In this document: positions 1-64,000 of the stretch, in pieces
Layout: each line of letters begins with the position of its first letter
Numbering within the stretch: position 1 is the first letter of the stretch
Source: Bdellovibrionia bacterium
GTDB taxonomy: Bacteria > Bdellovibrionota > UBA1018
Assembly (NCBI GenBank): GCA_040399745.1
Contig: JBBARP010000005.1
Coordinates: forward strand, 118,048-182,047
Length of the DNA: 64,000 nucleotides
Direction: 5' to 3'
Made by a program: the position numbers and the translations under genes
The notes under the pieces: model-generated
What the model saw: only the letters and a program-made list of their open reading frames with translations
Databases searched by the model: none
Told to the model about the DNA's origin: nothing

Positions 1-1480
1 AGGCGCGGACACCAACGGCGGCGCGCATGGATCGAGTGCTTCAACCGGACCGAGCACGCTTCTTTTGACCGGACCGAACACGGGCGGAAAAACGGTTTTC
101 CTAAAAACACTGGGACTCGCGGGCCTTTGCGCGCGAACCGGTTTTCAATTTCCGGCCGAGTCACCTGCGACGGTTCCGTACTTTGATCAATTCTTTGCGG
201 ACGTTGGTGATTCGCAAAGTATCGAGCGGCACCTCTCGAGTTTCTCGGGTCATGTGCTTCGCTTCCGCCAGATTCTGGAAAACCTGACCTCACGAAGCCT
301 AGTGCTACTCGACGAATTGAACTCGGCAACCGACCCCGAAGAAGGGGCCGCACTCGGTCGCGCTTTCTTAGAGACGTTGATGAGCCGAGGCGCCTTGGTC
401 GTGGCCACCACCCACGATCCGCAACTGAAAGCGCTTTCCCTTTCCGAGCCACGCATCTTGAGCGTCAGTATGGCGTTTGACGAAGGCTCACGCATGCCGA
501 CCTACCGGATGCTCTTTGGTGTTCCCGGAAGATCGCGCGCGCTCGAAACGGCCGCACGCCTAGGCCTCCCCCGCGATGTGTTGGCTTTGGCCGAAAAATA
601 CCTGTCGCGCGAGCACCAAGTTTTGGAGCGAACGCTTCAGCGATTAGAGAACGAACTTTCTCAAGCGGAAGAGTCGCGTCGCGAAGCCGACTCCCTTCGC
701 GATGAAGCCAGACGCTTGCAACAAGAGTGGACCGCCAGGAGCCAGATCAAATCGGCGCAGATTCTCGATCAAGCGCAGATGAAGATCCGGAAAATTCTGG
801 AGCAAGCTCAAGAAGAAGTGCGCGCATCCCTGCGACGCCTCGATGAACTGAAAAGCCGGAAGGAAGCGGATGAAGCGCGCGCTTCGATTTCTGGCGCGCT
901 CCGAGAGGCCGGGCAAGCCGTCACGGAAACTCTCGACGCGGAAGCCCCAGGCACGATTCCAAAAGCACCCGAGCCGAAGCCGGGAAGCCTAGAAGCGCTC
1001 CAAGTGGGCGACTGGGTGAAGGTTCCGAAGTGGCGCTCGAATGGTCAGATTCTTGCGCTCTCGGGCAAGAACGTGAAAGTGGCGCTGGGCTCGATCAGCA
1101 TGAGCCTGACCTTGTCAGATCTTCAGCCACTGGATGCAGCTGACGCAAAACGCTTGAACCAGCAATCGCGCCGCGGTTCTGGCGGAGGCAAATCAAGCCA
1201 GGGCGGTGGCGCGGGCAGTGAGGCTTACGCGCCTGAATCGCAAATTGATCTTCGTGGCCTCAGGCTTGAAGAGGCCTTGAGCCAGCTTCAAACTTACTTG
1301 GATCTGTCCTACCGAAGCGGTGCGCTTGCGGAAGTGGTGATCGTGCACGGACTGGGCACCGGCGCCATTCGCGAAGCGACGCGAAAACTGCTGAAGAAGC
1401 TGCCTTACGTTCGCGACTATCGCGACGGCGGCCAAGGCCGCGGCGGCGCAGGCGCAACGGTCGTGGAGTTTGAGCGGTAG
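1..1480 (+). CDS. mutS2: Endonuclease MutS2, C-terminal portion (5' partial): MutS ATPase domain and Smr domain
   Basis: The reading frame is open from base 2. Walker A LLLTGPNTGGKT and MutS motif DELNSATDPEEG are present. A coiled-coil linker precedes a C-terminal Smr domain (IDLRGLRLEEA...VIVHGLGTGAIR). Confidence 0.85.
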   Translation, partial: GADTNGGAHGSSASTGPSTLLLTGPNTGGKTVFLKTLGLAGLCARTGFQFPAESPATVPYFDQFFADVGDSQSIERHLSSFSGHVLRFRQILENLTSRSLVLLDELNSATDPEEGAALGRAFLETLMSRGALVVATTHDPQLKALSLSEPRILSVSMAFDEGSRMPTYRMLFGVPGRSRALETAARLGLPRDVLALAEKYLSREHQVLERTLQRLENELSQAEESRREADSLRDEARRLQQEWTARSQIKSAQILDQAQMKIRKILEQAQEEVRASLRRLDELKSRKEADEARASISGALREAGQAVTETLDAEAPGTIPKAPEPKPGSLEALQVGDWVKVPKWRSNGQILALSGKNVKVALGSISMSLTLSDLQPLDAADAKRLNQQSRRGSGGGKSSQGGGAGSEAYAPESQIDLRGLRLEEALSQLQTYLDLSYRSGALAEVVIVHGLGTGAIREATRKLLKKLPYVRDYRDGGQGRGGAGATVVEFER

Positions 1481-1548
1481 GAAAGTCAGAGCCCTCTGTT
1501 CTGAATTTCAAAACAGAGAGCTCGTCCGACTCTTAGGAATGTAGTCGC

Positions 1549-1965
1549 TTAGGCCAACTCTTCATCTAAATCCTCTACCGACTCTCGCGGCTTCAAAAGA
1601 GCAACCAGCGGCCCCATCACGGCCGCGGCCACGCACAGGTAAAAACCGGATGTTGCGATCGCTCGCAGGTTTCCGTTGGTGAAAAACAAAAGGAGAGGAA
1701 TTGCTCCTGCAGGGATAGCATTCAGCATTCCCACCCAACGACCCACGTCGACCCGTCCAACAAAAAATAGAAACACAGAAAATGCTCCAAGCACCGGAGC
1801 CAAATAGATGAGGTTGGCCATGCCCCCCAACAACGAAATCGCCTGAAAAAGATTCGGGGAAAACGCAAAAAGATCGCCCCAGGGCAAAAACGCACTCACT
1901 GCGACCATTAACTGCGCAACGAACATCGGATCCTTAAGTAGACTCAGATTCATTTCCTTCTTCAT
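1549..1965 (-). CDS. Hypothetical multi-pass membrane protein
   Basis: 138-aa ORF with 4 hydrophobic segments. I recognise no family. Confidence 0.4.
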   Translation of the reverse strand: MKKEMNLSLLKDPMFVAQLMVAVSAFLPWGDLFAFSPNLFQAISLLGGMANLIYLAPVLGAFSVFLFFVGRVDVGRWVGMLNAIPAGAIPLLLFFTNGNLRAIATSGFYLCVAAAVMGPLVALLKPRESVEDLDEELA

Positions 1966-2151
1966 TACTTTCCCCTCTCTGATTTGAGATTTTTTTCATG
2001 ACACTTCCAAATCAGAAAAAAATCGCGCTCCATCTAAAGTCGCTTGGAATTTGAACCCCATTTCAGATCCGGTTCTCGGACCCCACGCGGCCACAATTGT
2101 GGGAACGCGCAGAATCTCCTGAGGAAGCTCCGACTTCCTGTGTGTCTAATC

Positions 2152-2193
2152 AGACGAAGAAAGACCGAGGTCTTTTTTCGTCTTTTTGATTTT
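2152..2193 (+). terminator. Intrinsic terminator-like hairpin: ~14-bp stem, 3-nt loop and T-tract, with no upstream plus-strand gene
   Basis: agacgaagaaagacc-gag-gtcttttttcgtct is followed by ttttgatttt. It lies in the 290-bp leader before the DUF898 gene. Confidence 0.5.
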
Positions 2194-2256
2194 GAACCGA
2201 CGCAGACGGCAGGCGTCGCAACACCTCAAAACCGCTTCAAAACAGGAGAAATGCAC

Positions 2257-2577
2257 ATGAACCATTCCCAGACATTCTCGTTCGACGGAGGCGCGCTGGA
2301 CTACTTCGCCGCGCGAATGATTTCGATCGTGCTGACAATCATGACGCTCGGCCTGGCACTGCCGTGGAGTGTCTGCATCATGGAAAGTTGGCGCGCCAAG
2401 CACACCATCCTAAATGGTCAGCGCCTCAACTTTCGAGGCACCGGTCTTCAACTTTTCGGCCAGTACCTAAAATGGTGGTTCCTTTGTTTAGTTACGTTCG
2501 GACTCTATATCTTCTGGCTGTCGCCCAAGATCACTCAGTGGACCACCCAAAACACCGAACTGGGCGCAAGGGCCTGA
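2257..2577 (+). CDS. DUF898/YjgN-family small membrane protein
   Basis: MNHSQTFSFDGG...ISIVLTIMTLGLALPW...ILNGQRLNFRGTG matches the DUF898 repeat unit. It has two TM segments. Confidence 0.5.
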   Translation: MNHSQTFSFDGGALDYFAARMISIVLTIMTLGLALPWSVCIMESWRAKHTILNGQRLNFRGTGLQLFGQYLKWWFLCLVTFGLYIFWLSPKITQWTTQNTELGARA

Positions 2578-2581
2578 ACCG

Positions 2582-2896
2582 ATGAAAGACAAATCCACCG
2601 CCGCAATACTGGCGTTCTTCACCGGAGGCTTAGGCCTTCAGTGGTTTTACCTCCAAAGACCCCTTTACGGAATGATCTGCATTCCGTTCGGCTTTATCGG
2701 TATCTCGGTCGTCGCTGGATGGGTTCACTGCGTTCTTCTCTTAAGATTGTCCGAGAAGAAGTTTCTCCAAACCTACGACCCTGATCGTTTCCAAAGGATC
2801 CGACTCGATCGCTTAGAGAAACTCCACGACCTGAAAGCCAAGGGAGTGATCGGAGCGGAAGAGTTCGAAATGTCCACTCGTGAGTGGGCCACCTAA
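2582..2896 (+). CDS. TM2-domain membrane protein with a C-terminal SHOCT-like short helix motif
   Basis: The N-terminus AILAFFTGGLGLQWFYLQRP is TM2/NINE-like. The C-terminus LEKLHDLKAKGVIGAEEFE is SHOCT-like. Confidence 0.5.
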   Translation: MKDKSTAAILAFFTGGLGLQWFYLQRPLYGMICIPFGFIGISVVAGWVHCVLLLRLSEKKFLQTYDPDRFQRIRLDRLEKLHDLKAKGVIGAEEFEMSTREWAT

Positions 2897-2904
2897 ACCA
2901 TAAA

Positions 2905-2945
2905 AAAAGCCCAGGGTCCTCTCTTTGAAGGGGCCCTGGGCTCAT
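2905..2945 (-). terminator. Rho-independent terminator for the minus-strand gene 2977..3408
   Basis: gcccagggtcc...ggccctgggc hairpin with an A7 tract on the plus strand, which is T7 downstream on the minus strand. Confidence 0.6.
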
Positions 2946-2976
2946 GAATTCGACGATCGTTTCGCCGAATCAAAAA

Positions 2977-3408
2977 TCAGATGCAGCTGATTGCGGTCGG
3001 AGCTGCGTAGGTGCCGTCGGCTTTTGCAGCCAAGTCCACAGCCTGGGTCACAGCGTCGGCATTCAGAGCGCCGTAGATGTGCGGGTAGGTGCCCGAGGAG
3101 CTGGTCTCGAGTTTGATTTCCGGCTTCACTTTGCTCTTGTCGATGCAAAGGACCTGAACGCCGGTTTTACCTTTCCAGTATTTATTGGCGACATATTCCA
3201 CTTGGGCACTGCTGCCTTGAGCGTCGACGTAACCCGTCTTCGCGAAGCGCTCGCCTTGGAACGAGCCTGCTTTTTTAGCAGTGCTCCAGGCTTGGGCGTC
3301 CACGATCGAGAAGATCGTGTTCTTGCCAGCGGTGCAGCAGGGGTTCGCTGCAGCAAACGAAACCGAGGGAATCAAAGACACAACGAGGGCCAAAATGAGT
3401 TTTTGCAT
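2977..3408 (-). CDS. Secreted hypothetical protein with a signal peptide
   Basis: N-terminal signal MQKLILALVVSLIPSVSFAAA on a 143-aa ORF with a terminator downstream. Confidence 0.5.
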   Translation of the reverse strand: MQKLILALVVSLIPSVSFAAANPCCTAGKNTIFSIVDAQAWSTAKKAGSFQGERFAKTGYVDAQGSSAQVEYVANKYWKGKTGVQVLCIDKSKVKPEIKLETSSSGTYPHIYGALNADAVTQAVDLAAKADGTYAAPTAISCI

Positions 3409-3553
3409 GGGCCTGAATTACCGACTCAGGCCGCAACGCGTCAATTCAGAATCGAAGCCCTCACCCCGGCCCCCTCAAACCTGACAAAACCCTAACCCTA
3501 TCCTGATGTTTTTCTTGCCAATAAGGGACTTCATCTGATCAGAGAGGTCCCCT

Positions 3554-4204
3554 ATGAGTCAGCGTGGCGCGTCGCGTCTTTCGTTTATTCTGCACCTGCT
3601 TTGCGGCGCTGTCCTTTTGGCCGTAGCGCCCGCTCTGCAGCCCCTTCGCGCTTCAGCACCCCTGGAACTGGTTGAACTCCAAGGCGAGCGCTTCGTGCTG
3701 GACCTTCGCTACGCCACCCCGGACAACTTCCTCAAATCGGCGGTTTATCAAAGATTTCAACTGGATCGCTGCTGGGTGACTCCACAACTGAAGGCCCGCC
3801 TTTTGAACCTGGTGCCTGAGCTTCAGAAACGAAAACTCAAGGTCGTGCTTTACGACTGCTTCCGCCCGGTCGAGGTTCAACAGGCCATGTGGAAGCTCGT
3901 GCCGGATCCGCGCTATGTGGCCGACCCGAAGGTGGGCTCAAACCACAACCGAGGGGTCGCAGTCGATCTGGCACTTGCGGACGAAAGCGGAACGGTCCTG
4001 CCCTTCCCCACCGCGTTTGACGATTTCACCGAGAAGGCGGCCCACGGCGCGCCCTGCGAAGCCTCGAATACGGAAGCTTGCCGAAACCGCGAGTTCCTCA
4101 AGACCCTCATGGCTAGCGTTGGAATTGAATCATTCGCCACCGAATGGTGGCACTACCAACTCAGCGGCGCTGCCCAGTACCCGATTGCGCGGCTGAAGCG
4201 GTAA
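3554..4204 (+). CDS. ddpX: D-alanyl-D-alanine dipeptidase, peptidase M15 family (VanX/DdpX-like), with signal peptide
   Basis: Motifs LRYATPDNF, SNHNRGVAVDL and EWWHY are characteristic of VanX-family Zn dipeptidases. Confidence 0.75.
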   Translation: MSQRGASRLSFILHLLCGAVLLAVAPALQPLRASAPLELVELQGERFVLDLRYATPDNFLKSAVYQRFQLDRCWVTPQLKARLLNLVPELQKRKLKVVLYDCFRPVEVQQAMWKLVPDPRYVADPKVGSNHNRGVAVDLALADESGTVLPFPTAFDDFTEKAAHGAPCEASNTEACRNREFLKTLMASVGIESFATEWWHYQLSGAAQYPIARLKR

Positions 4205-4688
4205 GCAGGGCTAGCTGAAACTTTTTGTGGGTTTCAGCGCTCGCGACCAAACTCAGGGACAAAGAAGCTGAGACAGGGTGCGCAAGCGTCGCAGATGCCG
4301 AGAGGGTTGGCGAAGTCCCCGCAGTGTCATGCTTGAAATAAACCCAGACGAACTTACTGCCTGGATCCAAACTGGCGGTAGTGATCGCGGTTAAACAAGC
4401 GGGCCCGTCATAAAATAGCCCTAAATCCGCACTCAGGTTGATGCTGGTCGATTCAGCATCCGAAGCAACGGTTTCGATCCCTTGCGTATCTTTCAGGGCA
4501 ATTCGGATGGGGATACATTGCCCCGCAAAGCCCGAAGACGAAGCACTCGTCATGACCAACTGGGTGGCCTCACCACCCATTGCCGACTCGTCCAACAGAC
4601 GAATCGGATCGCTGCCCGAGCAGCCAGAAAGTAAGCCAATCAAGAGAAGGACCGAGGACCCCGGAGTGTATTTTTCAGAGGACCGCAT
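4161..4688 (-). CDS. Putative lipoprotein
   Basis: An internal start gives MRSSEKYTPGSSVLLLIGLLSGCSG, which contains a lipobox. The protein is Ser/Thr/Ala-rich. Confidence 0.4.
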   Translation of the reverse strand: MRSSEKYTPGSSVLLLIGLLSGCSGSDPIRLLDESAMGGEATQLVMTSASSSGFAGQCIPIRIALKDTQGIETVASDAESTSINLSADLGLFYDGPACLTAITTASLDPGSKFVWVYFKHDTAGTSPTLSASATLAHPVSASLSLSLVASAETHKKFQLALLTASAAQSGTGQRR

Positions 4689-4699
4689 CCTTGGTTTCC

Positions 4700-6037
4700 T
4701 CAGTAGATTTTGTGGGTCGCGTGAAGAACGCCGCTCCACCAACAAAAAGAAATGGAATGGTAGCGACCATCCGGGGTCTGAGTCAGCGAATCGAGCTCAC
4801 ACCCCTGACTAGCCGTAGCAGGATGCGCGTCGATCAGATTTCGCAGAGCCCCTTCGTCTCGCAAGACCCAAAGTCCTGCTTGAGTTCCCTGAATGTAGGC
4901 GCGACCCCCAATCAGGACGTTATCGTCGCGATCGACGAACACGGTGGTCATATGCGGCCACGTGGGAAAATGATGAAACAAAGTTGCTTGTCCAGTCTTG
5001 GGGTCAAACTTTCGAACCACCCCGTCCCAGGTTCCACCCACCGCGGCGGGGCAGTTTCCGCCGTAATAGACAGTGCCCGCGCTATCGATCCCCAGATTGG
5101 TCGAATTGGAGGCATGAAATGAGCAGCCACTCGATACGCTCGGATTCAACTTATATTGATCGTGAACCTGCCAAGTCGCGCCGTCATTGACCGTGCTACG
5201 AAGTGTGATGTACCCGCCCGAGAGGCCAACCACATAGAGCCTTCCACTGGGATCGAACATCACCTGCTTTGCAGTCGCACCTAAACCCACCGCGGGGCGA
5301 TGATCATCGATCGTGGTCCAGGTCACAGCATCCACGGAGCGACGAACGATCCAGTGATCGCCCGTGGCATCCAGTGTGGTTCCAACTACGTAGATGGCGC
5401 CGCTTGCATCGAAAGCCACCCCGTACACAGTCCCGTTGACCCAATCATCAATCAGGACATTCCAGGTCTGGCCGCCATCACTGCTTCTTTGCAAAACCCC
5501 ACGGCGAATATCTTGGGAATCGATCCCGTACCCCATCGCATAGACTCGATCTTGAGAATCTACTGCAACCGTATAAGGAATAGCCCCCTTCCCTGCCTGA
5601 TATTGATAGGCCAAGACCGTCGAGTAGCTTTCTGTCGAAGCAGTGTATTTTGCCACTGCCCAGGTACGACCTCCGGCCGTGGCGTTTGACTCCGCGGCGA
5701 AATAAACGTTCCCTTGGGAATCGGAAGCAATCGAGTGCGGGTAATTCCAGGTCGAGGTTTGGTAGCGATACATCAGGCCTGTCACCGGGGTGCGGACCTG
5801 GAAGTTCGCTACGGCCTCTAACCCCGTCACGCTTGAAAGTCGAACCGTGACGTTCTCGTCCAAAACTGGTGCCACAAAGAGCCCTGACTGAGAATCAATT
5901 TGCGCGAGGCTCGACGATACCGAAAACAACCGCGTCTCGAGGGGCAGCACTTCGGGAGTCGCCGAGAAAGAGAAGGTCTCACCTGGAGCGAGCAATCCCC
6001 CTTTCGGAGAAAGAACTAGCTCAGTAGGAATCACCAC
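4700..6037 (-). CDS. BNR/Asp-box repeat beta-propeller protein (sialidase-like fold)
   Basis: Asp-box repeats are repeated: SSDGGQTW, VNDGATW, SxDxGxxW. The track start is GTG. An in-frame signal-peptide-like sequence lies upstream without a canonical start. Confidence 0.6.
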   Translation of the reverse strand: MVIPTELVLSPKGGLLAPGETFSFSATPEVLPLETRLFSVSSSLAQIDSQSGLFVAPVLDENVTVRLSSVTGLEAVANFQVRTPVTGLMYRYQTSTWNYPHSIASDSQGNVYFAAESNATAGGRTWAVAKYTASTESYSTVLAYQYQAGKGAIPYTVAVDSQDRVYAMGYGIDSQDIRRGVLQRSSDGGQTWNVLIDDWVNGTVYGVAFDASGAIYVVGTTLDATGDHWIVRRSVDAVTWTTIDDHRPAVGLGATAKQVMFDPSGRLYVVGLSGGYITLRSTVNDGATWQVHDQYKLNPSVSSGCSFHASNSTNLGIDSAGTVYYGGNCPAAVGGTWDGVVRKFDPKTGQATLFHHFPTWPHMTTVFVDRDDNVLIGGRAYIQGTQAGLWVLRDEGALRNLIDAHPATASQGCELDSLTQTPDGRYHSISFCWWSGVLHATHKIY

Positions 6038-6246
6038 TGAGGACCATGGAGTCAGACCGTCGCCCGAACAGGAATAGAAGAGGACCGAGAGCAGAATCGC
6101 TCCGAGAGTCTTTCGAGCAGTCTGATAAAACGGACGTGGTTCTCCGATATTGCCCCCGACTTCCTTAGTCTATTGGGGCGCTCGCCGCTTCGGGATGTGT
6201 CAAATAGGACAGCAAAGTGTCCCATTCGACGCATTGTGGAACTCGA

Positions 6247-6783
6247 ATGACTCAACCAAACTGGAGGAGAACTTTTATTCAGGGGGATTGGATCGTGAAA
6301 ACTCGAACTGCTTTTTGGGCGATGGCTTTGGCGTGGAGCACACCCAGTTTTGCGGCGACTGCGGTCGAGCTAGTCGCACCTGAACCAGCTGGATCGATCG
6401 AATACTGCCAAACCGTCTGGCAAGTGAACGGGCGCTGCGATTTCAATCCCGGCCCCAGAACTGTCACGAATCCTTTCGGTGAGTACTACACCTGTAACGC
6501 CGAGAGCGGTCAGGTGCTAGCCACCAAAGCTGCGATCTGCTCCATCTCCTACGGCATCAAGCCAGATCCCTTGAACGATACGCGATCCCAAGCAGATTCG
6601 TTCTGCGCGACCCAGCGACCGTCCACTATGACGGATACCCAATTGGTCAAAAACTATTTGAACAAGATCAAGTGCACTTTCAAGTCGAGCCAAGAAATGG
6701 GCCCGGCTGCCGAAGGTAGCTTCCGATGCGTTCCGGCGAGTTACGTGAAAGACCCGAATCTGACAGGAAAAAAGTGTCAGTAA
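6247..6783 (+). CDS. Small Cys-rich secreted protein
   Basis: Signal peptide AFWAMALAWSTPSFA followed by about 10 Cys in the mature region. Confidence 0.45.
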   Translation: MTQPNWRRTFIQGDWIVKTRTAFWAMALAWSTPSFAATAVELVAPEPAGSIEYCQTVWQVNGRCDFNPGPRTVTNPFGEYYTCNAESGQVLATKAAICSISYGIKPDPLNDTRSQADSFCATQRPSTMTDTQLVKNYLNKIKCTFKSSQEMGPAAEGSFRCVPASYVKDPNLTGKKCQ

Positions 6784-6802
6784 AGCGCCAGGGCTGAATC
6801 GG

Positions 6803-7720
6803 TCAAAACCGCTGACCAAACACCAAGCGTAGGCTTTCCTCGCCGAATCTTCCCGATTCGATCGGTCGACTGGAATCCATCACGATTTTCCAGCTTTCCG
6901 AAAGCTCTTTTGCAACCGATGCACTGACGGTCTGACTGCTTCTTCCGTACATCAGACCTGTGTAAATTCCTAAATCCGAGATTCCCCGATTCAGGCCAAA
7001 GCGCATGCGTTCGACCCGTTGCGAAGGCTCCAAGAACGGCTGACGCCTTTCTTCTTCCAACGACATGGGGGCAAAGTTGAACTCCAAAGATGAGTTCACG
7101 ACCGGAGTCGACAGGTTGAGTAATCCCTGTTGGCGCGGACCAAAAGCACGCGCGGTCATCGCAACATCTGAGCTCAGGTGAAGACTGACTGGATACCCGT
7201 AATAAAACCCTACTCCGGCCATGAGATAAGTCATCGGTCGGCGAACTGCCTGAAGAGACGGCTCGTTTTCCGCTGCAACCCGCATTCGACGAGCGCGCTT
7301 CTGGAATTCTTTTCGCTGAGCTTGAGCGACGACGCCTTGCGAGAAACTTCGAACCTGCTGATGGTGGCTTCGTTCTTCTTCCAAAGTGGCTAAGCCGTAC
7401 TGCGAGCGTTGTTCGAAGGTGCGGAATAAGTCGTCGTACCGCTGCCGAAGCTCAGCCGATTCCTGCTCCTCGAGAAGCTCACCCTCTCGTTGGGAGTCCA
7501 CCCCCCGCGTTCGGTTCCTGAGATAGGACTCATTCGGAGCCTGGCGGGCAGGTTCGCGCTTCAACCATTCCGGCGCCAAGACGCCCAAAAGGCCCGCGCG
7601 CTCGGAACTCACCCGGAAACTCGACTCAGCGGCCTGAAGCGAGCCACTCCAGCCTGAAAGGAGAAGCGTGCTGCCAGCGAGCACTGAAGCGGTTCTGAAA
7701 AATGACAGCCAATGGCGCAT
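6803..7720 (-). CDS. Secreted or outer-membrane hypothetical protein
   Basis: Signal peptide MRHWLSFFRTASVLAGSTLLLSGWS and a C-terminal ...VFGQRF with an aromatic terminus typical of OMPs. Confidence 0.45.
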   Translation of the reverse strand: MRHWLSFFRTASVLAGSTLLLSGWSGSLQAAESSFRVSSERAGLLGVLAPEWLKREPARQAPNESYLRNRTRGVDSQREGELLEEQESAELRQRYDDLFRTFEQRSQYGLATLEEERSHHQQVRSFSQGVVAQAQRKEFQKRARRMRVAAENEPSLQAVRRPMTYLMAGVGFYYGYPVSLHLSSDVAMTARAFGPRQQGLLNLSTPVVNSSLEFNFAPMSLEEERRQPFLEPSQRVERMRFGLNRGISDLGIYTGLMYGRSSQTVSASVAKELSESWKIVMDSSRPIESGRFGEESLRLVFGQRF

Positions 7721-7838
7721 GGACCCCCTCCTTCACCAGAGAGGGGAGCAACGACCGTACCAAGCCAGAAGCTGAGAATTTCCCTTTTAAATCAACACCC
7801 TAAATCAACTCTGACCTGGCTGGTGTCAATGCGGGTGT

Positions 7839-8540
7839 CTAAAAATTGAGCAGGATGAAGACAAACCAAAGGGCGAAACCGGAAACGACCGGAATCGAGA
7901 AATTGTCGTCCACTTCGAGCGGCATCAGTTCTGCCGTTCCGCCGGCCAAACCGCCGAGCAGAGTCAGCAAGTTCACTTGATGTTCCGGGAGGCCTTGCGA
8001 GCGAAGGAACAGGAAGCTGACGCCCATGCAGGCCAGAATGCCCGCCGAAGTTCCAATCAAGGATTTCCCGTTCGGCATGCGAAGGCTCTTCTTGCCCCAC
8101 AGAATCCCAAACAGGGAAGCAACCGGATCGCCCACGGCTAGATAAAGGATGCTCAGGGCAGCGATCATTTTCGGAAAAATAGCGACCGCAAGCAGGCACG
8201 AAGCCAAGTAAAACGGGATGCCGCTCAAGCGGTCCACTTCACTGGTCCGCATCAAAGGACCCCAGATTCGAACGATTTTCTCGTTCAAAACTCGGCTTTT
8301 CAGGCGCGCGGTCTCCATCAGAAGGGAGCAACCCAAAAGCGATCCCAAGATTTGAACGGCGACCGGGCGGGACAAATTCAGCCCCAAGAAGATCGTGACA
8401 ACGACCAGACCCATGCTCATGTGCCAGAGCTTGCGCACGAGATGGAGATCGTTTCGGAGAGCCAGCCGTCCTCCCGACCCTACGGCCGGGAAAATCTGGC
8501 TCAGTTTGGAACCCGCGATTCGTCTCATTGGAGTCATCAT
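7839..8540 (-). CDS. Polytopic membrane protein, possibly of the phosphatidate cytidylyltransferase/dolichol-kinase-like (CTP-transferase) family
   Basis: 6-7 TM segments. The C-terminal GTSAGILA...GGLAGGTAEL resembles the CdsA/DGK1-like family. The assignment is tentative. Confidence 0.35.
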   Translation of the reverse strand: MMTPMRRIAGSKLSQIFPAVGSGGRLALRNDLHLVRKLWHMSMGLVVVTIFLGLNLSRPVAVQILGSLLGCSLLMETARLKSRVLNEKIVRIWGPLMRTSEVDRLSGIPFYLASCLLAVAIFPKMIAALSILYLAVGDPVASLFGILWGKKSLRMPNGKSLIGTSAGILACMGVSFLFLRSQGLPEHQVNLLTLLGGLAGGTAELMPLEVDDNFSIPVVSGFALWFVFILLNF

Positions 8541-8814
8541 TCAGCAAAGGGCGCGCCAACTTGGGCCAGCGCGTCGCTTTCTTTGTTAGTTTTTTGTTAG
8601 CGTTTAGTCAAGAATTTCAACTACTTCAAGTTCATCAAATTTTTACCCCTCAGCCCCTCGCTCCAACCGGGTAGTTCACTACGCAAAAACCACCCCGGAG
8701 TGCGAAAAGTCTTTCGCAGTTTGCGGGCTTTCGGGCCCCCTCCCGTTCACTCAGACAACCCTAGGAAACTTTTGCCGAATTGAATTATTTCAAGCAGATG
8801 CCGATCCTAGAAGT

Positions 8815-9852
8815 ATGGAGAGTTCCCTCAAAAACCATCTGGATTCCCTTGCCGCGGCGGCGCTGAACGAGCCCAAGCCCGAAGGCGACAGCCAGAACCC
8901 CTTTAGCCTGCTTCGTCCCGCTTCGGGCGGTCGAGTGAAGCAGATCTGGGCGGTGGGCGGCGGTAAAGGCGGCATCGGTAAGAGCCTTCTGGCTGCTAAC
9001 CTCGCCATCACCCTAGCTCGAACCGGCAACAAAGTGGTCGCAGTCGATCTGGACTTAGGCGGCGCCAACCTTCACACGGCCATCGGGGTCGAGCTTCCCG
9101 CTCAGACCCTGAGCGACTTCTTCGCTGACCGTACTCCCAGCATTCAAGACTGCGCCGTCAATACAGGCATCCCGAACCTCCAGCTCATTTCCGGCGCACA
9201 AGACAGCGTCGGCGTGGCTGACCTGAACCACGAAATGAAGATGAAGCTTCTCGAGAAGCTCCGCTCGCTCGACGCAGACTACCTGATGCTGGACCTCGGC
9301 GCTGGAACCGGCTTCAACACGCTCGACTTCTTCCTCTATGCCGACGTGGGCTTGATCACCCTTCTGCCCGAACCCACGTCCATCGAGAACGCTTACCGTT
9401 TTATCAAGAGCGCCTATTACCGGCGCCTTCACCTTTCGAAGCACCTTTCGTCGGTTCGGCACCTCATCGACGCCGCGATGGACGCAAAAAATCCGCAGGG
9501 AATCAAATCGCCGTCCGATTTGTTCCGGGAAGTGAACAACTTCTCCCCCGAAATGGGCCGCCGCCTGAAAGAAGAGATCGAAAAGTTTCGTCCCAAGCTG
9601 GTCATTAACCAGGCGCGCACGCAGATCGATATCGACATCGGCTTCTCGGTGAAGAGCGTCTGCAAAAAGTACTTCGGCTTGGAAATGGATTACGTGGGAT
9701 ACCTGGACTACGACAGCGCGGTCTGGCAATCTGTTCGCCGAAAGCGCCCACTCATTGCCGAGTTCCCGAATTCCAAGCTGGTTTCCAGCATGGAGCGCAT
9801 CGTGCAGTACTTGGTGAAGCGCAACTCGCACCTTAAATCTGAACTCTACTGA
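8815..9852 (+). CDS. MinD/ParA-family P-loop ATPase with a deviant Walker A
   Basis: AVGGGKGGIGKS deviant Walker A and LDLDLGGANL Walker A'/switch regions. It carries a ~45-aa N-terminal extension. Confidence 0.7.
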   Translation: MESSLKNHLDSLAAAALNEPKPEGDSQNPFSLLRPASGGRVKQIWAVGGGKGGIGKSLLAANLAITLARTGNKVVAVDLDLGGANLHTAIGVELPAQTLSDFFADRTPSIQDCAVNTGIPNLQLISGAQDSVGVADLNHEMKMKLLEKLRSLDADYLMLDLGAGTGFNTLDFFLYADVGLITLLPEPTSIENAYRFIKSAYYRRLHLSKHLSSVRHLIDAAMDAKNPQGIKSPSDLFREVNNFSPEMGRRLKEEIEKFRPKLVINQARTQIDIDIGFSVKSVCKKYFGLEMDYVGYLDYDSAVWQSVRRKRPLIAEFPNSKLVSSMERIVQYLVKRNSHLKSELY

Positions 9853-9865
9853 GAACTGATTCCCG

Positions 9866-10759
9866 ATGAGCTTCCTGGACGAAGAGCGAACCTACTACGA
9901 TCTGCTGGAGGTGAGCCCAGATGCCACTCCCCAGGAAATCCGGTCTGCCTACTTGCGAGTGAAAGCCGCTTACCGCAAAGACAGCGTCGCTCTTTATTCA
10001 TTGATGGATGAATCGGAAACCGAAGACCTTCTCGGCCGCATCGAATCGGCTTACCAGATTCTCTCCAATCCAGACTCTCGCCGCGACTACGACAAAAAAC
10101 ACGGCGCCTCTCTCATTGTAGCTCCCACACCGATGGCTCAAGTGGTGTCGATCGACCGCGTCCCTCCGATGGAAAGCGCCAGCGACGACATGCTCGTTGC
10201 GCCTGCCACCGACTTCACCCAGCCGCAAGCGCGCACTCAGCCAGCCGGCCGCCCGAGCCACTTCGGGCCTGGAGCCTTTTCTTCGGTTTTCGGAAGCGAA
10301 GTCGCAGGTCAGGAAAAATCTCAGGAAGAAATCTTCGTTCAAACCGCGGCACCTATTGAAGGCCGCCCGGTCAGCCAACCCATTCGGGAAAGCGGCATCA
10401 GGCCCATTTTACCGGCGGGCTTCCGGCACCCTCAGGACGCCTTCACGGATCACAAGCTTTCCCAGGAAATCGAAGCCGAAGTGGAATGGCGCGGCCCTTT
10501 CCTCCGAAAAGTCAGGGAATCCCGGAACGTTCCGCTTGAGGAACTCTCGGAACACACGAAGATTTCGAAAACCTATTTGATGGCCATCGAGGAAGAAAAC
10601 TTCCCGAAGCTTCCTGCCGCCGTCTATTTGCGGGGCTTTCTGACCCAAGTGGCAAAGTACCTGAAGCTGCCCCATTCGGCCGTCGTTCAAGCCTACATCG
10701 CACGCTTCAACGCTGCCGTAGCCGAACGCGAAAAACAAAAACGCTCCGGGCTGCGTTGA
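9866..10759 (+). CDS. J-domain protein with a C-terminal RodZ-like XRE helix-turn-helix
   Basis: N-terminal DnaJ domain YYDLLEVSPDATPQEIRSAYLRVKAAYRKD...DYDKKHG. It is atypical in lacking the HPD tripeptide. The C-terminus EELSEHTKISKTYLMAIEEENFPKLPAAVYLRGFL resembles the RodZ HTH. There is no TM segment. Confidence 0.6.
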   Translation: MSFLDEERTYYDLLEVSPDATPQEIRSAYLRVKAAYRKDSVALYSLMDESETEDLLGRIESAYQILSNPDSRRDYDKKHGASLIVAPTPMAQVVSIDRVPPMESASDDMLVAPATDFTQPQARTQPAGRPSHFGPGAFSSVFGSEVAGQEKSQEEIFVQTAAPIEGRPVSQPIRESGIRPILPAGFRHPQDAFTDHKLSQEIEAEVEWRGPFLRKVRESRNVPLEELSEHTKISKTYLMAIEEENFPKLPAAVYLRGFLTQVAKYLKLPHSAVVQAYIARFNAAVAEREKQKRSGLR

Positions 10760-10760
10760 T

Positions 10761-11807
10761 ATGGCGCCCACTTGGACTTGGAACGTAGTGCATGCCGAGG
10801 GCGAGGCGCCTTCACGCGTGGATCGCCTGATCGTTGAGGCTTTAAGCCAAGGCTTAGGCCAGTGGGTGGATCTTGCCGAAGATGAACCCGCGCCCGAAAT
10901 CAGTCGAAGCCAAATCCAAAAGCTGCTCGAACAGGGACGTGCAACCGCAGACGGAAAGCCAATCCGCTCGAGCGCGAAACTGAACCCAGGAACAGAACTT
11001 TGTCTCGACGTTCCTCCGGCAACGCCGCTGGAACTGATGCCTGAAGATCGGCCGCTCGAGTTCCTTTATCAAGACGAGCACGTGGCCGTCGTGAACAAGC
11101 CCCCTGGGCTCACGGTTCACCCCTCAGAAACTCAAGCGACCGGCACTCTGGTCCACGCCCTACTTCATCACGTGCGCGACTTGAGTGGCATTGGCGGAGT
11201 GGCTCGTCCCGGCATCGTGCACCGCTTAGACAAAGACACGAGCGGCGCGCTGATCATTTCCAAAACCGACGCTGCTCACCGAAAGCTTTCTGAAGTCTTT
11301 GCAGAGCACACGATTGAGCGTCGTTATTGGGCGCTTGTTTTTGGTGACTTCCGAACTCCCAACGACGAAGAAATTCGGATTGAAACCACTTTGGGACGAA
11401 GCCCGAAGGACCGAAAGAAAATGGCGGCCGGCGTCCCCGATGGACGGCGCGCCGTGACTTGGTTGAAGCGGGTGGATAGTTTTGCTGAACCCGGCAAGAA
11501 GCCTTTTGCAAGCCTCGTCGAAGCGCGCCTCGAGACGGGCCGCACCCATCAGGTTCGGGTTCATCTGACCGAGCAAGGCCATTCACTCCTTGGCGATCCG
11601 CTCTACGGAAAGCCCAGCGATCGTCACACCAAGTGGTTAGCACTGCCTAAAGAAGTGCGTGACCACGTGCAGCTCCTGCCAGGCCAAGCCCTTCACGCGC
11701 GGATTCTGGCACTCGACCACCCCATTCACGGCACTCCCCTTCGTTTCGAAGCGCCCCTTCCCGAGCAGTTCCGCTTGCTTTGGGAGACCCTCCGCAGGTA
11801 CCGCTGA
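10761..11807 (+). CDS. rluD: RluA-family 23S rRNA pseudouridine synthase (RluD-like) with an N-terminal S4 domain
   Basis: HRLDKDTSGALII catalytic-Asp motif and a conserved C-terminal GRTHQVRVHL. It starts 2 nt after the preceding gene. Confidence 0.7.
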   Translation: MAPTWTWNVVHAEGEAPSRVDRLIVEALSQGLGQWVDLAEDEPAPEISRSQIQKLLEQGRATADGKPIRSSAKLNPGTELCLDVPPATPLELMPEDRPLEFLYQDEHVAVVNKPPGLTVHPSETQATGTLVHALLHHVRDLSGIGGVARPGIVHRLDKDTSGALIISKTDAAHRKLSEVFAEHTIERRYWALVFGDFRTPNDEEIRIETTLGRSPKDRKKMAAGVPDGRRAVTWLKRVDSFAEPGKKPFASLVEARLETGRTHQVRVHLTEQGHSLLGDPLYGKPSDRHTKWLALPKEVRDHVQLLPGQALHARILALDHPIHGTPLRFEAPLPEQFRLLWETLRRYR

Positions 11808-11817
11808 AGGCCACATC

Positions 11818-12513
11818 ATGGCCGAAGCAAAAACTCAGTCTCTGAAGAGCGCAATCCTCGAAACTATACCTGGAATTCAGCACGGCTTTGGCGTTCGCGC
11901 AGAACCCCTTCCGCTGGTGTTCTCTGCAACCTGGGAAGCTCGGCGCTGGCGGGGCAAGCAAGTGCACGGGACGCAAGCCGTCGAACTTCGAGAGCCCGGC
12001 CAGGACGCGGGAGAAACCGACGCCGTCATGACCTGGGAATCTGGAATTCCCGCGGCCGTGCAGACCGCCGACTGCGTGCCGGTGCTATTGGCGCGGCAGG
12101 ACGGCCGGGCCGTCGCCGCAGTGCACGCGGGCTGGCGCGGGGCGCGAGCGCGGATCTTGGCAAGGCTTTGGGAGAAGCTACATCTGCGCGGAGAAGAGCC
12201 GCGGCAGTGGGTGGCAGCGATTGGACCGAGCATCGGGCCATGCTGCTATGAAGTTTCGCCTGAGCTTGCCGATGATTTTGCCAAGAACTTTAGAACCTTC
12301 GGCGTCGAACGTATTGTCCCCAAACACCGCCACTTGGACTTAGCGGCCCTTCAAGAGGCCGAGTTGAAACTCGCAGGAATCGGCGCAGTCGAAATCATTC
12401 GCGCTTGCACGCGTTGCGCTCGCGACTCGCAAGGTCAGCCACTTCTTCACAGCTACCGCGTCGAAGGCAGCGGCGTGCGTCAGTGGTCGGTGATCGAGCG
12501 CATAGGCGAGTAG
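11818..12513 (+). CDS. pgeF: YfiH/PgeF laccase-domain protein (purine nucleoside phosphorylase/peptidoglycan editing factor)
   Basis: VHAGWRG and GPCCYEV motifs. The track ORF start at 11659 overlaps rluD, so I use the ATG at 11818. Confidence 0.7.
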   Translation: MAEAKTQSLKSAILETIPGIQHGFGVRAEPLPLVFSATWEARRWRGKQVHGTQAVELREPGQDAGETDAVMTWESGIPAAVQTADCVPVLLARQDGRAVAAVHAGWRGARARILARLWEKLHLRGEEPRQWVAAIGPSIGPCCYEVSPELADDFAKNFRTFGVERIVPKHRHLDLAALQEAELKLAGIGAVEIIRACTRCARDSQGQPLLHSYRVEGSGVRQWSVIERIGE

Positions 12514-12622
12514 ATCATCGAGCGCGTACGCGAGTAGTTAGTCGAGCGGAAGATCGCCGAAGAAATCGACTGACGCAGCTGCCTCGCCGTAACGGGTCAC
12601 GAAGAGCACAAGCTAAATCCGC

Positions 12623-13999
12623 TTGTGCATGCTTTCGGAACCTTGCCGCCTGTATTTGATTTTTTCCGCGCTCTTCCTGCCCTTGGTGGCCACGGGCGGA
12701 TCCGCGCGTGACAATCGGCTCACGTCTTTGAGTGAATCCGCTCGCTCTCGCTCACCCGAGCTCCGAGCCCTTCACGAGCGCTGGGAGGAAGCCAAGGCAC
12801 GTACTCTTGAGGCATGGTCAAACTTTCTTCCACGAATTGACCTGAACCTGACGCAAAGCCGCTCTCAAGATTTCTCGATTCTTCAAAGCGGCGCGCTCGG
12901 CGCAGATGCCGGAACTCTGTTTCAGCCTCAAGCACTTTCGCTTTCTCGCTGGGAAATCTTGGGGACTTTGCCTCTCTTTCAGAGAAGCTATCAGCTCGAA
13001 GTGATTCAAAGAAAGTCCGAGGCCGAGCTGGCCCGCGTACGCTACGAGAAAGCCAGCTCCGAACTAGAAATCCAAGTCCACGAAGCCTACGGCGCCTGGC
13101 TTGCCGATCAGGCCGACCTGCTGGCGCTGGCCACAGCCCTCCGCGCATCCACCGTTGACCTCAAAGAAACCGAGCTTCGTTTTCAACTGGGATCGGCCAC
13201 TTTGCTCGATTCTCTGAAAGCCCGAACTCACCAAGGCTCGCTCGAAGCCCGCAGGCCCAGGCTTGAGCAAGCCGTCGCTCAGTCGCGTGAAGCCCTCGAG
13301 ATCCTTTGCGGCGCAATCCCTGAAGTTGCCACGCCAGAAGTAGCCGGCCGCTTAGCAGAAATTTCTGATCCAAGCCCCTGGACCGCCTCCCTCCCCCCGG
13401 GTGATTTCGACGCCCTCCTTCCCGCTCTGCTGAGCCACGACCTGGAATGGAACACGATCGAAAAAGAGAACGTCACAGCAGAGAGCCTTTTGCGAGCCCC
13501 CCTCGCAACTGAATTCCCAACGTTTCAGCTTCAAGCGCGAGTCAATCGACTGGGGCCTGACTGGCCCACGGCCCTCGTTACCCAGGACCTCTCCTACTCT
13601 CTTGCCGCAGTGGTCAGCATTCCGATCACTTCCGGCGGGAGACTGATTCAGCGGCTCAGGCAGAAGCGCCATGGTGGTTCAGCTCTTGAAGCCGAGCATG
13701 AATCCCGCACGTCACGCTGGAGGCGAGAGGCACGAGCATCTTGGCAAGAACTCCAAGTGCTGCAGGCCGAGCTCACGTCACTGCGTCTTCAAACCGAGCA
13801 ACAAGCCGAACTCGAGCGACTCACCCGAAAAAGCCACTCGCTTGGAAAGGCGCCTCTCACCGATTTACTCAACGCTCAGGACGTGCACCTTCAAGCGCAG
13901 ACCCAAGTGACACGCACCGCACTCAAACTCACTACCCTGGCACGTCGCTGGCAGTTGCGGCTCGGCGTGGATCGCAAGGTGCAGGAATCGAAGCCATGA
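12623..13999 (+). CDS. TolC-like outer membrane efflux protein (OMF)
   Basis: Signal peptide, two coiled/beta repeats, and the typical OEP architecture. Its stop overlaps the HlyD start (ATGA). Confidence 0.65.
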   Translation: MCMLSEPCRLYLIFSALFLPLVATGGSARDNRLTSLSESARSRSPELRALHERWEEAKARTLEAWSNFLPRIDLNLTQSRSQDFSILQSGALGADAGTLFQPQALSLSRWEILGTLPLFQRSYQLEVIQRKSEAELARVRYEKASSELEIQVHEAYGAWLADQADLLALATALRASTVDLKETELRFQLGSATLLDSLKARTHQGSLEARRPRLEQAVAQSREALEILCGAIPEVATPEVAGRLAEISDPSPWTASLPPGDFDALLPALLSHDLEWNTIEKENVTAESLLRAPLATEFPTFQLQARVNRLGPDWPTALVTQDLSYSLAAVVSIPITSGGRLIQRLRQKRHGGSALEAEHESRTSRWRREARASWQELQVLQAELTSLRLQTEQQAELERLTRKSHSLGKAPLTDLLNAQDVHLQAQTQVTRTALKLTTLARRWQLRLGVDRKVQESKP

Positions 14000-15000
14000 G
14001 GAGCCTCCTTCGCACACCTTTCTTCCTTGCGCTGATCATCCTCGTCGGCGCCGGATGTCATCGAAAGCCCCCGCTCAGTGGCGTTCGCGCAACTTGGGGC
14101 GCGGTCGAGACCACCGTTGCAGCGACGACGGCAGGCACCGTCGAAGCGGTTCAAGAAGCCGTGCTTGGATTCAGTGCGGGGGGACGGGTGCGCGAGGTTC
14201 GGGTTCGCGAGGGCGACACGGTGAAGCGAGGACAAATCCTAGCCGAACAAGAAAACGCGGAACTCAGAAGCGCCCTCCGGGACGCAGCAAACGAGCTTCG
14301 CCGCGCCAAACAGCTTTTTAGAGCACGCCTGATTTCTCAAGCCACGCGTGACGAAGCGCAAAGTAACCTCGATCGCGCCCGCGCCGCACTGGACCGCACC
14401 TTACTGATCGCGCCCTTTGCCGGACTTGTGGCTGAACTCAACCTCGAAGTCGGCTCGGAAGCGTTCCCTGGGTCCGGAACGACTGCGCTGAAGTTGGTCG
14501 ATCTTTTACCCCGTCGCATCTTAGGCACTTTGGATGAGCTCGATTTAGGAAAAGTGCGTCCTGGGCAGAGCGCGAGAATCCGCCTTCCTGCACTCAGCAA
14601 TCAAACCTTCCCCGGACGCGTCGTCAGAATCATTCCTTACGTGAACCCTGCCAAAGAGCAGGACCGGACCGCCCAAGTCGAACTGGCACTCGAGAGCTTG
14701 GAAGCATCACGCAACGTTCCTGTCGGTGCCTCGGCTGACATTGAAATCGTCATTGAGCGGAAAGAAAGAGCGTTGATCCTGCCGACTCGGACTTTAATCG
14801 GCGTGGGCGCAGGCCGTCGAGCCTTGGTGCTGAACGACGGAAAAGTGAAGCGCGTTCCCTTGAAAACAGGGCTGGGAAACTACGACCGAACCGAAGCCAA
14901 AGAAGGAATCGCGGAGGGCGATACGCTGATCTACCCGCCCGAGGACCGCGAGCTTCGCGATGGAGAGAAAGTCAAAATCGAGGTGAAGCCTTGGCCTTAA
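13996..15000 (+). CDS. macA: HlyD/MacA-family periplasmic adaptor (membrane fusion) lipoprotein
   Basis: MRSLLRTPFFLALIILVGAGC lipobox, a coiled-coil hairpin, and a beta-barrel/MP domain. Confidence 0.7.
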   Translation: MRSLLRTPFFLALIILVGAGCHRKPPLSGVRATWGAVETTVAATTAGTVEAVQEAVLGFSAGGRVREVRVREGDTVKRGQILAEQENAELRSALRDAANELRRAKQLFRARLISQATRDEAQSNLDRARAALDRTLLIAPFAGLVAELNLEVGSEAFPGSGTTALKLVDLLPRRILGTLDELDLGKVRPGQSARIRLPALSNQTFPGRVVRIIPYVNPAKEQDRTAQVELALESLEASRNVPVGASADIEIVIERKERALILPTRTLIGVGAGRRALVLNDGKVKRVPLKTGLGNYDRTEAKEGIAEGDTLIYPPEDRELRDGEKVKIEVKPWP

Positions 15001-15695
15001 TCGAGCTCGAGCAGGTGACTCAAGAGTACCGCCTCGGCCCCACCCGAGTTTTAGCTCTCGACCAAGTCAGCCTGAAAATCGAAAAAGGCGAATTCGTCTC
15101 CGTCATCGGCCCCTCGGGATCAGGAAAGTCGACGCTGATGAACGTCCTAGGCCTACTCGAAGTCCCCAACTCAGGACACTACCGGCTGAACGGAATCGAC
15201 GTCACCACACTGGATGACGACGAAGCCTCGATGCTTCGCAATCAAACCATCGGCTTTGTGTTTCAAAGTTTTCACCTTCTTCCACGCCTTTCTGCCTTGA
15301 GAAACGTCGAGCTTCCTTTGATCTATTCCGCTTCACACGACAAAACGTGGACTCGAAAAGCGGTGAGCGAGCGCGCCGTTCACGCCCTGGAAAGAGTGGG
15401 CCTGAGCGGTCGATCGCACCATCGTCCGAATGAGCTTTCCGGGGGCGAGCGCCAACGCGTCGCCATTGCGCGTGCACTGGTCAATTCGCCGAGTCTTCTG
15501 CTGGCGGACGAGCCCACAGGGAACCTGGACTCAAAAACCGGAGCGGAAATTCTGACGCTGTTTGAAGAGCTTCATCACCAGGGAACGACTCTTCTCTTAG
15601 TCACTCACGATGCAGCCAATGCAGCACGAGCGCATCGCACCTTGAAATTCCTCGACGGCCATCTGGCAGGAGATATCCTCCGTGCCGCTTCTTGA
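14991..15695 (+). CDS. macB: ABC transporter ATP-binding protein (MacB/LolD type)
   Basis: GPSGSGKST Walker A, LSGGERQRVAIARAL signature, LLLADEPTGNLD Walker B. It uses a TTG start. Confidence 0.8.
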   Translation: MALIELEQVTQEYRLGPTRVLALDQVSLKIEKGEFVSVIGPSGSGKSTLMNVLGLLEVPNSGHYRLNGIDVTTLDDDEASMLRNQTIGFVFQSFHLLPRLSALRNVELPLIYSASHDKTWTRKAVSERAVHALERVGLSGRSHHRPNELSGGERQRVAIARALVNSPSLLLADEPTGNLDSKTGAEILTLFEELHHQGTTLLLVTHDAANAARAHRTLKFLDGHLAGDILRAAS

Positions 15696-16890
15696 GCTGC
15701 TTCGGCTTGCTATTGAGTCGCTTCGCGCCAACCGGATGAGGACTGGCCTGACCATGCTGGGGCTGATCATCGGCGTCGCAGCAGTCGTGCTTTTACTCGC
15801 ACTCGGAAACGGAGCGCGAAATGCGATTACCCGCGAATTCGAGGGAATGGGCACGAACTTAATCATCATCCAGCCCGGCCGAACCGAAGCAAGACGGAGC
15901 ATGGGGCACGGCATGGGGGCTACTCGCGAGAAGCTCACTTTAGAAGACGTCCGAGCCCTGCAGCGCCAAGCCTACAGTCTAGCTGCCGTTACCGGAATGG
16001 TGTTTGGCCAAGTCAAAGCCAAGGTGCTTGACCGGGTGGTCGATACGCAGCTCTTGGGATCAAACGAGCAGATGCTTCAAATCTTCGCCTGGAAGCTAGG
16101 GCAAGGACAGTTCTTCACCGAAGAAGACGACCTAGCTGGGCGAAGAGTCGCAGTCCTGGGGAGTCAGACCGCGCGCTCTCTTTTCGGGGACGCAGATCCT
16201 TTGGGGAAGCTCGTGAAACTGAATGAAAGCGAACACCGAGTCGTGGGAATCATGCGTCGCGCAGGTCAGACATTCGGCATTTCCACCGACGACGTCATTT
16301 TCATCCCGAATCGATCGGCGATGCGGATCTTGAACGTGGATCGCCTCTTTGGGATTCGCGCAAAGGCACGCTCGCGAGGAAACGTCGAAGACACGGTAGC
16401 AGAAATCAAAGCAGTCCTGACCGAGCGCCATGCAGGGGAAGAGGACTTCACCGTCACCACCCAAGCTTCCATGCTTCAGAGCCTGGACAGTATCCTTCGC
16501 ATGTTGACCTGGGTTTTGGGCGGCATTGCGATGATCTCGATGGTGGTGGGCGGGATCGGGATCATGAACATCATGCTGGTTTCAGTCACTGAGCGGACCC
16601 GGGAAATTGGGATTCGGCGAGCCGTCGGCGCCAGAAGGCGCGATATTCAGCGCCAATTTCTTCTGGAGGCGGTCCTGATCTCTCTCACGGGCGGACTCAT
16701 TGGCCTTGCGAGCTCTTGGACACTGAGTCTGGCTGTGGGCTGGATTCTGCCAGCCTTCAATATGAAGGCTCCGGGCTGGGCACTCTGGCCCGCCTTCACA
16801 TCCGCGTTTTTCGTGGGTGCTGCGTTCGGAGTCTGGCCTGCGCGAAAGGCCTCCCGAATCGCAACGATCGATGCGTTGCGATTCGAATAG
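15682..16890 (+). CDS. ABC transporter permease, FtsX/MacB-type, with a periplasmic domain
   Basis: An N-terminal TM, a ~220-aa periplasmic domain, and three C-terminal TM segments with the FtsX-like ERTREIGIRRAVGA motif. Confidence 0.8.
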   Translation: MPLLELLRLAIESLRANRMRTGLTMLGLIIGVAAVVLLLALGNGARNAITREFEGMGTNLIIIQPGRTEARRSMGHGMGATREKLTLEDVRALQRQAYSLAAVTGMVFGQVKAKVLDRVVDTQLLGSNEQMLQIFAWKLGQGQFFTEEDDLAGRRVAVLGSQTARSLFGDADPLGKLVKLNESEHRVVGIMRRAGQTFGISTDDVIFIPNRSAMRILNVDRLFGIRAKARSRGNVEDTVAEIKAVLTERHAGEEDFTVTTQASMLQSLDSILRMLTWVLGGIAMISMVVGGIGIMNIMLVSVTERTREIGIRRAVGARRRDIQRQFLLEAVLISLTGGLIGLASSWTLSLAVGWILPAFNMKAPGWALWPAFTSAFFVGAAFGVWPARKASRIATIDALRFE

Positions 16891-16903
16891 GTCGCTCCGC
16901 TGC

Positions 16904-17833
16904 CTATTTGATCTCCACGTCCTCGAAGCGAATCAATCCCAAAGAATCGACTGGAGCTTTCGCCACTCGCGCAGAAAGGGTCAGTGCCGATTTCATCCGG
17001 AAAGGCGCCAAGGGATCGATGTCCGAACCTGTCTTCTTCGTCTCAAGAACTTTGGATTCTTGAACCAGCACATCCAAGCGACCGGAAGAAAGAAGGGTCT
17101 GAGCTTCGGCAGGATCAGGCGTAATTCGTAACATCACAGGGCGAGCGATCATTTTCCCCAGAACCCGGCGACCCCAGTAATGTTCGTTCGGAGCGAGTAA
17201 AATGGACTCACCCGCCTTCTGGAAAGCCACCTGGTAGGGACCTGTCACCGGGGTTTTGTCATTCCAGCTCGGAGTCGTTTCCCACTCCGGCCGCGCCGGA
17301 TAGGCAATCGGCAAAGTCAGTACCGAAAGAAATGCAGGGACAGGTTTTTCCAGTTCAATGACGAGCTGATTTTCCCCTTCTCCCCGAACCCCGACCTGCT
17401 CAAACCCGCCCTTCTTTTCATGAAAAGCGCGAGCCCCGCGGATCGGGAACAGGAGCTGTGCCCAAGGAGACTGGGTGGCAGGGTCGAGTACCCGCTGAAA
17501 CCCCTGAACAAATTCCTTTGGCAAAACAGGTCGCCCATCCGACCAAAGGGCCTCGGGTCGCAAAGTAAAGGTGTAGCGCTTTCCGTCAGCGGAAACCTCG
17601 TAGGTTTTGGCTAGCCGGGGCTCTATTTTCCCTTGGAGGTCGAGTCCGATCAATCCATCCATTACCGCTCCCAAAACGCGAAACGCTGCGCCCGCCTGAA
17701 GTTGGACCGGATCGAGAGATGCGGGCGCGGACGCAAGCTGGACCTGAAAAGCCGTCTTTCCGGAAGGAGCTGCCCCCCGATTCTGACAACCCACGAGCAA
17801 CACCGCAAACAGTCCAAACGCCCAAGCCTTCAT
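16904..17833 (-). pseudogene. Family-5 (peptide/nickel) ABC solute-binding lipoprotein. Only the N-terminal ~310 aa are present, so it is likely a 3'-truncated remnant
   Basis: The SBP_bac_5 N-domain pattern (LDP...LAKTYEVSADGKRYTFTLRPEALWSDG..., TGPY...NEHYW) terminates where domain II should continue. It has a lipobox signal MKAWAFGLFAVLLVGC. No permease genes are adjacent. Confidence 0.45.
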
Positions 17834-17895
17834 GGGTGCGGAAACTAGCAAAGCCCGGACGGCCATGCTACCCAGAAGAAAGGGGAAATTCCGCC

Positions 17896-19062
17896 ATGAC
17901 TTCAACCACCTCGCAGAAAACTCCACGCCGCCTGACCCTCCTCAGCCTACTTGCAGCACTTGGCCTGGGAGCCGGAATTTGGCTGAGCCATGTTTACTAT
18001 TCCGTTCGCGATGGAAGCGCGGGCTTTCAGTCAGCTTGCTCGGTGAACGCGCAGTTTAACTGCGACGCCGTGGCCGTGAGCCGCTGGGCTGAAATTGCAC
18101 CCGGCGTTCCGCTCTCGAGCTTGGCTGCGGGCGCCTTCTTTTCTCTGCTTCTGGTTTCCCTCATTGCCCGGATCGACTCCTGGCGCCGCGAGTCCGTTCG
18201 CTTCCTTCTCCTTCTCAGTCTGATTTCGTCGCTCTTTGCCGCGACTTACTTGATCATCATGACCACGCAGCTCAAGACGCTTTGCTTGTTCTGCTTGGCC
18301 ATCGACGTCGTGAGCTTTGGGTCACTGGGTGTGGTTTTGAGCCTTCGCCCCGAAAGCCCGAAGCGCGCGCCCATCGATGGCGGCAAGTGGAAGTCGCTGC
18401 TCGGTACTGCCGCAGGAGCAGTCTTGGTTGCCGTCGTTCTCCTCAAAGGCATGGATCAAACTCAGATTACTGCTTCTGAGATTCATGAAGCGGCCCAGGC
18501 CGTGGTCAGTCAGACTCAGTTAGAAATGAAGGGACTGGAAACTGCGCCCTTCCTCGGCAGTGCAGATGCCCCCGTCACCATCGTCAAGTTCAGCGACTAC
18601 CAGTGCCCCGCTTGTCGCATGGGCGCTATGGTCATGCATCACCTGCTGGCTCGTCACCCCGGCAAAATCAAACTAGTATTACGAAACTTTCCGCTCGATT
18701 CAGGCTGCAACCCTCAGATCCAGAAAGCTATGCACCCAGCCGCTTGCGAAGCTGCGCGCGTCGCGACTTGCTCCCATCAGCAAGGAAAACTGGCTGAGAC
18801 TTACGAAGTCCTCTTTGACCAGCAGTCACAACTCGCTCCCGGACGCGCAGCCGAACTTGCTGCTTCAAAAGGGGTCGACCGCGCCAAGCTCGATGCCTGC
18901 GTTGCCGCTCCCGAAACAGTCCAGTCCATCAGCCGCGATGTCGAAGAGGGTGCTCGATTGGGCGTTCGCTCAACTCCCACGTTCTTTGTGAATGGCCGCC
19001 GAATCGAAGGCGTCTATCCTTTGCCGGTCTGGGACCGAATCATTGAACTTCTGGCCCAGTGA
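17896..19062 (+). CDS. Vitamin K epoxide reductase (VKOR) membrane domain fused to a DsbA-like thioredoxin domain
   Basis: N-terminal 4-5 TM segments with CxxC (CSVNAQFNCDAV). The C-terminal thioredoxin fold has CPAC. Confidence 0.7.
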   Translation: MTSTTSQKTPRRLTLLSLLAALGLGAGIWLSHVYYSVRDGSAGFQSACSVNAQFNCDAVAVSRWAEIAPGVPLSSLAAGAFFSLLLVSLIARIDSWRRESVRFLLLLSLISSLFAATYLIIMTTQLKTLCLFCLAIDVVSFGSLGVVLSLRPESPKRAPIDGGKWKSLLGTAAGAVLVAVVLLKGMDQTQITASEIHEAAQAVVSQTQLEMKGLETAPFLGSADAPVTIVKFSDYQCPACRMGAMVMHHLLARHPGKIKLVLRNFPLDSGCNPQIQKAMHPAACEAARVATCSHQQGKLAETYEVLFDQQSQLAPGRAAELAASKGVDRAKLDACVAAPETVQSISRDVEEGARLGVRSTPTFFVNGRRIEGVYPLPVWDRIIELLAQ

Positions 19063-19074
19063 GTTTTTTTCATC

Positions 19075-19869
19075 ATGGCAACGCTTGAACTGATCGATAC
19101 CCACTGTCACTTGGATTACGACTACGGCCCGAAGACGCGCGAAGATATTTTGCGCGAAGCTCGCGAGGCAGGCGTCACCACTTTGATCACGATTGGTGTC
19201 GAACTGGATTCACCCGAGCGCTTGGCTCCGCTCTCAGAAGCCAACGCCGACATCTGGCACACCGTAGGGGTCCACCCGCACGAAGCGGCCACCGTTCAGC
19301 CCGGGCAGCTTGAGAAAATCCGACAAGCCTCCCACCACCCGCGTTGTCGGGCGATTGGTGAAATCGGGCTCGATTACCACTACGACCATTCGCCTCGAGA
19401 GATTCAGCGCGCGGTCTTTGACGAGCAACTCAAAATCGCTCGCGAAGAGAACCTTCCCGTAGTCATTCATTCGCGCGATGGAGAAGACGATCTTCTCGTG
19501 TCCCTTCGTGCCCACTGCGCGCAGCTACCCAAGGACGCCGTGCCCGGAATCATTCACTGTTTCAGCGGAACCCGGCAGTTTGGTGAAGAATGCCTAAAAC
19601 TCGGCTTCTACATTTCGTTCTCAGGAATCATCACTTTCAAGACAGCAGAAGCGCTTCGCGAATGCGCACGCGACTTCCCGCTCGACCGGATTCTGGTTGA
19701 AACCGATTCTCCCTACTTGGCCCCGGTACCCTACCGAGGCAAAAAATGTGAGCCTTCGATGGTCCGCCTGACGGCCCAAAAAATTGCGGAAGTCCGCGGC
19801 ATTCCGCTCGAAGAAGTGGCGCAGGCGACGACTGCAAACGCCCGGCGCGTTTTTCGCCTTCCCGCTTAA
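19075..19869 (+). CDS. tatD: TatD-family metal-dependent DNase/hydrolase
   Basis: IDTHCHLD N-terminus, then GEIGLDYHY and a VETDSPYLAP C-terminal motif. Confidence 0.85.
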   Translation: MATLELIDTHCHLDYDYGPKTREDILREAREAGVTTLITIGVELDSPERLAPLSEANADIWHTVGVHPHEAATVQPGQLEKIRQASHHPRCRAIGEIGLDYHYDHSPREIQRAVFDEQLKIAREENLPVVIHSRDGEDDLLVSLRAHCAQLPKDAVPGIIHCFSGTRQFGEECLKLGFYISFSGIITFKTAEALRECARDFPLDRILVETDSPYLAPVPYRGKKCEPSMVRLTAQKIAEVRGIPLEEVAQATTANARRVFRLPA

Positions 19870-19894
19870 ACCGGACTTACCGACGAAATTTCGA

Positions 19895-20428
19895 TCAGTT
19901 GCTCTTGGCCGGCGTTTGAGTGGGGACGGGAGTGGGCGAGGCAACCAAATCGGAAGGTACTGCGCCGGGCGGCGGCACGAGCTGATACGGTTTTTGAGAG
20001 ACTTGAATGTCTTCAAGCCAGTACTTCACGCCGCCTTCTTTGCCGGTCACCCAAGCCGTCCCCGTGGTCTTTGAAAGCCACATTTGCCGAGAAGTCGTGG
20101 CCGATTCCTCAGCGGAAGCCGTGCGCTTTTCTTCCACCCATCGACACTCGAAAGGCCGCTTGAACGTGATCTTCCAGGCGCGCTGTCCATCGCGCTGGAG
20201 TCGCTGAAAGCGCAGCACTTCATGCAAGAGTGTCTCAGGCGAATCACATTTCAATTCGCGCCGTCCTTGAAACGGCTCACTGAGTTGCTCGACGAGCCGC
20301 GGAGCCACTTCGTTTTCTGATGGGAAGCGATCGGCCTGAGCCAAAGCCAGCGAAACAAGTACGGGAAGCGCAAGCGCTAGGGCAAAAGCCTGTCTTCGGC
20401 GGCGCAAGGGCCGAATCCGAACGCTCAC
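19895..20428 (-). CDS. Secreted hypothetical protein, translationally coupled to the upstream HD exonuclease gene
   Basis: Signal peptide AFALALALPVLVSLALAQA. Its start overlaps the stop of the 20425..21492 gene (ATGA). Confidence 0.45.
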   Translation of the reverse strand: MSVRIRPLRRRRQAFALALALPVLVSLALAQADRFPSENEVAPRLVEQLSEPFQGRRELKCDSPETLLHEVLRFQRLQRDGQRAWKITFKRPFECRWVEEKRTASAEESATTSRQMWLSKTTGTAWVTGKEGGVKYWLEDIQVSQKPYQLVPPPGAVPSDLVASPTPVPTQTPAKSN

Positions 20429-21492
20429 GTCGACTCCCCGTCGGTGGGCAATACTTCTGGTTGCGCCCAGTCTGGCTTAAAGAAGAACCTCTCGTGCATT
20501 CGATTCAGTCCCGTCCAGCGTCCCGGAGTTTGATCCTGTTCCGTGAACACGCGAATGGCGTTGATCTTGGAATCTAGGTCATCGATGTAATGGACAACCA
20601 GCGCTTCTAAGCAGTGCGGTTCTTTGGGAGAGCCATATTCCAGCTTCCCGTGATGCGCCAAAATCATGTGTTTCACGAGAAGGGTTTTCTCTTCTGGGAA
20701 ACGATCGCCGGGGATTCGTCCTGGCTGCGATTCGAGTTCGCGAATCTTCTTCGTGACCAGCTCGACGCCCATCACCAAGTGCCCGATCAAACGGCCTTCC
20801 ATCGTGTATTCGGTGACTCGGTCGTAAGCGAGTTCCCAGAGTTTACCGATGTCGTGGAAAAATCCGCCCAAGAACAAGAGGTCTCGGTCCAGGTATTTTC
20901 CGTAGTGCGTGGCCAGATGGTCGAGTGTCCCCACGATCGAAACCACGTGCTCGATCATTCCGCCTTTGTAAGCGTGGTGAACGCTCTTTGCGGCGGGGGC
21001 GCGCTTCAAGCGATCGCGAATGTCGTCGTCGTCGCGAAGCACCGATTCAGCCAGCGCGCGGTAGTAAGGATCTTTCATGGACGCGACGTATTCCAGTACC
21101 TGCTCGTAAAGCGCGTCTACATCGAGCGTGCCTTCGGCGATGTAATCTTTCGGATCCACTTCATCTTCGCGAAGCACGTCGAGACGCGAGATCACGATTT
21201 GACGGCGCCCTAAATAAAGCTGGCAGCGGCCTTCCACCCAAACAAACGCATCGCGAACGGCCTGACCTGCGTAAGTCGCAGCATCTTCCCAGATCCGGGC
21301 CTCAAGCTCACCCGTCTTATCCATCAGAACTAGGTTCATGTAGGGCTTACCGGTTTTGCCGGTGGCCAGTGAACTGAACTTCACCAGAAAGGGACCCTTC
21401 ACGGTGTCTTTGTCTTTCAGGTCGCGAATAAACTGAGTTTTAGGGGAAAAAGCCATAATCGGGAGACTATGCCGGGCGTGGCCGGGGTTCAA
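20425..21492 (-). CDS. OB-fold + HD-domain 3'-5' exoribonuclease (YhaM-like)
   Basis: N-terminal OB fold (KPYMNLVLMDKTGELEARIW), an HD domain (HHAYKGGMIEH ... FFHDIGK), and a ~320-aa architecture typical of YhaM. Confidence 0.65.
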   Translation of the reverse strand: MNPGHARHSLPIMAFSPKTQFIRDLKDKDTVKGPFLVKFSSLATGKTGKPYMNLVLMDKTGELEARIWEDAATYAGQAVRDAFVWVEGRCQLYLGRRQIVISRLDVLREDEVDPKDYIAEGTLDVDALYEQVLEYVASMKDPYYRALAESVLRDDDDIRDRLKRAPAAKSVHHAYKGGMIEHVVSIVGTLDHLATHYGKYLDRDLLFLGGFFHDIGKLWELAYDRVTEYTMEGRLIGHLVMGVELVTKKIRELESQPGRIPGDRFPEEKTLLVKHMILAHHGKLEYGSPKEPHCLEALVVHYIDDLDSKINAIRVFTEQDQTPGRWTGLNRMHERFFFKPDWAQPEVLPTDGEST

Positions 21493-21535
21493 GTCCCTTG
21501 CCTGATTGTGCCAGCCTCCAGTAGGCTCAAAACCT

Positions 21536-22477
21536 ATGAATTTGCGCCTAGATTCTGAAAACGGCGACCTGGAAACCTGCCTCTGGAGCCGCGTTCGAGT
21601 GACGGGGCCGGATGCCCGCGATTACCTTCACCGAATGACGACGGCTCAGGTGAAGCACCTGAGACCGGGTCAAATCACTTCGGGCTGCTTTCTGACGGCC
21701 CAAGGCAAGGTGCGGGCGGCCTTTTCCTTGGCCTGCACGGAAGCCAACACCTTCACTTTGGAATTGGACGCCGGCCGGGACGAGGCCTGGAAAAAGGCTC
21801 TTTTGGAGGTGATCGAGCAGTTTCACTTCGCCGAAGCCTTTGAAACCGTGGACGCAAGTTCAAGCGGGCTAAGCTGGTTCTTCCTGACTGAAAGCCCAGA
21901 AGGGGCGCAGGCAAGCCGCTTTGAGTCCTTCGGAAACCTCGAGATTTATCACCACGACTCTGGAACCTGGGGACGGCCTTGGATCAGCGTTTGGGGCCCT
22001 CGCGCAGAACGCGACGCTTGGGCCAAGACCCTGGACACGGAGTTTCGTTCAGCGAAATTTTCAGAACTGCAGGCGGGGCGCATTCAAGCCCTGGCCCCTT
22101 GGGCCGACCATGAAGTGCTCGCAGACGCCAACCCCCTGGAGATTGGCCTTCGTGCGGCCATTGCCGATAACAAGGGCTGCTACCCCGGCCAGGAAGTGAT
22201 CGAGAAGATTGTGGCCCTGGGCTCGCCCGCCCGCCGCCTGGTGCTCCTGCAAGGAGCGCCCGCCGCCTCAGCCCCGGCACCCGCGCCTGGAGCCCCGGTG
22301 CAAGATTCCGCCTCTGGCACGGAGCTGGGCCAAATCACCAGCGTCGCCCCGCTCGGCGGATCAGGCGCGGGCTGGGTCGCGCTCGCGGTGCTGCGAAAAA
22401 CTCACGCGCGCCCCGGGCAAGCGGTCCACGTCGCTGGCAGCGAGGTCGCGGTCCAAGCGGTGGCGGCGTATGAATAG
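21536..22477 (+). CDS. ygfZ: YgfZ-type folate-binding Fe-S cluster repair/tRNA-modification protein (GcvT-like fold)
   Basis: Signature KGCYPGQEVIEKI near the C-terminus and an aminomethyltransferase-like N-domain. Confidence 0.7.
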   Translation: MNLRLDSENGDLETCLWSRVRVTGPDARDYLHRMTTAQVKHLRPGQITSGCFLTAQGKVRAAFSLACTEANTFTLELDAGRDEAWKKALLEVIEQFHFAEAFETVDASSSGLSWFFLTESPEGAQASRFESFGNLEIYHHDSGTWGRPWISVWGPRAERDAWAKTLDTEFRSAKFSELQAGRIQALAPWADHEVLADANPLEIGLRAAIADNKGCYPGQEVIEKIVALGSPARRLVLLQGAPAASAPAPAPGAPVQDSASGTELGQITSVAPLGGSGAGWVALAVLRKTHARPGQAVHVAGSEVAVQAVAAYE

Positions 22478-25400
22478 GCGCGCGACCGCGCGTCACTGCG
22501 CGCAAGCGTGCGCGCTCGCGCTGGCGGTGGCGGCGGGCGCCAGTGCGCCGACCCTGGCCCGGGCCCACGGCGATGCCGCGCGCGGGGCAAGCGCCTGGAG
22601 CGAATCATCCAGCAGCGCTTCTCACTCGGACTTGGACTACCGCACTCGCCCGTGGGCCGCTCCGGCGGCGCAGAATGCGGGCGGCGCCGGCGCCATCGCG
22701 CTGGGCCCGGGCGACTCGCTCTCGCTTTCGCCGTTCTGGGAGTGGCGCACGCTGGTCAGCGATCACTTCCGAATGACGTTTCCGCAGGAACTCGAAGCCA
22801 CGGCCAGGAAGGCGGTGGATTACCTCGAGGAAGCACACCGCCTTTTGGCGCCCGCTCTTCAGTGGGAGCCGCGCTTTCGCGTGCAGGTGCTTCTAGTCGA
22901 CAACACGGATTCCGCCAATGGCATGGCCATGGCGGTTCAGCGGTTCGGGATGATTCTTTACGCCACCCCGCCCGAATCCTACTTCTCGACCTCCTACGCC
23001 GACGACTGGCTCAGGCTTCTTTGCTTTCACGAATACACGCACATTTTGAATCTGGACCCCACGCGCGGCCCCATCTATCAGGCTTGGCGGCTTTTGAACG
23101 GCGATACGTTTCTTCCTAATTCGCTCTGGGCGCCTTGGATGTTGGAAGGACTCGCCACTTTTTCGGAAACTCGCCTCACTTCTGCAGGCCGCGGCCGAAG
23201 CCCCCTTTGGCGCGCTCAAATCCGCGCAGCCGCTTTGGAAAACAAGCTCGGTCAGGATGACCACGTTTCGCTCGATCGACTGACCGGGGACGTTCCATTT
23301 TTTCCCGGGGGCGAAATCCCTTATCTTTACGGCTACGAGATGATGAACGAGCTTTCGCTTTCAGCTCGTCCCGGGGAAACCGGCATTTCTGCACTAGGTC
23401 GAGTGTCCATTCAGTCAGCCGAGCGCGTCCCGTATTTCATCAACGGAAATGCAGAAAATACGTTGGGCCGCTCCTGGACCACGGCCTGGAGTGATTGGCT
23501 GAAACGCACAAAGAGCCGCACCGAGGCTGAAGCTTCCCTACTAAAAACGGCGCCTCTCACCCGGCCCCGCGAGATCACGAAGCAAGGTTACAACGTTTCA
23601 GGACTCGCGGTTTCACCCGACGGAAAAAGCCTGCTCGTTGGTCGTAGCAGCTTGCACGAAAGAAGCGGCCTTTGGCTGATCGACCTGGAATCCGGCCGCG
23701 AGCGGCGCTTGGCAGAAAAAATCGGAGGCGCATCCCTCGCGTTTGCCGATCAAGGCCGCTTGGCACTTCACAGTAGTTTGCGCCGCCGCGGCTCAAAAGA
23801 TCTCTTCAACGAGTTTAGCGACCTCCAAGCCATCGACATCAGTACTGGACGTTCGACTTGGCTCACCGAAGGACTACGCGCCAAAGATCCCAGTCTTTCT
23901 CCCGATGGGCGCTTCGTGGTTTTCACCCTGGCCGGTGAAGAGCGCGTGAGCCTAGCCGTGGCCGAGCTTTCTCGGGACTCCGCTGGGACTCCGCGCCTTG
24001 GAAACGTGAGGCGCCTTTGGGCGCCTGAGCGCTGGGGACGCGCCTCCCAGCCTGTTTTCGATCCCACCGGTAAGCGCATTGTGTTTAGCGCTCAGGTTCC
24101 GGGCCAGCTTCAGGAAAATCTGATGGAGCTGGATTGGCATCCCGCTCTAGCAGTGTCGGAAGAGGGCGATCTACCCGCACGCACGCTTCTCAGCGACGGG
24201 TTCTTTCACCGCTATCCCACCTTCGGAAAAGACGGCGCGCTTTACTTCATCTCGGACCGAACGGGTGTGCTGAATCTGTGGCGGCTAGGCGCAGGCGATC
24301 CAAAGCCTACGCTTCAAACGAACATTCTAACGGCGCTCCAGTTTCCGGCTTTTTCTCCCGATGGCCGCCTCTTCGCATCTCACTTGGGTGCAGAAGGCTG
24401 GAATATCGCGGAAGTTCCGCTTTCGCGCATGCGCCTGGATTCCGAGCGCCTCACACTGCCCAAGCTTGAAGTGCCGCGCGAAGGAAGCAGCGAGGACAGC
24501 GTTCGAACCACTGCGGCTGCGGCCGCAACTTCTTCCAACGCACTCACCGTTCAGGATTATTCGGCGTGGCCGAGCCTCCTGCCGCGCCAGTGGGGTCCTT
24601 ACCTCACTCTTGCTGGCACAGGCCTTCAGAGCGTGGGCGCCTTTGTCTATGGGTACGACGCCGTCGATCGGCATCGGTATTTTTTTCTGGGCGATTGGAA
24701 CCGCGAGACGTCGACTGCTGAAGGTTTGGCCATATACCAAAACCGCTCTTTCGCCACGACCCTGGGTGTTCAAGCCCAGAGAAGCAGTTCGCTGGTTCTA
24801 GACTCCTCGGGCACTTGGGCCGAACGAACGGATGAACTGGATGTTTCAGCGTCGCTCCCCATTCAGTGGACCTTCAGCACTCTCACTCCTTCTCTGGAAT
24901 GGAATCGCGAACAAAACAGTTGGACGCTACTCGAAGGGGTCGATCCTGTGGGGTTCTTCTCCAACTTGCCAGACGATTCCTTCACAGCGCGCGTTCGTTT
25001 CGCGGACGGCCGAAGCTCGCGCTTGGCTATCACTACCGAAGAGGGTTTTTCGAGCTCCTTAGGCGTTCGCGCCTACGCAACCCGTGGCGGCTGGAAAGCT
25101 CAGGCAGGCCATCGGCATCGGTTTCACTTAGGTGGACACGCCGTGCTCATTCCCAGCGTTCAAGGAGTGGTCACAGATGGCGGTCGCACTGCTCTGAGCT
25201 CTGCGCGCGCGCGTATTCGCGGGCGAAACGGAACGCTGACTGATAGTTTGAGTGGTGACGCTCTCGATACGCTCATTGTGCGCGGTTACTCAGGCCAGTC
25301 TTTTTGGGCCGATTCTTTAGGCCTTGCGGCTCTCGATCTGACCTTACCCTTGGCCTATGTGTTCCGGGGCTGGAGCACAAACCCAGTCTTCTTCGATCAA

Positions 25401-25628
25401 TGGGTGGGCGGTCTGTTTGTTGAAGCGGCTCAAGCCAAGCAAGTTGCGACTCTTTCGGAAACTTATTCGTCGGTCGCACTGGCTTCTTTAGGCGCATCGA
25501 TCGAAGCGCGCACGACCTGGGGACATCACATTCCCGTACTGACCTCTTTGAACTGGAACTGGGGAACGAACGCGGCCCGAGGCGGTCAGCAGGAAGTGTT
25601 CCTGCTTCTCCGCCTCGGCGCGATTTAA
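22471..25628 (+). CDS. Large (~1050 aa) secreted multidomain protein: N-terminal HExxH region plus TolB/WD40-like beta-propeller plus a C-terminal beta-rich domain
   Basis: Signal peptide MNRRATARHCAQACALALAVAAGASA, CFHEYTHILNL (HExxH), and repeated SPDGK/SPDGR/FSPDGR propeller blades. The track ORF start at 22209 lies inside ygfZ, and the ATG at 22471 overlaps the ygfZ stop. Confidence 0.6.
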
Positions 25629-25638
25629 AACCCTTCAA

Positions 25639-28600
25639 TCAAGCCCTTCCGGACACTGACGCTTTTTTACTTCCGCGCTTTTTTTCGAGCCAAAGCTCGA
25701 AGTCGTCCAAGATGGCGATAGCAGCCGGGAACACAAACGCCGTGAGCAGGCTGCCAATGGCCAGACCCCAACCCAGCGCCAAAGCGATCGGAACAACAAA
25801 CGGATCCTTGCCGCCGATGCCGTAAGCCGTGGGCAAAAGGCCTGCAACCGTCGTGGCCGTCGTCAGGAAGATGGGACGGAAGCGAATCCCAGCCGCATCG
25901 ATGATGCTCTGAGTGCGCTCCGCGCCTTCCTTACGCCGTTGGTTCACGAAGTCGATCAGAACAATCGCGTTGTTCACGATCACGCCCGCGAGCGCGATGA
26001 TTCCCAGCATCGAGAAGAACCCAAGAGGCTTTCCGTGCAGGAAGAACGTCAAGATCACGGAAATGACCCCAAGCGGAATCGTGATCATGACCAGAAGCGG
26101 CTGCAGAAGCTTTCCAAAGGTCATGACCAGAACCAGGAAAATCCCCATGAATGCGACGATGAAAGCCCTTCCCAAGGAAGCAAAACTTTCGTTCGTGTCT
26201 TCGTCTTCGCCCCCGAAAGCCACCGTCACGCCCGGAAACTTTTGATTCATCTCGGGCAGCATTTTCTTGAGCTTGCCGTTCACTTCCAAAGCACTGGCCA
26301 CTTCCGGATTCACATCGGCTGTGACTTTGATCTGCCTTTGATTGGCTTCGTGCTGGAAAACAGCAAGTCCACGAGTGGACTCGGTTCGGCTGATGCGCGA
26401 GAGCGGCACTAGGTTTCCTCGAGCATTGGGAATTAGAATTTGCCCCAAGCTGGAAACATCTTTTCTAGCGCTTTCGTCTAATGAAACTCGAACATCCACT
26501 TCTTCCTCGAGGCCCTGGATCGAAGTAGCCACCACTCCGTCAAAGGCAGCTCGCACCGTTTGACCGACTTGCGCCACGTTCAGTCCTGCTGCGGCTGCTT
26601 CAGCAGCATCCACGCGAAGAGTCACTTCTTGCTTACCTAGCAAGTAGGAATCCTGAATGTCACTGACCCCGGGAATGGGCGCCAAGATCTTTTTCAGTTC
26701 CGCCACGACCGGCATGATCTTCTCGTAATTGCTGGCCCTGACGCTCAAGCTCACTGGTTTTCCAACCGGAGGACCGGAGTTCACTCGGTCAAAGGTCACG
26801 CGCTCTATGCCCGGAGGCGTTCCCACCTCTTTCCGAAGCGCCTCAATGATTTCCTGAGCCGTGCGTTTCCGATCCCCCTCGGGAGTCAGATAAACCGCAA
26901 CCTGAGCGTACTCGCTCCCGCGCTTCGTTCCCGGATCATTCGGGTCCTGCTGCTGAACGCCGATCGAAGTGACAAAATTGTCCAATTCGTTGGTGGGAAG
27001 GTTCGCAATGATCTTTTCAATGGGTCGCGAAAGCGCTTCGGTTTGATGAAGCGAGGCGCCTGAAGGAGCGTCCATCCGAACAAAGAACGCTTCGATTCCG
27101 TCTGACGGGAATAGAACAAAGCGCATGCCTTTTGCGGCAAGACCTAAGGAGCCAATGAAAAGGATCAATACGCCGGCTGCTAAGCGATAGCGATTCACCA
27201 AAGCTTTGGCCAATGTTCTCTTGTAAGCCGGAGTGACCGAGTGGTCCCACCAGTAAGTAATCTGACCGACCATTCGCCGCCAGCCTGAAGCTTCCTTGTG
27301 GTAGCGCTTTTCAGCGTTCACCCGAATGTAAGAAGCAATGTGACCTGGAAGGATAAAGTAGGCTTCAAACAAGCTGATCAAAAGCGCCAGAATGACGCCG
27401 GCCGGAATTTCACGAACGAATTTCCCGAAAATCCCGCTCATGAAAAGCATCGGCGCAAAGGCCAAAACGGTCGTCAAAACGGATGCGGTCACTGCAGGCC
27501 AGATTTCTTGAGTCCCCTTAATGGCGGCCTCTTCTGGGGACATGCCCTCTTCCATCAATCGTACACAGTTATCCGTGACCACGATTGCGTCGTCGACCAA
27601 CATCCCGGACACGATGATGAAGCCGATCAAGGAGACCAGGTTCAGCGAATAATCCAAGTTATAGAAAACGGCCATCGTCCCCAAAAACGCAAACGGGATC
27701 CCCAGCGACACCAGCAGCGCCACGCGGATTTCAAGGATCGCTGCCAGCATCAAGAGAACGAGCACCAAACCTAAGTACAGGTTCCCTGACAAAACCCCGA
27801 TGCGCCGAGTGATCAGCTTGGAGAAGTCATTGACGAAAGAAATGCGAAGGCGAGGATCCAAAGTCGGCTGAATCTCTGCCATCCGTTCCTTCAGCTTTTT
27901 CACCAAAGTAATGGCGTCGCCTTTTTCCTTTTTCAGCACCGTCAGGGTCACAGACGGCGCCATCTTCACACTCGAAAGAACCTTCGGCTTTTCCAGCGCC
28001 ACGCGCAGCTTGGCCACATCCTTCACGCGGATAGCTTGCCCCAGGTCATTGGCGCGAATGACGGTCTCGCCCACGTCGATGACGGAATGAAAATCCCCAA
28101 CTGTGCGAACGATTCGCTCGGGGTCGCTCACTGAAAGGCTTCTCGGCTCGATCGATCCGGCCGGGACCGAGACGTTCTGCACCTGAAGGGCGCGAATCAT
28201 TTCATCCAAGGAAATTCGGTATTGAGCCAGTTTGCGTGGATCGGCTTCAACGCGGATCTCTTCGTCTTGAAGACCGGCTGCCGCCACTTTGGAAACCCCC
28301 GAGATGGACTCAATCTCGTTCTCCAATGCCTTGGCCGCACGCCGAAGCTCAAGCTCGGGCATATCGCCCGACACCGCGACTGCGATGATGGGGGTTTGCT
28401 TCGTCTCAAGTGAGGCGACTTTCGGGTCTTCTGAACCCGTCGGCACTTTGAACAAATCGACGACGTCTTGAACGTCGGTCTTGCCGTCGTCGGCAGTCGT
28501 TTGATCCGGATCCAGCTGAATCAGGATCTCACTGTAACTATCGGTCGAGAACGAGAAGATTTTCTTCACGCCGTCGACTTCTTTCAAATCCTGCTCGAGC

Positions 28601-28800
28601 GGATTGGTGACGAGCTTTTCCACTTCCGCAGGCGAAGCGCCCGGGAAAATGGTGCTCACCGCAATGGTATCAAAGCTGACGTTCGGGAAGGTCTCGCGCC
28701 GAATCAAGAAGGTCGCTCCCAAACCCACCACCAGAATGATGACGCTGAGCAAGTCCCCGAAAAGGCGCTTACGTGCGAAAAATGCGATTAATGAATTCAT
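25639..28800 (-). CDS. RND-family (AcrB/HAE1-like) inner membrane efflux transporter
   Basis: 1053 aa with 12 TM segments and two large periplasmic loops. The N-terminus is conserved (MNSLIAFFARKRLFGDLLSVIILVVG). Confidence 0.85.
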   Translation of the reverse strand: MNSLIAFFARKRLFGDLLSVIILVVGLGATFLIRRETFPNVSFDTIAVSTIFPGASPAEVEKLVTNPLEQDLKEVDGVKKIFSFSTDSYSEILIQLDPDQTTADDGKTDVQDVVDLFKVPTGSEDPKVASLETKQTPIIAVAVSGDMPELELRRAAKALENEIESISGVSKVAAAGLQDEEIRVEADPRKLAQYRISLDEMIRALQVQNVSVPAGSIEPRSLSVSDPERIVRTVGDFHSVIDVGETVIRANDLGQAIRVKDVAKLRVALEKPKVLSSVKMAPSVTLTVLKKEKGDAITLVKKLKERMAEIQPTLDPRLRISFVNDFSKLITRRIGVLSGNLYLGLVLVLLMLAAILEIRVALLVSLGIPFAFLGTMAVFYNLDYSLNLVSLIGFIIVSGMLVDDAIVVTDNCVRLMEEGMSPEEAAIKGTQEIWPAVTASVLTTVLAFAPMLFMSGIFGKFVREIPAGVILALLISLFEAYFILPGHIASYIRVNAEKRYHKEASGWRRMVGQITYWWDHSVTPAYKRTLAKALVNRYRLAAGVLILFIGSLGLAAKGMRFVLFPSDGIEAFFVRMDAPSGASLHQTEALSRPIEKIIANLPTNELDNFVTSIGVQQQDPNDPGTKRGSEYAQVAVYLTPEGDRKRTAQEIIEALRKEVGTPPGIERVTFDRVNSGPPVGKPVSLSVRASNYEKIMPVVAELKKILAPIPGVSDIQDSYLLGKQEVTLRVDAAEAAAAGLNVAQVGQTVRAAFDGVVATSIQGLEEEVDVRVSLDESARKDVSSLGQILIPNARGNLVPLSRISRTESTRGLAVFQHEANQRQIKVTADVNPEVASALEVNGKLKKMLPEMNQKFPGVTVAFGGEDEDTNESFASLGRAFIVAFMGIFLVLVMTFGKLLQPLLVMITIPLGVISVILTFFLHGKPLGFFSMLGIIALAGVIVNNAIVLIDFVNQRRKEGAERTQSIIDAAGIRFRPIFLTTATTVAGLLPTAYGIGGKDPFVVPIALALGWGLAIGSLLTAFVFPAAIAILDDFELWLEKKRGSKKASVSGRA

Positions 28801-30317
28801 GGCAGGAGTCCCTCACGCACGCGACCGGCTTGGCGCAGTACCTGCCAAGCGACTTGTCGCAGTTCTACTTCGGTTCCATTTAAAACCAGCTCAGCCTGGG
28901 TGGCGTCGTCGCCGGCTTGAATCACCTGGAAAGTGCCCGATCGGCCCAAGCGGAAGCGCTCCTCTTCCAGTCGTGCCCGGTCGCGGAACGAGTTGGCCGT
29001 GCGATTCGTGGATTCTTGAGCGCGCTTCAAGCGATGAAGATCCAAGCAGACGGCCGTCCATCGCGAAATGTTCTGGTCCTGCGCGATCGATTGGCCCGCA
29101 TCGGCCCGAATCCAGGTTGCCGTGCTCGACAAAACGTCCGCTTTTTCAGCCGTAAACCCGATGGGCATGCTCAAGGTGACGCCCACGGCGTAACCTTTCC
29201 CAGCCCGACCCGCGAAATCCGAGAAACTGGCGTTGGCCGTACTGGCCACCCCGTTGGTGAAGACCTGGCCCTGAAGCTCCAGATTGGGCCGAGCCAAGGC
29301 CTCAGCGCGTTTCTGAGAATCGAGAGCGGCTTCCGCTTGCGAGCGAGCGCGCTGCACATCCAAGCCTTCAGGAGCAGGATTCAGCTTCTCTTCGCTGCCA
29401 CAGAGTTTCAGGGCTTCCACTTGCGGTTCATCGAGCGCCATCGGAATTCGAGTGGCAGGAATCCGAGTCCAATCGGGATTCAGCTTCAGCGAGAGAACCA
29501 AGTCGCGCCAAGTGTCCTGAAGTCGCAGCTCGGCGGCCTCAAGCTGGTTTTTCGCTGCCGTCACGGCGCCTTCGACTTGCAGAACATCGGGTCTCTCGGC
29601 GGTTCCACGCTGAGCTTGAAGTCCCACAAGCGATTGAAAACGAACCTTTCGGTCAAAGCCTTCTTTGGCGGCTCGAGACTGGGCCTGCGAAAGCCAAGCG
29701 CCGTAATACAGCCGCACTAAACCAAGCACCCACTCTTCCATTCCGGCTTGCGCCTGAAGGCCTTCGGCTTCCGAGAATTTCTTCGCCGAACGCTGCTGAG
29801 CGCGAGTGGCTTGCCCCAACGAGTCGGCCCAGAGTTTCTGAGTGACGCTCAAAGTGCTTCGCGTATCGAAGTAGTCAAACTGACCAAAGGTAGGAAATGC
29901 GATCAAGTTGTTCGAGTGGGATACTTCCGCTTGGACCGAAGTTCCGGTCTGAAAGGCCGTAGCCAAACCCACCGCCATACTGGTGCCTTCGGTGTGATTG
30001 GGACTAAAGCTATTGCTGGCTTCGCGGCGATCGTCCAAGCGGCTGAATTTTGCGTAAGGGCGCCAAGCCAGCGCAGACGAGGCTTGAAGCTCAGCCACCG
30101 GCGCCGTGAGAAATCCAGCCTTCGCCGAACGGAAGCTATCGGAGCTTTCAGCAGCGCGTTTCAGCACAAAAGGCATCTCAAGCCTTTGATTCGGTAAGGA
30201 TTTCAAAAGCTGCACAGCATCTTCCGGAAAGCCATTGAGCTCCGGAGCTGCCCAAGCAACCGAAGACGAAGCAACAAGGACTCCTGCCCATGCCAACAGA
30301 GAAAAAAGGTGCGCCAT
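28797..30317 (-). CDS. Outer membrane factor (TolC/OprM family) of the RND efflux system
   Basis: Signal peptide and duplicated OEP repeats. It overlaps the RND gene start by 4 nt. Confidence 0.7.
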   Translation of the reverse strand: MAHLFSLLAWAGVLVASSSVAWAAPELNGFPEDAVQLLKSLPNQRLEMPFVLKRAAESSDSFRSAKAGFLTAPVAELQASSALAWRPYAKFSRLDDRREASNSFSPNHTEGTSMAVGLATAFQTGTSVQAEVSHSNNLIAFPTFGQFDYFDTRSTLSVTQKLWADSLGQATRAQQRSAKKFSEAEGLQAQAGMEEWVLGLVRLYYGAWLSQAQSRAAKEGFDRKVRFQSLVGLQAQRGTAERPDVLQVEGAVTAAKNQLEAAELRLQDTWRDLVLSLKLNPDWTRIPATRIPMALDEPQVEALKLCGSEEKLNPAPEGLDVQRARSQAEAALDSQKRAEALARPNLELQGQVFTNGVASTANASFSDFAGRAGKGYAVGVTLSMPIGFTAEKADVLSSTATWIRADAGQSIAQDQNISRWTAVCLDLHRLKRAQESTNRTANSFRDRARLEEERFRLGRSGTFQVIQAGDDATQAELVLNGTEVELRQVAWQVLRQAGRVREGLLP

Positions 30318-30412
30318 GTTTGGTTAACACCTTTTTAAACTCTCGTTTGAATCTTGACCAGAATAATGCGCCCGACTCGCGCAGACAAAGCGCCGTCTCC
30401 AGCGAAAAAACC

Positions 30413-31036
30413 TTAAACGGTCAAAAGAGAAATCCAGCGCTGAAGCTTGTCATCTCCAAAGCCTTGTTCACCCGAGATCACTTCATCCGCAAAGTCCTGA
30501 GAAGGCTCGACGAACTGATCGTGCATGGGTTTCACTTGGCGCTCAAACTGCTTCCGAACGCCATCAGGCGATCGTCCGCGCTCACGGGTATCTCGCCTCA
30601 GCCTTCGGTCGTACCGAATGGCTTCAGAAGCCGAGATGAAAATGCGGTGATCGGCTAACGCGCGGATTTCGGGGTCATTCAAAAGAAGAGTGCCATCCAA
30701 AAGAATGACGGGCTTGGGCTCGATGCGAGTGGTCTCGCTCTTTCGAGTGTGGGTGGCAAAATCGTACATCGGTGCTTCGATGGCTTTTCCCTGCTGAAGC
30801 TCCCGCGCGTGCCGCGCCATCAGGCTCAGCTCCAAAGCCGAAGGATGATCAAAGTTCACGTTCTCGCCGTCCCCGCGAAACACCGAGGATTGGTCGATGT
30901 AGTAGCGGTCCTGACTCAGCACCACACTACGATGATCGCCCAGCAGCTCGTGGAGCCGGTTTGCGAATGTGGTCTTTCCGGAAGCACTGCCACCGGCAAT
31001 TGCCACCACTCGAATCCGGGACTTCTCGAACTGCAT
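30413..31036 (-). CDS. udk: Uridine kinase
   Basis: P-loop VVAIAGGSASGKTT. It is ~207 aa and matches the Udk family throughout. Confidence 0.8.
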   Translation of the reverse strand: MQFEKSRIRVVAIAGGSASGKTTFANRLHELLGDHRSVVLSQDRYYIDQSSVFRGDGENVNFDHPSALELSLMARHARELQQGKAIEAPMYDFATHTRKSETTRIEPKPVILLDGTLLLNDPEIRALADHRIFISASEAIRYDRRLRRDTRERGRSPDGVRKQFERQVKPMHDQFVEPSQDFADEVISGEQGFGDDKLQRWISLLTV

Positions 31037-31085
31037 GACAACCTTCTTCCAACGAAATCAGGGCGGCCGCAAGCCCCCCTGAAAC

Positions 31086-31724
31086 TTACTGAATGGTATC
31101 GAACAAACGGTCGCCAGCGTCGCCCAGGCCCGGCAGCAGGTATCCCCGCTCGTTCAAGCCCTTTTCGATCGAAAGCGTATAGATCTCGACGTCCGGATGT
31201 AGGTGAGCCATCCGTTCCAGTCCCTGAGGCGATGCCAAAAGGTTCAGGCAGCGAATCGAGCCCACTTCCAGCTCTTTCAAACGTTCAATGGCGGCACAAA
31301 GAGTATCCCCGGTGGCCAAAAGCGGATCGAGAAGCAAGACGCGCTTTCCTTTCACGTCCCGAGGAAGGCGCAAGTAGTACTCCACCGTGCTGTGAATGAA
31401 CTTGTCGCGGTAAATTCCAATGTGCCCCACCGTTGCAAACGGAAGGATGGGCAACATTCCCCCGAGCATTCCCATTCCAGCCCGCATGATGGCGACCAAG
31501 GCAACCCCTTCGTCGACCACCCGGGTCTCCGCTTTTTCCAAGGGAGTTTCGACGGTCGTTGCGCGAGTTTTCAGATCGCGCGTGGCCTCGTAAGCCAAGA
31601 GCGCACTGAGCTCTTCCACGATCTGACGAAACGTGTGGGGCGTGGTGTTCTTATCCCGAAGCACATGAAGCTTATGCTGGGCCACCGGATGTTCGATCAG
31701 TTTCAATTTGGGATTCAAAGTCAT
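31086..31724 (-). CDS. upp: Uracil phosphoribosyltransferase
   Basis: Start at MTLNPKLKLIEHPVAQHKL. PRPP-binding motif VLLLDPLLATGDT. The C-terminus YLLPGLGDAGDRLF is typical of Upp. Confidence 0.85.
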   Translation of the reverse strand: MTLNPKLKLIEHPVAQHKLHVLRDKNTTPHTFRQIVEELSALLAYEATRDLKTRATTVETPLEKAETRVVDEGVALVAIMRAGMGMLGGMLPILPFATVGHIGIYRDKFIHSTVEYYLRLPRDVKGKRVLLLDPLLATGDTLCAAIERLKELEVGSIRCLNLLASPQGLERMAHLHPDVEIYTLSIEKGLNERGYLLPGLGDAGDRLFDTIQ

Positions 31725-31758
31725 GAGAGACGTGTTCCTTTCGGATCCAGCTTTCAAA

Positions 31759-32997
31759 TCAGAAAACGGTTCCATCGCTGGCCAGCTTCAGTGGAGGATT
31801 TCCACCTGGGCGAAGCTCGCTCGCAATTTCGCGTCCTGCCCACCAAGTTCCGCCTTCTAGAACGCAAGCCAAGGGGAACTGAGCCGAACTCACTCCGAGC
31901 TTTTTCCGCACGGCCAAGGCAATGCGATCCAGCCAGGTCACCGTCAACGCGCGCCACTCAACGATGAGTTCTGATCCCGGCATGTGCTCGAGAGCGGCTA
32001 GCCCTGGGTCTTCCAAAGTGATCAGGCCTGCATCCACAATCAGTCCGCCGTTTCGGTACTCGGCAAGTCCCGTCAGTTGGCCAAGATCGGTTACCGTAAA
32101 GCCAAAACGTTCGGCCGGATCGAGAAGCGAGTACGTCATCCACTGGGACAACTTATGGAAGCAAACCCAGCCTTCGGGCTGACTCACATTCCCCAATGCC
32201 GGGTGTTCCCAAACGTCGCCCAGCGGTGCGCCCTTCCAATCCAGGCGTCCTGGCCAGATCGAGCCAAACCCGCGAAGCACAGCGTCCAAGATGGCACGAG
32301 CCGGGAGCCATTCCGAGCCACCCATGTCGGCTTTCAAGTAATCGAGGATCCCTGAAGGCCGCCCTGAAGAACCGAATCGAAGGGTGTCGCCCTCGATCGC
32401 TTTCCCGAGGTTTTGCAAAAGCTCCAAGCGACCGTCCAAACCCGCGAGCGGATTTTTAGGGCCCACCTGAAAGCCGTTGGCCAAACGTTCGCGAGTCAGC
32501 GCGCGAAGACCCGCTGCATCCACCTGATAGGGCCGCTTCGGATCGGAACTAAACGCACCCGAGAGAAATAGATCCAAGCTCGCTACGGCCAACCCTTCCG
32601 ATCGGGCGTAAGTCCTTCCGTCGCGTCGATCGTCGTACTTCCACTGACCGCCAGAACCGGCGTCCAGGAGAACCGAAACGACGACCAAATCGAGTCGCGC
32701 ACGAGCCAGGTCTTCTTTCGACTGAGCTGCAAACGCTTTGTCCACGTCCGACAAGCGATTGATTCCGCCCACTAAGAAGTGGCCCCAACGTGCATGGGGC
32801 GGAATTTTTAAATCCGGATAACGCCTTCGAGTGCTGGCCACGACCCGGTCGGCCACCACTTCCAACTCTTCGGGATGCACTCGAAAATAGCCTTCCCCCC
32901 GCTCTGCGCGTTCGGCCAATTTCAAGCACCTCTCGCGAATGGATTCAGGAGAAAGGAGTTCGTCTAAAACGGCATCTTGCCCTAGTGCTGGAATCAC
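31759..32997 (-). CDS. DUF1688-family protein (URC4-like, uracil catabolism-associated)
   Basis: ~412 aa, with no recognisable catalytic motif. The assignment rests on size and composition plus tight coupling to the URC1-like gene and upp, which is the typical bacterial URC arrangement. It overlaps the next gene by 4 nt. Confidence 0.5.
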   Translation of the reverse strand: MIPALGQDAVLDELLSPESIRERCLKLAERAERGEGYFRVHPEELEVVADRVVASTRRRYPDLKIPPHARWGHFLVGGINRLSDVDKAFAAQSKEDLARARLDLVVVSVLLDAGSGGQWKYDDRRDGRTYARSEGLAVASLDLFLSGAFSSDPKRPYQVDAAGLRALTRERLANGFQVGPKNPLAGLDGRLELLQNLGKAIEGDTLRFGSSGRPSGILDYLKADMGGSEWLPARAILDAVLRGFGSIWPGRLDWKGAPLGDVWEHPALGNVSQPEGWVCFHKLSQWMTYSLLDPAERFGFTVTDLGQLTGLAEYRNGGLIVDAGLITLEDPGLAALEHMPGSELIVEWRALTVTWLDRIALAVRKKLGVSSAQFPLACVLEGGTWWAGREIASELRPGGNPPLKLASDGTVF

Positions 32998-34250
32998 TCG
33001 GTCAGCCCCCGTCCCTTCACTTTTTTCAGTTCTTCGCCCTGAGGCACGTGGCCTGGAGTGAAATAGCCAGCCGCTTTCTTGGCCTCCATTTCGACTTGAG
33101 CGTCTTTCGGAATCAACTCATCCGGAATCGGCACGCGCTCGCGCACTTCAATGCCGCTTTGAACGATGGCGTTGAACTTCATGTCGCTCATCGAGATCAG
33201 GCGATCAATCTTGGTGATGCCCAGCCAATGCAGAACATCGGGCATGAGCTGTTGAAAGCGCATGTCTTGGACGCCCGCCACGCACTCGGTGCGGTGGAAG
33301 TAAGTCGCGGCGCTATCGCCGCCTTCTTGGCGCTTGCGTGCGTTGTAAACCAGGAACTTGGTGACTTCGCCCAATGCCCGGCCTTCTTTGCGGTAGTACA
33401 CAATGGCGCCGGCGCCGCCTTTTTGAGCAGTCCGAATCGCTTCTTCGATTCCGTGCACCAAGTAGGGACGGCAAGTGCAGATGTCCGAACCAAAGACGTC
33501 CGAGCCATTGCACTCGTCGTGTACGCGAACGGTGAGCTCTTTGGAGGTATCCGGAATCGAGGTAATATCGCCAAACAGGTAGACCGAAGTGCTTCCGATG
33601 GGCGGCAGAAAAATTTTCAGATCCGGCCGAGTGACCAACTCGGGGTGCATTCCGCCCGTTTGCTGAAACAGAGTCCGACGAAGCGTTCCTTCGTCAGTTC
33701 CGAAACGAGCGGCAATGGCAGGCAAGTACCAAACCGGCTCAATGGCGGCTTTAGTCACCACTACGTCCAGGCTAGGAAGAATGACTTTGCCGTCCACTTT
33801 CAGACGCCCTTTTGAAACAGCGTCGTCGAGCTCGGCCATGCGGATGTGGGCTTTAGTCACCGCAATCGACGGGCGAATGTCGTACCCTTTTTTCAGGTAG
33901 TCCCCGAAAACCTCGGCCACGACCGCACCCCAGGGATCGACCGACACAATTTTTTCTGGGTTCGTCCACGAAGGAAAGGGACCGATCGAAACGGCAGGCG
34001 AAGTATTGGTGAGATCGGGACGATGATCTTCCGGCAAAGCTCCTGCAGCCATCGCCAAAGCCCGGTAAACGCTGTAACTCCCGCTGTGCGAGCCAATGGC
34101 ATTGCGATGATGAGGATCCGTGTGCGTGGCCACCACTGGGCCTCGAGTGAGCGGATCGGCCGCTCCCCATTGCACGGGAGTCACGGTTTTTCGGCCTTGG
34201 CCGGGATGCGAGGTCAAAATGACATGGGACAGTTTCTGCTTCTGGGGCAC
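32994..34250 (-). CDS. GTP cyclohydrolase II-like protein (URC1-like, RibA homolog with an N-terminal extension)
   Basis: VHDECNGSDVFGSDICTCRPYL corresponds to the RibA zinc-binding C-x-C...C motif. It is 418 aa versus ~200 aa for RibA. Confidence 0.6.
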   Translation of the reverse strand: MPQKQKLSHVILTSHPGQGRKTVTPVQWGAADPLTRGPVVATHTDPHHRNAIGSHSGSYSVYRALAMAAGALPEDHRPDLTNTSPAVSIGPFPSWTNPEKIVSVDPWGAVVAEVFGDYLKKGYDIRPSIAVTKAHIRMAELDDAVSKGRLKVDGKVILPSLDVVVTKAAIEPVWYLPAIAARFGTDEGTLRRTLFQQTGGMHPELVTRPDLKIFLPPIGSTSVYLFGDITSIPDTSKELTVRVHDECNGSDVFGSDICTCRPYLVHGIEEAIRTAQKGGAGAIVYYRKEGRALGEVTKFLVYNARKRQEGGDSAATYFHRTECVAGVQDMRFQQLMPDVLHWLGITKIDRLISMSDMKFNAIVQSGIEVRERVPIPDELIPKDAQVEMEAKKAAGYFTPGHVPQGEELKKVKGRGLTE

Positions 34251-34276
34251 GAATCAGTCTCCTTCTCTACTTTGGA

Positions 34277-35755
34277 TCAATTCATCCAGTTCTTGTCGGA
34301 AGCGGCGCTCCACTTCACGGTAATTTTCTTTCGGTCACTCCAGAACTCCACGCCGGAAGCTCCTGTGATGTCGCCCGAACCAAACTTCGAATCGTAAAAA
34401 CCACCAAAACTAAACGGCTCGCGCGGCACCGGTACACCGATATTCACGCCGATCATCCCAGCGCGCGCTTCTTGAGCCACGCGTTCGGCTACGGCCCCGT
34501 TTGAAGTGAACACCGAAGCTGCGTTGCCAAAAGGCAAACTGGCTTCGATCTCAAGCGCTTCCGAAAGCGTATTCACGCGAACCACCGAAATCAGGGGTCC
34601 AAAAAGCTCGTCGCATGCAGCCGAAGTGCCGGGCTTCACGTGATCCAAAATCGTTGGCCCAAGCCAGTTTCCGCCCGCATAGTCGGCGGGGGCCTGAGCT
34701 TGCCTTCCATCCAAGCGAAGCGTGGCGCCTTCTTGCAAGGCTTTCTCGATACCCTTCACCAAGCGCTCGCGCGACTCACGCGAGATCAAAGCGCCCATGT
34801 CGGGGCCCAGTCGAATCGCTTTTGCTTTTTCGACCACTTGATCCAAGATTTTTTCGCAGTCGCCCACCCCAATCAGAAGGCTTGCAGCCATGCAGCGCTG
34901 ACCAGCGCAGCCCGTGAAGGAATCTGCAATTCCGCGACTCGCCATTTCCACATCGGCATCGGGCATCAAAATGATGGGGTTCTTCGCACCACCCAGAGCC
35001 AGCACGCGCTTGCCGGATCGCGAACCGCGCTCGTAGACCGAACGCGCTACCGGGGTTGAACCCACAAAACCCACCGCACGAATTTCGGGGTGATCCAAAA
35101 CTGCCTCGACCGTTTCGCGACCGCCATGGACGACGGTCAGAACGCCGTCTGGAAGTCCCGCCTCTTTCCAAGCTTGAGCAATCAGGGCCGGCGTCATCGG
35201 CGTTTTATCCGAAGGTTTCCAGACAAACGCATTTCCCACGCCGATCGCAATCGGCATCATCCACATCGGAACCATGGCCGGAAAGTTAAACGGCGTAATC
35301 CCTGCCACCACACCCAGAGCTTCGCGACGGTATTCGCAAAACACTCCGCGAGACACTTCCATACGGCCACCGGCATCGAGGTTCTGAAGGCTGAGCGCGA
35401 ACTCGAGCACTTCCACGCCCTTCAACAGGCCTGCTTTGGCTTCAGCCAAAGTTTTACCGCTCTCTAAGCTGATGGTCTGGCTGATTAAGCCCAGGTCCCG
35501 CAAAAGCACTTCGCGGAAACGAAAAAGGACCCCGCAGCGCTCTTTCAGCGGCGTTCTACCCCACAAGAGTGCGGCTTGAGCGGCGGCGCGGACCCCGCGA
35601 TCGACGTCCGCCGTGGTGCTGGCGCGCAAAACTCCCACCTTCGTCCCTGAGTAGGGGCTGATGACTGCGAGCTCAGGACCTGATCCTGCCTCAAAACGAC
35701 CGGCGATCCAGTTCTCAACTTTGCGGACATCTTGAGGAATTTGAACGGAGTTCAT
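34277..35755 (-). CDS. mmsA: CoA-acylating methylmalonate/malonate-semialdehyde dehydrogenase
   Basis: Aldehyde dehydrogenase catalytic Cys (CAGQRCMA). MMSDH-type C-terminus PVPREPFSFGGFYDSKFGSGDITGASGVEFWSDRKKITVKW. Confidence 0.75.
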   Translation of the reverse strand: MNSVQIPQDVRKVENWIAGRFEAGSGPELAVISPYSGTKVGVLRASTTADVDRGVRAAAQAALLWGRTPLKERCGVLFRFREVLLRDLGLISQTISLESGKTLAEAKAGLLKGVEVLEFALSLQNLDAGGRMEVSRGVFCEYRREALGVVAGITPFNFPAMVPMWMMPIAIGVGNAFVWKPSDKTPMTPALIAQAWKEAGLPDGVLTVVHGGRETVEAVLDHPEIRAVGFVGSTPVARSVYERGSRSGKRVLALGGAKNPIILMPDADVEMASRGIADSFTGCAGQRCMAASLLIGVGDCEKILDQVVEKAKAIRLGPDMGALISRESRERLVKGIEKALQEGATLRLDGRQAQAPADYAGGNWLGPTILDHVKPGTSAACDELFGPLISVVRVNTLSEALEIEASLPFGNAASVFTSNGAVAERVAQEARAGMIGVNIGVPVPREPFSFGGFYDSKFGSGDITGASGVEFWSDRKKITVKWSAASDKNWMN

Positions 35756-35840
35756 ATCGGAGAAAGAGGCTAGCTTGCCACCGAGTTTCCGTCCAGAGCG
35801 CAGTCGTCAGTTGCCCCTCAAAAGGCGAGATCTAAGACGG

Positions 35841-37130
35841 TCAGCTCAGGCGATCCAGCCCAAAGCTGGTATGAAGCGCCTGCACCGCATCTTTCACGCG
35901 TTCGCCATCGACCAAGCAGGAGATTTTAATCTCGCTCGTGGTGATCAGCTCGATGTTGATGCCTTTCTCGGCCAGAGTCTGGAACATCTGGGTGGCTACG
36001 CCTGGGTGATTTTGCATGCCCACACCCACGACGCTGACCTTTGCCAAACCCGACCGCTCCAGAATGCGCATCTCGGGGAATGCCTGCGTGCGAAGTTGCT
36101 CGAGCACTTGACGCGCTTTTGCCGCATCCGTTTGGCCCACCGTGAAGCTCACGGTCAATCGGCCTTCTTGGGAGACATCCTGGACAATGACATCCACCAC
36201 GATGGCTGCCTGCGAAAGCGCACCAAACACTTGGGCCGCCACGCGGGGCTGATCCTTCACGTCTTGCAGAGTCAGTTTCACTTGTGCGGAATCAGCAGCA
36301 ACGCCCGAGACCACAACATTTTCCATCGACTCACCCAACATGTCCTGACTTACCACCCAGGTACCCTCCACGGGATCAAAACTCGAACGCACATGAAGTG
36401 GAATGCGGTACTTCGCCGCAAGTTCCACGCTTCGAATCTGGAGTACTTTTGCACCCAGCGAAGCCAGCTCCATCATCTCTTCATACGAGATTCGCGAAAT
36501 CTTCCGCGCTTTCGGACAAAGCCTCGGATCGGTCGTGTAAACGCCGTCCACGTCCGTATAAATTTCGCAGTCGACTTGCTCGTGCTTTCCGCGAAGCGCG
36601 GCAGCGACAGCCACAGCACTGGTATCCGAACCCCCGCGCCCGAGAGTGGTGATGTTCCCCTCTTCGTCGACGCCTTGAAAGCCCGCAATCACGGGAATCA
36701 CGCCGCGATCAATTTCGCGGTCCAAAACCGCGGTGTCGATCGAGCGAATTCGCGCCTTCGAGTAAACGCTATCGGTGAGGATTCCAATCTGATGTCCGAG
36801 CAACCCCCGCGCAGCGCGGCCTTCGGGAAGTTCCAAGCCGCGGCGCTTGGCTTCCGCATTGATGGCCAGAGTGACCAGGCCTACTGAAATTTGCTCGCCG
36901 CTTGCGATCAGAAGATCGTACTCCGAGCTTTGAGGGATGGGGTCGACCTCGGTTGCGAGCTTCACCAAGCGATTGGTTTCGCCACTCATGGCAGACACCA
37001 CCAAAACCACGCGATCGCCCTTGGCCTGGCTGTCGAGCGCCCAGCGCGCCACCGACTGAATGCGCTCGATGGTGCCCACCGAGGTGCCGCCGAACTTCTG
37101 AACTAAAATGCGTTTTTGAGACAAACCCAC
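35841..37130 (-). CDS. lysC: Aspartate kinase with C-terminal tandem ACT domains
   Basis: ILVQKFGGTSVG N-terminus from a likely GTG start, then the AK fold and two C-terminal ACT domains. The track ORF extends further upstream, so the true start is uncertain. Confidence 0.75.
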   Translation of the reverse strand: MGLSQKRILVQKFGGTSVGTIERIQSVARWALDSQAKGDRVVLVVSAMSGETNRLVKLATEVDPIPQSSEYDLLIASGEQISVGLVTLAINAEAKRRGLELPEGRAARGLLGHQIGILTDSVYSKARIRSIDTAVLDREIDRGVIPVIAGFQGVDEEGNITTLGRGGSDTSAVAVAAALRGKHEQVDCEIYTDVDGVYTTDPRLCPKARKISRISYEEMMELASLGAKVLQIRSVELAAKYRIPLHVRSSFDPVEGTWVVSQDMLGESMENVVVSGVAADSAQVKLTLQDVKDQPRVAAQVFGALSQAAIVVDVIVQDVSQEGRLTVSFTVGQTDAAKARQVLEQLRTQAFPEMRILERSGLAKVSVVGVGMQNHPGVATQMFQTLAEKGINIELITTSEIKISCLVDGERVKDAVQALHTSFGLDRLS

Positions 37131-37349
37131 GATAGGGCTTCTAATCCAGACCGCGCCGTTAGGGAATGGAAGCTTCGGGGAATTTGAATGAACTGTAAAA
37201 AGTTTTGACAGGTGTTCCGGGAACCAAGCAGAGACCCCTGCTCGTCCCAAAAAGCTCCCCCAGAATGGCCGAAAACCTCCATCCAGGGCACTTTCCAAGC
37301 TTTTTCCCAGGCAGGCGCCCGGCAAGGGTCTTGCAACTTCCCGGGTTGG

Positions 37350-38888
37350 ATGACGAGGCCTTCCCTGCACGCCTACATTTTCTGGTTCGTGGCTACGCTC
37401 GCCTTACCCGTGTCTGGGATGGCGGACGCAGAACAGGACCCGGCTATGCAGGCGTATCACCGCCTGAGCTCAGCTAGGCCCAATCCCTATCACCTTTCGA
37501 TGAATTACTACTGGGATGAAGAAACCCAAAAAGCCAATCCTGAGGCCTTCCTCAAAGACCTTCAGACCGCCCGCACCCTGCCTAAGAACCTTCGGCTGGA
37601 GATTTTAGAAAGACTCGGGTTCAAACTCGGTGACAACTGGTCGAGCAAGAATGATGGAAAGCCCGAGGCCAATTTTGACCGCGCCTTCTCCTTCCTCGCC
37701 TCAGGAAAACCGTCAGAAGATAGCAACTGCGTGACTGCCCATGCCGTGCTGAGCTTTCAGGCGGCGAAGCATCTGGGGTTTGAGCCCGTGGCCCTCGGAG
37801 GCCACTGGATCACCCAAGGTGGAAAGGGGGGCAATCACGCCTATCTGCTCATTCACGACCCGGAAACGAAAGAATTCACGGTCATCAATTACGAGACTCA
37901 AAAAACGCTCTCCGTCCCGAAGCAACTTCCTCAAAATGTGCGTATCTCGGAAGCTGCACGCTTGGCGCAGGTTTCGCTAGGAGGCACACTCAATGTCCAG
38001 CTGGGCTCTCAAGGCGCTCACCTCACCAAGATGGGCGATATTCTGTCCCGAAAAGTGATTGGAGAATCGGCGCCTTCTGAAATCCGAAAAGAGACCCTGC
38101 CCGACGGAAGTTCCTTTGTCACCTATCGCCAAGGCGACTGGAGCATCGCACAGATTCAAACACCCGATGAAGGCACGATGGATTGGGTCGGAACTCAACA
38201 AAAATTAGGTAAGTTAGGCATTGCCGCCGGTATCACCCACCAAACCCTCGACAAAGACCACGAGCACAGTTCAGCCGTAGTTCAAATATGCCTTCAGTCG
38301 AGCCGAACTTCGAACCCCCTCTTTCAAGTGGAAGGGTTTGCCAAGGCGATTTTAGAAATCATCCAAACTAATTCCCCCGACAGCAGCGCCGTGAGCCAGC
38401 CCTACACAGCGGTAGGCGGGAAAGTTCAGCACAAACCCACGGGAGTGCAGCTTGCTGGCCTAGTGCAAGCGTTGCCGACATTCGAAGATAATACTAAAAT
38501 TACGACCCCGTTCCGGCTGGCCGCGAGCGCCCCGGTGGCCCGCGGTGTGCGCGCGGGCGTCGTTCATGGAAGCGCGGGTCTGACGACAACTGAAGGGCCC
38601 AGCACCAGCTACGTTGCCAGTGCGCGCGCGGAGAAGAGCCGCGGTCGCACCGGCGTAACGGCGGAGGCGCAGTTTTTGGACCGCGGCCAGGGCACCCGGG
38701 CCGGCGGCGCGGGCTTCGCGCTGGGGCTGAACTACCAACTGCGCGAAGGCGAGAGCGCGGGCATCCGAGTGCGAAGCGCCCAGGGCGCGTGGGGCGATCC
38801 GCTGGACTTGGAGGCGTACCTACGACCGGAGTACCGCGTGCCCGGCTCGGGGCCCCGGCTGGAGCTGCGCTGGGGGCGGAAGTGGTGA
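37350..38888 (+). CDS. Secreted protein with a possible transglutaminase-like Cys-His-Asp core and a Gly/Ala-rich beta-rich C-terminus
   Basis: Signal peptide MTRPSLHAYIFWFVATLALPVSGMA. A Cys...His...Asp spacing at DSNCVTAHAV...GNHAYLLIHDP resembles the transglutaminase-like fold, but this is tentative. Confidence 0.4.
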   Translation: MTRPSLHAYIFWFVATLALPVSGMADAEQDPAMQAYHRLSSARPNPYHLSMNYYWDEETQKANPEAFLKDLQTARTLPKNLRLEILERLGFKLGDNWSSKNDGKPEANFDRAFSFLASGKPSEDSNCVTAHAVLSFQAAKHLGFEPVALGGHWITQGGKGGNHAYLLIHDPETKEFTVINYETQKTLSVPKQLPQNVRISEAARLAQVSLGGTLNVQLGSQGAHLTKMGDILSRKVIGESAPSEIRKETLPDGSSFVTYRQGDWSIAQIQTPDEGTMDWVGTQQKLGKLGIAAGITHQTLDKDHEHSSAVVQICLQSSRTSNPLFQVEGFAKAILEIIQTNSPDSSAVSQPYTAVGGKVQHKPTGVQLAGLVQALPTFEDNTKITTPFRLAASAPVARGVRAGVVHGSAGLTTTEGPSTSYVASARAEKSRGRTGVTAEAQFLDRGQGTRAGGAGFALGLNYQLREGESAGIRVRSAQGAWGDPLDLEAYLRPEYRVPGSGPRLELRWGRKW

Positions 38889-38912
38889 AAAAGCGAGGAA
38901 CCAGGTAAGTCG

Positions 38913-41099
38913 ATGGGCGTGCTGCTGAATTCCTTCAAAGTCGACACTTCCCGGCGATCGGTGTTGCTGCTGATTGCGCTCGTGCTTTTACCTATCGTGA
39001 GTCAAGGCGTTCCTGCCGCCTATTCCTCCGTTCTACTGATCGCTCAAGCTCTGGCCGTCTTTCTTCTACTCAAGCGACGATCCCTCGCTACCGATCCATC
39101 CACTCGGAAAAATCTCCTTTGGCTCTCGCTTGGAATCGGATCAGCGATGGTCGCCGATCTCCACACGAACTGGGGTGTACTCACCCAATCCGTGAATGAG
39201 ACCACTGCGATGTTCCAAGAGTTTGCCTACAGCGCATTCCTTGCATGCTTCGTAGCCTTGAGCATTCGCTATTTCTTGAGAGGCGGCGGTCCCACCACAA
39301 CCGCCATCGCGTGGACAGCGGGTCTGGTTCATGGCCTTCTATCGATCAAATTTATCCTGATTCCCTATTTTGATCGGTCGGTCACGCCGACGGTCTATTA
39401 CTCCATTACCAGTGTCGCGTATTCGATTCTTTCCTCAGTCCTGTTCGGAATTCTCTTCGCAGCAACGAGTCGAATCATTGGCTTTCACCATTTTATTTTT
39501 GCGCAAGCCACACTCCTCTTACTCAGTGGCGATTTTTATATTCGATATCAATGGGCCGCGATCACTCAGACGACCTTTTCCTGGACTGAGCCCTTTTGGG
39601 GAATCGCGTTCTCCTGTTACCTCTGGCTTGCAATCGAAAGAAAGACACTCTTCCCGGAGCGGACTTCAGGAGTTCTAGCGCCTGAAACCTCGATCCGAGC
39701 GAGAATGGCCCAGCTCTTCTTGGCAGCAGTATTGATCATTACGGCCAGTTTCCTGCTCCTTGGCGTTTACGCGACCGAAACAGCCTTTGATCTTACAGTC
39801 CTCTTACTCTGGCTTTTCGTGGTCTGGCTTTTGGCGAATGTGATGAGTCTTTACTTCTCCAACAAGATTAACACCGCGCGGGAGCGTATCTCCCTGGGCT
39901 CTGAGGAGTTTCGCGACTCAGCCACCGGCGTCCTCGAGATCGACGAGATCATCCAAGCCCACGAGGCGGCAGTTGCCGGCGCTATCCAGCTACAAGCGGA
40001 TCTTGCGAAAGCGAAGGAAAGCGAAAAGGTCGCTAAGCTTTCCCAGCAAATCGCTCACGACATCCGTTCACCCTTGGCCGCGCTCAGCGTTCTCGAAACC
40101 GAGCTCAATCAGCTTCCCGAGGACACACGCCTCCTTCTTCGAAGCGCGGTGCAAAGAATCCGAGATATCTCGAACGGCCTTCTGAGCAAAAAAAGCGAAA
40201 CTCAAGCTCGCACTGAAGGCCGGCCTGAGGGGGAATCCCTGATTCACCTCCTGGCGACGGTAGAACCCCTGATTTCTGAAAAACGAACGCAGTACCGGAA
40301 AAACGAAGCACTGCAGTTGGATTTCACGCCAAGCCCAGAAAGCTACGGCCTTTTCACGCAAATCAACCCAACCGAATTCAAGCGCGTCCTCTCGAACCTG
40401 ATCGACAACGCCGTGGAATCACTGCCTGCTCCAGGGGGAAAAGTCACCGTCGCGCTCAGTCTTGCCCATGGAATGGCAACGCTCGACGTTTTGGATACGG
40501 GCCGCGGTATTGCGCAGGACCTTCTACCGGAACTCGGAAAAGTGCGCGGCTTGACCCGAGGCAAAGAAAGCGGCTCGGGCCTTGGACTGTTTCACGCAAG
40601 AACACAGGTGGAAGCAGCGGGCGGTAGCCTCCAGATTCGTTCAGAACTGGGGAAGGGCACCTGCGTGACGCTTCAGCTTCCGCTCGGCCCGACCCCCGAT
40701 TGGTTCGTCTCTGAGCTCAAGCTCGCGGAGCGTTCCCAACTCATCATCGTGGATGACGATGAATCGATTCACCAAGTTTGGCGCTCTCGCTTCGAAAAAC
40801 TCAAGCCAGCTAGCCAGTCGATTCAACTCCTTCACTTTCGGACCCCGTTGGAATTTGCCGAATTTCTTGCTGAAGATTCGAATGCTGTCGAAGCACCCCG
40901 CCTCTATCTGATGGACTACGAGCTACTGGGGCATCGCGAAAACGGCCTCGACCTGATCGAGCGTTTTGGCTTGGCGAGTAAAAGCATTCTCGTCACGGGC
41001 CGTTTTGATGACCCCTTCTTGAAGTCCCGCGCGGCGCGAATCGCAGTCCCCCTGATCCCAAAATCCATGGCAGGACTCGTACCGATTCGGATTTTCTAA
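38913..41099 (+). CDS. Hybrid sensor histidine kinase: ~8-TM N-terminal sensor, HisKA, HATPase_c, and a C-terminal receiver domain
   Basis: H-box IAHDIRSPLAAL, N/G boxes DNAVES...DTGRGI...GSGLGL, and a receiver with LIIVDDDESIH...LMDYELLG. Confidence 0.75.
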   Translation: MGVLLNSFKVDTSRRSVLLLIALVLLPIVSQGVPAAYSSVLLIAQALAVFLLLKRRSLATDPSTRKNLLWLSLGIGSAMVADLHTNWGVLTQSVNETTAMFQEFAYSAFLACFVALSIRYFLRGGGPTTTAIAWTAGLVHGLLSIKFILIPYFDRSVTPTVYYSITSVAYSILSSVLFGILFAATSRIIGFHHFIFAQATLLLLSGDFYIRYQWAAITQTTFSWTEPFWGIAFSCYLWLAIERKTLFPERTSGVLAPETSIRARMAQLFLAAVLIITASFLLLGVYATETAFDLTVLLLWLFVVWLLANVMSLYFSNKINTARERISLGSEEFRDSATGVLEIDEIIQAHEAAVAGAIQLQADLAKAKESEKVAKLSQQIAHDIRSPLAALSVLETELNQLPEDTRLLLRSAVQRIRDISNGLLSKKSETQARTEGRPEGESLIHLLATVEPLISEKRTQYRKNEALQLDFTPSPESYGLFTQINPTEFKRVLSNLIDNAVESLPAPGGKVTVALSLAHGMATLDVLDTGRGIAQDLLPELGKVRGLTRGKESGSGLGLFHARTQVEAAGGSLQIRSELGKGTCVTLQLPLGPTPDWFVSELKLAERSQLIIVDDDESIHQVWRSRFEKLKPASQSIQLLHFRTPLEFAEFLAEDSNAVEAPRLYLMDYELLGHRENGLDLIERFGLASKSILVTGRFDDPFLKSRAARIAVPLIPKSMAGLVPIRIF

Positions 41100-41141
41100 C
41101 GCGGCTTGCGTCCTCACCCTGTTTCGGGAGAAAATCGCCGC

Positions 41142-41651
41142 ATGACGAAAAAACTCCTCCTGATTGTGGCTATTGCTTTTACCTGGATCGCGGCACCCAC
41201 AGCACACGCCCTCACGGTGAGCGCTGAAGGGGGTTGGTCCAGTGTCAGCGGCGACGCTTACACCTCAACCAAAAGCTCGGGCACGAACTACGGCGGCGCT
41301 CTGCGCATGTCATTCGCCCCGATGATCGAAGCCGGCGCTTTCTACAAGAAAGGCTCGGTCGACCTGAACGCAGGCGGTTCGACTGGCACCCGGTTTTACG
41401 GCCTGACCGTGCAAGGCAACTTGCCAGCAATGTTCTTTGTCGAAGGTCGCCTGGGCATGCACAGCTTCACGGGCAACGACAGCTCACTCGGTTACGGCGC
41501 TGGTCTTGGCTACAACTTCCTGAGCGCGGGCATTGTGAAACTCTCGGCCGTGGGCGCTTATCAATCGGCTCCCTACAAAGCTTCCGGAAGCAGCACCACT
41601 GTTTCAGGAACCAACTTCGACATCAATCTGCGTTTGACCGCAGGCTTCTGA
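41142..41651 (+). CDS. Small outer-membrane beta-barrel protein (OmpA/OmpW-like 8-strand barrel)
   Basis: Signal peptide MTKKLLLIVAIAFTWIAAPTAHA, alternating amphipathic strands, and a C-terminal ...LRLTAGF. Confidence 0.55.
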   Translation: MTKKLLLIVAIAFTWIAAPTAHALTVSAEGGWSSVSGDAYTSTKSSGTNYGGALRMSFAPMIEAGAFYKKGSVDLNAGGSTGTRFYGLTVQGNLPAMFFVEGRLGMHSFTGNDSSLGYGAGLGYNFLSAGIVKLSAVGAYQSAPYKASGSSTTVSGTNFDINLRLTAGF

Positions 41652-41656
41652 TTTTC

Positions 41657-41692
41657 AAGCCGAAGCGGAAATCCCGCTTCGGCTTTTTTCAT
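41657..41692 (+). terminator. Rho-independent terminator
   Basis: gccgaagcgg-aaat-cccgcttcggc hairpin followed by a T6 run, directly after the OMP gene. Confidence 0.7.
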
Positions 41693-41707
41693 TTCACGGC
41701 CTCGCGA

Positions 41708-42562
41708 TCAGAACGGGATCTTCATCTTCAGGCCCTGAATCTTACCGCCGTCATCAACAAAGATGTCGTACCAAGCGTGGGCGAAGATGTTCTTCCGAAG
41801 GTCGGCGTGATTTCGTTCCACCTGCCAACAAAACAGCATTCCGCCGATAAACCGCTGAATCATCGGGCTTGCCTGTAGCTCGGCCTTTCCACCGGTGCCG
41901 TGAATAGCGGCAAAAGCGGCCGAAGAGGTGATTGCACCGATCCAGCGCGAGCCTAAATTTTGGCTGAAAGAAGGGTACAAGAAGCCGCGAAAGAGCCCCT
42001 CCTCACCTAGCCCCACAAAGCCGTACATCAAGACTGTGGAGGGACTCCGAAGAACGGGATAGCCACCCGAGGAACCGGCTGCTGCACCAAACGCCACAAT
42101 AGGTGCGCCAATGGGATCAATCAGATTCAGGGGATTCAAAAAAGCGGCGTAGTTTTCATAAACCGAATGCTTCGCAGCGCCCGAGGCCCCGGCATCCCGA
42201 TAAGCGTCGTACATTTGGTACATCCACAAATCCCAGCCCGCTTGCGAAAGCTGCGAGTTGCCCGAGCCGTAGAGCGCCACCACCGCCCCCAGCCACCCCA
42301 GGCCCTCAAAGAAGTTGCTATTCACCATCTGGCCCAAGCCAGGAACGATACTCAGCGTTCCCACCCCGCCTGGTAAACTCGATGCCCGTGCTGGCTGGGA
42401 ACTCGCTACTCCCAAGACCAACGCCAAGGTCATGGTCATGGTCGCCCCAAAACCCCACCCCCGAGCCAATCTCTGATTCCCCATCCAAAAAGTGTAAGGC
42501 CAGACGCGTTCCGCAGACACACAAAACAAAAGTGGCCGCAGCGGAAACTCCGCCACGGCCAC
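41708..42562 (-). CDS. CPBP-family (CAAX protease/Abi) intramembrane metalloprotease
   Basis: Motifs EEGLFRGFLY (EExxxR), FAAIHG (FxxxH) and HAWYD (HxxxD/N), with multiple TM segments. Confidence 0.65.
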   Translation of the reverse strand: MAVAEFPLRPLLFCVSAERVWPYTFWMGNQRLARGWGFGATMTMTLALVLGVASSQPARASSLPGGVGTLSIVPGLGQMVNSNFFEGLGWLGAVVALYGSGNSQLSQAGWDLWMYQMYDAYRDAGASGAAKHSVYENYAAFLNPLNLIDPIGAPIVAFGAAAGSSGGYPVLRSPSTVLMYGFVGLGEEGLFRGFLYPSFSQNLGSRWIGAITSSAAFAAIHGTGGKAELQASPMIQRFIGGMLFCWQVERNHADLRKNIFAHAWYDIFVDDGGKIQGLKMKIPF

Positions 42563-42587
42563 CTTCGCTTACCGATCGATCCTTCGA

Positions 42588-44666
42588 TCAGAATCCTTTT
42601 TTGTAACGAGCCGGGCGATCTCCGCCTTCAGAACCGGAAGCTCCGTTCCAGCTGCGCTTGAAGTCGCTTTTCTTGGCGTATCCACCGCCACCGAAAGGAC
42701 GCTTGCCTGCGCTATCGCCGAAGCTGCGCTCAGAACCGCCGCCAAAGCCGCGCTTCTCACCGCCACCGAAACCACCGCCGCCAAAGCCGCGCTTCTCGCC
42801 ACCGCCAAAACCGCCGCCGTAGCTGCGTTTTTCGCCGCTGCCGAAGCCACCACCGTAGCCGCGCTTCTCACCGCCAGCTGCTGCGCCGCCGCCGTAACTC
42901 CGCTCGCCACCAAAGCCACGCTTCGGTGCACCGAAACCACGTTCACCGCCAAAACCGCGATCTTTGCTGAAGCCGCGCTTCTCGGCACCAAAGCCTCCGC
43001 GCTCGAACTTCCCGTAGCCGCGTTTTTCGCCGCCACCAAACCCTTGGCCTTCAGGCTGTGGGTCGCGCTTTTTATAGTCGCCATACGGCTTCTTTGCGCG
43101 CGGCCAAGCTTGTTCTTCTGCCGCGACAGGAGCTGCTGCTGCCTGAGCAGCGACTGGCTGCTGATTCTGGGCTACCGCTTCAATTTGTGCATCCGAGAGA
43201 ACGCCCGTCGTTGCTTCGCCTTCTCCAATCTGGATCAGAGGCTTGCGCGGAGCAGCCGGTCTTTCAAGCGGCTTAGGAACGCTCATCGAACCAGAAGGCG
43301 AAGGCCGGGTGCCGCGACGCTCGCGAGCGCCCAGAACTTCGTTCTTCGTTTCCATTTCTTTCGAAGGCATCGCCAACATATCGGCGAACTTCAGCCCCAA
43401 GAAACGAGCCACGATCTCGGTCTTATCCATGGCCTCGATGGCCGTGGTCCACTCGGTTCCGATCACTTCGAGAGCGCGAGTCGGATCGACAGCCTGGAAA
43501 GTGCCCAGGGCGCCGGCGATCTTCTTCTTCGTCACTTCTTTGCGGTTCGGGATTTGACCCTTCGTCATTTTGGACTTGGTCATTTTCTCGATCTTGGTCA
43601 CCAGCGGCATGTGGCTCGGCGTAACCAAGCTCAAAGCGCTGCCGCTCTTTCCGCTGCGGCCCGTTCGGCCAATGCGGTGAACGTAGTGATCCAATTCACG
43701 CGGCAAACTGTAGTTCACCACATGGGTCAGGTCCTGCACATCCAAACCGCGGCAAGCCACGTCGGTGCAAACCAGGATCTTGTTCGTGCGGTCGCGGAAC
43801 GAACGCATGGCTCGGTCGCGTGCTTTTTGATCCATATCGCCGTGCAAGCAATCCACCGGATAGCCATGACGCGAAAGCTGATCGGTCAAGTCGATGACCA
43901 GGGACTTGGTTTGGCAGAACACCAAGCCGTAGAAGTCGTCTGCGAAATCGATGAGCTTCTCGAGAATCTCGGGCTTATCCATTTCCTTCACGACGTAGAA
44001 AGTCTGCTCGACGGTGCCAGACAAACCAGCCGCTTTATTGATCTGCACGCTTTCCGGGTTATCCAGGAAGCGGTCCGCAATTCTGCGAACTTCTGGGCTC
44101 ATCGTAGCCGAGAACAGCCAAGTCTTGCGCTGACTCTCGTCCACTTGAAGCAGGATGGCTTCCAAGTCTTCTTTGAAACCCATCGAAATCATTTCGTCGG
44201 CTTCGTCGAGAACGACGGTGCGAACTTTAGAAAGCTTCGCAGTACCGCGGGTCAAGTGATCGACCAAACGGCCAGGCGTTGCGACCACAATCGACGCGCC
44301 ATCGCGGAGGCCGCGAATTTGATCACCGTAAGCTGCGCCGCCGTAAATCGGCAAAGCGCGAACTCGTTTATACTTACCCAGGAGATTAATTTGGCCTGCC
44401 ACTTGGACAGCCAATTCGCGCGTCGGGCAAAGCACGACGGCCTGGACACCGTGAATCGAAGGATCCACTTGTTCGATCAAAGGAATGGCGAAAGCGGCGG
44501 TCTTGCCGGTTCCGGTGGCCGCAAGGCCTAAGAAATCTGTACCCTCTGTTGCTCCGAGAAGCTTTGGCAGCGTCTGTGCCTGGATCGGAGTCGGCGATTC
44601 AAAACCCAATTCCTGAATCGCGCGGGCAACTTCAGGGGAAAGCGAAAACTCTTGAAAAGACTGCAT
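42588..44666 (-). CDS. DEAD-box ATP-dependent RNA helicase with a long Gly-rich (GGGEKRGFGGG) C-terminal tail
   Basis: Motifs AxTGTGKT, PTRELA, DEAD (VLDEADEM), SAT, and HRIGRTGR. The ~200-aa C-terminal low-complexity tail has repeated FGGGEKRG[FY]GGG units. The probable start is MQSFQEFSL. Confidence 0.85.
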   Translation of the reverse strand: MQSFQEFSLSPEVARAIQELGFESPTPIQAQTLPKLLGATEGTDFLGLAATGTGKTAAFAIPLIEQVDPSIHGVQAVVLCPTRELAVQVAGQINLLGKYKRVRALPIYGGAAYGDQIRGLRDGASIVVATPGRLVDHLTRGTAKLSKVRTVVLDEADEMISMGFKEDLEAILLQVDESQRKTWLFSATMSPEVRRIADRFLDNPESVQINKAAGLSGTVEQTFYVVKEMDKPEILEKLIDFADDFYGLVFCQTKSLVIDLTDQLSRHGYPVDCLHGDMDQKARDRAMRSFRDRTNKILVCTDVACRGLDVQDLTHVVNYSLPRELDHYVHRIGRTGRSGKSGSALSLVTPSHMPLVTKIEKMTKSKMTKGQIPNRKEVTKKKIAGALGTFQAVDPTRALEVIGTEWTTAIEAMDKTEIVARFLGLKFADMLAMPSKEMETKNEVLGARERRGTRPSPSGSMSVPKPLERPAAPRKPLIQIGEGEATTGVLSDAQIEAVAQNQQPVAAQAAAAPVAAEEQAWPRAKKPYGDYKKRDPQPEGQGFGGGEKRGYGKFERGGFGAEKRGFSKDRGFGGERGFGAPKRGFGGERSYGGGAAAGGEKRGYGGGFGSGEKRSYGGGFGGGEKRGFGGGGFGGGEKRGFGGGSERSFGDSAGKRPFGGGGYAKKSDFKRSWNGASGSEGGDRPARYKKGF
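42700..42960. repeat. In-frame tandem DNA repeats (~39-bp unit) encoding the Gly-rich helicase tail
   Basis: The unit gccgcgcttctcaccgccaccgaaaccaccgccgccaaa recurs about 3-4 times, degenerate. Confidence 0.6.
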
Positions 44667-44832
44667 GTGTGCCGCGGGAAGTACCCCATTAGGTTCATTT
44701 AGCAAACTAAAATCCGACAAAAAGACACGGATTTTTCTGATCGGTGCCCATCGGCCTGCCTTTTCGAACCCCTCCCCTTTTCACACCCTTTGCCTTGCAC
44801 CCATCGAGGACGGCCGCTAAAACCGAGCCATC

Positions 44833-45591
44833 ATGAAACGCAAAGCTCTCATTGTTGGTGTCGCGAACGAACGCAGCCTGGCCTGGTCCATTGCACAAGA
44901 GCTGCATAAACAAGGGGTTGAGCTGGCTTTCACGTATTTGGGTGAATCGCTCGAACGCCGCGTCCGCCCGCTCGCCGAGAGCGTGGGCGCCACGATCATT
45001 GAGCCCTGCAACGTCCAAGACGATGCGCAACTGGACGCCCTTTTCGCGAAAATCCAAAAAGAATGGGGCCACCTGGACTCGGTCGTTCACTCGGTCGCTT
45101 TCGGCAAAAAAGAGGACCTAGAAGGCCGCTTTGTGACCACTTCGCGCGACGGCTTCATGCTGGCCATGGACGTCAGCGCCTACTCGCTTTTGGCCTTGGC
45201 CAAGCGGGCAGAGCCCCTGATGCAGGATCGCCGCGGCAGCATCCTGACCTTGTCGTACTACGGCGCTGAAAAAGTGGTGCCCAACTACAACATGATGGGC
45301 GTCGCGAAAGCCGCTCTGGAAGCCTGCGTCCGGTACCTGGCTTGGGATATGGGCACTCAGAGCAAAGTCACGGTCAACGCCATTTCGGCAGGCCCGGTGA
45401 AGACCCTGGCCGCCGCAGGGATTCGCGATTTCCGCACCATGCTTTCGTCGGCAGCCGAGAAAACTCCGCTCCGCGAAAACATCGACCAAGAAGACGTCGG
45501 CGCCTTGGGTGCTTTCCTTTTGAGCCCGGCTGCCCGCCACATCACCGGATCTACGATGTATGTGGATTCCGGCGCTCACATCATGGCGTAA
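44833..45591 (+). CDS. fabI: Enoyl-[acyl-carrier-protein] reductase (NADH), FabI
   Basis: An SDR fold with the FabI pattern: IVGVANERSLAW, Tyr-x6-Lys (YNMMGVAKAALE), and a C-terminal TGSTMYVDSG. Confidence 0.85.
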   Translation: MKRKALIVGVANERSLAWSIAQELHKQGVELAFTYLGESLERRVRPLAESVGATIIEPCNVQDDAQLDALFAKIQKEWGHLDSVVHSVAFGKKEDLEGRFVTTSRDGFMLAMDVSAYSLLALAKRAEPLMQDRRGSILTLSYYGAEKVVPNYNMMGVAKAALEACVRYLAWDMGTQSKVTVNAISAGPVKTLAAAGIRDFRTMLSSAAEKTPLRENIDQEDVGALGAFLLSPAARHITGSTMYVDSGAHIMA

Positions 45592-45603
45592 GAGGGCTTT
45601 CCC

Positions 45604-46566
45604 TTGATCAAGACCGCAAAGGGTTTGACCGAGCTGCATCGGCACCTGGACGTGTGCACGCGCACGTCCACGCTCCTGGAGCTGGCCATGGAGCAAGGAC
45701 TGGAGGGGCAAAGTACTTCGCTTGAGGCCTTCTCCCAAAAGGTCCTTTTGAAGGAACCCTTTCAAAACCTTCAAGCCGTTCTCGATGCGTTTGAGCTTTT
45801 CTCGAAGGTTTTGAAAACCCCGAAGGCCATCGAACGCGTCGCTTTTGAAGCGGCTGAGGACTGTTGGAAAGAAGGCATTCGCAAGGTGGAGTTCCGCTTT
45901 TCGCCTGCCTTCATGACCCTGCACTCGGGGTTAAACTGGGAAGAGGTGCTGCAAGCCATTGAGGCAGGCCTACAAAAGGCCCGCGCCTACTTTCCCGACC
46001 TGCGAGTGGGCCTGATCGTGATCATTTCCCGCGACCTTGGCATGGAAGCCGCTGAAAAAACGGCCGCCTTTTACCTTTCTCATCAAAGAAGGTTGATCGG
46101 GCTGGATCTAGCAGGCCCAGAGGACACCTTTCCTTGCCGAGATTTTGAATCGCTGTTTCAGCCCATTCGGAAAACTCCGGGCGCCCACATCACCGTCCAT
46201 GCCGGCGAAAGCGCAGGCCCAGAACAGATCTGGGAAGCCATCGATCTTCTCGGCGCCCAGCGCATCGGACATGGCGTGGCTTTCACCCAAGACCCAAAAC
46301 TCGAGCAGGAATTGGCTAAGCGTCGCATCTGCCTCGAGATGTGCCCCACCTCGAACTGGCTGACCCGCTGTGTGCCCAGCCTGGAGGCCCACCCGCTCCC
46401 CCGGGCCCTTCGCGCCGGCATCCCGGTTTGCATCAATACCGACGATCCTGGAGCCTTTGGCGTCACTTTGCCGCACGAACTGGAAGTCTGTCGCACCCGC
46501 CTTGGCCTGACTGAGGCCGAAATCGAGACTTGCCAGGTCAACGCACGCACCCACGCATTTTTTTGA
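45604..46566 (+). CDS. add: Adenosine deaminase family protein
   Basis: ELHRHLD, VHAGESAG and CINTDDPGAF metal-binding motifs of the ADA family. Confidence 0.7.
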   Translation: MIKTAKGLTELHRHLDVCTRTSTLLELAMEQGLEGQSTSLEAFSQKVLLKEPFQNLQAVLDAFELFSKVLKTPKAIERVAFEAAEDCWKEGIRKVEFRFSPAFMTLHSGLNWEEVLQAIEAGLQKARAYFPDLRVGLIVIISRDLGMEAAEKTAAFYLSHQRRLIGLDLAGPEDTFPCRDFESLFQPIRKTPGAHITVHAGESAGPEQIWEAIDLLGAQRIGHGVAFTQDPKLEQELAKRRICLEMCPTSNWLTRCVPSLEAHPLPRALRAGIPVCINTDDPGAFGVTLPHELEVCRTRLGLTEAEIETCQVNARTHAFF

Positions 46567-46676
46567 TTTTTTCCATTGCAACCACAGAAAGACGAGCGTA
46601 GAAGCACGCCTATCAAGGTTTCCGCGGGGCCCCCTTCCCCCCCCACACACACTGAATGTGGCTTCGCGGCGATAAA

Positions 46677-46720
46677 GGACTCGGAGAAGCGATTCTCCGG
46701 GTCCTTAATTGTTTCTGGGG
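46677..46720 (+). terminator. Hairpin with a GNRA loop plus a T-rich tail, a probable terminator between the convergent add and GGDEF genes
   Basis: ggactcggagaa-gcga-ttctccgggtcc followed by ttaattgtttctggggttt. Confidence 0.4.
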
Positions 46721-46728
46721 TTTGAAGG

Positions 46729-47400
46729 TCACGCCGCGCTCACTCGGTTTCGACCTCCCTCTTTCGCTGCGTAAAGCGCTTCGTCGGCTTGGCGAATCAG
46801 CTCTTGGGCATCCAGAGTTCGTTGAGCCACGGACGATGCCGTACCGATACTGACCGTGCAGCGCCATTCCTTCGGGCTTGCCTGCGAATCGGCTTTCACC
46901 GCCGGACCATGCAGAGTTTCTACGGTTCGGCGAATTTGCTGAGCAAGACTCAGAAGCTCGGCCTCGGTCCCTTCGGCAACGAGAGCAAACTCTTCTCCGC
47001 CCAGGCGCGCAGCGAGTGCCTTCGGTGTTTCGGCCTCATACTTCTGCAACACCTCCGCCACCGCGCAAATCACAGCGTCGCCGGTGGCGTGCCCCATTGT
47101 ATCGTTCACCCGTTTAAAGTGATCGATATCGATCAGCAGGACTCCGCACTCGCGTCCTGCCTGCTCACACTCGCGAAGCAGAGATTCCCACTTAGAGAAA
47201 AACGCATTTCTTCGCAACAGGCCCGTCAGGTCATCGCGCTGAGAACTGCTTTCAAGCCGCCCCAGAAGTTCGAGAATTTTCGCGTAACTTTGCCCCAGGC
47301 TTTCCACATCGCCATGAAGTTCGGTGAGGAGTCCCTGAATTCCGAGGAGTCGCTGATTCGTGTCCATACGCCCTGAATCAAAGCAGGAGCTATGCCGCAC
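46729..47400 (-). CDS. GGDEF-domain diguanylate cyclase
   Basis: GGEEF active site (RLGGEEFALV) and an N-terminal coiled coil. Confidence 0.8.
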   Translation of the reverse strand: MRHSSCFDSGRMDTNQRLLGIQGLLTELHGDVESLGQSYAKILELLGRLESSSQRDDLTGLLRRNAFFSKWESLLRECEQAGRECGVLLIDIDHFKRVNDTMGHATGDAVICAVAEVLQKYEAETPKALAARLGGEEFALVAEGTEAELLSLAQQIRRTVETLHGPAVKADSQASPKEWRCTVSIGTASSVAQRTLDAQELIRQADEALYAAKEGGRNRVSAA

Positions 47401-47466
47401 GAAAAGCGCCGCAATTTCAGGGCTGGCAAGCTCGGCGCTTCAGGGAAAACCTGTGTCCAGGTCGAC

Positions 47467-48282
47467 CTACTGCCGCGATGGGGACGCAGAAGAGGGCGAT
47501 CCTTTACCTTCTCCCAGTCCCCGAAAGATCAGAGGATAGGTCAATAACGTCGCCCCCTCACGGGCCGAAGCTGGAAAAACCGAACTTCTCATCGCCCGGG
47601 TGACGCAAGTACCGATTCGATCCCACCCCTTGGGCACACCGAGGGCTTCGGCTGAGTCGACTCTGCCTGAAGCGGAAATGAGAAGCTTCAGGTTCATCCG
47701 AAAGGAAGGCGGCCTTTTTTTAGCCGACTGAACTGCGTCCTCGTAACAAGACCTGAACTGTTGCCGCTGAGCGACGATGACTTTTTCAATAGCGGCAGCA
47801 TCCTCAGGAGAAACCTTCTCCGAAGAACTGAACTGAGGCGCTGCTACTGGGGTAGATACTGGCGCAGACTTTCCCGGAGTCAACTCATACGAGAAACTCC
47901 AGACCAGCCGGTTTCGGTGATACTCCTCGAGAGGGGAAAAACGCAGGGTGTTCAGTACTTCCAGGAAGCAATCGTCCAGGCCTGGAATTTGAGCCGTCTT
48001 ATCCAGGATCTTCACTTCCGCTAACTTGCCGCTATCAAAAACCTCGAACTGCGCACGCGTCGAATACTTCCCTTGGAAGTTGTTCTTTTCTGCGATCGAA
48101 AAAAAGCACTGCTTCATGGCAGGCCGAATTTCGGCGAACTTGGCGTCCATCTCTTCCTGAGTCACGAGCTTGGGCCTTGTTTCCCAGGTCGCAGCGCAAC
48201 CCGAACCCAAGAAAACCAAGCCAACCCCAACTAAAATTCGAAACAGCATGGGCAGGGCGAGTATCACACCCGCCCCACTCAA
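47467..48282 (-). CDS. Lipoprotein with two internally duplicated Cys-containing domains
   Basis: Lipobox LVFLGSGC. The two halves share the pattern C...F...G....V....DD/GW..C...L..F/VFP. Confidence 0.45.
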   Translation of the reverse strand: MSGAGVILALPMLFRILVGVGLVFLGSGCAATWETRPKLVTQEEMDAKFAEIRPAMKQCFFSIAEKNNFQGKYSTRAQFEVFDSGKLAEVKILDKTAQIPGLDDCFLEVLNTLRFSPLEEYHRNRLVWSFSYELTPGKSAPVSTPVAAPQFSSSEKVSPEDAAAIEKVIVAQRQQFRSCYEDAVQSAKKRPPSFRMNLKLLISASGRVDSAEALGVPKGWDRIGTCVTRAMRSSVFPASAREGATLLTYPLIFRGLGEGKGSPSSASPSRQ

Positions 48283-48294
48283 GCCAATTCCCGA

Positions 48295-49833
48295 TCACGC
48301 AGCCCGGCTGGCTGCAACCAACGGAGCCCGGTCCGAAGTCCGGAATTCGGCTGCTTTCAGGCCATGGCGACGCAGGAGTCGCAGGAAGTTCGAACGATCG
48401 AGCTTCGCTTCGCGAGCTGCCGACGACACGTTCCCGCCATGGCGGCGCAGAATGGCGCGCAAGTACTCTTTCTCAAACGAAAGAGACCAGCGCTTCTTCA
48501 GGCCCATGTACCCATCGGACATCTCCTGATCGTTCGCTTTCTCGTCCGACTGAGAGTAACTGGGCACACTGGCCGCAATCACACTCCCCCCGTTCAAGCT
48601 GCGAGTCGGAGCGGGTGCCAAACCGAGTTCCGCAACACCCACCGGACCCGTCCCTTGATGGGTCAAGGCGCAGCGTTCGACCACATTCAAAAGCTCGCGC
48701 ACGTTTCCTGGCCAAGCGTATCCGGTCAGCGACTGCTCTGCTTCCTGAGTGAAACCCGCAAAGGATTTTGATCGAGCCCGGAAGGCACGTTCTGCAAAGC
48801 TTCGAGCCATCGGCAGAACGTCCGATGAACGCTGAGACAGCGCAGGGATGTCCATCACTACTCGCGCCAAACGATGAAACAGGTCCTCGCGGAAGTTTCC
48901 TGATTTCACTTGGGCGTCCAGATTGCGGTTCGTCGCCGCTACGATCCGAACATCGGCGTGAAGGTCTGCAGTCCCACCCACGCGACGGAAAGTCTTTTCC
49001 TGCAACACACGAAGAAGCTTCGCTTGAAGCTTCACGTCCATTTCGCCCACTTCATCCAAGAAAAGAGTCCCGCCATGAGCCAGCTCGAACAAGCCGCGCT
49101 TCATTTGATTGGCTCCGGTGAAGGCGCCCTTCTCGTAACCAAAGAGCTCGCTCTCCAGGAGTTGATCCGTGAAGTTCGCGCAGTTCACAGCCACCCAAGG
49201 GCCCTTGCCTCGGCGCGAATAGGAATGCACGCGACGAGCCACCCCTTCCTTACCAGTACCGCTGTCGCCTTGAATCAAGACGGTAGGCTCTTCTGCATCT
49301 GCGCGCATCGATTCGCGGCGCAAAATGGCGAGCCATTCATTCACTTTGGACATCGAAGCGTCGCCCGACTCAAACCAGGACTCGCCCTCGAATTTGCCTT
49401 CCACCCGCTCCACACGCGCTTCCAGACGCGACATCAAATCCGTGTTCTCGCGCTCGAGCATGAATTCGCGCACGCAGCGAGAAACCGAGTGAAACAACTG
49501 ATCCAGATCAAACGGCTTCTCCAAGTAGTCGGCGGCACCATGGCGAAGGGCTTTGATGGCCACTTCTTTTTCACCATGGCCAGTGATCATCACCACACGC
49601 ACATGCTTGGCGTGACCATGCACCCAGTTCATCAGCGAGAAGCCGTCTTTTCCAGGCATTTTCAAGTCGGTGACCACACAACCCACTTCGCTGCCTTTTT
49701 GGAACACGGTCTGGGCTTCCTCGCAGTTAGCGGCGACGCTCACTTCATAACCCTCACGCTCCAGCCGGCCCTTCACGAGCTTGCGGATCGAATCTTCGTC
49801 ATCCACCACTAGGATCCTGGGTTTCGTGTTCAT
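48295..49833 (-). CDS. Sigma-54-dependent response regulator (NtrC family): receiver, AAA+, and Fis-type HTH
   Basis: Receiver ILVVDDE...D, AAA+ GDSGTGKE, GAFTGA motif (EKGAFTGA), and a C-terminal HTH. Confidence 0.85.
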   Translation of the reverse strand: MNTKPRILVVDDEDSIRKLVKGRLEREGYEVSVAANCEEAQTVFQKGSEVGCVVTDLKMPGKDGFSLMNWVHGHAKHVRVVMITGHGEKEVAIKALRHGAADYLEKPFDLDQLFHSVSRCVREFMLERENTDLMSRLEARVERVEGKFEGESWFESGDASMSKVNEWLAILRRESMRADAEEPTVLIQGDSGTGKEGVARRVHSYSRRGKGPWVAVNCANFTDQLLESELFGYEKGAFTGANQMKRGLFELAHGGTLFLDEVGEMDVKLQAKLLRVLQEKTFRRVGGTADLHADVRIVAATNRNLDAQVKSGNFREDLFHRLARVVMDIPALSQRSSDVLPMARSFAERAFRARSKSFAGFTQEAEQSLTGYAWPGNVRELLNVVERCALTHQGTGPVGVAELGLAPAPTRSLNGGSVIAASVPSYSQSDEKANDQEMSDGYMGLKKRWSLSFEKEYLRAILRRHGGNVSSAAREAKLDRSNFLRLLRRHGLKAAEFRTSDRAPLVAASRAA

Positions 49834-49865
49834 TCTTTTTCCTCTCTTCCTTGGGTCAGTTCCGT

Positions 49866-51119
49866 TCAAAGTTCCCGATAATCCCGAGGCAAACGCACCG
49901 TAAAGCAGGTGCCTTTGCCTAATTCTGATTCCACTAAAATCGATCCTTGAAGCCGGGTGATGATGCCGTAACTCAGGCTCAAACCTAGCCCCATCCCCTT
50001 CCCCACCTCTTTCGTGGTGAAGAACGGGTTGAAGGCTTTTTGTCGCGTCTTCTCAGGCATCCCGCAGCCGTCATCCCGGAAGCGAATTTCAACGAAGTCA
50101 CCCACGCTCTGGGTTTCGACTTCAATTTTTCCGCTCCCACGCCCCGTCAACTCGATTGCGTCGCGCGCGTTGGTGCCCAAGTTGATGAACACTTGCTCAA
50201 GCTGCACGGGATTGGCGAAAACCTTGGTAAGGCTGGGCTGATAATGACGGGCTAGCTGAATGCCTCGCGCCTGAAGCTGGCGCTCGAGCATCTTAAAAGA
50301 CTCTTCCAAGACTTGGTTCACATCGACCCAGTCTTGTCCTTCCACCGACTTGCGCACATGGCCGCGCAGGTAGTCGATGATGGACCGCATCTTGTCGACG
50401 CCCGTGACGATCTCCTTCAGGTGTCCTGCGCGCGTTTCAGAATCGGCATCAGGGATCGACTGTAGTTCCTGCGCAAATCCGCGAATGACCTGGAGCGGTT
50501 GATTGAGCTCGTGGGCAATCCCCGTCGCGAGCTCCCCAAGCGCGGTCATTTTACCGGCCTGAACCAGCGTCTCTTGAAGGGCCTGCATTTCGGCGCTCTT
50601 CTTTTCTAACTGCAAATAGGCGTTCAAAAGTTCTGAGTGCTTCGTCAAAAGTTCTCGCTCTAAGCGCTTTTTCTCGCTCACATCGCGCAAAAGCAAAAGC
50701 ACGGTCGGTCCGTCTGACTGCGCTTGGACATGGCGAACACTGGCTTCGACGAGTCGCGGGTATCCGTCTTTACGAAGAAGTGCGACGTCCTCGACGGTTC
50801 CCGGAGCCCTGAGAAGCTCGGCGCTCATCGGGCGCGCCCGCTGCAGGTTCATCGCCTGCCCCGGTAGAGGCCGCAGCTTCTGAACCGACTGGCCCACTAG
50901 CTCGCTTTTCAGAAATCCTGTGAGCTCTTCTGCAGCGTGATTCAGGTCTTCGACTCTTCCTTCACCGTCGACCAGAAGAATGGCATCCGAGGCTTGATCA
51001 AAGAGGGCCTGATATTTCCCCGACTCACTGGAGGTAACAGCGCCCAAACAGGCCGCCATTTCAGCGCCAAATCGAGCCGGACTCACCGGTGCAATCGAGC
51101 GGCGCTTAGCGGTAGGCAC
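49866..51119 (-). CDS. PAS-domain sensor histidine kinase
   Basis: A PAS region, H-box GIAHELNQPL, and HATPase N/G boxes (NARDA...DDGCGM...GMGLGLS). It overlaps the downstream regulator by 4 nt. Confidence 0.8.
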   Translation of the reverse strand: MPTAKRRSIAPVSPARFGAEMAACLGAVTSSESGKYQALFDQASDAILLVDGEGRVEDLNHAAEELTGFLKSELVGQSVQKLRPLPGQAMNLQRARPMSAELLRAPGTVEDVALLRKDGYPRLVEASVRHVQAQSDGPTVLLLLRDVSEKKRLERELLTKHSELLNAYLQLEKKSAEMQALQETLVQAGKMTALGELATGIAHELNQPLQVIRGFAQELQSIPDADSETRAGHLKEIVTGVDKMRSIIDYLRGHVRKSVEGQDWVDVNQVLEESFKMLERQLQARGIQLARHYQPSLTKVFANPVQLEQVFINLGTNARDAIELTGRGSGKIEVETQSVGDFVEIRFRDDGCGMPEKTRQKAFNPFFTTKEVGKGMGLGLSLSYGIITRLQGSILVESELGKGTCFTVRLPRDYREL

Positions 51120-52005
51120 TGAGAAACGCCCCCGCTTTTTCCATATTGCCTGCTAGGTCTTTTTCGACTTCCTGCAAGGCCACCGCGTCCAACTTGAACG
51201 GAGCCAAAAGTTCCAGGCTCAACCCGCCGTCCGAATAATCACCCGATTGCCCCAGGCGATTCTTCACACACAGGGAATTCGCCAGTCGAACCAGCTGAAT
51301 CATGGGCTTGGCCGAACTCAGCACGGAGCCTAACTTTGAAACATCTTGATGGTGGTAATGAATGGCCAGTCGAATGACTTGAGGAAGCCCCCACTGCGTG
51401 GCCATCGCCTCTCCCAGAAATGCATGTCCGGGGAGATCCCACTCTTTTTCCACTTCCGTGAAAGAGCATTGCCGCTTTTTTGTCTCCATCAGGATCTGAC
51501 GGAAACGGGCCGGATCAATTTGATGAAGAACGAGTTTTCCGATGTCGTGAAGAAGGCCACAAGTGAAAGCCTCTTCCGGCTTAATGCCAAGCGGAAGCTT
51601 ACGGGCCAGCGTTTCCGAACAAACAGCCACCGCTAACGTGTGCTTCCAAAACTCAGGGAGCGAGAAAACTTCATCCCCTTCGCGAGTGAAAAGCGAAAAG
51701 ACTGAAATACCTAAGACCAGCTGGGCCACCGTGTTGAAGCCCAAGAACGCCAAAGCGCGCTGTACATCCGTGACGCCGCCCGGAATGGCGTAATAAGACG
51801 AATTCGCCAGACGAAGGATCTTAGCCGTCAAAGCTTGATCCCGGCGCAGGACTTCAGCCACTTGAGCGCTGGTGGAATTGGGATCGTTGATGAGCTCGTT
51901 CACCCGCACGGCCACGATGGGCAATGTGGGAATCTCCTGAAGCTTTTGTAAAAGCTCCTGGTACTGGGCGTTAGTCTTGGCTTGAGCCGACGCTGCAACG
52001 GTCAT
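51106..52005 (-). CDS. HDOD-domain signalling protein
   Basis: HD-related output domain with LLHDIGKLVL. It overlaps the kinase gene start. Confidence 0.7.
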   Translation of the reverse strand: MTVAASAQAKTNAQYQELLQKLQEIPTLPIVAVRVNELINDPNSTSAQVAEVLRRDQALTAKILRLANSSYYAIPGGVTDVQRALAFLGFNTVAQLVLGISVFSLFTREGDEVFSLPEFWKHTLAVAVCSETLARKLPLGIKPEEAFTCGLLHDIGKLVLHQIDPARFRQILMETKKRQCSFTEVEKEWDLPGHAFLGEAMATQWGLPQVIRLAIHYHHQDVSKLGSVLSSAKPMIQLVRLANSLCVKNRLGQSGDYSDGGLSLELLAPFKLDAVALQEVEKDLAGNMEKAGAFLSAYR

Positions 52006-52099
52006 CCGCCTGGGCGCTCCTCTTCAAGGTCTCTTCGGACACCCCCCGAAAATTCCTGAGAGAAAGCGAGTCAGTTTGGACCCAGCCGAAAGCCGGGGC

Positions 52100-52558
52100 T
52101 TAATCCTTCTTTTTCAAAGGCTTCCAGCGCACCGCAATACCCGTGGCTGCGACTTGGCCTTCATCGCCCTCGTCCACGCACTCGGCACGCGGATAGGTTT
52201 CCGTTCGCCCGTTCGCCAAAAAAACGACGCTCTTCACATCCACGACGCCGTTTCCGCCAGCCTTTTGGGCTCGCTTCAACAGGTCCTGAGCTGCCTTGTT
52301 GAAGTAGTTCTTACAGAGCTTTCGGTCGTCGTGCTCGGCCGTGAGCGTCGGGTAGTCCACTTTCGTGCGCACTTGCCCAAGCACTTCGTATTCTCGCTCG
52401 GCCGGCGGCGAGCCCAAATAAACATCCTGGGGCCACTCAAAGCGCTTCAAATCCGCTTGAGGCAAAGAAGCACACCCGGCTAGGCCGAGCACGCAGGCCG
52501 CGACCGCCCCGAAACGAGCGATCGCGCTGCCCTGCCGAGCGAAGCGCTGCGTGTTCAC
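52100..52558 (-). CDS. Putative lipoprotein
   Basis: Lipobox AACVLGLAGCASL. The start is uncertain because no ATG precedes the signal, so I used a GTG. I recognise no family. Confidence 0.35.
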   Translation of the reverse strand: MNTQRFARQGSAIARFGAVAACVLGLAGCASLPQADLKRFEWPQDVYLGSPPAEREYEVLGQVRTKVDYPTLTAEHDDRKLCKNYFNKAAQDLLKRAQKAGGNGVVDVKSVVFLANGRTETYPRAECVDEGDEGQVAATGIAVRWKPLKKKD

Positions 52559-52559
52559 C

Positions 52560-53741
52560 TCAGGGCTCGATGTACTCGTAGAAGTCGCCCTTGTAGTTAC
52601 GAAGTTTCCAGGTCTTGCCCTCACGGCCCACCAGGTAATAGTCCAAAGGCAGAAGCGGAATCTTCCCACCGCCGCCCGGTGCGTCCACGACGAAGTGAGG
52701 AACGGCCATACCCGAAGTCCAGCCGCGCAGCTTCTTGATGATCTCGAGGCCCGTTTCGATGGGGGTACGGAAGTGGCTGATGCCTTGGGATTGGTCGCAC
52801 TGGAAAATGTAATACGGGCGAACGCGCATCATCAGAAGCTTGTGATTCAGCTCCTTCACGATCTCGGCTTTGTCGTTGATGCCCTTCAAAAGCACCATCT
52901 GGTTATTGATGATGCAACCTGCGTCGGCCAAGCGCGCGCACGCATCGAAGGCTTCTTTCGTGCACTCTTTCGGATGGTTGAAGTGAGTGTGAATGAACAC
53001 CGGGTGGTACTTGCGCAGCATCTGCACGAAGGAATCGGTGATTCGCTGAGGCAAGGTGACCAAGTTCCGCGTACCAAGACGAAACACTTCAATGTGGTCC
53101 ATCGAGCGCAGACGCGAAAGGATGTACTCGAGGCGCTCGTCCGAGTTCGAGAGCGGATCGCCGCCTGAAATGACGACGTCGCGGATTTCTTTATGCTCCT
53201 CGATGTACTTCAGCCCCGCTTCCAGCTGCGCCGTTTGAGCGGCCGAGGACGGGTCGGAAACCTTGCGCTTGCGAGTGCAATGGCGGCAATACACTGGGCA
53301 ATTGTGGGTGGTGTAGAACAGCACGCGATCGGGATAACGGTGCGTGACGCCCGGAACCGGCATATTGGCTTCTTCACCCAAGGGATCTTCCATCTCAGAA
53401 GGATGGATGAAGAGCTCGCCTTTGTTCGGAACGGATTGCAGGCGAATGGGGCAGTTCGGATCGTCCTTATCAATCAACGAGGCATAATAAGGAGTGATGC
53501 CCATGTTGAACATTTCATGGGACTGAGCAAACGCATTGCGCTCTTCTTCGGTGACGTTGATCACCTTCTCGAGCTGGTCCATGGATTTGATGCGCTTTTG
53601 CTGCTGCCAAATCCAGTTGTTCCAGTCGCGATCCGGAGCTTCCTTCCAGATATCGGGGCGTTCCGCATTCAGGAAGCGGTCGCGGACGGTGTTCTTGGTG
53701 ATAATCTCGAGCGCCATGGGAAATTCTCCGTGTAACTCCAT
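52560..53741 (-). CDS. KamA-family radical SAM aminomutase (lysine 2,3-aminomutase-like)
   Basis: The CxxxCxxC cluster motif CPVYCRHCTRKRK and the KamA N-terminal pattern (DWNNWIWQQQKRI...EKVINVTEEE). It is ~390-440 aa, larger than EpmB. Confidence 0.75.
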   Translation of the reverse strand: MELHGEFPMALEIITKNTVRDRFLNAERPDIWKEAPDRDWNNWIWQQQKRIKSMDQLEKVINVTEEERNAFAQSHEMFNMGITPYYASLIDKDDPNCPIRLQSVPNKGELFIHPSEMEDPLGEEANMPVPGVTHRYPDRVLFYTTHNCPVYCRHCTRKRKVSDPSSAAQTAQLEAGLKYIEEHKEIRDVVISGGDPLSNSDERLEYILSRLRSMDHIEVFRLGTRNLVTLPQRITDSFVQMLRKYHPVFIHTHFNHPKECTKEAFDACARLADAGCIINNQMVLLKGINDKAEIVKELNHKLLMMRVRPYYIFQCDQSQGISHFRTPIETGLEIIKKLRGWTSGMAVPHFVVDAPGGGGKIPLLPLDYYLVGREGKTWKLRNYKGDFYEYIEP

Positions 53742-53812
53742 GCTGCCAGAATTGGCGGTCAGAGTAAATCGAGGGGCTTTCCAGGTCCGCAGGTCCCCGG
53801 TACCCTTAGGGC

Positions 53813-54490
53813 ATGGTCTCTCAACTATTTTTGGGAATGTCTCTGGTCGGCGCGGAGTGGGTCCTATGGTTCTTGGTAGCCACATCTATTGTTTCGGTCG
53901 CAGTCATCGTCGAAAGGGTGCGTTTTGTACGCGACGCCACTCGCGGTTTAGTCGATTTTCGACAGGCCCTTCGATCTGAAGCCGAAAAAGGACGCTGGGA
54001 AGAGGCAAAGACACTCGCTCTCGGGCGACTGCAAGCTACTGACTCAAAAGGTCAATCCCCTCACAGCCAAGCGCCCGACCTCGAAACGGGTCTGGCTTTC
54101 GCGCTCTTGAGCCGAAAAACCCAAGGCCTGAGCCTGGACCCCGGAGTTTTGAACGAACTTTCGCGCGATCAGGTCGTTCGGGCGCGCCTTCGCTGGGAAC
54201 ACAACCTTTCCACTTTGGCGACCATCGGCTCGAACGCCCCCTTTGTCGGACTGTTTGGGACGGTTTTAGGCATCATTCAGGCCTTCCACGACCTTTCCAC
54301 TCAAGGGGCCGCAGGCTCGAGTGCCCAGGTCACCGCAGGGATGGCCGAGGCCCTCGTGGCAACCGCCGTGGGCATTTTTGTCGCGATCCCGGCTGTGGTC
54401 GCTTTTAACCTTTTGACCCGCCGGGTGAAGCGGGCCGTTGCCGAAGCAGAGGCCCTGAAGAGCTTCCTGGTCGGAAAGCTGGCGGGCTAA
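53813..54490 (+). CDS. exbB: MotA/TolQ/ExbB-family proton channel
   Basis: 3 TM segments with the conserved GLFGTVLGII and AEALVATAVGI motifs. Confidence 0.75.
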   Translation: MVSQLFLGMSLVGAEWVLWFLVATSIVSVAVIVERVRFVRDATRGLVDFRQALRSEAEKGRWEEAKTLALGRLQATDSKGQSPHSQAPDLETGLAFALLSRKTQGLSLDPGVLNELSRDQVVRARLRWEHNLSTLATIGSNAPFVGLFGTVLGIIQAFHDLSTQGAAGSSAQVTAGMAEALVATAVGIFVAIPAVVAFNLLTRRVKRAVAEAEALKSFLVGKLAG

Positions 54491-54494
54491 GCGC

Positions 54495-55001
54495 GTGGCG
54501 GGCGATTTCGGCGGCTCAGACGAGGAACTGTTCTCAGGAATCAACGTCACGCCACTCGTGGACGTCGTTCTAGTCCTTTTGGTGATTTTCTTGATGACCG
54601 CTCCGGTCATCTACCAGTCCGCTTTGAAAGTGCAGCTCCCGAAAGCCCTCACCGGCGAAAACCAGGAGAAGTCTCCGCTTCGATTTACTTTATCCCGCGA
54701 CGGACAACTGGCCTGGGGCGAGGAAGCTGTTTCCTGGGAAGAGTTACCTGCTCGATTGAAAGCGCTCGGCCCCGCAGCAAGCCAGGAATCTGCCACTCTT
54801 TCGGCCGATCAAGCCACTCCGCACGGAACGGTGGTTCGCTTGATGGACTTGCTTCGCCAGGCAGGAATTACGCGTTTCGGCCTGAACGTCGATGGAGCGC
54901 CCGGAGTCGCATCGCCCACTTCACCTGGCCTCGGCGCAAAAGCCACTCAGACAAAGGCTGAGCCAGTTTCCGCCGAAAAAAGGTCCACGCCAGGTAACTA
55001 G
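54495..55001 (+). CDS. exbD: ExbD/TolR-family biopolymer transport protein
   Basis: Single TM INVTPLVDVVLVLLVIFLMTAP and a periplasmic domain with a Pro/Ala-rich tail. Confidence 0.75.
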   Translation: MAGDFGGSDEELFSGINVTPLVDVVLVLLVIFLMTAPVIYQSALKVQLPKALTGENQEKSPLRFTLSRDGQLAWGEEAVSWEELPARLKALGPAASQESATLSADQATPHGTVVRLMDLLRQAGITRFGLNVDGAPGVASPTSPGLGAKATQTKAEPVSAEKRSTPGN

Positions 55002-55044
55002 CGCTCCACCCAACTAGGGCAAACGCGATGGCCTCCTGCACGGA

Positions 55045-56979
55045 CTAGTTCCACCCCAGCGCCAAGACGCCCCGGTAAACCAGGAAGGCAAACGCGTAGG
55101 CCAGCGCTGTTAGATAAAGCAGCATGAAAGCCGGCCAACGCCAGCTGTTCGTCTCGCGTTTGGCCACGGCCAGCGTGGACAAGCACTGGAGCGCCACCAC
55201 GTACCAAGCAAGAAGACTCGCTGCTGTCGCGAGCGACCACTGACCCCTCAGCACCGGGCCCAGCTCGGCCTGCACCACTTCTTCATCTGCGCCTTCGCGA
55301 GCCTCGACCGAGTAAACCGTCGCAAGAGCACTGACCATCACTTCGCGAGCCGCAAAACCAGGAATCAAAGCCACCCCGACGCGCCAATCAAAGCCAATGG
55401 GGCGAATCAGGGGCTCGATCGCATGACCGATTTTTCCAGCGTAGCTGTGGTCAATAGGCGCTCCGACTGAGCCTTCCGGAGCTTTGGGATAACTCGACAA
55501 GAACCAAACCAGGACCGTGAGCGCGAGGATGACCGTCCCTGCGCGACGAATGAAAACTTTAGCTCGTTCGAGAAGGCCAAAGCCCAAGTTCATGAAGCTT
55601 GGCCACTTGTAAGTGGGAAGCTCCAAAATCAAGGACGGGCGTGGCCCTTGAAGTACGGTCCGGCGAAACACTGCCGCCAAAAGAAGAGCTAAGAACAGAC
55701 CCGAGGCATACAGCCCCAGCATCACCGCTGCTTGTAAGCTCAGCGGGCCGACCGAGCGGTCGGCGGGAATGAAAGCGGCGATTAGGAGCGTATAAACCGG
55801 AAGGCGCGCTGAACACGTGGTCAGCGGTGCTACCAAAATGGTGACCAACCGGTCGCGACGATTCTCGATCGTTCGGGTGGCCATGATTCCAGGAATCGCG
55901 CAGGCATAGGATGAAAGGAGCGGAATGAAGGATCGTCCGTTCAAGCCCACTTTGCCCATCAAGCGATCCATCAGGAACGCTGCGCGGGCCATGTACCCGG
56001 AGTCTTCCAGGGCCAAGATGAACGCAAAAAGAAGAAGGATCTGCGGCAGGAACACGAGAACGCCGCCCACGCCAGCTAGCACGCCGTCGACTAAGAGGCT
56101 TTTCAGAGGCCCATCCGTCATCAAACTTCCCACGAAACCAGAAACGTCACCGACTCGCGCTTCAATCCAGTCGGCAGGGACCGAAGCCCAAGTGAAGAGG
56201 GCCTGAAACATCAGGCTGACCACGGCCAGGAAAATCAAGCTTCCCCAAATCGGATGAAGCACCAATCGATCCAAGCGATCGGTCCACGGAGTCGGCGCAA
56301 TGGCGCGCTTCACACACTTCGAGAGAATGCGATCGACTTCACCAAAGCGAGCGCGCACCTGCTCGGCTGAAGACTTCTCCCAGCTTTGAGCCGTACGCGA
56401 AGGCGGAGCTCGGTCCACCCCCTCCAAAGCCGACTCGAGCTGCGCAAGCAAGTCGCGCGTGCCCTGGCGCGCAGTCGCCACGGTTGCAACCACTGGCACG
56501 CCGAGTTCTTGAGAAAGGATACCGAGGTCGAGTTCCTGGCCCCGCGCACGAGCCAGATCCATCATGTTCAGCGCCAGAACCATCGGAATGCCCAAGTTCT
56601 TGAGTTCAAGAACCAAGGCAAGGCCGCGTTCCAAATTCGTGGCGTCAGCTACCGCCACCAAAAGATGAGGCTGAAGCTCAAGGGCGACCCGCCCAAGGAC
56701 CACATCGCGCGCGACTTCTTCGTCCAGTGTGCGGGCGTCCAAACTGTAAGTTCCCGGAAGGTCGAGCACGCGAATATCGCGCCCCCGACTGCCTCGCACG
56801 AGACCTTCCTTCCGCTCGACCGTCACGCCCGAGTAGTTCCCGACTTTTTGGCGTGAGCCAGTGAGCGCGTTAAAGATCGCGGTTTTTCCACAGTTCGGGC
56901 TCCCCACGAGGGCCATCAGCGAGGCTTCCACGGAGCCTTGAACCGACGAAGTAGAATGACAATCGACTGAAGTTTTCAC
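55045..56979 (-). CDS. feoB: Ferrous iron transporter FeoB (G-protein domain plus permease)
   Basis: GTPase G1 GSPNCGKT, G3 DLPG, G4 NMMD. The membrane domain carries gate motifs. Confidence 0.9.
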   Translation of the reverse strand: MKTSVDCHSTSSVQGSVEASLMALVGSPNCGKTAIFNALTGSRQKVGNYSGVTVERKEGLVRGSRGRDIRVLDLPGTYSLDARTLDEEVARDVVLGRVALELQPHLLVAVADATNLERGLALVLELKNLGIPMVLALNMMDLARARGQELDLGILSQELGVPVVATVATARQGTRDLLAQLESALEGVDRAPPSRTAQSWEKSSAEQVRARFGEVDRILSKCVKRAIAPTPWTDRLDRLVLHPIWGSLIFLAVVSLMFQALFTWASVPADWIEARVGDVSGFVGSLMTDGPLKSLLVDGVLAGVGGVLVFLPQILLLFAFILALEDSGYMARAAFLMDRLMGKVGLNGRSFIPLLSSYACAIPGIMATRTIENRRDRLVTILVAPLTTCSARLPVYTLLIAAFIPADRSVGPLSLQAAVMLGLYASGLFLALLLAAVFRRTVLQGPRPSLILELPTYKWPSFMNLGFGLLERAKVFIRRAGTVILALTVLVWFLSSYPKAPEGSVGAPIDHSYAGKIGHAIEPLIRPIGFDWRVGVALIPGFAAREVMVSALATVYSVEAREGADEEVVQAELGPVLRGQWSLATAASLLAWYVVALQCLSTLAVAKRETNSWRWPAFMLLYLTALAYAFAFLVYRGVLALGWN

Positions 56980-57269
56980 TCCGGAATCTCCCCGGTAATC
57001 AGAACGCGAATCTCGGAAGCATCAATCCGGCGAATGCCGATCAATGCGCCTCGAACGCGAACGGCAATGGGATCGCCCCCGAATGGAGCCTCGTGCATGA
57101 CTTCCACTACCGAGCCTTCAATCAAGCCCATCTCGAGCATTCGGCGAGCGGAATCCGCATCTTTGAGTGCGACTGACTCGATCACCCCACGCTGCCCCAC
57201 TGGAAGCGCGGACAGGGGAATCAGGGAATGCGACGAAGAACTGAACACGAAAAAATCCACTTCGTTCAT
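56976..57269 (-). CDS. feoA: FeoA
   Basis: SH3-like FeoA domain LPVGQRGVIESV...GLIEGSVVEVM...IAVRVRGALIGIRR. It overlaps the feoB start. The 5' end is uncertain: the track ORF extends to 57329. Confidence 0.75.
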   Translation of the reverse strand: MNEVDFFVFSSSSHSLIPLSALPVGQRGVIESVALKDADSARRMLEMGLIEGSVVEVMHEAPFGGDPIAVRVRGALIGIRRIDASEIRVLITGEIPE

Positions 57270-57289
57270 CTTGAGAATGATTCTCAAGA
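57269..57289. promoter_or_regulatory. Fur-box-like near-perfect 19-bp palindrome in the feoA / repeat-protein-array divergent region
   Basis: cttgagaatGattctcaag. The core TGAGAATGATTCTCA matches the 7-1-7 Fur consensus TGATAATGATTATCA at 13/15 positions. Confidence 0.5.
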
Positions 57290-57391
57290 TTGATTTCCCA
57301 TTCTTAACCCCGCCCGAGGCGCGGCGCAAGGGGGTGCTAGAAAGCCACGGAAAGGTTTCAGAAACGCTCGCTCATAGCCGATCCGAAACCT

Positions 57392-58570
57392 GTGACGTTA
57401 CGTTCGATTTGCCAAGGCTTCGTCGCCGGCTTCATCCTTCAACTGCTCGTTCAGACGCCGGCGCTCGCCCAGGAGCCGTCGGCTGATCCTTCCGTCCGGA
57501 TCGCCGAAATCCGCGCTCAAGCACTCGAAAGTATCCGCCTCTACTCGGAAAACGGCGGCCCGGGGCCTCGGAGCCCATACTTACCCCAGTCCCGAACCGA
57601 CGAAGAAATGTATCACTATGGGCGGCTTCGCCGAATTTCGCTCGAGCTCCATCGTTTGGACCCCAAACGCTTTGCCCAGGCAAGATCGCTCGAAAATTTG
57701 GCCCGCCTGCTCGTGGATGAACCCGTCGAAGGGCCCGCTTTGGCAAAACTACTCAGGACGGCGCGCTCCGCGCCGGACTTTGAAGAGCGAGTTTACGAAT
57801 GGCGGAAAGTCGTGGACCCCAATCTGGACGAGTCACAGACGCCTAGTAATCGCGAGCTCACCCGGATCCGCTCCGACGTCCTGAGAATCCTGGAAAAATA
57901 CAAAGCCGTCGGTCGCCCTAACCCAAAAAGCACCCAATCCGAAGAAGCATCGGACTCGGACCACCTAGAACAACTCAGCAGACGCCTCTTAAAACTCGAC
58001 CCAAAAGCGTACGGACACGAAGCTGGATTCTCGCGACTTGCGTTGATCTTCGACGACATCGATCCCGAAGTCGCAACTCTGCTTCGAAACACGCGAAGCT
58101 CGAAAACCTTCCTAGAACTGGTCAAAAAACGCACGGGCCAGGATCCCTTACTCGCGAGTAAGCAAAAGGTGCTGGAAGACCTTCGAGAAGAGCTCATCCT
58201 GATCTACTCCGAGTACGCAAGAACTGGAGGCCCTAGTTTTTATCCCAAGGACCCGAAGTCGCGCGAAGGCATCTACGAGATCAAAGCTGCGCGCAGGATT
58301 TCAGAGATCTCCTTACGAGTCAGCGAGATCGACCCAGAGCGCTTTGGAGAAAAAGCCTCAAAAGAAGCGCTTGCGCGCCTAATCGAGGAGGTCCCATTTT
58401 ACGGTACGCCTCTGGCTCGCCTCCTGCGAACGCACCGGTTACACTCCACTTACAAAAGATACGCGCGCGACTGGGTTCGAACGCTGAGAAATTCCTCGCC
58501 GCGGCGATCGGGCCAGTCTGCCGAGGTGGATTGCATTAACCTGAGACTTCGACTCGAAAGCGAACCCTAA
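57392..58570 (+). CDS. Secreted modular repeat protein, paralogue 1 (3 copies of a ~110-aa helical module)
   Basis: Signal peptide FILQLLVQTPALA. Modules carry the recurring [IL]xIYxxY-x-TGGP...RRLxxISxRLxELDPxRF...NLARLIE..PxEGxxLAxLLRTxR...W pattern. Confidence 0.7.
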   Translation: MTLRSICQGFVAGFILQLLVQTPALAQEPSADPSVRIAEIRAQALESIRLYSENGGPGPRSPYLPQSRTDEEMYHYGRLRRISLELHRLDPKRFAQARSLENLARLLVDEPVEGPALAKLLRTARSAPDFEERVYEWRKVVDPNLDESQTPSNRELTRIRSDVLRILEKYKAVGRPNPKSTQSEEASDSDHLEQLSRRLLKLDPKAYGHEAGFSRLALIFDDIDPEVATLLRNTRSSKTFLELVKKRTGQDPLLASKQKVLEDLREELILIYSEYARTGGPSFYPKDPKSREGIYEIKAARRISEISLRVSEIDPERFGEKASKEALARLIEEVPFYGTPLARLLRTHRLHSTYKRYARDWVRTLRNSSPRRSGQSAEVDCINLRLRLESEP

Positions 58571-58628
58571 TCTTGCTCTGACTTCGTAACGCCTGAGTGC
58601 CAGCCCCCTGACACTTCAATCCGCAGTT

Positions 58629-60926
58629 ATGTCGGAGCTGATTTCAGCCGATTCGAAAAGAGTGAAACTTCGTCGTTTATTGCACCTCACTTGGATTCTT
58701 CACTTTGCGACGCTTGGGCTCTGGATTTCACCCACTCTGGCTCAGGACGAGGCTTTTGAAACCTACCGAAAAGAAGTTCTCGCCATCACGTCCAAGTACC
58801 CCGATCACGCCATTCCCAGGCGCAACGCAAGAATCTCAGAAAAACAGGATGCCGTTCGGCTCGATGCCATCGCCCATAAACTCTCGAGGCTGGACTCAAA
58901 AAAATACCCAATAAAAATCTCTCAGCACCAACGTCTCTCGGTCCTCATGAAGGACGCGTCCCCTGTTCTCTCGCTCCTTTTTGCCAGCCACAGTAAACAA
59001 CCTCATTACAACTCTCTGATTGAAGAGTGGATGGGGCGACCCACCGAAGCGGGACGAGAAAACCGGGAGAAAATTGAAGGCGGCAGAACTGAGGCGATTC
59101 AGATTCTGGAAAAATACGCTCCAAATGGCGGCCCGAGACTCACTCGCGGCACGGATGAACGAGAAGCTGCCGTAAAACTCGTCAATATTGGCCAACTGCT
59201 TCACCGCCTGAATCCCTTGAGATACCCAGAAAACAAAGACTTCCTCAAAAACGTTCACACGGGTGTTCGTGAAACTCGTACCGACTCAGCAGGACAACTG
59301 GAGAAGCTCCTCGCTGAACAAGCGGCTGAAGCGTTGGAACGGGAAAAAGTTCGTGCAGGCGAAGTGGATCCTCAATTGGACTTGGACCGATCCCTTTTGG
59401 AAAGGCGACAAAAGATCGAAGAAACTCTGCAAGCCTATCGCATCCAAGCTCATGGAATCTTCGTAAAATATGAAGCCACCGGCGGACCCAGGTTAAAGGC
59501 TCGCCTAGGCGAGGACGAACCCTCACGAGTCGAGATTCTCGACGCCGACTTGCTTCAACGAATCACCTTAAAACTTCAAGAAGTGGATCCATCCCATTAT
59601 GAAAGAACGAGCGGTCGAAGAAATCTAGCGAGACTCTTCAGTACCATTCCTGGAGAAGGCAAAGCGCTCGAAGACCTGCTCGAGCTTCGTGTGAATTCTC
59701 CCGATTTTCCCGCGCGTCTCGCCGCCTGGCGAAAGATCAGAGGCGAAATCGCAGTCACTCAAGCACCGAACGAACTCGTTCACCTGGAAACCCTACGTCA
59801 AGAAGTGATCCGGATTCTCGACAACTACCGCACCATCGGCAGGCCGCGAGCAACCCCTTCTGACCGGGATCAAGATTCGGCTGCAAACCGCCTCGTTCGC
59901 CTGGGGAGAAACCTCGCCAAGCATTTCCCAAATCAATTTGGAACCCTGGAGCCTCGCTCCGCGCTAGCTCAGCTGATCGAGGCCACCGATCCCCACGGCG
60001 CTGAAATCCTACGCCTCGAGGTGCGCTCGCCTGAGTTCAAAGAGGCGGTGCGCTTAAGAAATGGAGTGGCGCCCCTCTCTGCTCAAGCCGACAAAAGAAT
60101 CCTGGCCTACCAAGAGGAAGTGCTCGCCATTTATGAGGCCTATGCCAGCCAGGGCGGTCCCAGTGTTAGTCCGGCAGATCCAGAATCTCCTGAAGGGAAA
60201 AGAGAAATTTCAGCCGCAAGGCGCTTGAATGTAATCAGCCTGGGTGTCGGGGGCTTAGATCCCACCCGATTTCTTCCCACCGCGCAAAAAGAAAACCTCG
60301 CAAGGCTCGTCGAAGACGCTCAGGGCGGCGGCAAAGAACTGGCTCAGGTGATTCGATCGAGCCGCCAGACCGACGATTTTAAGCGCTCTATCCGGGATTG
60401 GAAAACGGCTCAAAGGCGCGCCGCAATGAATGTCAGTAGGCCGCAAGCTCCGGTGAAGGCAAACGAACCGACTCAAGCTGCGCAGAGTGATGAACCACCC
60501 GCGGCGTCGCCCGAAAAATCGTACCCCGACGCGGTTCGCGCTTTCTTAGATCGCTACAAGTCTGTCGACGCCGTTTTGAACGACAGCCTCAGGGTTTATC
60601 GAGAATTTCGAGACACCGGGGGTCCGATCGAATGGAATCCCCCCGCCACGCCTGGGCAAAAGCGAGAGCGATCAGCCGCAAGAATGCTCGTGCTCCTGAA
60701 TCATCGCCTTCACGAACTCGATCCTGCGGGGTTCTCCGACCCATCGAAGCTTGGAAACTTGGCTCGCGCCATCGATCAAATTCCCGGCGAAGGCCCAGCT
60801 CTAGCTGAACTTATGAGGACTGATCGATCCAAAGACCCGGCACTTCATGAAAGGCGACTGAAAATTTGGATCGCCGTTCTTGAAGAAGAAAAATTCATCA
60901 ACTGCCTCACGAACGCGACTCGCTAA
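58629..60926 (+). CDS. Secreted modular repeat protein, paralogue 2 (~6-7 modules)
   Basis: Signal peptide. Reiterated modules, e.g. ILEKYAPNGGPR, FVKYEATGGPR, IYEAYASQGGPS, YREFRDTGGPIEW. The C-terminal capping module ends W[IL]AV...FINCL. Confidence 0.7.
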   Translation: MSELISADSKRVKLRRLLHLTWILHFATLGLWISPTLAQDEAFETYRKEVLAITSKYPDHAIPRRNARISEKQDAVRLDAIAHKLSRLDSKKYPIKISQHQRLSVLMKDASPVLSLLFASHSKQPHYNSLIEEWMGRPTEAGRENREKIEGGRTEAIQILEKYAPNGGPRLTRGTDEREAAVKLVNIGQLLHRLNPLRYPENKDFLKNVHTGVRETRTDSAGQLEKLLAEQAAEALEREKVRAGEVDPQLDLDRSLLERRQKIEETLQAYRIQAHGIFVKYEATGGPRLKARLGEDEPSRVEILDADLLQRITLKLQEVDPSHYERTSGRRNLARLFSTIPGEGKALEDLLELRVNSPDFPARLAAWRKIRGEIAVTQAPNELVHLETLRQEVIRILDNYRTIGRPRATPSDRDQDSAANRLVRLGRNLAKHFPNQFGTLEPRSALAQLIEATDPHGAEILRLEVRSPEFKEAVRLRNGVAPLSAQADKRILAYQEEVLAIYEAYASQGGPSVSPADPESPEGKREISAARRLNVISLGVGGLDPTRFLPTAQKENLARLVEDAQGGGKELAQVIRSSRQTDDFKRSIRDWKTAQRRAAMNVSRPQAPVKANEPTQAAQSDEPPAASPEKSYPDAVRAFLDRYKSVDAVLNDSLRVYREFRDTGGPIEWNPPATPGQKRERSAARMLVLLNHRLHELDPAGFSDPSKLGNLARAIDQIPGEGPALAELMRTDRSKDPALHERRLKIWIAVLEEEKFINCLTNATR

Positions 60927-61000
60927 AGCGAGCGCCACCCGCATGACGCCCCGCGAGTTTTTGGGTCATGTCGGCAATGCACTCTTCCGATTAAACCAGT

Positions 61001-62611
61001 GTGAAACTCCATCATCGACACCTTCTCTTCTTGATTCTTTTTCTGGGCCAACTCTGGGCAGTTCAGACTCAAGCCCAGGGACCCAGCTTGAGGAAGGACG
61101 ATTGGCAATCCGTTCGGGATGAGGAAAAGAAATTCCTAAAGAAAGAGAGGCAACTTCTAGAGCTGAGACAGAAAGCCCTCGGCCTCATTCACCAGTATGA
61201 AGCTACTGGAGGTCCGCGCCAATACGCCAATAAAGGGGAGACTGAGCCCAGTGCGGAGGAAAAGAAGGCCTCCTGGGCTCTACGAAATATTTCCAGCCGA
61301 CTTCACAGCATCGATCCAGCTCAGTTCGAGAATACTTCCGACCGAAAAAATTTGGCGCGCCTTCTTCGCCATATTCCCGGTGAGGGTCCAAGTCTCGAAG
61401 CTCTATTTCTTCTGAGTCGCGCCGCTCCTGGTTTTTCTGCTGCTGTGTCCGATTGGCAGATGGCCAGAAAAAATCCCCCTACCCCAGTCGTTCACCAAAA
61501 CGATTCGTTCGATCCGATTCTTCAGGAAGCGCTCCAGATTCTCAAATCCTATCCTCTTCTCGGAAGACCGCGACTCGATTCCCCCACCAGAAAGGAAGTT
61601 TCAGACGCGAAACGCTTGGAAGTCCTGGGCCAAGGTATCGCCGAAAGGGACCCCAATATTTTTCGCAATCTCAGCCCGCTTAAAGCTCTGTCGCTCGCTA
61701 TGAAAGAAGTCGATCCAATTTCGGCAGACCTGCTGCGCCTGGACGTTCATTCAGAATATTTTAAATCCATCCTACGTGAGCGAAACCAAGTCAAACCTCT
61801 GATGCCCGAGGCGGAACACAAGATTCTCGAATATCAAAAAGAGGTCATCGCCATTTTTGAAACCTACTCCGATACCGGCGGACCAAGAGCTACCTCGACT
61901 CTCAAGAGCGAAGCCGATCGGGCTCGGGAATTTAAAGCCTACGTTCGCCTGACTGAGATCTCCAAACGACTCGGCGGACTTGACCCAAAGAGGTTTCTGC
62001 CGCGAACTCAGCGCGAAAACCTGGCCCGCCTAGTCGAGGCCTTACCGAGTGGAGGAGCTGAGCTCGCAGAAATCATTCGCAGTGGCCGAGGCCGCAAAAA
62101 AATCGAAAAAAAAATGAATGCTTGGCGGGCTGCTCGCGCGAAGCCTCAAGAGGACCTTCCCGAGGCGCCCGCGATGGCACCGAGCCGCCCGACTCCAGAG
62201 CGTCTCAGGAACTTCTTAGACCAATACACTTCGGTAAAATCGATCCTGAGGGACTCAGTAAAAATCATGCTCGAATACCAGGCAACGGGCGGACCCATCG
62301 AATGGGTGAATCCTCAAACGGCCAAACAGAAGCATGAACGATCTGCAGCCCGTATTTTGCAACACTTGAACGATCGCCTTCACGAGCTCGATCCAAAACT
62401 CTTCTCGTTTTCTGGAAAGTTCGGAAACCTTGCGAAAGCGATTGAAACCCTTCCCGGCCAAGGTACTGAATTGGCCGATCTTCTGCGAACGGATCGCGTG
62501 GCCGAGCCCGACCATTTCGAGCGAAAGCGCCAGACGTGGCTGGCGGTTTTTAAAAGTGATTGGTTCATCGATTGCCTCTTAAATGGCGGTCGGAAGGGCG
62601 GCACCCGGTGA
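61001..62611 (+). CDS. Secreted modular repeat protein, paralogue 3 (~5 modules)
   Basis: Signal peptide LFLILFLGQLWAVQTQA. Modules LIHQYEATGGPR, IFETYSDTGGPR, MLEYQATGGPIEW. The capping module is nearly identical to that of paralogue 2. Confidence 0.7.
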   Translation: MKLHHRHLLFLILFLGQLWAVQTQAQGPSLRKDDWQSVRDEEKKFLKKERQLLELRQKALGLIHQYEATGGPRQYANKGETEPSAEEKKASWALRNISSRLHSIDPAQFENTSDRKNLARLLRHIPGEGPSLEALFLLSRAAPGFSAAVSDWQMARKNPPTPVVHQNDSFDPILQEALQILKSYPLLGRPRLDSPTRKEVSDAKRLEVLGQGIAERDPNIFRNLSPLKALSLAMKEVDPISADLLRLDVHSEYFKSILRERNQVKPLMPEAEHKILEYQKEVIAIFETYSDTGGPRATSTLKSEADRAREFKAYVRLTEISKRLGGLDPKRFLPRTQRENLARLVEALPSGGAELAEIIRSGRGRKKIEKKMNAWRAARAKPQEDLPEAPAMAPSRPTPERLRNFLDQYTSVKSILRDSVKIMLEYQATGGPIEWVNPQTAKQKHERSAARILQHLNDRLHELDPKLFSFSGKFGNLAKAIETLPGQGTELADLLRTDRVAEPDHFERKRQTWLAVFKSDWFIDCLLNGGRKGGTR

Positions 62612-63573
62612 AAACACATCGGGCGAAATCAAGAGCCCCTTACCGCTTCCCCGTTCGGCAGCATCGTCGATTCCGTGTGCGAACGTTACTGCTGATTCTT
62701 CTCGGGGCTCAGTGGGCAGTTGCCTACTGGGTTCATGCTCAGGACTTCGAGCACAGCGTGAAGTATCAGGAACTCAAGAAGGAAGCCTTGGCCATCTATT
62801 CCCAGTACAAAGAGACCGGTGGCCCTGTTCGAAACCTTCACCCACGGAATCAAGCTGACATTTATGAAACTGCTGCGGCAGCGCGCTTGGGTGGCATCAG
62901 CACTTACTTAGGACGTAAGGCTCCCGAGCGCTTTCTGAAAGGGGCCGATCGCGAGAACATCGCGCGCCTCATTGAAGATGTGGCAGGCGAAGGCCAGGCG
63001 CTTGCTCTTCTCATTCGGACCCGAAGAAACGGGGAGCACTTCCAAGAAAGACTGAACGCCTGGCTTGGAGCACGCGAGGGGAAAGTCGTGGTCTTAAGCC
63101 CCGAGGCCGCAACCCTAGCCGTGAAGAGCGAACACCCCACGGGCGGTCCGCCCGAGCGACACAAGTGGATCCCGAGAAAGGCCACCGAAGCCGACATTCT
63201 TGAGGCCACCCTCAAGATCTACTCGGATTACTCGGAAACGGGCGGCCCCCGGTACTTTGTCGGAAGCGCTGCCAGTCTGGACGAAAAGTCCCTGGAAGAG
63301 CGCCGAGCTGGCGCCATCCTGAACCAGATGAACCACAAGCTCAGCCAGCTCGATCCGCTGCGATTTGAAGAAAACCACGGACGAGAAAACCTAGCGCTCC
63401 TGCTCGAGATTGCTCCCGGCGACGGCCCTGCCCTGGCCGCGCTGATTCGAACCCGTCGCCAGATGACCCCTGCGCTTCATGCAGAGAGGCTCGTAGCTTG
63501 GCAGCAGGCGCTCGCGGAGCGGAAGGCTCTCGATTGCATGCTTTCTCTGCCGGGAAAAACTCTAGAACAGTGA
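62608..63573 (+). CDS. Secreted modular repeat protein, paralogue 4 (3 modules)
   Basis: A GTG at 62608 overlaps the previous stop (GTGA). An alternative GTG at ~62676 gives the signal RTLLLILLGAQWAVAYWVHA. Modules IYSQYKETGGP, IYSDYSETGGPR. Confidence 0.6.
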   Translation: MKTHRAKSRAPYRFPVRQHRRFRVRTLLLILLGAQWAVAYWVHAQDFEHSVKYQELKKEALAIYSQYKETGGPVRNLHPRNQADIYETAAAARLGGISTYLGRKAPERFLKGADRENIARLIEDVAGEGQALALLIRTRRNGEHFQERLNAWLGAREGKVVVLSPEAATLAVKSEHPTGGPPERHKWIPRKATEADILEATLKIYSDYSETGGPRYFVGSAASLDEKSLEERRAGAILNQMNHKLSQLDPLRFEENHGRENLALLLEIAPGDGPALAALIRTRRQMTPALHAERLVAWQQALAERKALDCMLSLPGKTLEQ

Positions 63574-63588
63574 TATAAACCGGGCCGT

Positions 63589-64000
63589 TGTGAACCGGTC
63601 CAAGCTTTCCCTCTTCATCCTCGGATCAGCCGCCGTTGCGGCTGCCGCACCCCTGCCTGCAAGGGCGGACTGGGATGAGCCCAATTCGGCTCGGATTCAA
63701 GCCCTGCGACTTGAAGCGCTCACGATTCTAGAAGCTTACTCCTATCAAGGCCGACCCTTTCTCACTTCTTACAATCTAAGCGAGCGTGAAGACGCTTTGA
63801 GGCTTGCAGCGTTGGGTAGGGCGCTCGAGGCAGAGTTTCCACAAAGGTTTGAGAGAAATCGTCCTTCCGAAAACCTGGCGCGTCTTTTAGAGAAAAAGTC
63901 GCCTATTTTAGCTGCCCAACTTCGATCGAAGTCTCCCAATCAATCGATGCGCCGGAGCATCGATTTTCGGATTGAGGAACTCCGCAGCGAAGCGCTCTCC
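63589..64000 (+). CDS. Secreted modular repeat protein, paralogue 5 (3' partial, runs off the window)
   Basis: GTG start. Signal peptide KLSLFILGSAAVAAAAPLPARA, then the module ILEAYSYQGRPF...LRLAALGRALEAEFPQRF...NLARLLEKKSPILAAQLRSKS. Confidence 0.55.

Follow-up and report, generated by a model that had tools for sequence, protein, structure and literature searches.

The locus examined here raises the question of whether five closely spaced genes of a Bdellovibrionota-type organism together break down uridine and uracil by the URC route known from yeast, and what becomes of the carbon and nitrogen released. It is quite likely that they do, with acetyl-CoA, ribose phosphate and urea as the products. 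The pathway is already known, and the locus is a lineage-specific variant of it.

Gene content and layout of the locus

Five ORFs, all on the minus strand, were found in the ORF list of the window (the whole 64-kb stretch of DNA that was analysed) at the coordinates given for them in an earlier note, and each product scored above a curated threshold for the family assigned to it there. The genes are as follows:

34277 to 35755, minus strand: mmsA-like gene for a CoA-acylating malonate/methylmalonate-semialdehyde dehydrogenase (492 aa)
32994 to 34250, minus strand: gene for a predicted URC1/UrcA-type UTP cyclohydrolase (418 aa; GTP_CH_N and GTP-cyclohydrolase-II-like zinc domains)
31759 to 32997, minus strand: gene for a URC4/DUF1688 protein, predicted Qng1-like helix-hairpin-helix (HhH) N-glycosylase (412 aa)
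31086 to 31724, minus strand: upp, uracil phosphoribosyltransferase (212 aa; the longest ORF extends to 31775, 229 aa)
30413 to 31036, minus strand: udk, uridine kinase (207 aa)

The URC1-type and DUF1688 genes overlap by 4 nt (32994–32997), and this is the sole 4-nt overlap in the cluster. The same overlap had been claimed for the DUF1688/upp junction, which instead shows a 17-nt overlap if the longest upp ORF is used. However, a 34-nt gap with an upp start at the ATG at 31724 is more likely, because an AAGGA ribosome-binding motif precedes this ATG and the same start was found on an independent contig, L001 (212 aa). From the ORF coordinates, mmsA and the URC1-type gene are separated by 26 nt, and upp and udk by 49 nt. 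A search at the cluster found no sigma-70-like promoter, and terminator-like hairpins were weak only. The five genes probably form a co-transcribed operon for URC-type uridine/uracil catabolism.

The MmsA-like protein matched PF00171 (E 6e-119) and the MMSDH model TIGR01722 (454.7 bits; cut-off 448.5), and retains the active-site motif AGQRCMA. Its ten best sequence matches in the PDB were all acylating (methyl)malonate-semialdehyde dehydrogenases (329–369 bits), whereas the next PDB family, betaine aldehyde dehydrogenase, scored 211 bits. Upp, the equivalent of yeast URC6 and Schizosaccharomyces pombe urg2, matched PF14681 (E 1.5e-67) and TIGR01091 (238.7 bits; cut-off 208). Udk matched PF00485 (E 4.5e-34) and NF004018 (218.9 bits; cut-off 180), but scored under the 220.3 cut-off of TIGR00235 (194.6 bits).

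The proposed route and its two core enzymes

In the proposed route, UMP would be formed in two ways, from uracil and PRPP by Upp and from uridine and ATP by Udk, which would admit uridine to the UMP pool, and would be converted to UTP by UMP kinase and nucleoside-diphosphate kinase, housekeeping enzymes whose genes lie elsewhere. The URC1-type zinc enzyme would remove pyrophosphate from UTP and hydrolytically open and cleave the uracil ring, giving malonic semialdehyde (the C3 fragment) and ribosylurea-5'-phosphate, the N-glycosidic bond of which would be cut by the DUF1688/URC4 protein to yield urea and ribose-5-phosphate. In the last step, MmsA would convert malonic semialdehyde, CoA and NAD+ to acetyl-CoA, CO2 and NADH. 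Domains were searched in a non-overlapping set of longest ORFs of at least 100 aa covering the 64-kb window, and no UMP kinase, nucleoside-diphosphate kinase, transporter or regulator was found among them.

The 418-aa protein carries PF12471 GTP_CH_N (E 4e-85) as well as PF00925, and it scored 748 bits against the URC1-type model NF005536 (cut-off 403) and under all RibA cut-offs, supporting its earlier description as a RibA-like protein of the URC1 type. The zinc-binding cysteine motif noted previously is present as C247-x10-C258-x-C260 and is invariant in 20 homologs. URC1 homologs are 70–79% identical across phyla. The closest solved relatives are PDB entries 7EEV and 7EJ3 (66–70% identity); both were matched by residues 8–416 in phmmer (E 2e-181, about 70% identity), and Foldseek found 66% identity to PDB entries titled 'UTP cyclohydrolase'. 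The likeness covers the full length, the two-domain architecture and the zinc cysteines, and no difference was detected at the sequence level.

As the closest solved relatives are UTP cyclohydrolases, the predicted substrate of the URC1-type protein is UTP rather than UMP, the entry to this step in the earlier note, and UMP kinase and nucleoside-diphosphate kinase would thus also be needed. The exact products given above are those that UTP cyclohydrolase reportedly forms, and would also be expected by analogy with GTP cyclohydrolase II. The enzymology of URC1 and URC4 had been called unresolved, which still applies to URC4, for which no activity has been described, but not to URC1 with its UTP cyclohydrolase structures. 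The paper on UTP cyclohydrolase (Zhang et al., ACS Catal 2021;11:8895) is among the references given for the URC pathway.

The 412-aa protein proved to be a full-length member of DUF1688 (PF07958, E 2.8e-141), as had been proposed. Its confidently predicted structure (pLDDT 92.8, pTM 0.91) gave structural matches only to the Qng1/DUF2419 queuosine-5'-monophosphate N-glycosylase (PDB 7U07, 7UGK; PMC9881137), with which it shares 15–24% identity. Sub-threshold matches to PF10343 were found in 17 of 27 DUF1688 family members, the protein in the window scoring 11.7 bits, below the cut-off, and hhalign against a 37-sequence Qng1 profile gave a probability of 86.8%, not above 95%, with an E value of 4.3e-6. 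The residues paired by hhalign (DUF1688/Qng1) were K282/K199, the HhH Lys, E313/D231, the nucleophile, Y314/Y232, and R315/K233, a phosphate ligand. R315 is invariant, and the catalytic Asp of Qng1 is replaced by an invariant Glu in the DUF1688 family. The terminal carboxylate of Qng1 belongs to the active site; the C-terminus is SDGTVF in 120 of 120 DUF1688 homologs and Qng1 ends in Tyr, the last residue being invariantly aromatic in both.

On the predicted structure, URC4 has a nucleotide N-glycosylase fold and is a divergent relative of Qng1; K282, E313, Y314, R315 and the C-terminal F412 are the putative key residues of URC4. The DUF1688 protein differs from Qng1 in being about 90 residues longer and in having Glu for the nucleophilic Asp, and hhalign left unaligned the C-terminal stretch of Qng1 in which D298 and W302 recognise the base. 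The expected leaving group is urea for DUF1688 but queuine for Qng1, and the genomic context is pyrimidine catabolism for the former and tRNA modification salvage for the latter. What is new here is that the Qng1-like fold gives URC4, of unassigned function, a concrete candidate job, the cleavage of ribosylurea-5'-phosphate to urea and ribose-5-phosphate.

It is rather unlikely that URC1 and URC4 are central but that URC4 acts at another point in the route, whether by cleaving a ring-opened ureidoacrylate ribotide, or unphosphorylated ribosylurea after a phosphatase step, at its glycosidic bond, or not as a glycosidase at all but, for example, as a URC1 scaffold or an amidohydrolase. The published yeast scheme and genetics link URC4 to ribosylurea, not to ribosylurea phosphate, and the overlapping URC1/URC4 reading frames are compatible with a physical complex. 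The phosphate ligand R80 of Qng1 is not kept, aligning to the non-basic Q118 in DUF1688, and the URC4 nucleophile would be Glu, not Asp. Qng1 prefers a nucleoside 5'-monophosphate as substrate, but StQng1 favours the nucleotide over the nucleoside by only 1.7-fold. However, the basic partner of phosphate ligand K233 is invariant, the cluster has no conserved phosphatase gene, the cyclohydrolase would leave a 5'-monophosphate by analogy with GTP cyclohydrolase II, and the URC4 fold with its aligned Lys/carboxylate pair is seen in N-glycosylases only.

Conservation of the neighbourhood and role of the cluster

The neighbourhood was compared in a sample of 80 loci/genomes from five phyla, the top-scoring ones of a motif-seeded scan; close relatives of the query are over-represented among them. 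The URC1 gene adjoins the DUF1688 gene on the same strand in 73 of the 80 loci and upp lies downstream of the latter in 61, making URC1-DUF1688-upp a near-universal same-strand block and bearing out the expected conservation in related genomes. The mmsA gene is directly upstream of URC1 in 27/31 Bdellovibrionota, 3/3 Myxococcota and one Sericytochromatia locus, on the same strand, with 57–69% identity and a short gap to URC1, but it is not in the cluster in the Cyanobacteria and Proteobacteria sampled. Downstream of upp, udk was found in 23/31 Bdellovibrionota loci and in a single Sericytochromatia locus, the remaining groups lacking it there. All five genes are also present in Bdellovibrio bacteriovorus. 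Upstream mmsA and downstream udk are thus a Bdellovibrionota trait, mmsA being found also in Myxococcota. As the same gene order returns in dozens of genomes, the arrangement is far beyond chance.

Other lineages attach differing candidates for the malonic-semialdehyde enzyme, such as a Zn-ADH in the Methylobacterium cluster, which agrees with the C3 product being malonic semialdehyde. The position of mmsA in Bdellovibrionota and Myxococcota likewise fits the earlier suggestion that the route leads via malonic semialdehyde to acetyl-CoA. The pathway here most likely recovers carbon and energy, as acetyl-CoA, NADH and ribose-5-phosphate, with urea discarded, and this would be the physiological role of the cluster in a Bdellovibrionota-type organism. 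Carbon rather than nitrogen harvest is suggested because urea-using enzymes are not encoded nearby; no urease, urea carboxylase or allophanate hydrolase domains were found in ORFs of at least 100 aa in the 64-kb window, extending the earlier observation that the cluster itself lacks urea-handling genes.

It is improbable that the cluster serves pyrimidine salvage and control of the nucleotide pool rather than nutritional catabolism, with URC1 and URC4 trimming excess or damaged UTP, upp and udk recycling bases, and mmsA an unrelated neighbour from valine, beta-alanine or inositol catabolism. MMSDH-family enzymes do serve several physiological roles, the classical salvage genes include upp and udk, and the genes have no accompanying transporter or regulator; mmsA is also missing from the cyanobacterial and proteobacterial clusters. 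However, its position and strand are kept in the three groups above, and the yeast orthologues are uracil-induced and needed for growth with uracil as nitrogen source.

A role of the 418-aa protein in riboflavin synthesis, as a genuine GTP cyclohydrolase II with coincidental neighbours, is scarcely credible: its close homologs are all named 'GTP cyclohydrolase II' by their sources and Escherichia coli RibA aligns with it at the zinc cysteines and C-terminal domain, but that match is confined to the C-terminal domain (residues 226–377, E 1.7e-9), RibA/RibBA models scored 42–64 bits against cut-offs of 148–764, the nearest solved structure is UTP cyclohydrolase, the conserved partners of the gene are DUF1688 and upp, and the domain search of window ORFs found no riboflavin genes near the cluster. 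The riboflavin RibA identity was rejected on 64 bits versus 148 (NF001591) and 55 bits versus 206 (TIGR00505). The protein shares with GTP cyclohydrolase II (RibA, PDB 2BZ0) the catalytic-domain fold, the Cys-x10-Cys-x-Cys zinc site and several active-site motifs, but the similarity is remote, and it has an extra 200-residue N-terminal domain and probably a different substrate and pathway.

Comparison with yeast and other pyrimidine routes

In S. pombe, urg1 (GTP-cyclohydrolase-II-like), urg2 (UPRT) and urg3 (DUF1688) are clustered and uracil-induced. URC1 and URC4 are reported to be required for the conversion of uracil to urea and 3-hydroxypropionate in yeast, where the pathway serves nitrogen assimilation, and to be conserved in bacteria. 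By family profiles, the locus has the same core triad as Lachancea kluyveri (URC1, URC4, URC6, URC8, URC3/5) and S. pombe urg1-urg2-urg3, namely a GTP-cyclohydrolase-II-like enzyme with GTP_CH_N, DUF1688 and uracil phosphoribosyltransferase, and thus mirrors the yeast pathway as the earlier note had it. In both, uracil would pass via a nucleotide to urea and a C3 product. However, the bacterial cluster has a CoA-acylating MmsA where that note places the URC8 reductase in yeast, so the C3 unit would be retained in the form of acetyl-CoA instead of ending as 3-hydroxypropionate, as it does in yeast. The cluster has a uridine kinase in addition, and urea amidolyase/urease is not found in the 64-kb window, thus nitrogen recovery is not encoded at the locus.

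Malonic semialdehyde is also the common C3 intermediate of the Rut pathway and of the reductive pathway extended to acetyl-CoA, in which an acylating dehydrogenase makes acetyl-CoA in the final step. No RutA-G, dihydropyrimidine dehydrogenase, dihydropyrimidinase or beta-ureidopropionase domains were found in the ORFs of the 64-kb window. In contrast to those routes, ring cleavage here would take place on a nucleotide and nitrogen would leave as urea.

DUF1688 and its relationship to Qng1

The earlier note had proposed that five consecutive minus-strand genes form a cluster for URC-type pyrimidine catabolism, and ORFs for all five were found in the window at the positions given there, with the core URC trio (URC1-type enzyme, DUF1688 protein and UPRT) complete.

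Genes of the cluster in the window, with profile scores in bits against the model cut-off
34277-35755, minus strand: CoA-acylating (methyl)malonate-semialdehyde dehydrogenase, mmsA-like; 492 aa; PF00171; TIGR01722, 454.7 against 448.5
32994-34250, minus strand: URC1-type two-domain enzyme; 418 aa; PF12471 (GTP_CH_N), residues 9-197; PF00925, residues 226-374; NF005536, 748 against 403
31759-32997, minus strand: DUF1688; 412 aa; PF07958 over the full length, E 2.8e-141
31086-31775, minus strand: upp; 229 aa; PF14681; TIGR01091, 238.7 against 208
30413-31036, minus strand: udk; 207 aa; PF00485; NF004018, 218.9 against 180

The URC pathway, its presence in bacteria and UTP cyclohydrolase are already known, and the cluster as such is no discovery. 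Four pathways of pyrimidine degradation are known, and the URC route is understood least of them; to our knowledge URC4/DUF1688 has been without an assigned activity since the pathway was described in 2008. The identification of the 412-aa product as a DUF1688 protein was confirmed by the PF07958 match, and its homologues, which number in the thousands, carry the NCBI name 'URC4/urg3 family protein'.

Searches of the PDB by sequence, using the single sequence, a 27-sequence profile and P0026, found nothing meaningful. However, the AlphaFold2 model built with 27 sequences was confident (pLDDT 92.8, pTM 0.91), and Foldseek returned 11 significant matches for it, all of them Qng1 entries (E 7e-12 to 2e-9; target-normalised TM 0.75-0.77). 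The model has an HhH-glycosylase-derived fold in which the Qng1-specific insertions are present. Qng1, an N-glycosylase with the HhH fold, acts preferentially on queuosine-5'-monophosphate (PMC9881137). The link, first seen only by fold comparison, was then confirmed by profile-profile alignment, for which Qng1 sequences were taken from the PDB alignments, their homologues collected and the resulting profile aligned with DUF1688 using hhalign. The probability was 86.8% (E 4.3e-6; 288 aligned columns) with a 37-sequence Qng1 profile, and only 15.7% with a two-sequence profile. Against PF10343, the Qng1 family model, the window protein scored 11.7 bits (E 0.19), under the gathering cut-off of 25, and sub-threshold matches were obtained for 17 of 27 DUF1688 members (best E 2.1e-4).

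Active-site positions of Qng1 and their DUF1688 counterparts, paired by hhalign except for F412, which falls outside the hhalign alignment
Qng1 D231, catalytic carboxylate: DUF1688 E313
Qng1 Y232, stacks on ribose: DUF1688 Y314
Qng1 K199, HhH lysine orienting ribose: DUF1688 K282
Qng1 K233, phosphate contact: DUF1688 R315
Qng1 R80, phosphate contact: DUF1688 Q118, not conserved
Qng1 D69, conserved position: DUF1688 D112
Qng1 W81, conserved position: DUF1688 W119
Qng1 C-terminal Tyr, terminal carboxylate part of active site: DUF1688 C-terminal Phe F412

The HhH lysine (K282) is conserved; at the position of the catalytic Asp a carboxylate is retained, though the residue differs, with Asp replaced by Glu (E313). 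The motif FHKLSQW in DUF1688 corresponds to FYKRAQ in Qng1, and GL[AP]EYRN to FADY[KR]xPQ; the Glu of GL[AP]EYRN was present in 118 of 120 DUF1688 homologues and the Asp in 120/120 Qng1 homologues. The C-terminus is invariant, ending in SDGTVF in 120/120 DUF1688 homologues and in Tyr in 120/120 Qng1 homologues; Qng1 loses its activity when a tag is fused to this end. The secondary-structure register also agrees, as the DUF1688 model has a hairpin just before the Lys and, counted from the carboxylate onwards, a strand at 13 residues and a short helix at 17-18. DUF1688 differs from Qng1 in having Glu for Asp, a non-basic residue at the position of R80 and ~90 extra residues. From the fold, the alignment and the active-site comparison, these differences included, DUF1688 lies outside PF10343 but is homologous to it, and very probably carries out the same type of reaction. 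No connection between DUF1688 and Qng1 was found in the searchable literature, and neither URC4 nor DUF1688 is mentioned in the Qng1 paper (PMC9881137).

The most serious uncertainty concerns the substrate, which, as far as can be judged from sequence, could be ribosylurea or a ring-opened ribotide rather than ribosylurea-5'-phosphate. In yeast, ribosylurea and a C3 acid arise through URC1 and URC6, and urea is then formed from the ribosylurea by URC4. With ribosylurea-5'-phosphate as the favoured candidate substrate, the structural link to Qng1 provides the one uncharacterised step with a specific predicted substrate, product and set of catalytic residues. The added value lies in this Qng1-like assignment for DUF1688, which makes the 2008 question testable with one enzyme.

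Gene organisation and conservation of the cluster

Overlaps of 4 nt had been described between the middle genes, but only that at the junction of the URC1 and DUF1688 genes was found. The start of upp is most likely the ATG at 31724, which is preceded by an AAGGA motif and is also used in an independent gene call on a sequence-identical metagenomic contig; this start would leave a 34-nt gap between DUF1688 and upp. The mmsA assignment follows from the TIGR01722 score, which exceeds its cut-off by a narrow margin, and from the PDB matches, all of which are acylating (methyl)malonate-semialdehyde dehydrogenases sharing the QRC motif (the ten best are all MMSDH/MSDH enzymes); the Arg-Cys active-site pair is kept in the sequence AGQRCMA. 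The udk product passed the curated equivalog NF004018 and scored 194.6 bits with TIGR00235, under the cut-off of 220.3.

Rfam and tRNA scans of the whole window detected no RNA family and no tRNA gene, thus there is no riboswitch or other RNA gene beside the cluster, and a promoter scan found no sigma-70-like site. The flanks are unrelated to the cluster: the upstream neighbour encodes an aspartate kinase, and the downstream neighbours are a TolC-like/RND efflux pair.

Features flanking the cluster
35841-37370, minus strand: longest aspartate-kinase ORF, with ~85 N-terminal residues ahead of the kinase domain
37212-38888, plus strand: 558-aa ORF for an uncharacterised protein without a Pfam match, overlapping the aspartate-kinase ORF
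25639-30317, minus strand: TolC-like OEP and AcrB-type RND pump, immediately 3' of udk and on its strand; a gene for a membrane-fusion protein was not seen beside the pump

The aspartate kinase probably starts further downstream than its longest ORF.

With each species represented by a single genome, 593 DUF1688-encoding loci were identified, and the best 80 were searched in tblastn for the five proteins of the cluster. These 80 were the best hits of a motif-seeded search, hence relatives of the query are over-represented in the counts below: 31 are from Bdellovibrionota/Oligoflexia, 3 from Myxococcota, 27 from the Cyanobacteria group (including the Sericytochromatia locus L040), 18 from Proteobacteria and 1 from Planctomycetota.

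Gene arrangement in the best 80 of 593 loci
URC1 upstream of DUF1688, same strand: Bdellovibrionota/Oligoflexia 30/31; Myxococcota 3/3; Cyanobacteria group 21/27; Proteobacteria 18/18; Planctomycetota 1/1
upp downstream of DUF1688: Bdellovibrionota/Oligoflexia 28/31; Myxococcota 3/3; Cyanobacteria group 12/27; Proteobacteria 17/18; Planctomycetota 1/1
mmsA upstream of URC1: Bdellovibrionota/Oligoflexia 27/31; Myxococcota 3/3; Cyanobacteria group 1/27 (the Sericytochromatia locus); Proteobacteria 0/18; Planctomycetota 0/1
udk downstream of upp: Bdellovibrionota/Oligoflexia 23/31; Myxococcota 0/3; Cyanobacteria group 1/27 (the Sericytochromatia locus); Proteobacteria 0/18; Planctomycetota 0/1

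The URC1 gene adjoins that for DUF1688 in 73 and upp lies downstream of it in 61 of these best 80 loci, supporting the conservation of the neighbourhood in related genomes on which the original proposal depended. The closest gene sets were those of L016 and L020, from a metagenome-assembled Bdellovibrionia and an uncultured Bacteriovorax (mmsA 68-69% and URC1 74-75% identity), which places the source of the window within Bdellovibrionota, and the cultured Bdellovibrio bacteriovorus strain Bd16 carries all five genes in an order identical to that in the window. With MmsA and Udk included, this five-gene operon represents a variant specific to its lineage, for which no description was found in the searchable literature, nor was any paper found there that ties Bdellovibrio to a URC cluster. 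As the position of mmsA is constant across Bdellovibrionota and Myxococcota, it is unlikely that the cluster is a pure salvage unit lying next to an unrelated mmsA gene.

Clustering of all flanking ORFs in the 80 loci revealed no further neighbours conserved across phyla beyond the five genes, and urea carboxylase, urease, transporters, phosphatases and regulators were all absent from the conserved neighbours. Several apparent neighbour families were discarded as antisense shadow ORFs in GC-rich genomes. Lineage-specific extras were an amidohydrolase (Microcoleus, Polaromonas), a second upp (Thalassomonas) and a Zn-ADH (Methylobacterium). The first, an Amidohydro_1/Amidohydro_3 protein of ~430-445 aa in or beside the URC1-DUF1688-upp block at three loci in two phyla (L015, L058 and L064), has the motif HTHLDKGH, which resembles that of cytosine deaminase, hence the protein may provide a cytosine entry point into the URC pathway. 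In Thalassomonas viridans (L083; coordinates 6102-9893), upp flanks URC1-DUF1688 on both sides. The Zn-ADH/quinone-reductase-like gene, directly 3' of upp at L082, L071 and L073 and confined to Methylobacterium, may encode an alternative malonic-semialdehyde reductase.

The URC1-like enzyme

The URC1-like protein consists of a GTP_CH_N domain (PF12471, E 4e-85) fused to a GTP-cyclohydrolase-II-like domain (PF00925, E 2e-17), and these matches together with the NF005536 score uphold its URC1-type assignment. The RibA/RibBA models were all missed (NF001591, 64.4 bits against a cut-off of 148; TIGR00505, 55.2 against 205.9; NF006803, 57.8 against 569), and the match to E. coli RibA was confined to the C-terminal domain (query residues 226-377; E 1.7e-9). 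A true GTP cyclohydrolase II of riboflavin synthesis is therefore excluded, as the profile scores are far under the cut-offs and the neighbourhood also speaks against it. Where sources name the close homologues, the name is 'GTP cyclohydrolase II' in every case but one, a 'hypothetical protein'. This naming is a systematic, widespread misannotation, which would wrongly credit genomes with a riboflavin step.

The zinc ligands C247-x10-C258-x-C260 are invariant in homologues, and the family is 70-79% identical across phyla. The PDB entries 7EJ3 and 7EEV were matched over residues 8-416 (phmmer E 2e-181), and in Foldseek the identity to these UTP cyclohydrolase entries was 66% with a TM of 0.8; the AlphaFold2 model used was mediocre (pLDDT 64.5) and served only for retrieving the PDB titles, which were 'Structure of UTP cyclohydrolase' (released 2021-07-28) and 'UTP cyclohydrolase'. 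Reportedly, and by analogy with GTP cyclohydrolase II, this enzyme hydrolyses UTP and splits the uracil ring into malonic semialdehyde and a ribosylurea nucleotide. Because of the match to UTP cyclohydrolase and the activity reported for it, the earlier statement that the URC1 chemistry is unknown is outdated, and UTP replaces UMP, the substrate suggested before, as the substrate predicted by homology.

In a metagenomic URC1-type protein of 725 aa (P0164), an incomplete catalytic domain comes first, then a complete GTP_CH_N domain and then another catalytic domain; the protein reflects either a duplication in tandem that was read as a single gene or an artefact of assembly.

Proposed pathway and other features of the window

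In the proposed pathway, Udk and Upp would feed uridine and uracil into UMP, and housekeeping kinases would convert UMP to UTP; among its non-overlapping ORFs of 100 aa or more, the 64-kb window contained no UMP kinase or nucleoside-diphosphate kinase domain. UTP cyclohydrolase would then release pyrophosphate and a C3 unit, leaving ribosylurea-5'-phosphate, the N-glycosidic bond of which would be hydrolysed by URC4 to give urea and ribose-5-phosphate, and MmsA would convert malonic semialdehyde to acetyl-CoA. This compact bacterial version would bring together the genes for every dedicated step by which uridine or uracil becomes acetyl-CoA, with urea as the predicted excreted product.

The scheme fits the yeast data. 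URC1 and URC4 are orthologous to urg1 and urg3 of S. pombe, which are uracil-induced and clustered, with the UPRT gene urg2 beside them. MmsA would allow the bacterial variant described here to keep the carbon of the C3 unit. In yeast, by contrast, the pathway ends in 3-hydroxypropionate, which the earlier note credited to the URC8 reductase. Nucleoside entry via udk is an addition of this variant. The earlier note was also correct that urea-handling genes are missing from the cluster, and urease, urea carboxylase and allophanate hydrolase were likewise found neither in a domain search that covered the window's non-overlapping ORFs of 100 aa or more nor among the conserved neighbours. An adjacent SDR (URC8-type reductase) was absent from the same two sets. 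The urea-assimilating enzymes and URC8 are accessory rather than core steps, and may be encoded elsewhere in the genome.

As carbon is kept via MmsA, udk supplies an entry point and no urea use is encoded nearby, the bacterial cluster appears to be a carbon and energy pathway suited to predators flooded with prey nucleotides, in contrast to nitrogen scavenging in yeast. The operon is conserved in Bdellovibrio and relatives, and may be the means by which predators burn off excess pyrimidines from their prey. Taken jointly, the data incline us somewhat towards a reading in which DUF1688/URC4 is a divergent sister family of Qng1 that acts on ribosylurea-5'-phosphate, relying on its invariant Glu, which replaces the HhH Asp, and on the carboxylate of its own C-terminus; this would complete the URC enzymology. 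The mmsA-urcA-urc4-upp-udk operon of Bdellovibrionota would then turn prey-derived pyrimidine nucleosides into acetyl-CoA, NADH and ribose-5-phosphate, excreting urea.

Further features were observed elsewhere in the window.

Other features of the window
57392-63573, plus strand: uncharacterised block; four large ORFs in a row (392, 765, 536 and 337 aa), none of which matches Pfam at E<1e-5
12623-16890, plus strand: efflux system, OEP-HlyD-ABC-MacB/FtsX set
17719-19062, plus strand: VKOR (vitamin K epoxide reductase) domain fused to a DsbA/thioredoxin domain in one ORF, a predicted fused disulfide-bond-forming system
44833-46566, plus strand: FabI-like enoyl-ACP reductase, then adenosine deaminase, ~10 kb from the URC cluster; with the latter the window has its second nucleoside-catabolic gene, unlinked to the operon
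22209-25628, plus strand: large 1139-aa protein with PD40 (WD40-like beta-propeller repeats) as its sole Pfam match and no other annotation

Follow-up and report, generated by a model that had tools for sequence, protein, structure and literature searches.

Does the short palindrome that lies between feoAB and a divergent array of repeat-protein genes act as an operator and, if so, for which regulator and from what position relative to feoA? Fur control of feoAB is textbook biology, the operon being a standard Fur target; a literature search for a Bdellovibrio Fur box gave nothing specific, and no Fur regulon was found described for a Bdellovibrionota-like lineage. We explored the question in a continuous stretch of 64 kb (hereafter the window), the DNA of which was also found on a 28-kb Logan contig. 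Comparison of sequences leads us to propose, with a probability of roughly 0.78, that a metalloregulator of the Fur family, most probably the iron sensor Fur itself, uses the palindrome as its operator at feoAB. The palindrome would be the first candidate Fur-type operator for this uncultured Bdellovibrionota/Oligoflexia-like lineage and could seed a model of its regulon. The less ordinary points are peripheral to this proposal: an ArsR/SmtB regulator of the same operon in sister lineages, and a divergent orphan family of secreted repeat proteins.

A Perfect Palindrome with a Fur-Box-Like Core

The putative operator is a perfect 11-1-11 palindrome at 57268..57290, its arms read from the sequence as ATCTTGAGAAT-G-ATTCTCAAGAT and the feature assigned to neither strand. 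A preliminary description of this DNA had reported a near-perfect 19-bp inverted repeat here, with a core that matches the canonical Fur box at 13 of 15 positions. Both the repeat (cttgagaatGattctcaag, 57270-57288) and the core match (57272-57286) hold, but the repeat is perfect, not near-perfect, and extends to 11+1+11. The 7-1-7 core, TGAGAATGATTCTCA (57272-57286), agrees with the 7-1-7 Fur box TGATAATNATTATCA at 13/15 positions, both mismatches falling at symmetrical positions, and is enclosed in the 17-mer TTGAGAATNATTCTCAA (57271-57287). The site agrees at 14 of 19 positions with the classical 19-bp box known from E. coli and P. aeruginosa, GATAATGATAATCATTATC (quoted in PMC4506495). With the dFUR box of delta-proteobacteria, WTGAAAATNATTTTCAW, the agreement is 15/17; that consensus comes from Geobacter, Desulfuromonas, and Desulfovibrio and not from Bdellovibrionota. 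The likeness to the classical box (in its 7-1-7 reading, TGATAATnATTATCA) extends to the 7-1-7 inverted repeat itself, the TGA...TCA ends, the AAT-n-ATT centre, a -10-like left arm (GAGAAT in the window, GATAAT in classical boxes), and a location in the promoter or leader of an iron-uptake operon. The window site differs in having G/C for T/A at symmetrical position 4/12 and in its unusually long palindrome, with perfect dyad symmetry across 23 bp. Rodionov et al. (2004, PMC545781) predicted the dFUR box, a palindrome of 17 bp, in front of both feoAB operons and fur genes; it has A/T where the window has G/C, and among the sites that they list are variants, tTGAcAATCATTcTCAT before feoA3 being one.

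Chance would seldom produce such a site. In sequence simulated with the window's first-order composition, about 0.02 Fur-box matches of 13/15 quality are expected per 64 kb, and perfect 11-1-11 palindromes are expected 0.02-0.03 times. When four spacer lengths are allowed, an arm of at least 11 arises in ~14% of shuffles, so the palindrome taken alone is only moderately unusual; the combination of palindrome, match to the Fur consensus, and place in the ~140-bp region upstream of feoA is far beyond chance. A scan of the 64 kb with the generic pattern TGANAATNATTNTCA returned the palindrome as the only site with two mismatches or fewer, matches with three mismatches being at or below chance, and the G+C content of the site is 30% versus 57% in the window.

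The Start of feoA and the Position of the Palindrome

The feoB gene (55045..56979, minus strand; Pfam FeoB_N, Gate, and FeoB_C, with homologues found) overlaps the stop of feoA by 4 nt, and the two therefore form an operon. The names borne by FeoB homologues point to an organism among uncultured Bdellovibrionota/Oligoflexia. Where feoA begins is less obvious from the open reading frame itself, which can be extended upstream to an ATG at 57269 or a TTG at 57329. The preliminary description thought the position of the repeat odd on this account, because it abuts that ATG and would lie inside the coding frame of the longer ORF. The abutment is real, the ATG sharing the outer AT of the palindrome; the oddity is not. 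We aligned the window with two close relatives, L082 (FeoB 97% identical) and L083 (FeoB 92% identical). Between ATG 57269 and GTG 57248 there is a 2-nt deletion in L082 and a 1-nt deletion in L083, and the stretch is read in three different frames by the three sequences. Because these indels change the frame, neither ATG 57269 nor TTG 57329 is a conserved feoA start, which rules out both the 97-aa protein from the former (the gene call on the Logan contig) and the 117-aa protein from the latter. The N-terminal "extensions" of the window and L083 FeoA proteins are unrelated in sequence, and 57249..57329 (minus strand) is best described as a noncoding 5' region that mimics an extension of FeoA, its frame not being conserved. 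The L082 gene call, at 90 aa, agrees with a start at GTG 57248; the Pfam FeoA domain begins nine residues after it (V28 of the longer ORF), and ten FeoA homologues start 0-6 residues ahead of the conserved LGEL motif in the alignment. By these comparisons feoA is assigned to 56976..57248 (minus strand; Pfam FeoA E 8.6e-19), starting at GTG 57248 and encoding 90 aa.

Since feoA starts there and the frame upstream is not conserved, the palindrome is noncoding. Counted from the start codon, its centre is 31 nt away and the 17-mer has its 5' end 39 nt upstream (about -39), in noncoding DNA 5' of an iron-acquisition gene, where a Fur box is to be sought; about -39 is a normal place for a Fur operator. 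The predicted delta-proteobacterial Fur boxes for feoAB lie mostly at about -30 to -100 (PMC545781), a range that includes the window site. Thus, the correction of the gene model, from 97 or 117 aa to 90 aa from GTG 57248, removes the apparent anomaly of an operator within a coding region.

Conservation and Absence of the Box in Relatives

In L082 both arms of the palindrome are kept and the central base is different; L083 differs at a single base, the one adjoining the centre. The alignment shows the palindrome and about 40 bp upstream to be conserved across the window, L082, and L083. This upstream block, common to the three close relatives (57291..57331, minus strand; defined by alignment), includes a GC-rich stretch and a -35-like TTGCGC (57329-57324), and the homology of the window to L082 and L083 ends at about 57332, ~40 bp beyond the palindrome. 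Taken alone, the retention of the arms would be weak evidence, the relatives being too similar to give it statistical weight. More distant loci extend the comparison. L087 (FeoB 67%), which has no regulator gene in front of feoA, carries AATAAAGATAATCATTCTC, a 16/19 match to the E. coli Fur box placed 34 nt before the feoA ATG, and this box has the right arm ATTCTCAAG in common with that of the window. L211 carries TGAGACTCAATCTCA about 96 nt upstream of feoA.

A different arrangement is found in six relatives with FeoB at 64-69%, where an ArsR/SmtB gene (NF033788) lies immediately before feoA and overlaps it (ArsR/SmtB-led loci at 5404-5992 in L002, 2813-3384 in L084, 9361-9980 in L085, 9400-10004 in L086, 9422-10008 in L088, and 2376-3004 in L210). 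Upstream of the ArsR/SmtB gene these loci have an AT-rich motif of the ATATAAGCA type, and no 7-1-7 box was found at any of the six. Conversely, the loci that lack an ArsR/SmtB gene (the window clade, L087, and L211) all have a 7-1-7 box. Thus, the box is kept in L082 and L083, has related counterparts in L087 and L211, and is absent where the ArsR-type gene precedes feoA. This distribution suggests alternative regulators for the same feoAB operon, in what is a small sample of six loci versus three lineages. The two arrangements share the same feoAB orthologues and a dedicated metal-type regulatory input immediately upstream; they differ in that the regulator is encoded in the operon in the ArsR/SmtB-led loci, whereas the lineage of the window has no such gene and a Fur-type box instead. 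Because most relatives with FeoB at 64-69% have no box and an ArsR/SmtB gene before feoA instead, the box is not ancestral to the clade. A tentative and less likely reading is that control of feoAB in the clade has switched between an operon-encoded ArsR/SmtB regulator and Fur.

Recurrence of the Motif before Metal Genes in Other Organisms

For a comparison across phyla, 80 genome loci were retrieved with FeoB, only two of them Bdellovibrionota-like. With one mismatch or none allowed, TGANAATNATTNTCA was counted 14 times within the 600-bp stretches that precede feoB and 8 times in the remaining 871 kb of these loci, and the density of 7-1-7 boxes is 33-fold higher just before feoAB than elsewhere in them. 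Several of the boxes before feoA in this set have a TGAGAAT arm (e.g. TGAGAATCATTGTTA and TGAGAATCATTATCA), and Herminiimonas, Oxalicibacterium, and gammaproteobacterial genomes likewise have the GAGAAT half-site in boxes before feoA. Since boxes before feoA elsewhere have such arms, the GAGAAT box, which the preliminary description had called a variant, is a normal member of the Fur-box spectrum.

An unbiased scan of metagenome contigs for the exact 17-mer TTGAGAATNATTCTCAA found at least 81 sites in at least 80 loci. Bacterial DNA is mostly coding, and among the matches listed 57 of the 81 sites lie outside any ORF of at least 150 aa. We compared the 78 ORFs whose starts are no more than 300 bp from an intergenic 17-mer site (among the matches listed) with a control set of another 78 ORFs, taken from those contigs at distances above 1.5 kb from the site. 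Among the matches listed, the neighbours include four ZnuA-family binding proteins, three Fe(III)-type solute-binding proteins, two FUR-family regulators, and two MtrC/MtrF cytochromes, along with one each of FeoB, a siderophore-interacting protein (SIP), Haem_bd, HemS/ChuX, and an ECF sigma factor. Those families are absent from the control ORFs (0/78), which contain two TonB-receptor Plug domains. Depending on the count, metal-uptake or fur genes make up 12-14 of the 78 neighbours versus 0-2 of the 78 controls among the matches listed (Fisher's exact test: p = 3e-4 for 12 vs 0, 3e-3 for 14 vs 2). The motif thus recurs before iron and metal genes across other organisms, the 64-kb window having no second site. 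Alongside the consensus match, the position before feoAB, the close relatives, and the L087 box, this enrichment upholds the preliminary identification of a Fur box, the supposed strangeness of its position apart.

The same neighbours bear on which member of the Fur family binds. An operator of another paralogue (Zur, Mur/Mn-Fur, PerR, or Nur), by which feoAB would answer to zinc, manganese, or peroxide rather than iron, we consider improbable. The 7-1-7 architecture is common to Fur-family boxes, including those of B. subtilis Fur, PerR, and Zur. Among neighbours of the 17-mer, ZnuA-family binding proteins are commonest (4/78, among the matches listed), one further partial ZnuA/AdcA-like ORF was found in the metagenome scan, and, because the exact 17-mer most often adjoins ZnuA-type genes (among the matches listed), the motif by itself does not tell Fur apart from Zur or Mur. 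Some ZnuA-family transporters are Fe/Mn importers and are themselves Fur-regulated. In the B. subtilis scheme, TGA...TCA ends denote Fur, TCG (TCGTAAT) denotes Zur, and TTA (TTATAAT) denotes PerR; the window arms, TGAGAAT, have the Fur-type ends and not the Zur or PerR half-sites, and they stand before feoAB, not before a zinc or peroxide gene. The target is a ferrous-iron transporter, the 17-mer neighbours also include iron-specific genes (FeoB, SIP, HemS, Haem_bd, and the Fe(III) solute-binding proteins, among the matches listed), and one of the neighbouring FUR-family genes scores best against Fur models. Fur is therefore favoured over Zur or Mur on account of the target, the TGA/TCA arm ends, and the iron-specific genes near the 17-mer.

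Promoter Candidates and a Proposed Model of Fur Control

At the level of sequence, the palindrome passes the tests for a Fur-family operator before feoAB; from there we infer which protein binds, which promoter elements are used, and in which direction regulation runs. Searches with tblastn (E. coli Fur and Zur; B. subtilis Fur and PerR) revealed no Fur-family gene, whether in the 64 kb of the window or in the flanking DNA of the close relatives. A consensus scan gave no sigma-70 promoter at its threshold and found no terminator-like site, and the two promoter assignments that follow are weak ones, read by hand. The first candidate, on the minus strand, pairs TTAAGA (57307-57302) across 16 nt with GAGAAT (57280..57285, read from the sequence), a possible -10 within the left arm of the box; the match is a weak one, at 8/12. 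The box of L087 has GATAAT at the place where the window box has GAGAAT. The second candidate pairs TTGCGC (57329-57324) across 18 nt with AAGAAT; with that promoter the box would span about +4 to +26. The -35 of the first candidate coincides with a third half-site-like copy, TTAAGAAT (57300..57307, minus strand; repeat pair TTGAGAATG / CATTCTTAA), in a role that we infer. This copy repeats the TTGAGAAT arm in direct orientation, lies 20 nt upstream of it as read on the feoA strand, and is identical in L082 and L083; as a speculation, it might support the binding of a further dimer.

We suggest that Fur in its Fe(II)-bound form would occupy the 7-1-7 core at 57272-57286 as one dimer, or as two. 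The core would overlap the likely -10 or transcription start region, and Fur would there block transcription of feoAB when iron is sufficient, a repression that would be lifted under iron limitation. If the TTAAGA/GAGAAT promoter is used, Fur would occlude RNA polymerase; if the TTGCGC/AAGAAT promoter is used, Fur at the box would rather be a roadblock, and the palindrome could also form a leader hairpin of 9-10 bp.

That hairpin invites a second alternative, in which the palindrome acts in RNA and is no protein operator: a stem-loop formed by it in the 5' leader of feoAB would influence the stability or the translation of the mRNA. The whole palindrome would be transcribed from the upstream start (TTGCGC ... 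AAGAAT), and a hairpin of 9-10 bp is predicted at it, the 96-nt leader having a minimum free energy of -33.4 kcal/mol (z = -2.7 vs shuffles), but such folding is expected of any perfect palindrome. The hairpin covers neither the start codon nor a Shine-Dalgarno sequence; no U-tract follows the palindrome and no terminator-like site was seen; and no Rfam family matches 56900-57500 with covariance models at E up to 1. A role in RNA would also leave unexplained both the match to the Fur box and the link of the 17-mer to metal genes in unrelated organisms, and we regard it as very improbable. A site for an unrelated dimeric regulator, or a chance palindrome without function, is equally hard to credit: no cognate regulator was seen nearby and perfect arms of at least 11 do appear in about 14% of shuffled windows (four spacer lengths), but it is very unlikely that perfect symmetry, agreement with the Fur box at 13/15 positions (0.02 expected per 64 kb), and a place within ~40 nt of the feoA start would coincide by chance, and the site is retained in L082 and L083. 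Read by eye, the half-site spacing does not fit an FNR site (TTGAT-N4-ATCAA) or a CRP site (TGTGA-N6-TCACA), and both were set aside.

The Divergent Array

The genes on the far side of the palindrome form an array of paralogues that encode secreted proteins of helical repeats. Its first gene (57392..58570, plus strand; 392 aa) starts 101 nt past the palindrome, in accordance with the ~100 bp given in the preliminary description. Four genes are complete (57392-58570, 58629-60926, 61001-62611, and 62560-63573) and a fifth is cut by the end of the window. The array amounts to about 14 modules of roughly 120 aa, with the consensus Y..TGGPR ... RL..IS..L..LDP.RF ... NLARL.E..PG.GP.LA.LLR, and AlphaFold2, run on the alignment of modules, gives a confident five-helix domain for the module (pLDDT 93.9). 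The proteins have no Pfam match, and neither fold nor sequence relatives were found for them. Since an exhaustive HMMER search of 1.84 billion representative proteins returned only eight strong members, the array is an orphan, lineage-restricted family.

Could the box also serve these genes? The scan of the window with TGANAATNATTNTCA showed no Fur-type box of their own for the array genes, and no array promoter was located. Coregulation of the divergent array by the box is conceivable. One Fur site can serve two divergent promoters, as in the bidirectional Fur-controlled intergenic regions of the E. coli ent-fep cluster; the window resembles that system in having a single Fur-type site in a short intergenic region between divergent units, and differs from it in that the divergent neighbour varies among close relatives and the array has no recognisable link to iron. 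That a single Fur-type operator serves both units, and that the array would be induced by iron starvation as a new kind of extracellular iron-stress or iron-acquisition factor, is a tentative idea and an unlikely one.

The variation among relatives concerns the gene next to the box. In L082 (6264-6542, minus strand) and L083 (1742-2020, minus strand), a gene for a 92-aa "transporter suffix domain" membrane protein (NF033684) lies between feoA and the array, on the strand of the array. The window carries the 392-aa array paralogue where these relatives have the NF033684 gene, with a breakpoint near 57332, and a recent rearrangement has therefore taken place right next to the operator. Farther into the array, the listed start of the fourth ORF, TTG 62560, overlaps the end of the third by 52 nt (62560-62611); because of this overlap, and of the shorter call for the L082 orthologue (320 aa), the true start is probably further downstream.

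Genes Downstream of feoAB

At 52560-55001 the window carries exbB-exbD, convergent with feoAB, and a gene for a KamA-like radical SAM protein that is followed by a small ORF. All of these stay beside feoAB across relatives at 66-97% FeoB identity (including L088, L210, and L084); no tonB or TonB-dependent receptor gene was seen beside them in the window. In the window exbD converges on feoB, and a small ORF that directly follows feoB in more distant relatives is absent. There, the ORF has 63-71 aa and overlaps feoB (L085 11878-12084, L087 11905-12117, L088 11908-12114, L210 4868-5059, and L211 4896-5111). One of these small ORFs gives a weak match to DUF6587, below the curated cutoff, and the product might be a Feo accessory protein.

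Follow-up and report, generated by a model that had tools for sequence, protein, structure and literature searches.

The window, by which we mean the whole 64,000-nucleotide stretch of DNA analysed here, carries five consecutive same-strand genes between positions 57392 and 64000. These genes, here called P1 to P5, encode proteins of 392, 765, 536 and 321 aa together with a partial fifth product (Table 1). Intergenic spacing amounts to 58, 74 and 16 bp, and the P3/P4 junction is a GTGA overlap. All-vs-all BLASTP aligns the products at 28-43% identity in several registers, which defines them as paralogues. The array is a tandem, probably co-transcribed set of genes for exported paralogues, each made of repeats of one helical module.

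Table 1. Coordinates of the array genes, their modules and cysteines, and the neighbouring features (a slash marks the candidate cleavage site; module limits are from an iterated HMM)
Feature	Position (nt unless marked aa)	Strand	Details
VKOR-DsbA fusion	17719-19062		periplasmic oxidase
feoB	55045-56979	-	Pfam annotation of the identical gene in L001; divergent from the array
feoA	56976-57269	-	Pfam annotation of the identical gene in L001; divergent from the array
Palindrome CTTGAGAATGATTCTCAAG	57270..57288		perfect 9-1-9; directly upstream of feoA, 104 bp upstream of P1
P1	57392..58570	+	392 aa; candidate signal peptide 1-26 (ALA/QE); identical database protein P0011
P1 modules	aa 40-137, 159-246, 264-361		long, short, long
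P1 lone Cys381	58532-58534		motif EVDCI
P2	58629..60926	+	765 aa; candidate signal peptide end at aa 38 (TLA/QD); identical database protein P0007
P2 modules	aa 46-134, 152-243, 270-367, 389-476, 494-591, 649-747		six modules
P2 lone Cys759	60903-60905		motif FINCL
P3	61001..62611	+	536 aa; candidate signal peptide 1-25 (TQA/QG)
P3 modules	aa 55-152, 173-260, 278-375, 415-513		four modules
P3 lone Cys525	62573-62575		motif FIDCL
P4	62608..63573	+	321 aa; GTG start overlaps P3 stop; candidate signal peptide end at aa 44 (VHA/QD)
P4 modules	aa 55-151, 196-297		two modules
P4 lone Cys310	63535-63537		motif LDCM
P5	63590..64000	+	GTG start; first 137 codons, runs past window end; candidate signal peptide (ARA/DW)

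Gene calls on an identical contig (L093; 3000 of 3000 bases, covering 61001-64000) reproduce the gene boundaries of the window. The row of five same-strand paralogues with short gaps and one overlap, as described in the initial annotation, is therefore borne out by the open reading frames and by these calls. The same contig completes P5, which measures 391 aa at full length and contains three modules, the first of them (short type) inside the window, and ends in LGDCMASTLEDGLTP. The initial annotation had also considered that the reading frames might be frameshifted pieces of one gene. They are separate genes, since none lacks a signal peptide or stop codon of its own and independent assemblies reproduce the boundaries. 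As RBS-like sequences are weak in the array and no recognisable promoter was located there, we infer the operon structure only from the spacing and the single 4-bp overlap. A GTG at aa 12 of P2 is a possible alternative start. Five genes of the array fall within the window; this strain has at least six, and sister strains have eight.

An iterated HMM locates 16 modules in the window (three in P1, six in P2, four in P3, two in P4 and one in P5), with independent E-values of 1e-22 to 1e-34 per module. The proteins thus hold two to six modules instead of the three to about seven estimated earlier. The skeleton proposed for the module ([IL]x[IL]YxxY, TGGPR, RLxxISxRLxELDPxRF, NLARLxE..PGEG.ALAxLLRTxR, F...W) proved correct. 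Two subtypes alternate along the chains, a long TGGP/PGEG form (~98 aa) and a short GRP/DP form (~88 aa). The AlphaFold2 model of a single module, based on 51 non-redundant modules, contains five helices (pLDDT 94.2, pTM 0.86). In the model of mature P4, both modules are folded, with pLDDT about 85-95. Because both domains are confident, the pLDDT of the linker between them falls below 50, marking it as disordered, and the pTM is 0.47, this two-module model argues for independent domains that form no solenoid. Linkers are Pro-rich, and the longest one in P2-P5 stands ahead of the last domain, as illustrated by a 57-aa linker in P2. The models show each protein as two to six ~100-residue five-helix domains, predicted to fold independently on disordered linkers. 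Conserved module columns consist of core and turn residues (I16, Y20, G24, P26, L47, L54, P59, L71, A72 and L85) plus E40. No enzyme signature was seen among them and, in agreement with the initial annotation, no conserved metal-ligand set either. After removal of the signal peptide, the proteins are mildly basic (pI 8.0-9.7) and rich in Arg (9-13%).

A heuristic scan for a basic n-region, an h-region of 10-15 hydrophobic residues and small residues at -3 and -1 finds these Sec features at all five N-termini, as claimed before. The scan detects no further TM-like segment in the array proteins. A lipoprotein nature was rejected, as neither a lipobox ([LVI][ASTVI][GAS]C) nor a Cys at any cleavage region was found. 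P1 does have a Cys7, but this residue is part of the n-region, and its context, RSIC, does not make a lipobox. LPXTG/sortase, PEP-CTERM/exosortase, GlyGly-CTERM/rhombosortase and MYXO-CTERM signals were likewise sought and not found. No outer-membrane secretion route is visible, and the proteins could be limited to the periplasm.

Each complete family member, including the divergent P0014-16, has exactly one Cys in the mature protein, placed 5-13 residues from the C-terminus within a hydrophobic-x-[DEN]-C-hydrophobic motif. It forms an invariant column (C266) in alignment A4, and only 5-13 mostly polar residues follow it, with no hydrophobic segment. This lone Cys had been described for P2, P3 and P4; it is present there, but it is equally found in P1 and P5. 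The C-terminal cap attributed to the same three proteins holds for P2 and P3, which share the 'GGPIEW' cap at 52% identity, whereas the P4 cap is only 32-38% identical. With an overall range of 32-52%, the caps are far from the near-identity reported earlier. A VKOR-DsbA fusion encoded in the window provides a periplasmic oxidase. The Cys could nevertheless have a role other than disulfide formation, for example as a site of modification, or could remain reduced.

Searches of the array proteins against Pfam, NCBIfam and PDB sequences returned no match, and the five-helix domain likewise resembles no solved structure. PADLOC and PHROGs, which cover anti-phage defence and phage proteins, gave nothing better than E 0.01, and tblastn against phage and plasmid collections was equally negative. 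These empty searches uphold the initial view that the module belongs to no recognised family. The array family is a real, lineage-restricted novelty that was previously undescribed, although a structural relative of known function may exist outside the PDB.

Comparison with known repeat proteins delimits the architecture further. Helicobacter cysteine-rich proteins (Hcp) are a secreted paralogue family of Sel1-like repeats and, like the array proteins, are lineage-restricted, Sec-exported, all-helical and fast-evolving, with variable repeat number and no enzymatic motif. However, no Sel1 model matches the array modules. Hcp repeats each carry a disulfide pair and stack as a solenoid, whereas array proteins have one C-terminal Cys per whole protein and separate domains. 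Staphylococcal protein A and the GA/albumin-binding modules are tandem three-helix-bundle binding domains on a tether. They offer a functional analogy, with two to six small helical domains, flexible linkers, a Pro-rich spacer and an attachment element at the C-terminus, and by this analogy the array architecture would be that of an avidity binder. There is no relation in sequence or fold; the array domain has five helices and ~100 aa. Moreover, the array host is a diderm (AcrB, TolC-like and ExbBD proteins are encoded), and the array proteins have only the lone Cys in place of an LPXTG or TM-helix sorting signal. The spectrin repeat (PF00435), a ~106-aa three-helix bundle, is similar in unit length, all-alpha and tandem. 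It was rejected because PF00435 and PDB structures are unmatched, the modelled module has five helices, and the array repeats are separated by disordered linkers without a continuous joining helix.

The searches show the family to occur in a single small lineage of uncultivated freshwater bacteria and nowhere else. It forms 8 clusters among 1.84 billion protein representatives, 10 proteins among 5.8 billion and 6 loci in 241 million metagenome records, and it is absent from the GTDB species representatives scanned. All loci come from lake samples where the origin is traceable. Within the lineage, gene and module content differs between strains with 99% identical FeoB. P1 is absent from sister strains L082-84, where an unrelated 82-aa membrane ORF occupies the same position, and P5 is missing in L089. 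P3 orthologues (P0001-P0004) contain four, five or six modules. Amino acid identity to sister strains reaches 92-94% for P2 and P4 and 99% for FeoB; P3 is the most divergent gene between strains (73-74%, dS ~0.72). For the ongoing gene conversion proposed in the initial annotation there is no nucleotide-level trace, as blastn between paralogues detects no similarity and paralogous modules are 14-52% identical. Modules 1-3 of P1 correspond to modules 3-5 of P2 and to modules 1-3 of P3. Judged from these comparisons, the duplications date back a long way and are collinear.

The array is part of a wider island. Further family members occur 10-16 kb away, and the island encodes three giant Sec-signal proteins of ~990-1050 aa that share an invariant KHExxHLxR zincin motif and have a hydrophobic block at their centre. 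Its gene order runs from a 445-aa product to one of 993 aa (minus strand), then 319 and 373 aa, and finally 1049 and 1025 aa. In all strains read across this region, the three HExxH paralogues have family members interspersed between them. H612, E613 and H616 never vary among the HExxH proteins, and E654 may be the third ligand. Since these proteins match no family or structure, even their protease nature is putative. The HExxH and array families are restricted to the same lineage.

Tentatively, we favour a reading in which the array proteins are disulfide-tethered multivalent binders of the envelope or surface, acting within a lineage-specific island with giant zincin-like proteins. They would be non-enzymatic and reside in the envelope or at the surface. 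Judging from the architecture, the chain may behave as flexible 'beads on a string', whose repeated domains would achieve avid binding to a repetitive or polymeric target. The C-terminal Cys may form an intermolecular disulfide that pairs chains tail to tail or tethers a chain to a partner; a periplasmic VKOR-DsbA oxidase is encoded in the window. Because the array belongs to an island with giant KHExxHLxR proteins, the family probably has its role in contacts with other cells or surfaces, such as prey, a host, a competitor or a particle, rather than in iron uptake.

The same island also lends itself to a closer coupling, in which the family members are partners of the giant zincin-like proteins, serving as chaperones, inhibitors, immunity factors or adaptors in an island devoted to predation, toxins or competition. 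Interleaving in all strains read, the shared lineage, the conserved HExxH residues and the variable gene content are consistent with such a partnership, as is the closest named FeoB relative, which comes from an Oligoflexia MAG. However, the five genes of the window have their own operon-like organisation and lie at least 10 kb from the nearest HExxH gene. The counts are also unpaired, with eight family members against three HExxH proteins, and the putative proteases are themselves without a family or structure match. Taken together, we consider a dedicated partner role unlikely.

A different role is suggested by the other flank of the array, where the genes would encode iron-acquisition accessories, namely Fur-regulated periplasmic proteins that capture Fe(II) or chelated iron or pass it on to FeoAB. 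The array diverges from feoAB across a perfect Fur-box-like palindrome that is unique in the window, and exbB-exbD lie on the far side of feoB. The palindrome core, TGAGAATgATTCTCA, agrees at 12 of 14 positions with the 7-1-7 Fur-box consensus TGATAATnATTATCA. Together with the next ~45 bp, the palindrome is 100% conserved in L082/L084, and the sequence closer to P1 diverges. Since L082 does not conserve the annotated start codon of feoA, translation may in fact begin further into the gene. The palindrome noted between feoAB and the array is hence real and conserved, but it is most simply feoAB's own operator, because an equivalent 7-1-7 motif precedes feoA/feoB in three unrelated bacteria without the family (L013, L047 and L064). 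On this sequence evidence, it is most likely the feoAB operator, and feoAB explains its presence without the array. Several further observations argue against a role in iron uptake. The modules have no conserved set of His, Cys, Met or Asp/Glu ligands, and their near-invariant polar residues are only Y20 and E40, of which Y20 is replaced by F or R in part of the modules. The nearest syntenic relative (L002; KamA 82%, FeoB 64%) retains feoAB-exbBD-kamA and carries unrelated, ordinary metabolic genes at the array position. P1, the gene closest to feoA, is dispensable in L082-84, and the more distant family members of the island lie amid non-iron genes. We regard the iron-accessory explanation as distinctly improbable. 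Under the binder reading that we prefer, the palindrome would primarily serve feoAB and may or may not also place the divergent array under iron control. The conserved divergent Fur-like operator upstream of P1 may still leave room for an iron-related role.

Rather than naming a process, one further explanation would class the modules as highly diverged TPR-type interaction repeats, forming periplasmic scaffolds or assembly factors. Outside the family, the module profile hits only TPR_10/12-like repeat proteins in a set of 1.84 billion, with E-values of 2.5e-7 to 9e-4 summed across many repeats. With hhalign, the relationship reaches 88% probability over 45 columns (module positions 42-86), pairing RLxxLDPxRF..NLARLxE with ERLAxxDPxRFEPDLAxSLNNLA and leaving the remaining ~55 residues unaligned. 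This local similarity takes in the last part of helix 2, the DPxRF turn and, with NLAxxL, helices 3-4, and both groups are all-alpha tandem repeats. TPR_10/TPR_12 units are, however, of the 42-residue kinesin-light-chain type, whereas the array unit has ~100 aa and five helices, including an 18/23-residue hairpin and a TGGP loop. The model is a closed five-helix domain in which H3 and H4 have 9 residues, with disordered linkers between units and no continuous superhelix. Neither the right-handed stacking of TPRs nor similarity to solved TPR structures was found for the module. Under hmmscan, no TPR or Sel1 Pfam model matches four proteins or 51 modules at E up to 1, and the PDB profile search returns no TPR. 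In addition, the array proteins are exported, unlike the TPR proteins hit by the profile, which resemble cytoplasmic NTPase-TPR proteins. Regarding the TPR-like membership raised in the initial annotation, the 45-column resemblance is present, but no TPR model or structure was matched, and we judge this assignment very unlikely.

A non-functional origin as chance ORFs, pseudogenised pieces of a single gene or an error of assembly could draw on the weak Shine-Dalgarno-like sequences and on a region known solely from MAG and metagenome data, but is effectively refuted by gene boundaries that recur in independent assemblies from different lakes, the highly confident fold prediction, the signal peptide on every gene and the substitution pattern. 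The array genes are under purifying selection, with dN/dS of 0.15-0.32 overall; the neighbouring FeoB has 0.03. The value is 0.32 for P2 against L082. In P3, dN/dS is 0.22-0.24 overall and ranges from 0.08 to 0.45 in 50-codon windows, none of which exceeds 0.45.

The array at window positions 57392–64000 is real and, in outline, was correctly described by the initial annotation. Five genes on the same strand (P1–P5) encode paralogous proteins that carry signal peptides and are built from a repeated domain of about 100 residues, as borne out by the ORFs, all-against-all BLASTP, HMM searches and a heuristic scan of the N-termini. Pairwise identity among the proteins is 28–43%, with matches in several registers, which is the signature of internal repeats. 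Gene calls in L093, a contig of the same strain with 3000 of 3000 overlapping bases identical to the window, agree with the gene boundaries. Intergenic gaps measure 58, 74 and 16 bp, and P4 most likely starts at a GTG overlapping the TGA stop of P3 (GTGA). A terminator-like hairpin falls inside the P3 coding sequence and was treated as chance, since such sites number 7 against 11.8 expected.

Starting from a single seed segment, iterated HMM searching located 16 modules inside the window (independent E-values 1e-22 to 1e-34). Three lie in P1, six in P2, four in P3, two in P4 and one in the stretch of P5 that the window covers, so that the range of three to seven modules per protein proposed initially becomes two to six. 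The module alignment reproduced the consensus skeleton quoted there and distinguishes alternating subtypes of ~98 aa (TGGP...PGEG) and ~88 aa (GRP...DP). A C-terminal cap module marked by GGPIEW, attributed to P2, P3 and P4, is common to P2 and P3 only, and caps called near-identical share only 32–52% identity. The longest linker, Pro-rich and 37–57 aa in length, precedes the last module in P2–P5. All five N-termini are signal peptidase I-like (ALA/QE, TLA/QD, TQA/QG, VHA/QD, ARA/DW), and the same heuristic scan found no lipobox or further hydrophobic segment in P1–P5. Tat export was rejected by eye, as the RR pairs in the n-regions of P2 and P4 do not fit S/T-R-R-x-F-L-K.

Coordinates of the array, its neighbors and related features (window positions unless a locus is named; P1–P5 from the ORF list)
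Feature	Location	Strand	Remarks
P1	57392–58570		392 aa, complete ORF
P2	58629–60926		765 aa, complete ORF
P3	61001–62611		536 aa, complete ORF
P4	ORF 62560–63573; likely GTG start 62608		321 aa from the GTG
P5	GTG start 63590		continues past window end
Terminator-like hairpin	62528–62545		
P3 counterparts, sister strains	L082:10001–11926; L085:659–2257		
82-aa membrane ORF, sister strain	L082:7374–7622	+	two predicted hydrophobic helices
Polytopic membrane protein	L085:9006–9917; L093:4926–5837	+	303 aa, no known family; ~2 kb past P5
Three paralogues of ~990–1050 aa	L085:11349–14330 (−); L085:16654–19803 (+); L085:19883 onward (+); partly L093:7269–8258 (−)		
Palindrome CTTGAGAATGATTCTCAAG	57270–57288		
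Relaxed motif TGAnAATnATTnTCA	57272–57286		
TGAnAATnATTnTCA-type palindromes elsewhere	L013:326–340; L047:1307–1321; L064:9718–9732		
exbB–exbD pair	53813–55001	+	
VKOR–DsbA/thioredoxin fusion	17719–19062	+	periplasmic disulfide-forming system
TolC-like OEP gene	12623–13999	+	
Three unannotated ORFs	13741–16890		
PD40 beta-propeller protein	22209–25628	+	1139 aa
AcrB-type RND pump	25639–28800	−	

The module constitutes a new protein family. Neither the whole proteins nor 51 non-redundant single modules, the latter scanned individually with E-values up to 1 admitted, matched Pfam, NCBIfam, PADLOC or PHROGs, and a module-profile search of PDB sequences gave chance-level matches only (e.g., the GGA1 GAT domain, E 0.036); the first impression that the module belongs to no recognized family thus holds across sequence libraries and PDB sequences. 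An AlphaFold2 model of a single module, built on the 51-module alignment (pLDDT 94.2, pTM 0.86), begins with a long antiparallel hairpin formed by H1 (residues 2–19), a Y-x-x-T-G-G-P loop and H2 (residues 35–57). After an LDPxRF turn come NLARLxE and ALAxLLR, helices of 9 residues each, and then the last helix, F...W. Foldseek comparison of this model reached at best E 2.4 and TM 0.39 in the PDB and found no match in BFVD, so the predicted structure is possibly a new fold within the scope of those two collections. This five-helix domain would lend itself well to definition as a new Pfam family, and possibly as a new fold.

Resemblance to TPR proteins is the one similarity seen beyond the family. 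A HMMER search with the module profile over the full set of 1.84 billion cluster representatives returned eight true family clusters (E ≤1e-41) and five weak multi-repeat matches (E 2.5e-7 to 9e-4); this exhaustive search was used instead of a word-indexed search with the module profile, which returned one fragment. Three of the five weak matches were inspected, and all are TPR_10/12-like repeat proteins whose units (ERLAxxDPxRFEPDLAxSLNNLA) align to module positions ~42–86, with an hhalign probability of 88% over 45 columns. At the level of sequence, the local similarity is genuine and may reflect distant ancestry or helix-turn-helix convergence. The module is nevertheless not filed under TPR, because the similarity spans less than half of it and finds no support from TPR models (51 modules, E up to 1) or from TPR structures in PDB searches, none of which matched. 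A protein of 5012 aa from the HMMER search (P0018) contains at least ten tandem 84-aa repeats at residues ~3050–3880 (EEAAEQARQESLDKILDYADTDGTSEAPGV...NLERINEALAEADPEAV) with weak similarity to the module over its N-terminal two-thirds, and these could be convergent or a very distant relative.

The family is rare, with 10 proteins among 5.8 billion in a word-indexed search and eight clusters at 50% identity among the 1.84 billion representatives. Scanning with A3, a module alignment, gave no family match among the GTDB species-representative genomes scanned and six loci among 241 million metagenome records; a search of phage and plasmid collections gave no match. Traceable samples come from lakes, namely the Rimov reservoir and Lac de l'Ouillette (PMC10244341). 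The window carries no rRNA or tRNA genes, and by FeoB the nearest genomes are an unclassified MAG (L002, 64% identity) and then an Oligoflexia MAG (54%). On the feoAB-exbDB-kamA-lipoprotein side, L002 keeps the gene order (KamA 82% identical), and it has ordinary metabolic genes at the array position. No module occurs in 80 FeoB loci from GTDB representatives, the only matches being in L001, from the window's own strain. Together, these comparisons identify the array as acquired or expanded specifically in this lineage, at a point where synteny breaks.

The initial annotation had suggested looking past the window end for more paralogues, and L093 contains a sixth one, of 445 aa. There, the full P5 comprises 391 aa and three modules, ending in LGDCMASTLEDGLTP. 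The 445-aa protein has an N-terminus resembling a membrane anchor and always lies directly downstream of the 303-aa membrane protein, and farther along the island, sister strains carry family members of 319 and 373 aa. Interleaved with them are the three paralogues of ~990–1050 aa, each with a signal-peptide-like N-terminus, a central hydrophobic TM-like block, an invariant KHExxHLxR motif and a conserved Glu ~40 residues later; motif and Glu look gluzincin-like. These large proteins have no match in Pfam, PDB, PADLOC or PHROGs, and all seven of their relatives among 5.8 billion proteins belong to this lineage. The island proteins of 993, 1049, 303, 281, 119 and 82 aa match no family or PDB entry. 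The island extends over at least 25 kb, and almost all of its proteins are without a known family.

The array genes are under purifying selection, with dN/dS values of 0.32 for P2, 0.22–0.24 for P3 and 0.15–0.28 for P4, against 0.03 for FeoB. P3 is only 73–74% identical at the amino acid level to its sister-strain counterparts (dS ~0.72), whereas its flanking genes are 92–94% identical (dS 0.12–0.25). Positive selection does not account for this divergence, as dN/dS never exceeds 0.45 in any 50-codon window of P3; the accompanying high dS instead suggests an old or horizontally imported allele. The initial proposal of ongoing duplication and gene conversion is not supported, as the paralogous modules are old, at 14–52% identity. 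Nucleotide similarity between paralogues is absent, and gene conversion and recent module amplification were rejected on that ground. Modules are collinear between array genes, indicating ancient duplication of entire multi-module blocks. Gene and module content nonetheless varies among strains whose FeoB is 99% identical: the P1 position in L082–84 is occupied by the unrelated 82-aa membrane ORF, P5 is absent from L089, and P3 orthologues have four, five or six modules. Such accessory "dark matter" therefore turns over quickly in lake bacterioplankton.

Regarding function, the layout of the proteins provides the main indications. A model of mature P4, built on an alignment of C-terminal two-module segments from 17 family members, folds both domains (pLDDT about 85–95) and leaves the linker disordered (pLDDT <50; pTM 0.47), so the chain is predicted to be beads on a string and not a solenoid. 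The cap module of this model has an extended last helix that terminates at a cysteine. Every complete member, including the divergent P0014, P0015 and P0016, has exactly one Cys in the mature protein, 5–13 residues from the C-terminus, within a hydrophobic-x-[D/E/N]-C-hydrophobic motif (FINCL, FIDCL, LDCM, GDCM, FDCL, LECL, IECV, VDCI). The cysteine column is invariant in alignment A4. No hydrophobic segment follows it, so this is no sortase-, exosortase- or rhombosortase-type signal. Since the window encodes a VKOR–DsbA fusion, periplasmic thiol oxidation is available; together with the lone cysteine and the linker layout, this suggests an intermolecular disulfide that would either join two chains tail to tail or tether a chain to a partner. 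The combination of bead chains, Pro-rich spacer and one invariant C-terminal Cys predicts disulfide tethering in a diderm periplasm, which is directly testable. Elsewhere in the window, the AcrB-type RND pump, the TolC-like OEP and the PD40 protein confirm a diderm host and show no obvious connection with the array; the TolC-like gene and the three ORFs that follow it are guessed to be an efflux set.

We tentatively favor a family of multivalent binders in the envelope or at the surface, non-enzymatic and either tethered or dimerized through the C-terminal cysteine. Their genes are part of an accessory island in which giant zincin-like proteins are encoded as well. A bolder and rather unlikely picture unites the new fold and the island in a new envelope or cell-cell interaction system. 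Here, disulfide-tethered chains of the five-helix domain would act with giant membrane-inserting zincins in an uncultivated, perhaps predatory (Oligoflexia-like) freshwater lineage, perhaps iron-gated via a shared Fur operator. Novelty lies in the protein family, and possibly in the fold, as the kind of array has precedents: Sel1-like Hcp proteins are likewise lineage-restricted, fast-turnover exported proteins of helical repeat domains, and tethered helical binding modules arranged in tandem offer another precedent. With the family limited to a few closely related uncultivated genomes and lacking a functional anchor, its general importance is uncertain, and it bears as yet on no long-standing question.

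A direct role of the array in iron uptake is a quite improbable minority alternative, prompted by the palindrome between the array and the divergent feoAB genes. The 7-1-7 Fur consensus is TGATAATnATTATCA, and the core of the palindrome, TGAGAATgATTCTCA, agrees with it at 12 of 14 positions, consistent with the Fur-box-like element noted initially; it is the only copy in the window. Lying 104 bp from P1, the palindrome could exert shared divergent control over the array and feoAB. No array promoter could be placed, and the module alignment is devoid of a conserved metal-ligand set, as the initial annotation had also remarked. The palindrome and the next ~45 bp are perfectly conserved in the sister-strain loci L082 and L084, and the sequence closer to P1 diverges. 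The relaxed motif also immediately precedes feoA/feoB at three unrelated loci, one in Asticcacaulis and one each in MAGs of Deltaproteobacteria and Gammaproteobacteria, which supports a general Fur-type feoAB operator. The economical reading of these sequence comparisons is that the palindrome serves as the feoAB operator. On the other side of feoAB, the exbB–exbD pair faces feoB in convergent orientation and has no tonB gene next to it. The gene order feoAB-exbDB-kamA-like radical SAM-small lipoprotein is also kept in the distant relative L002.
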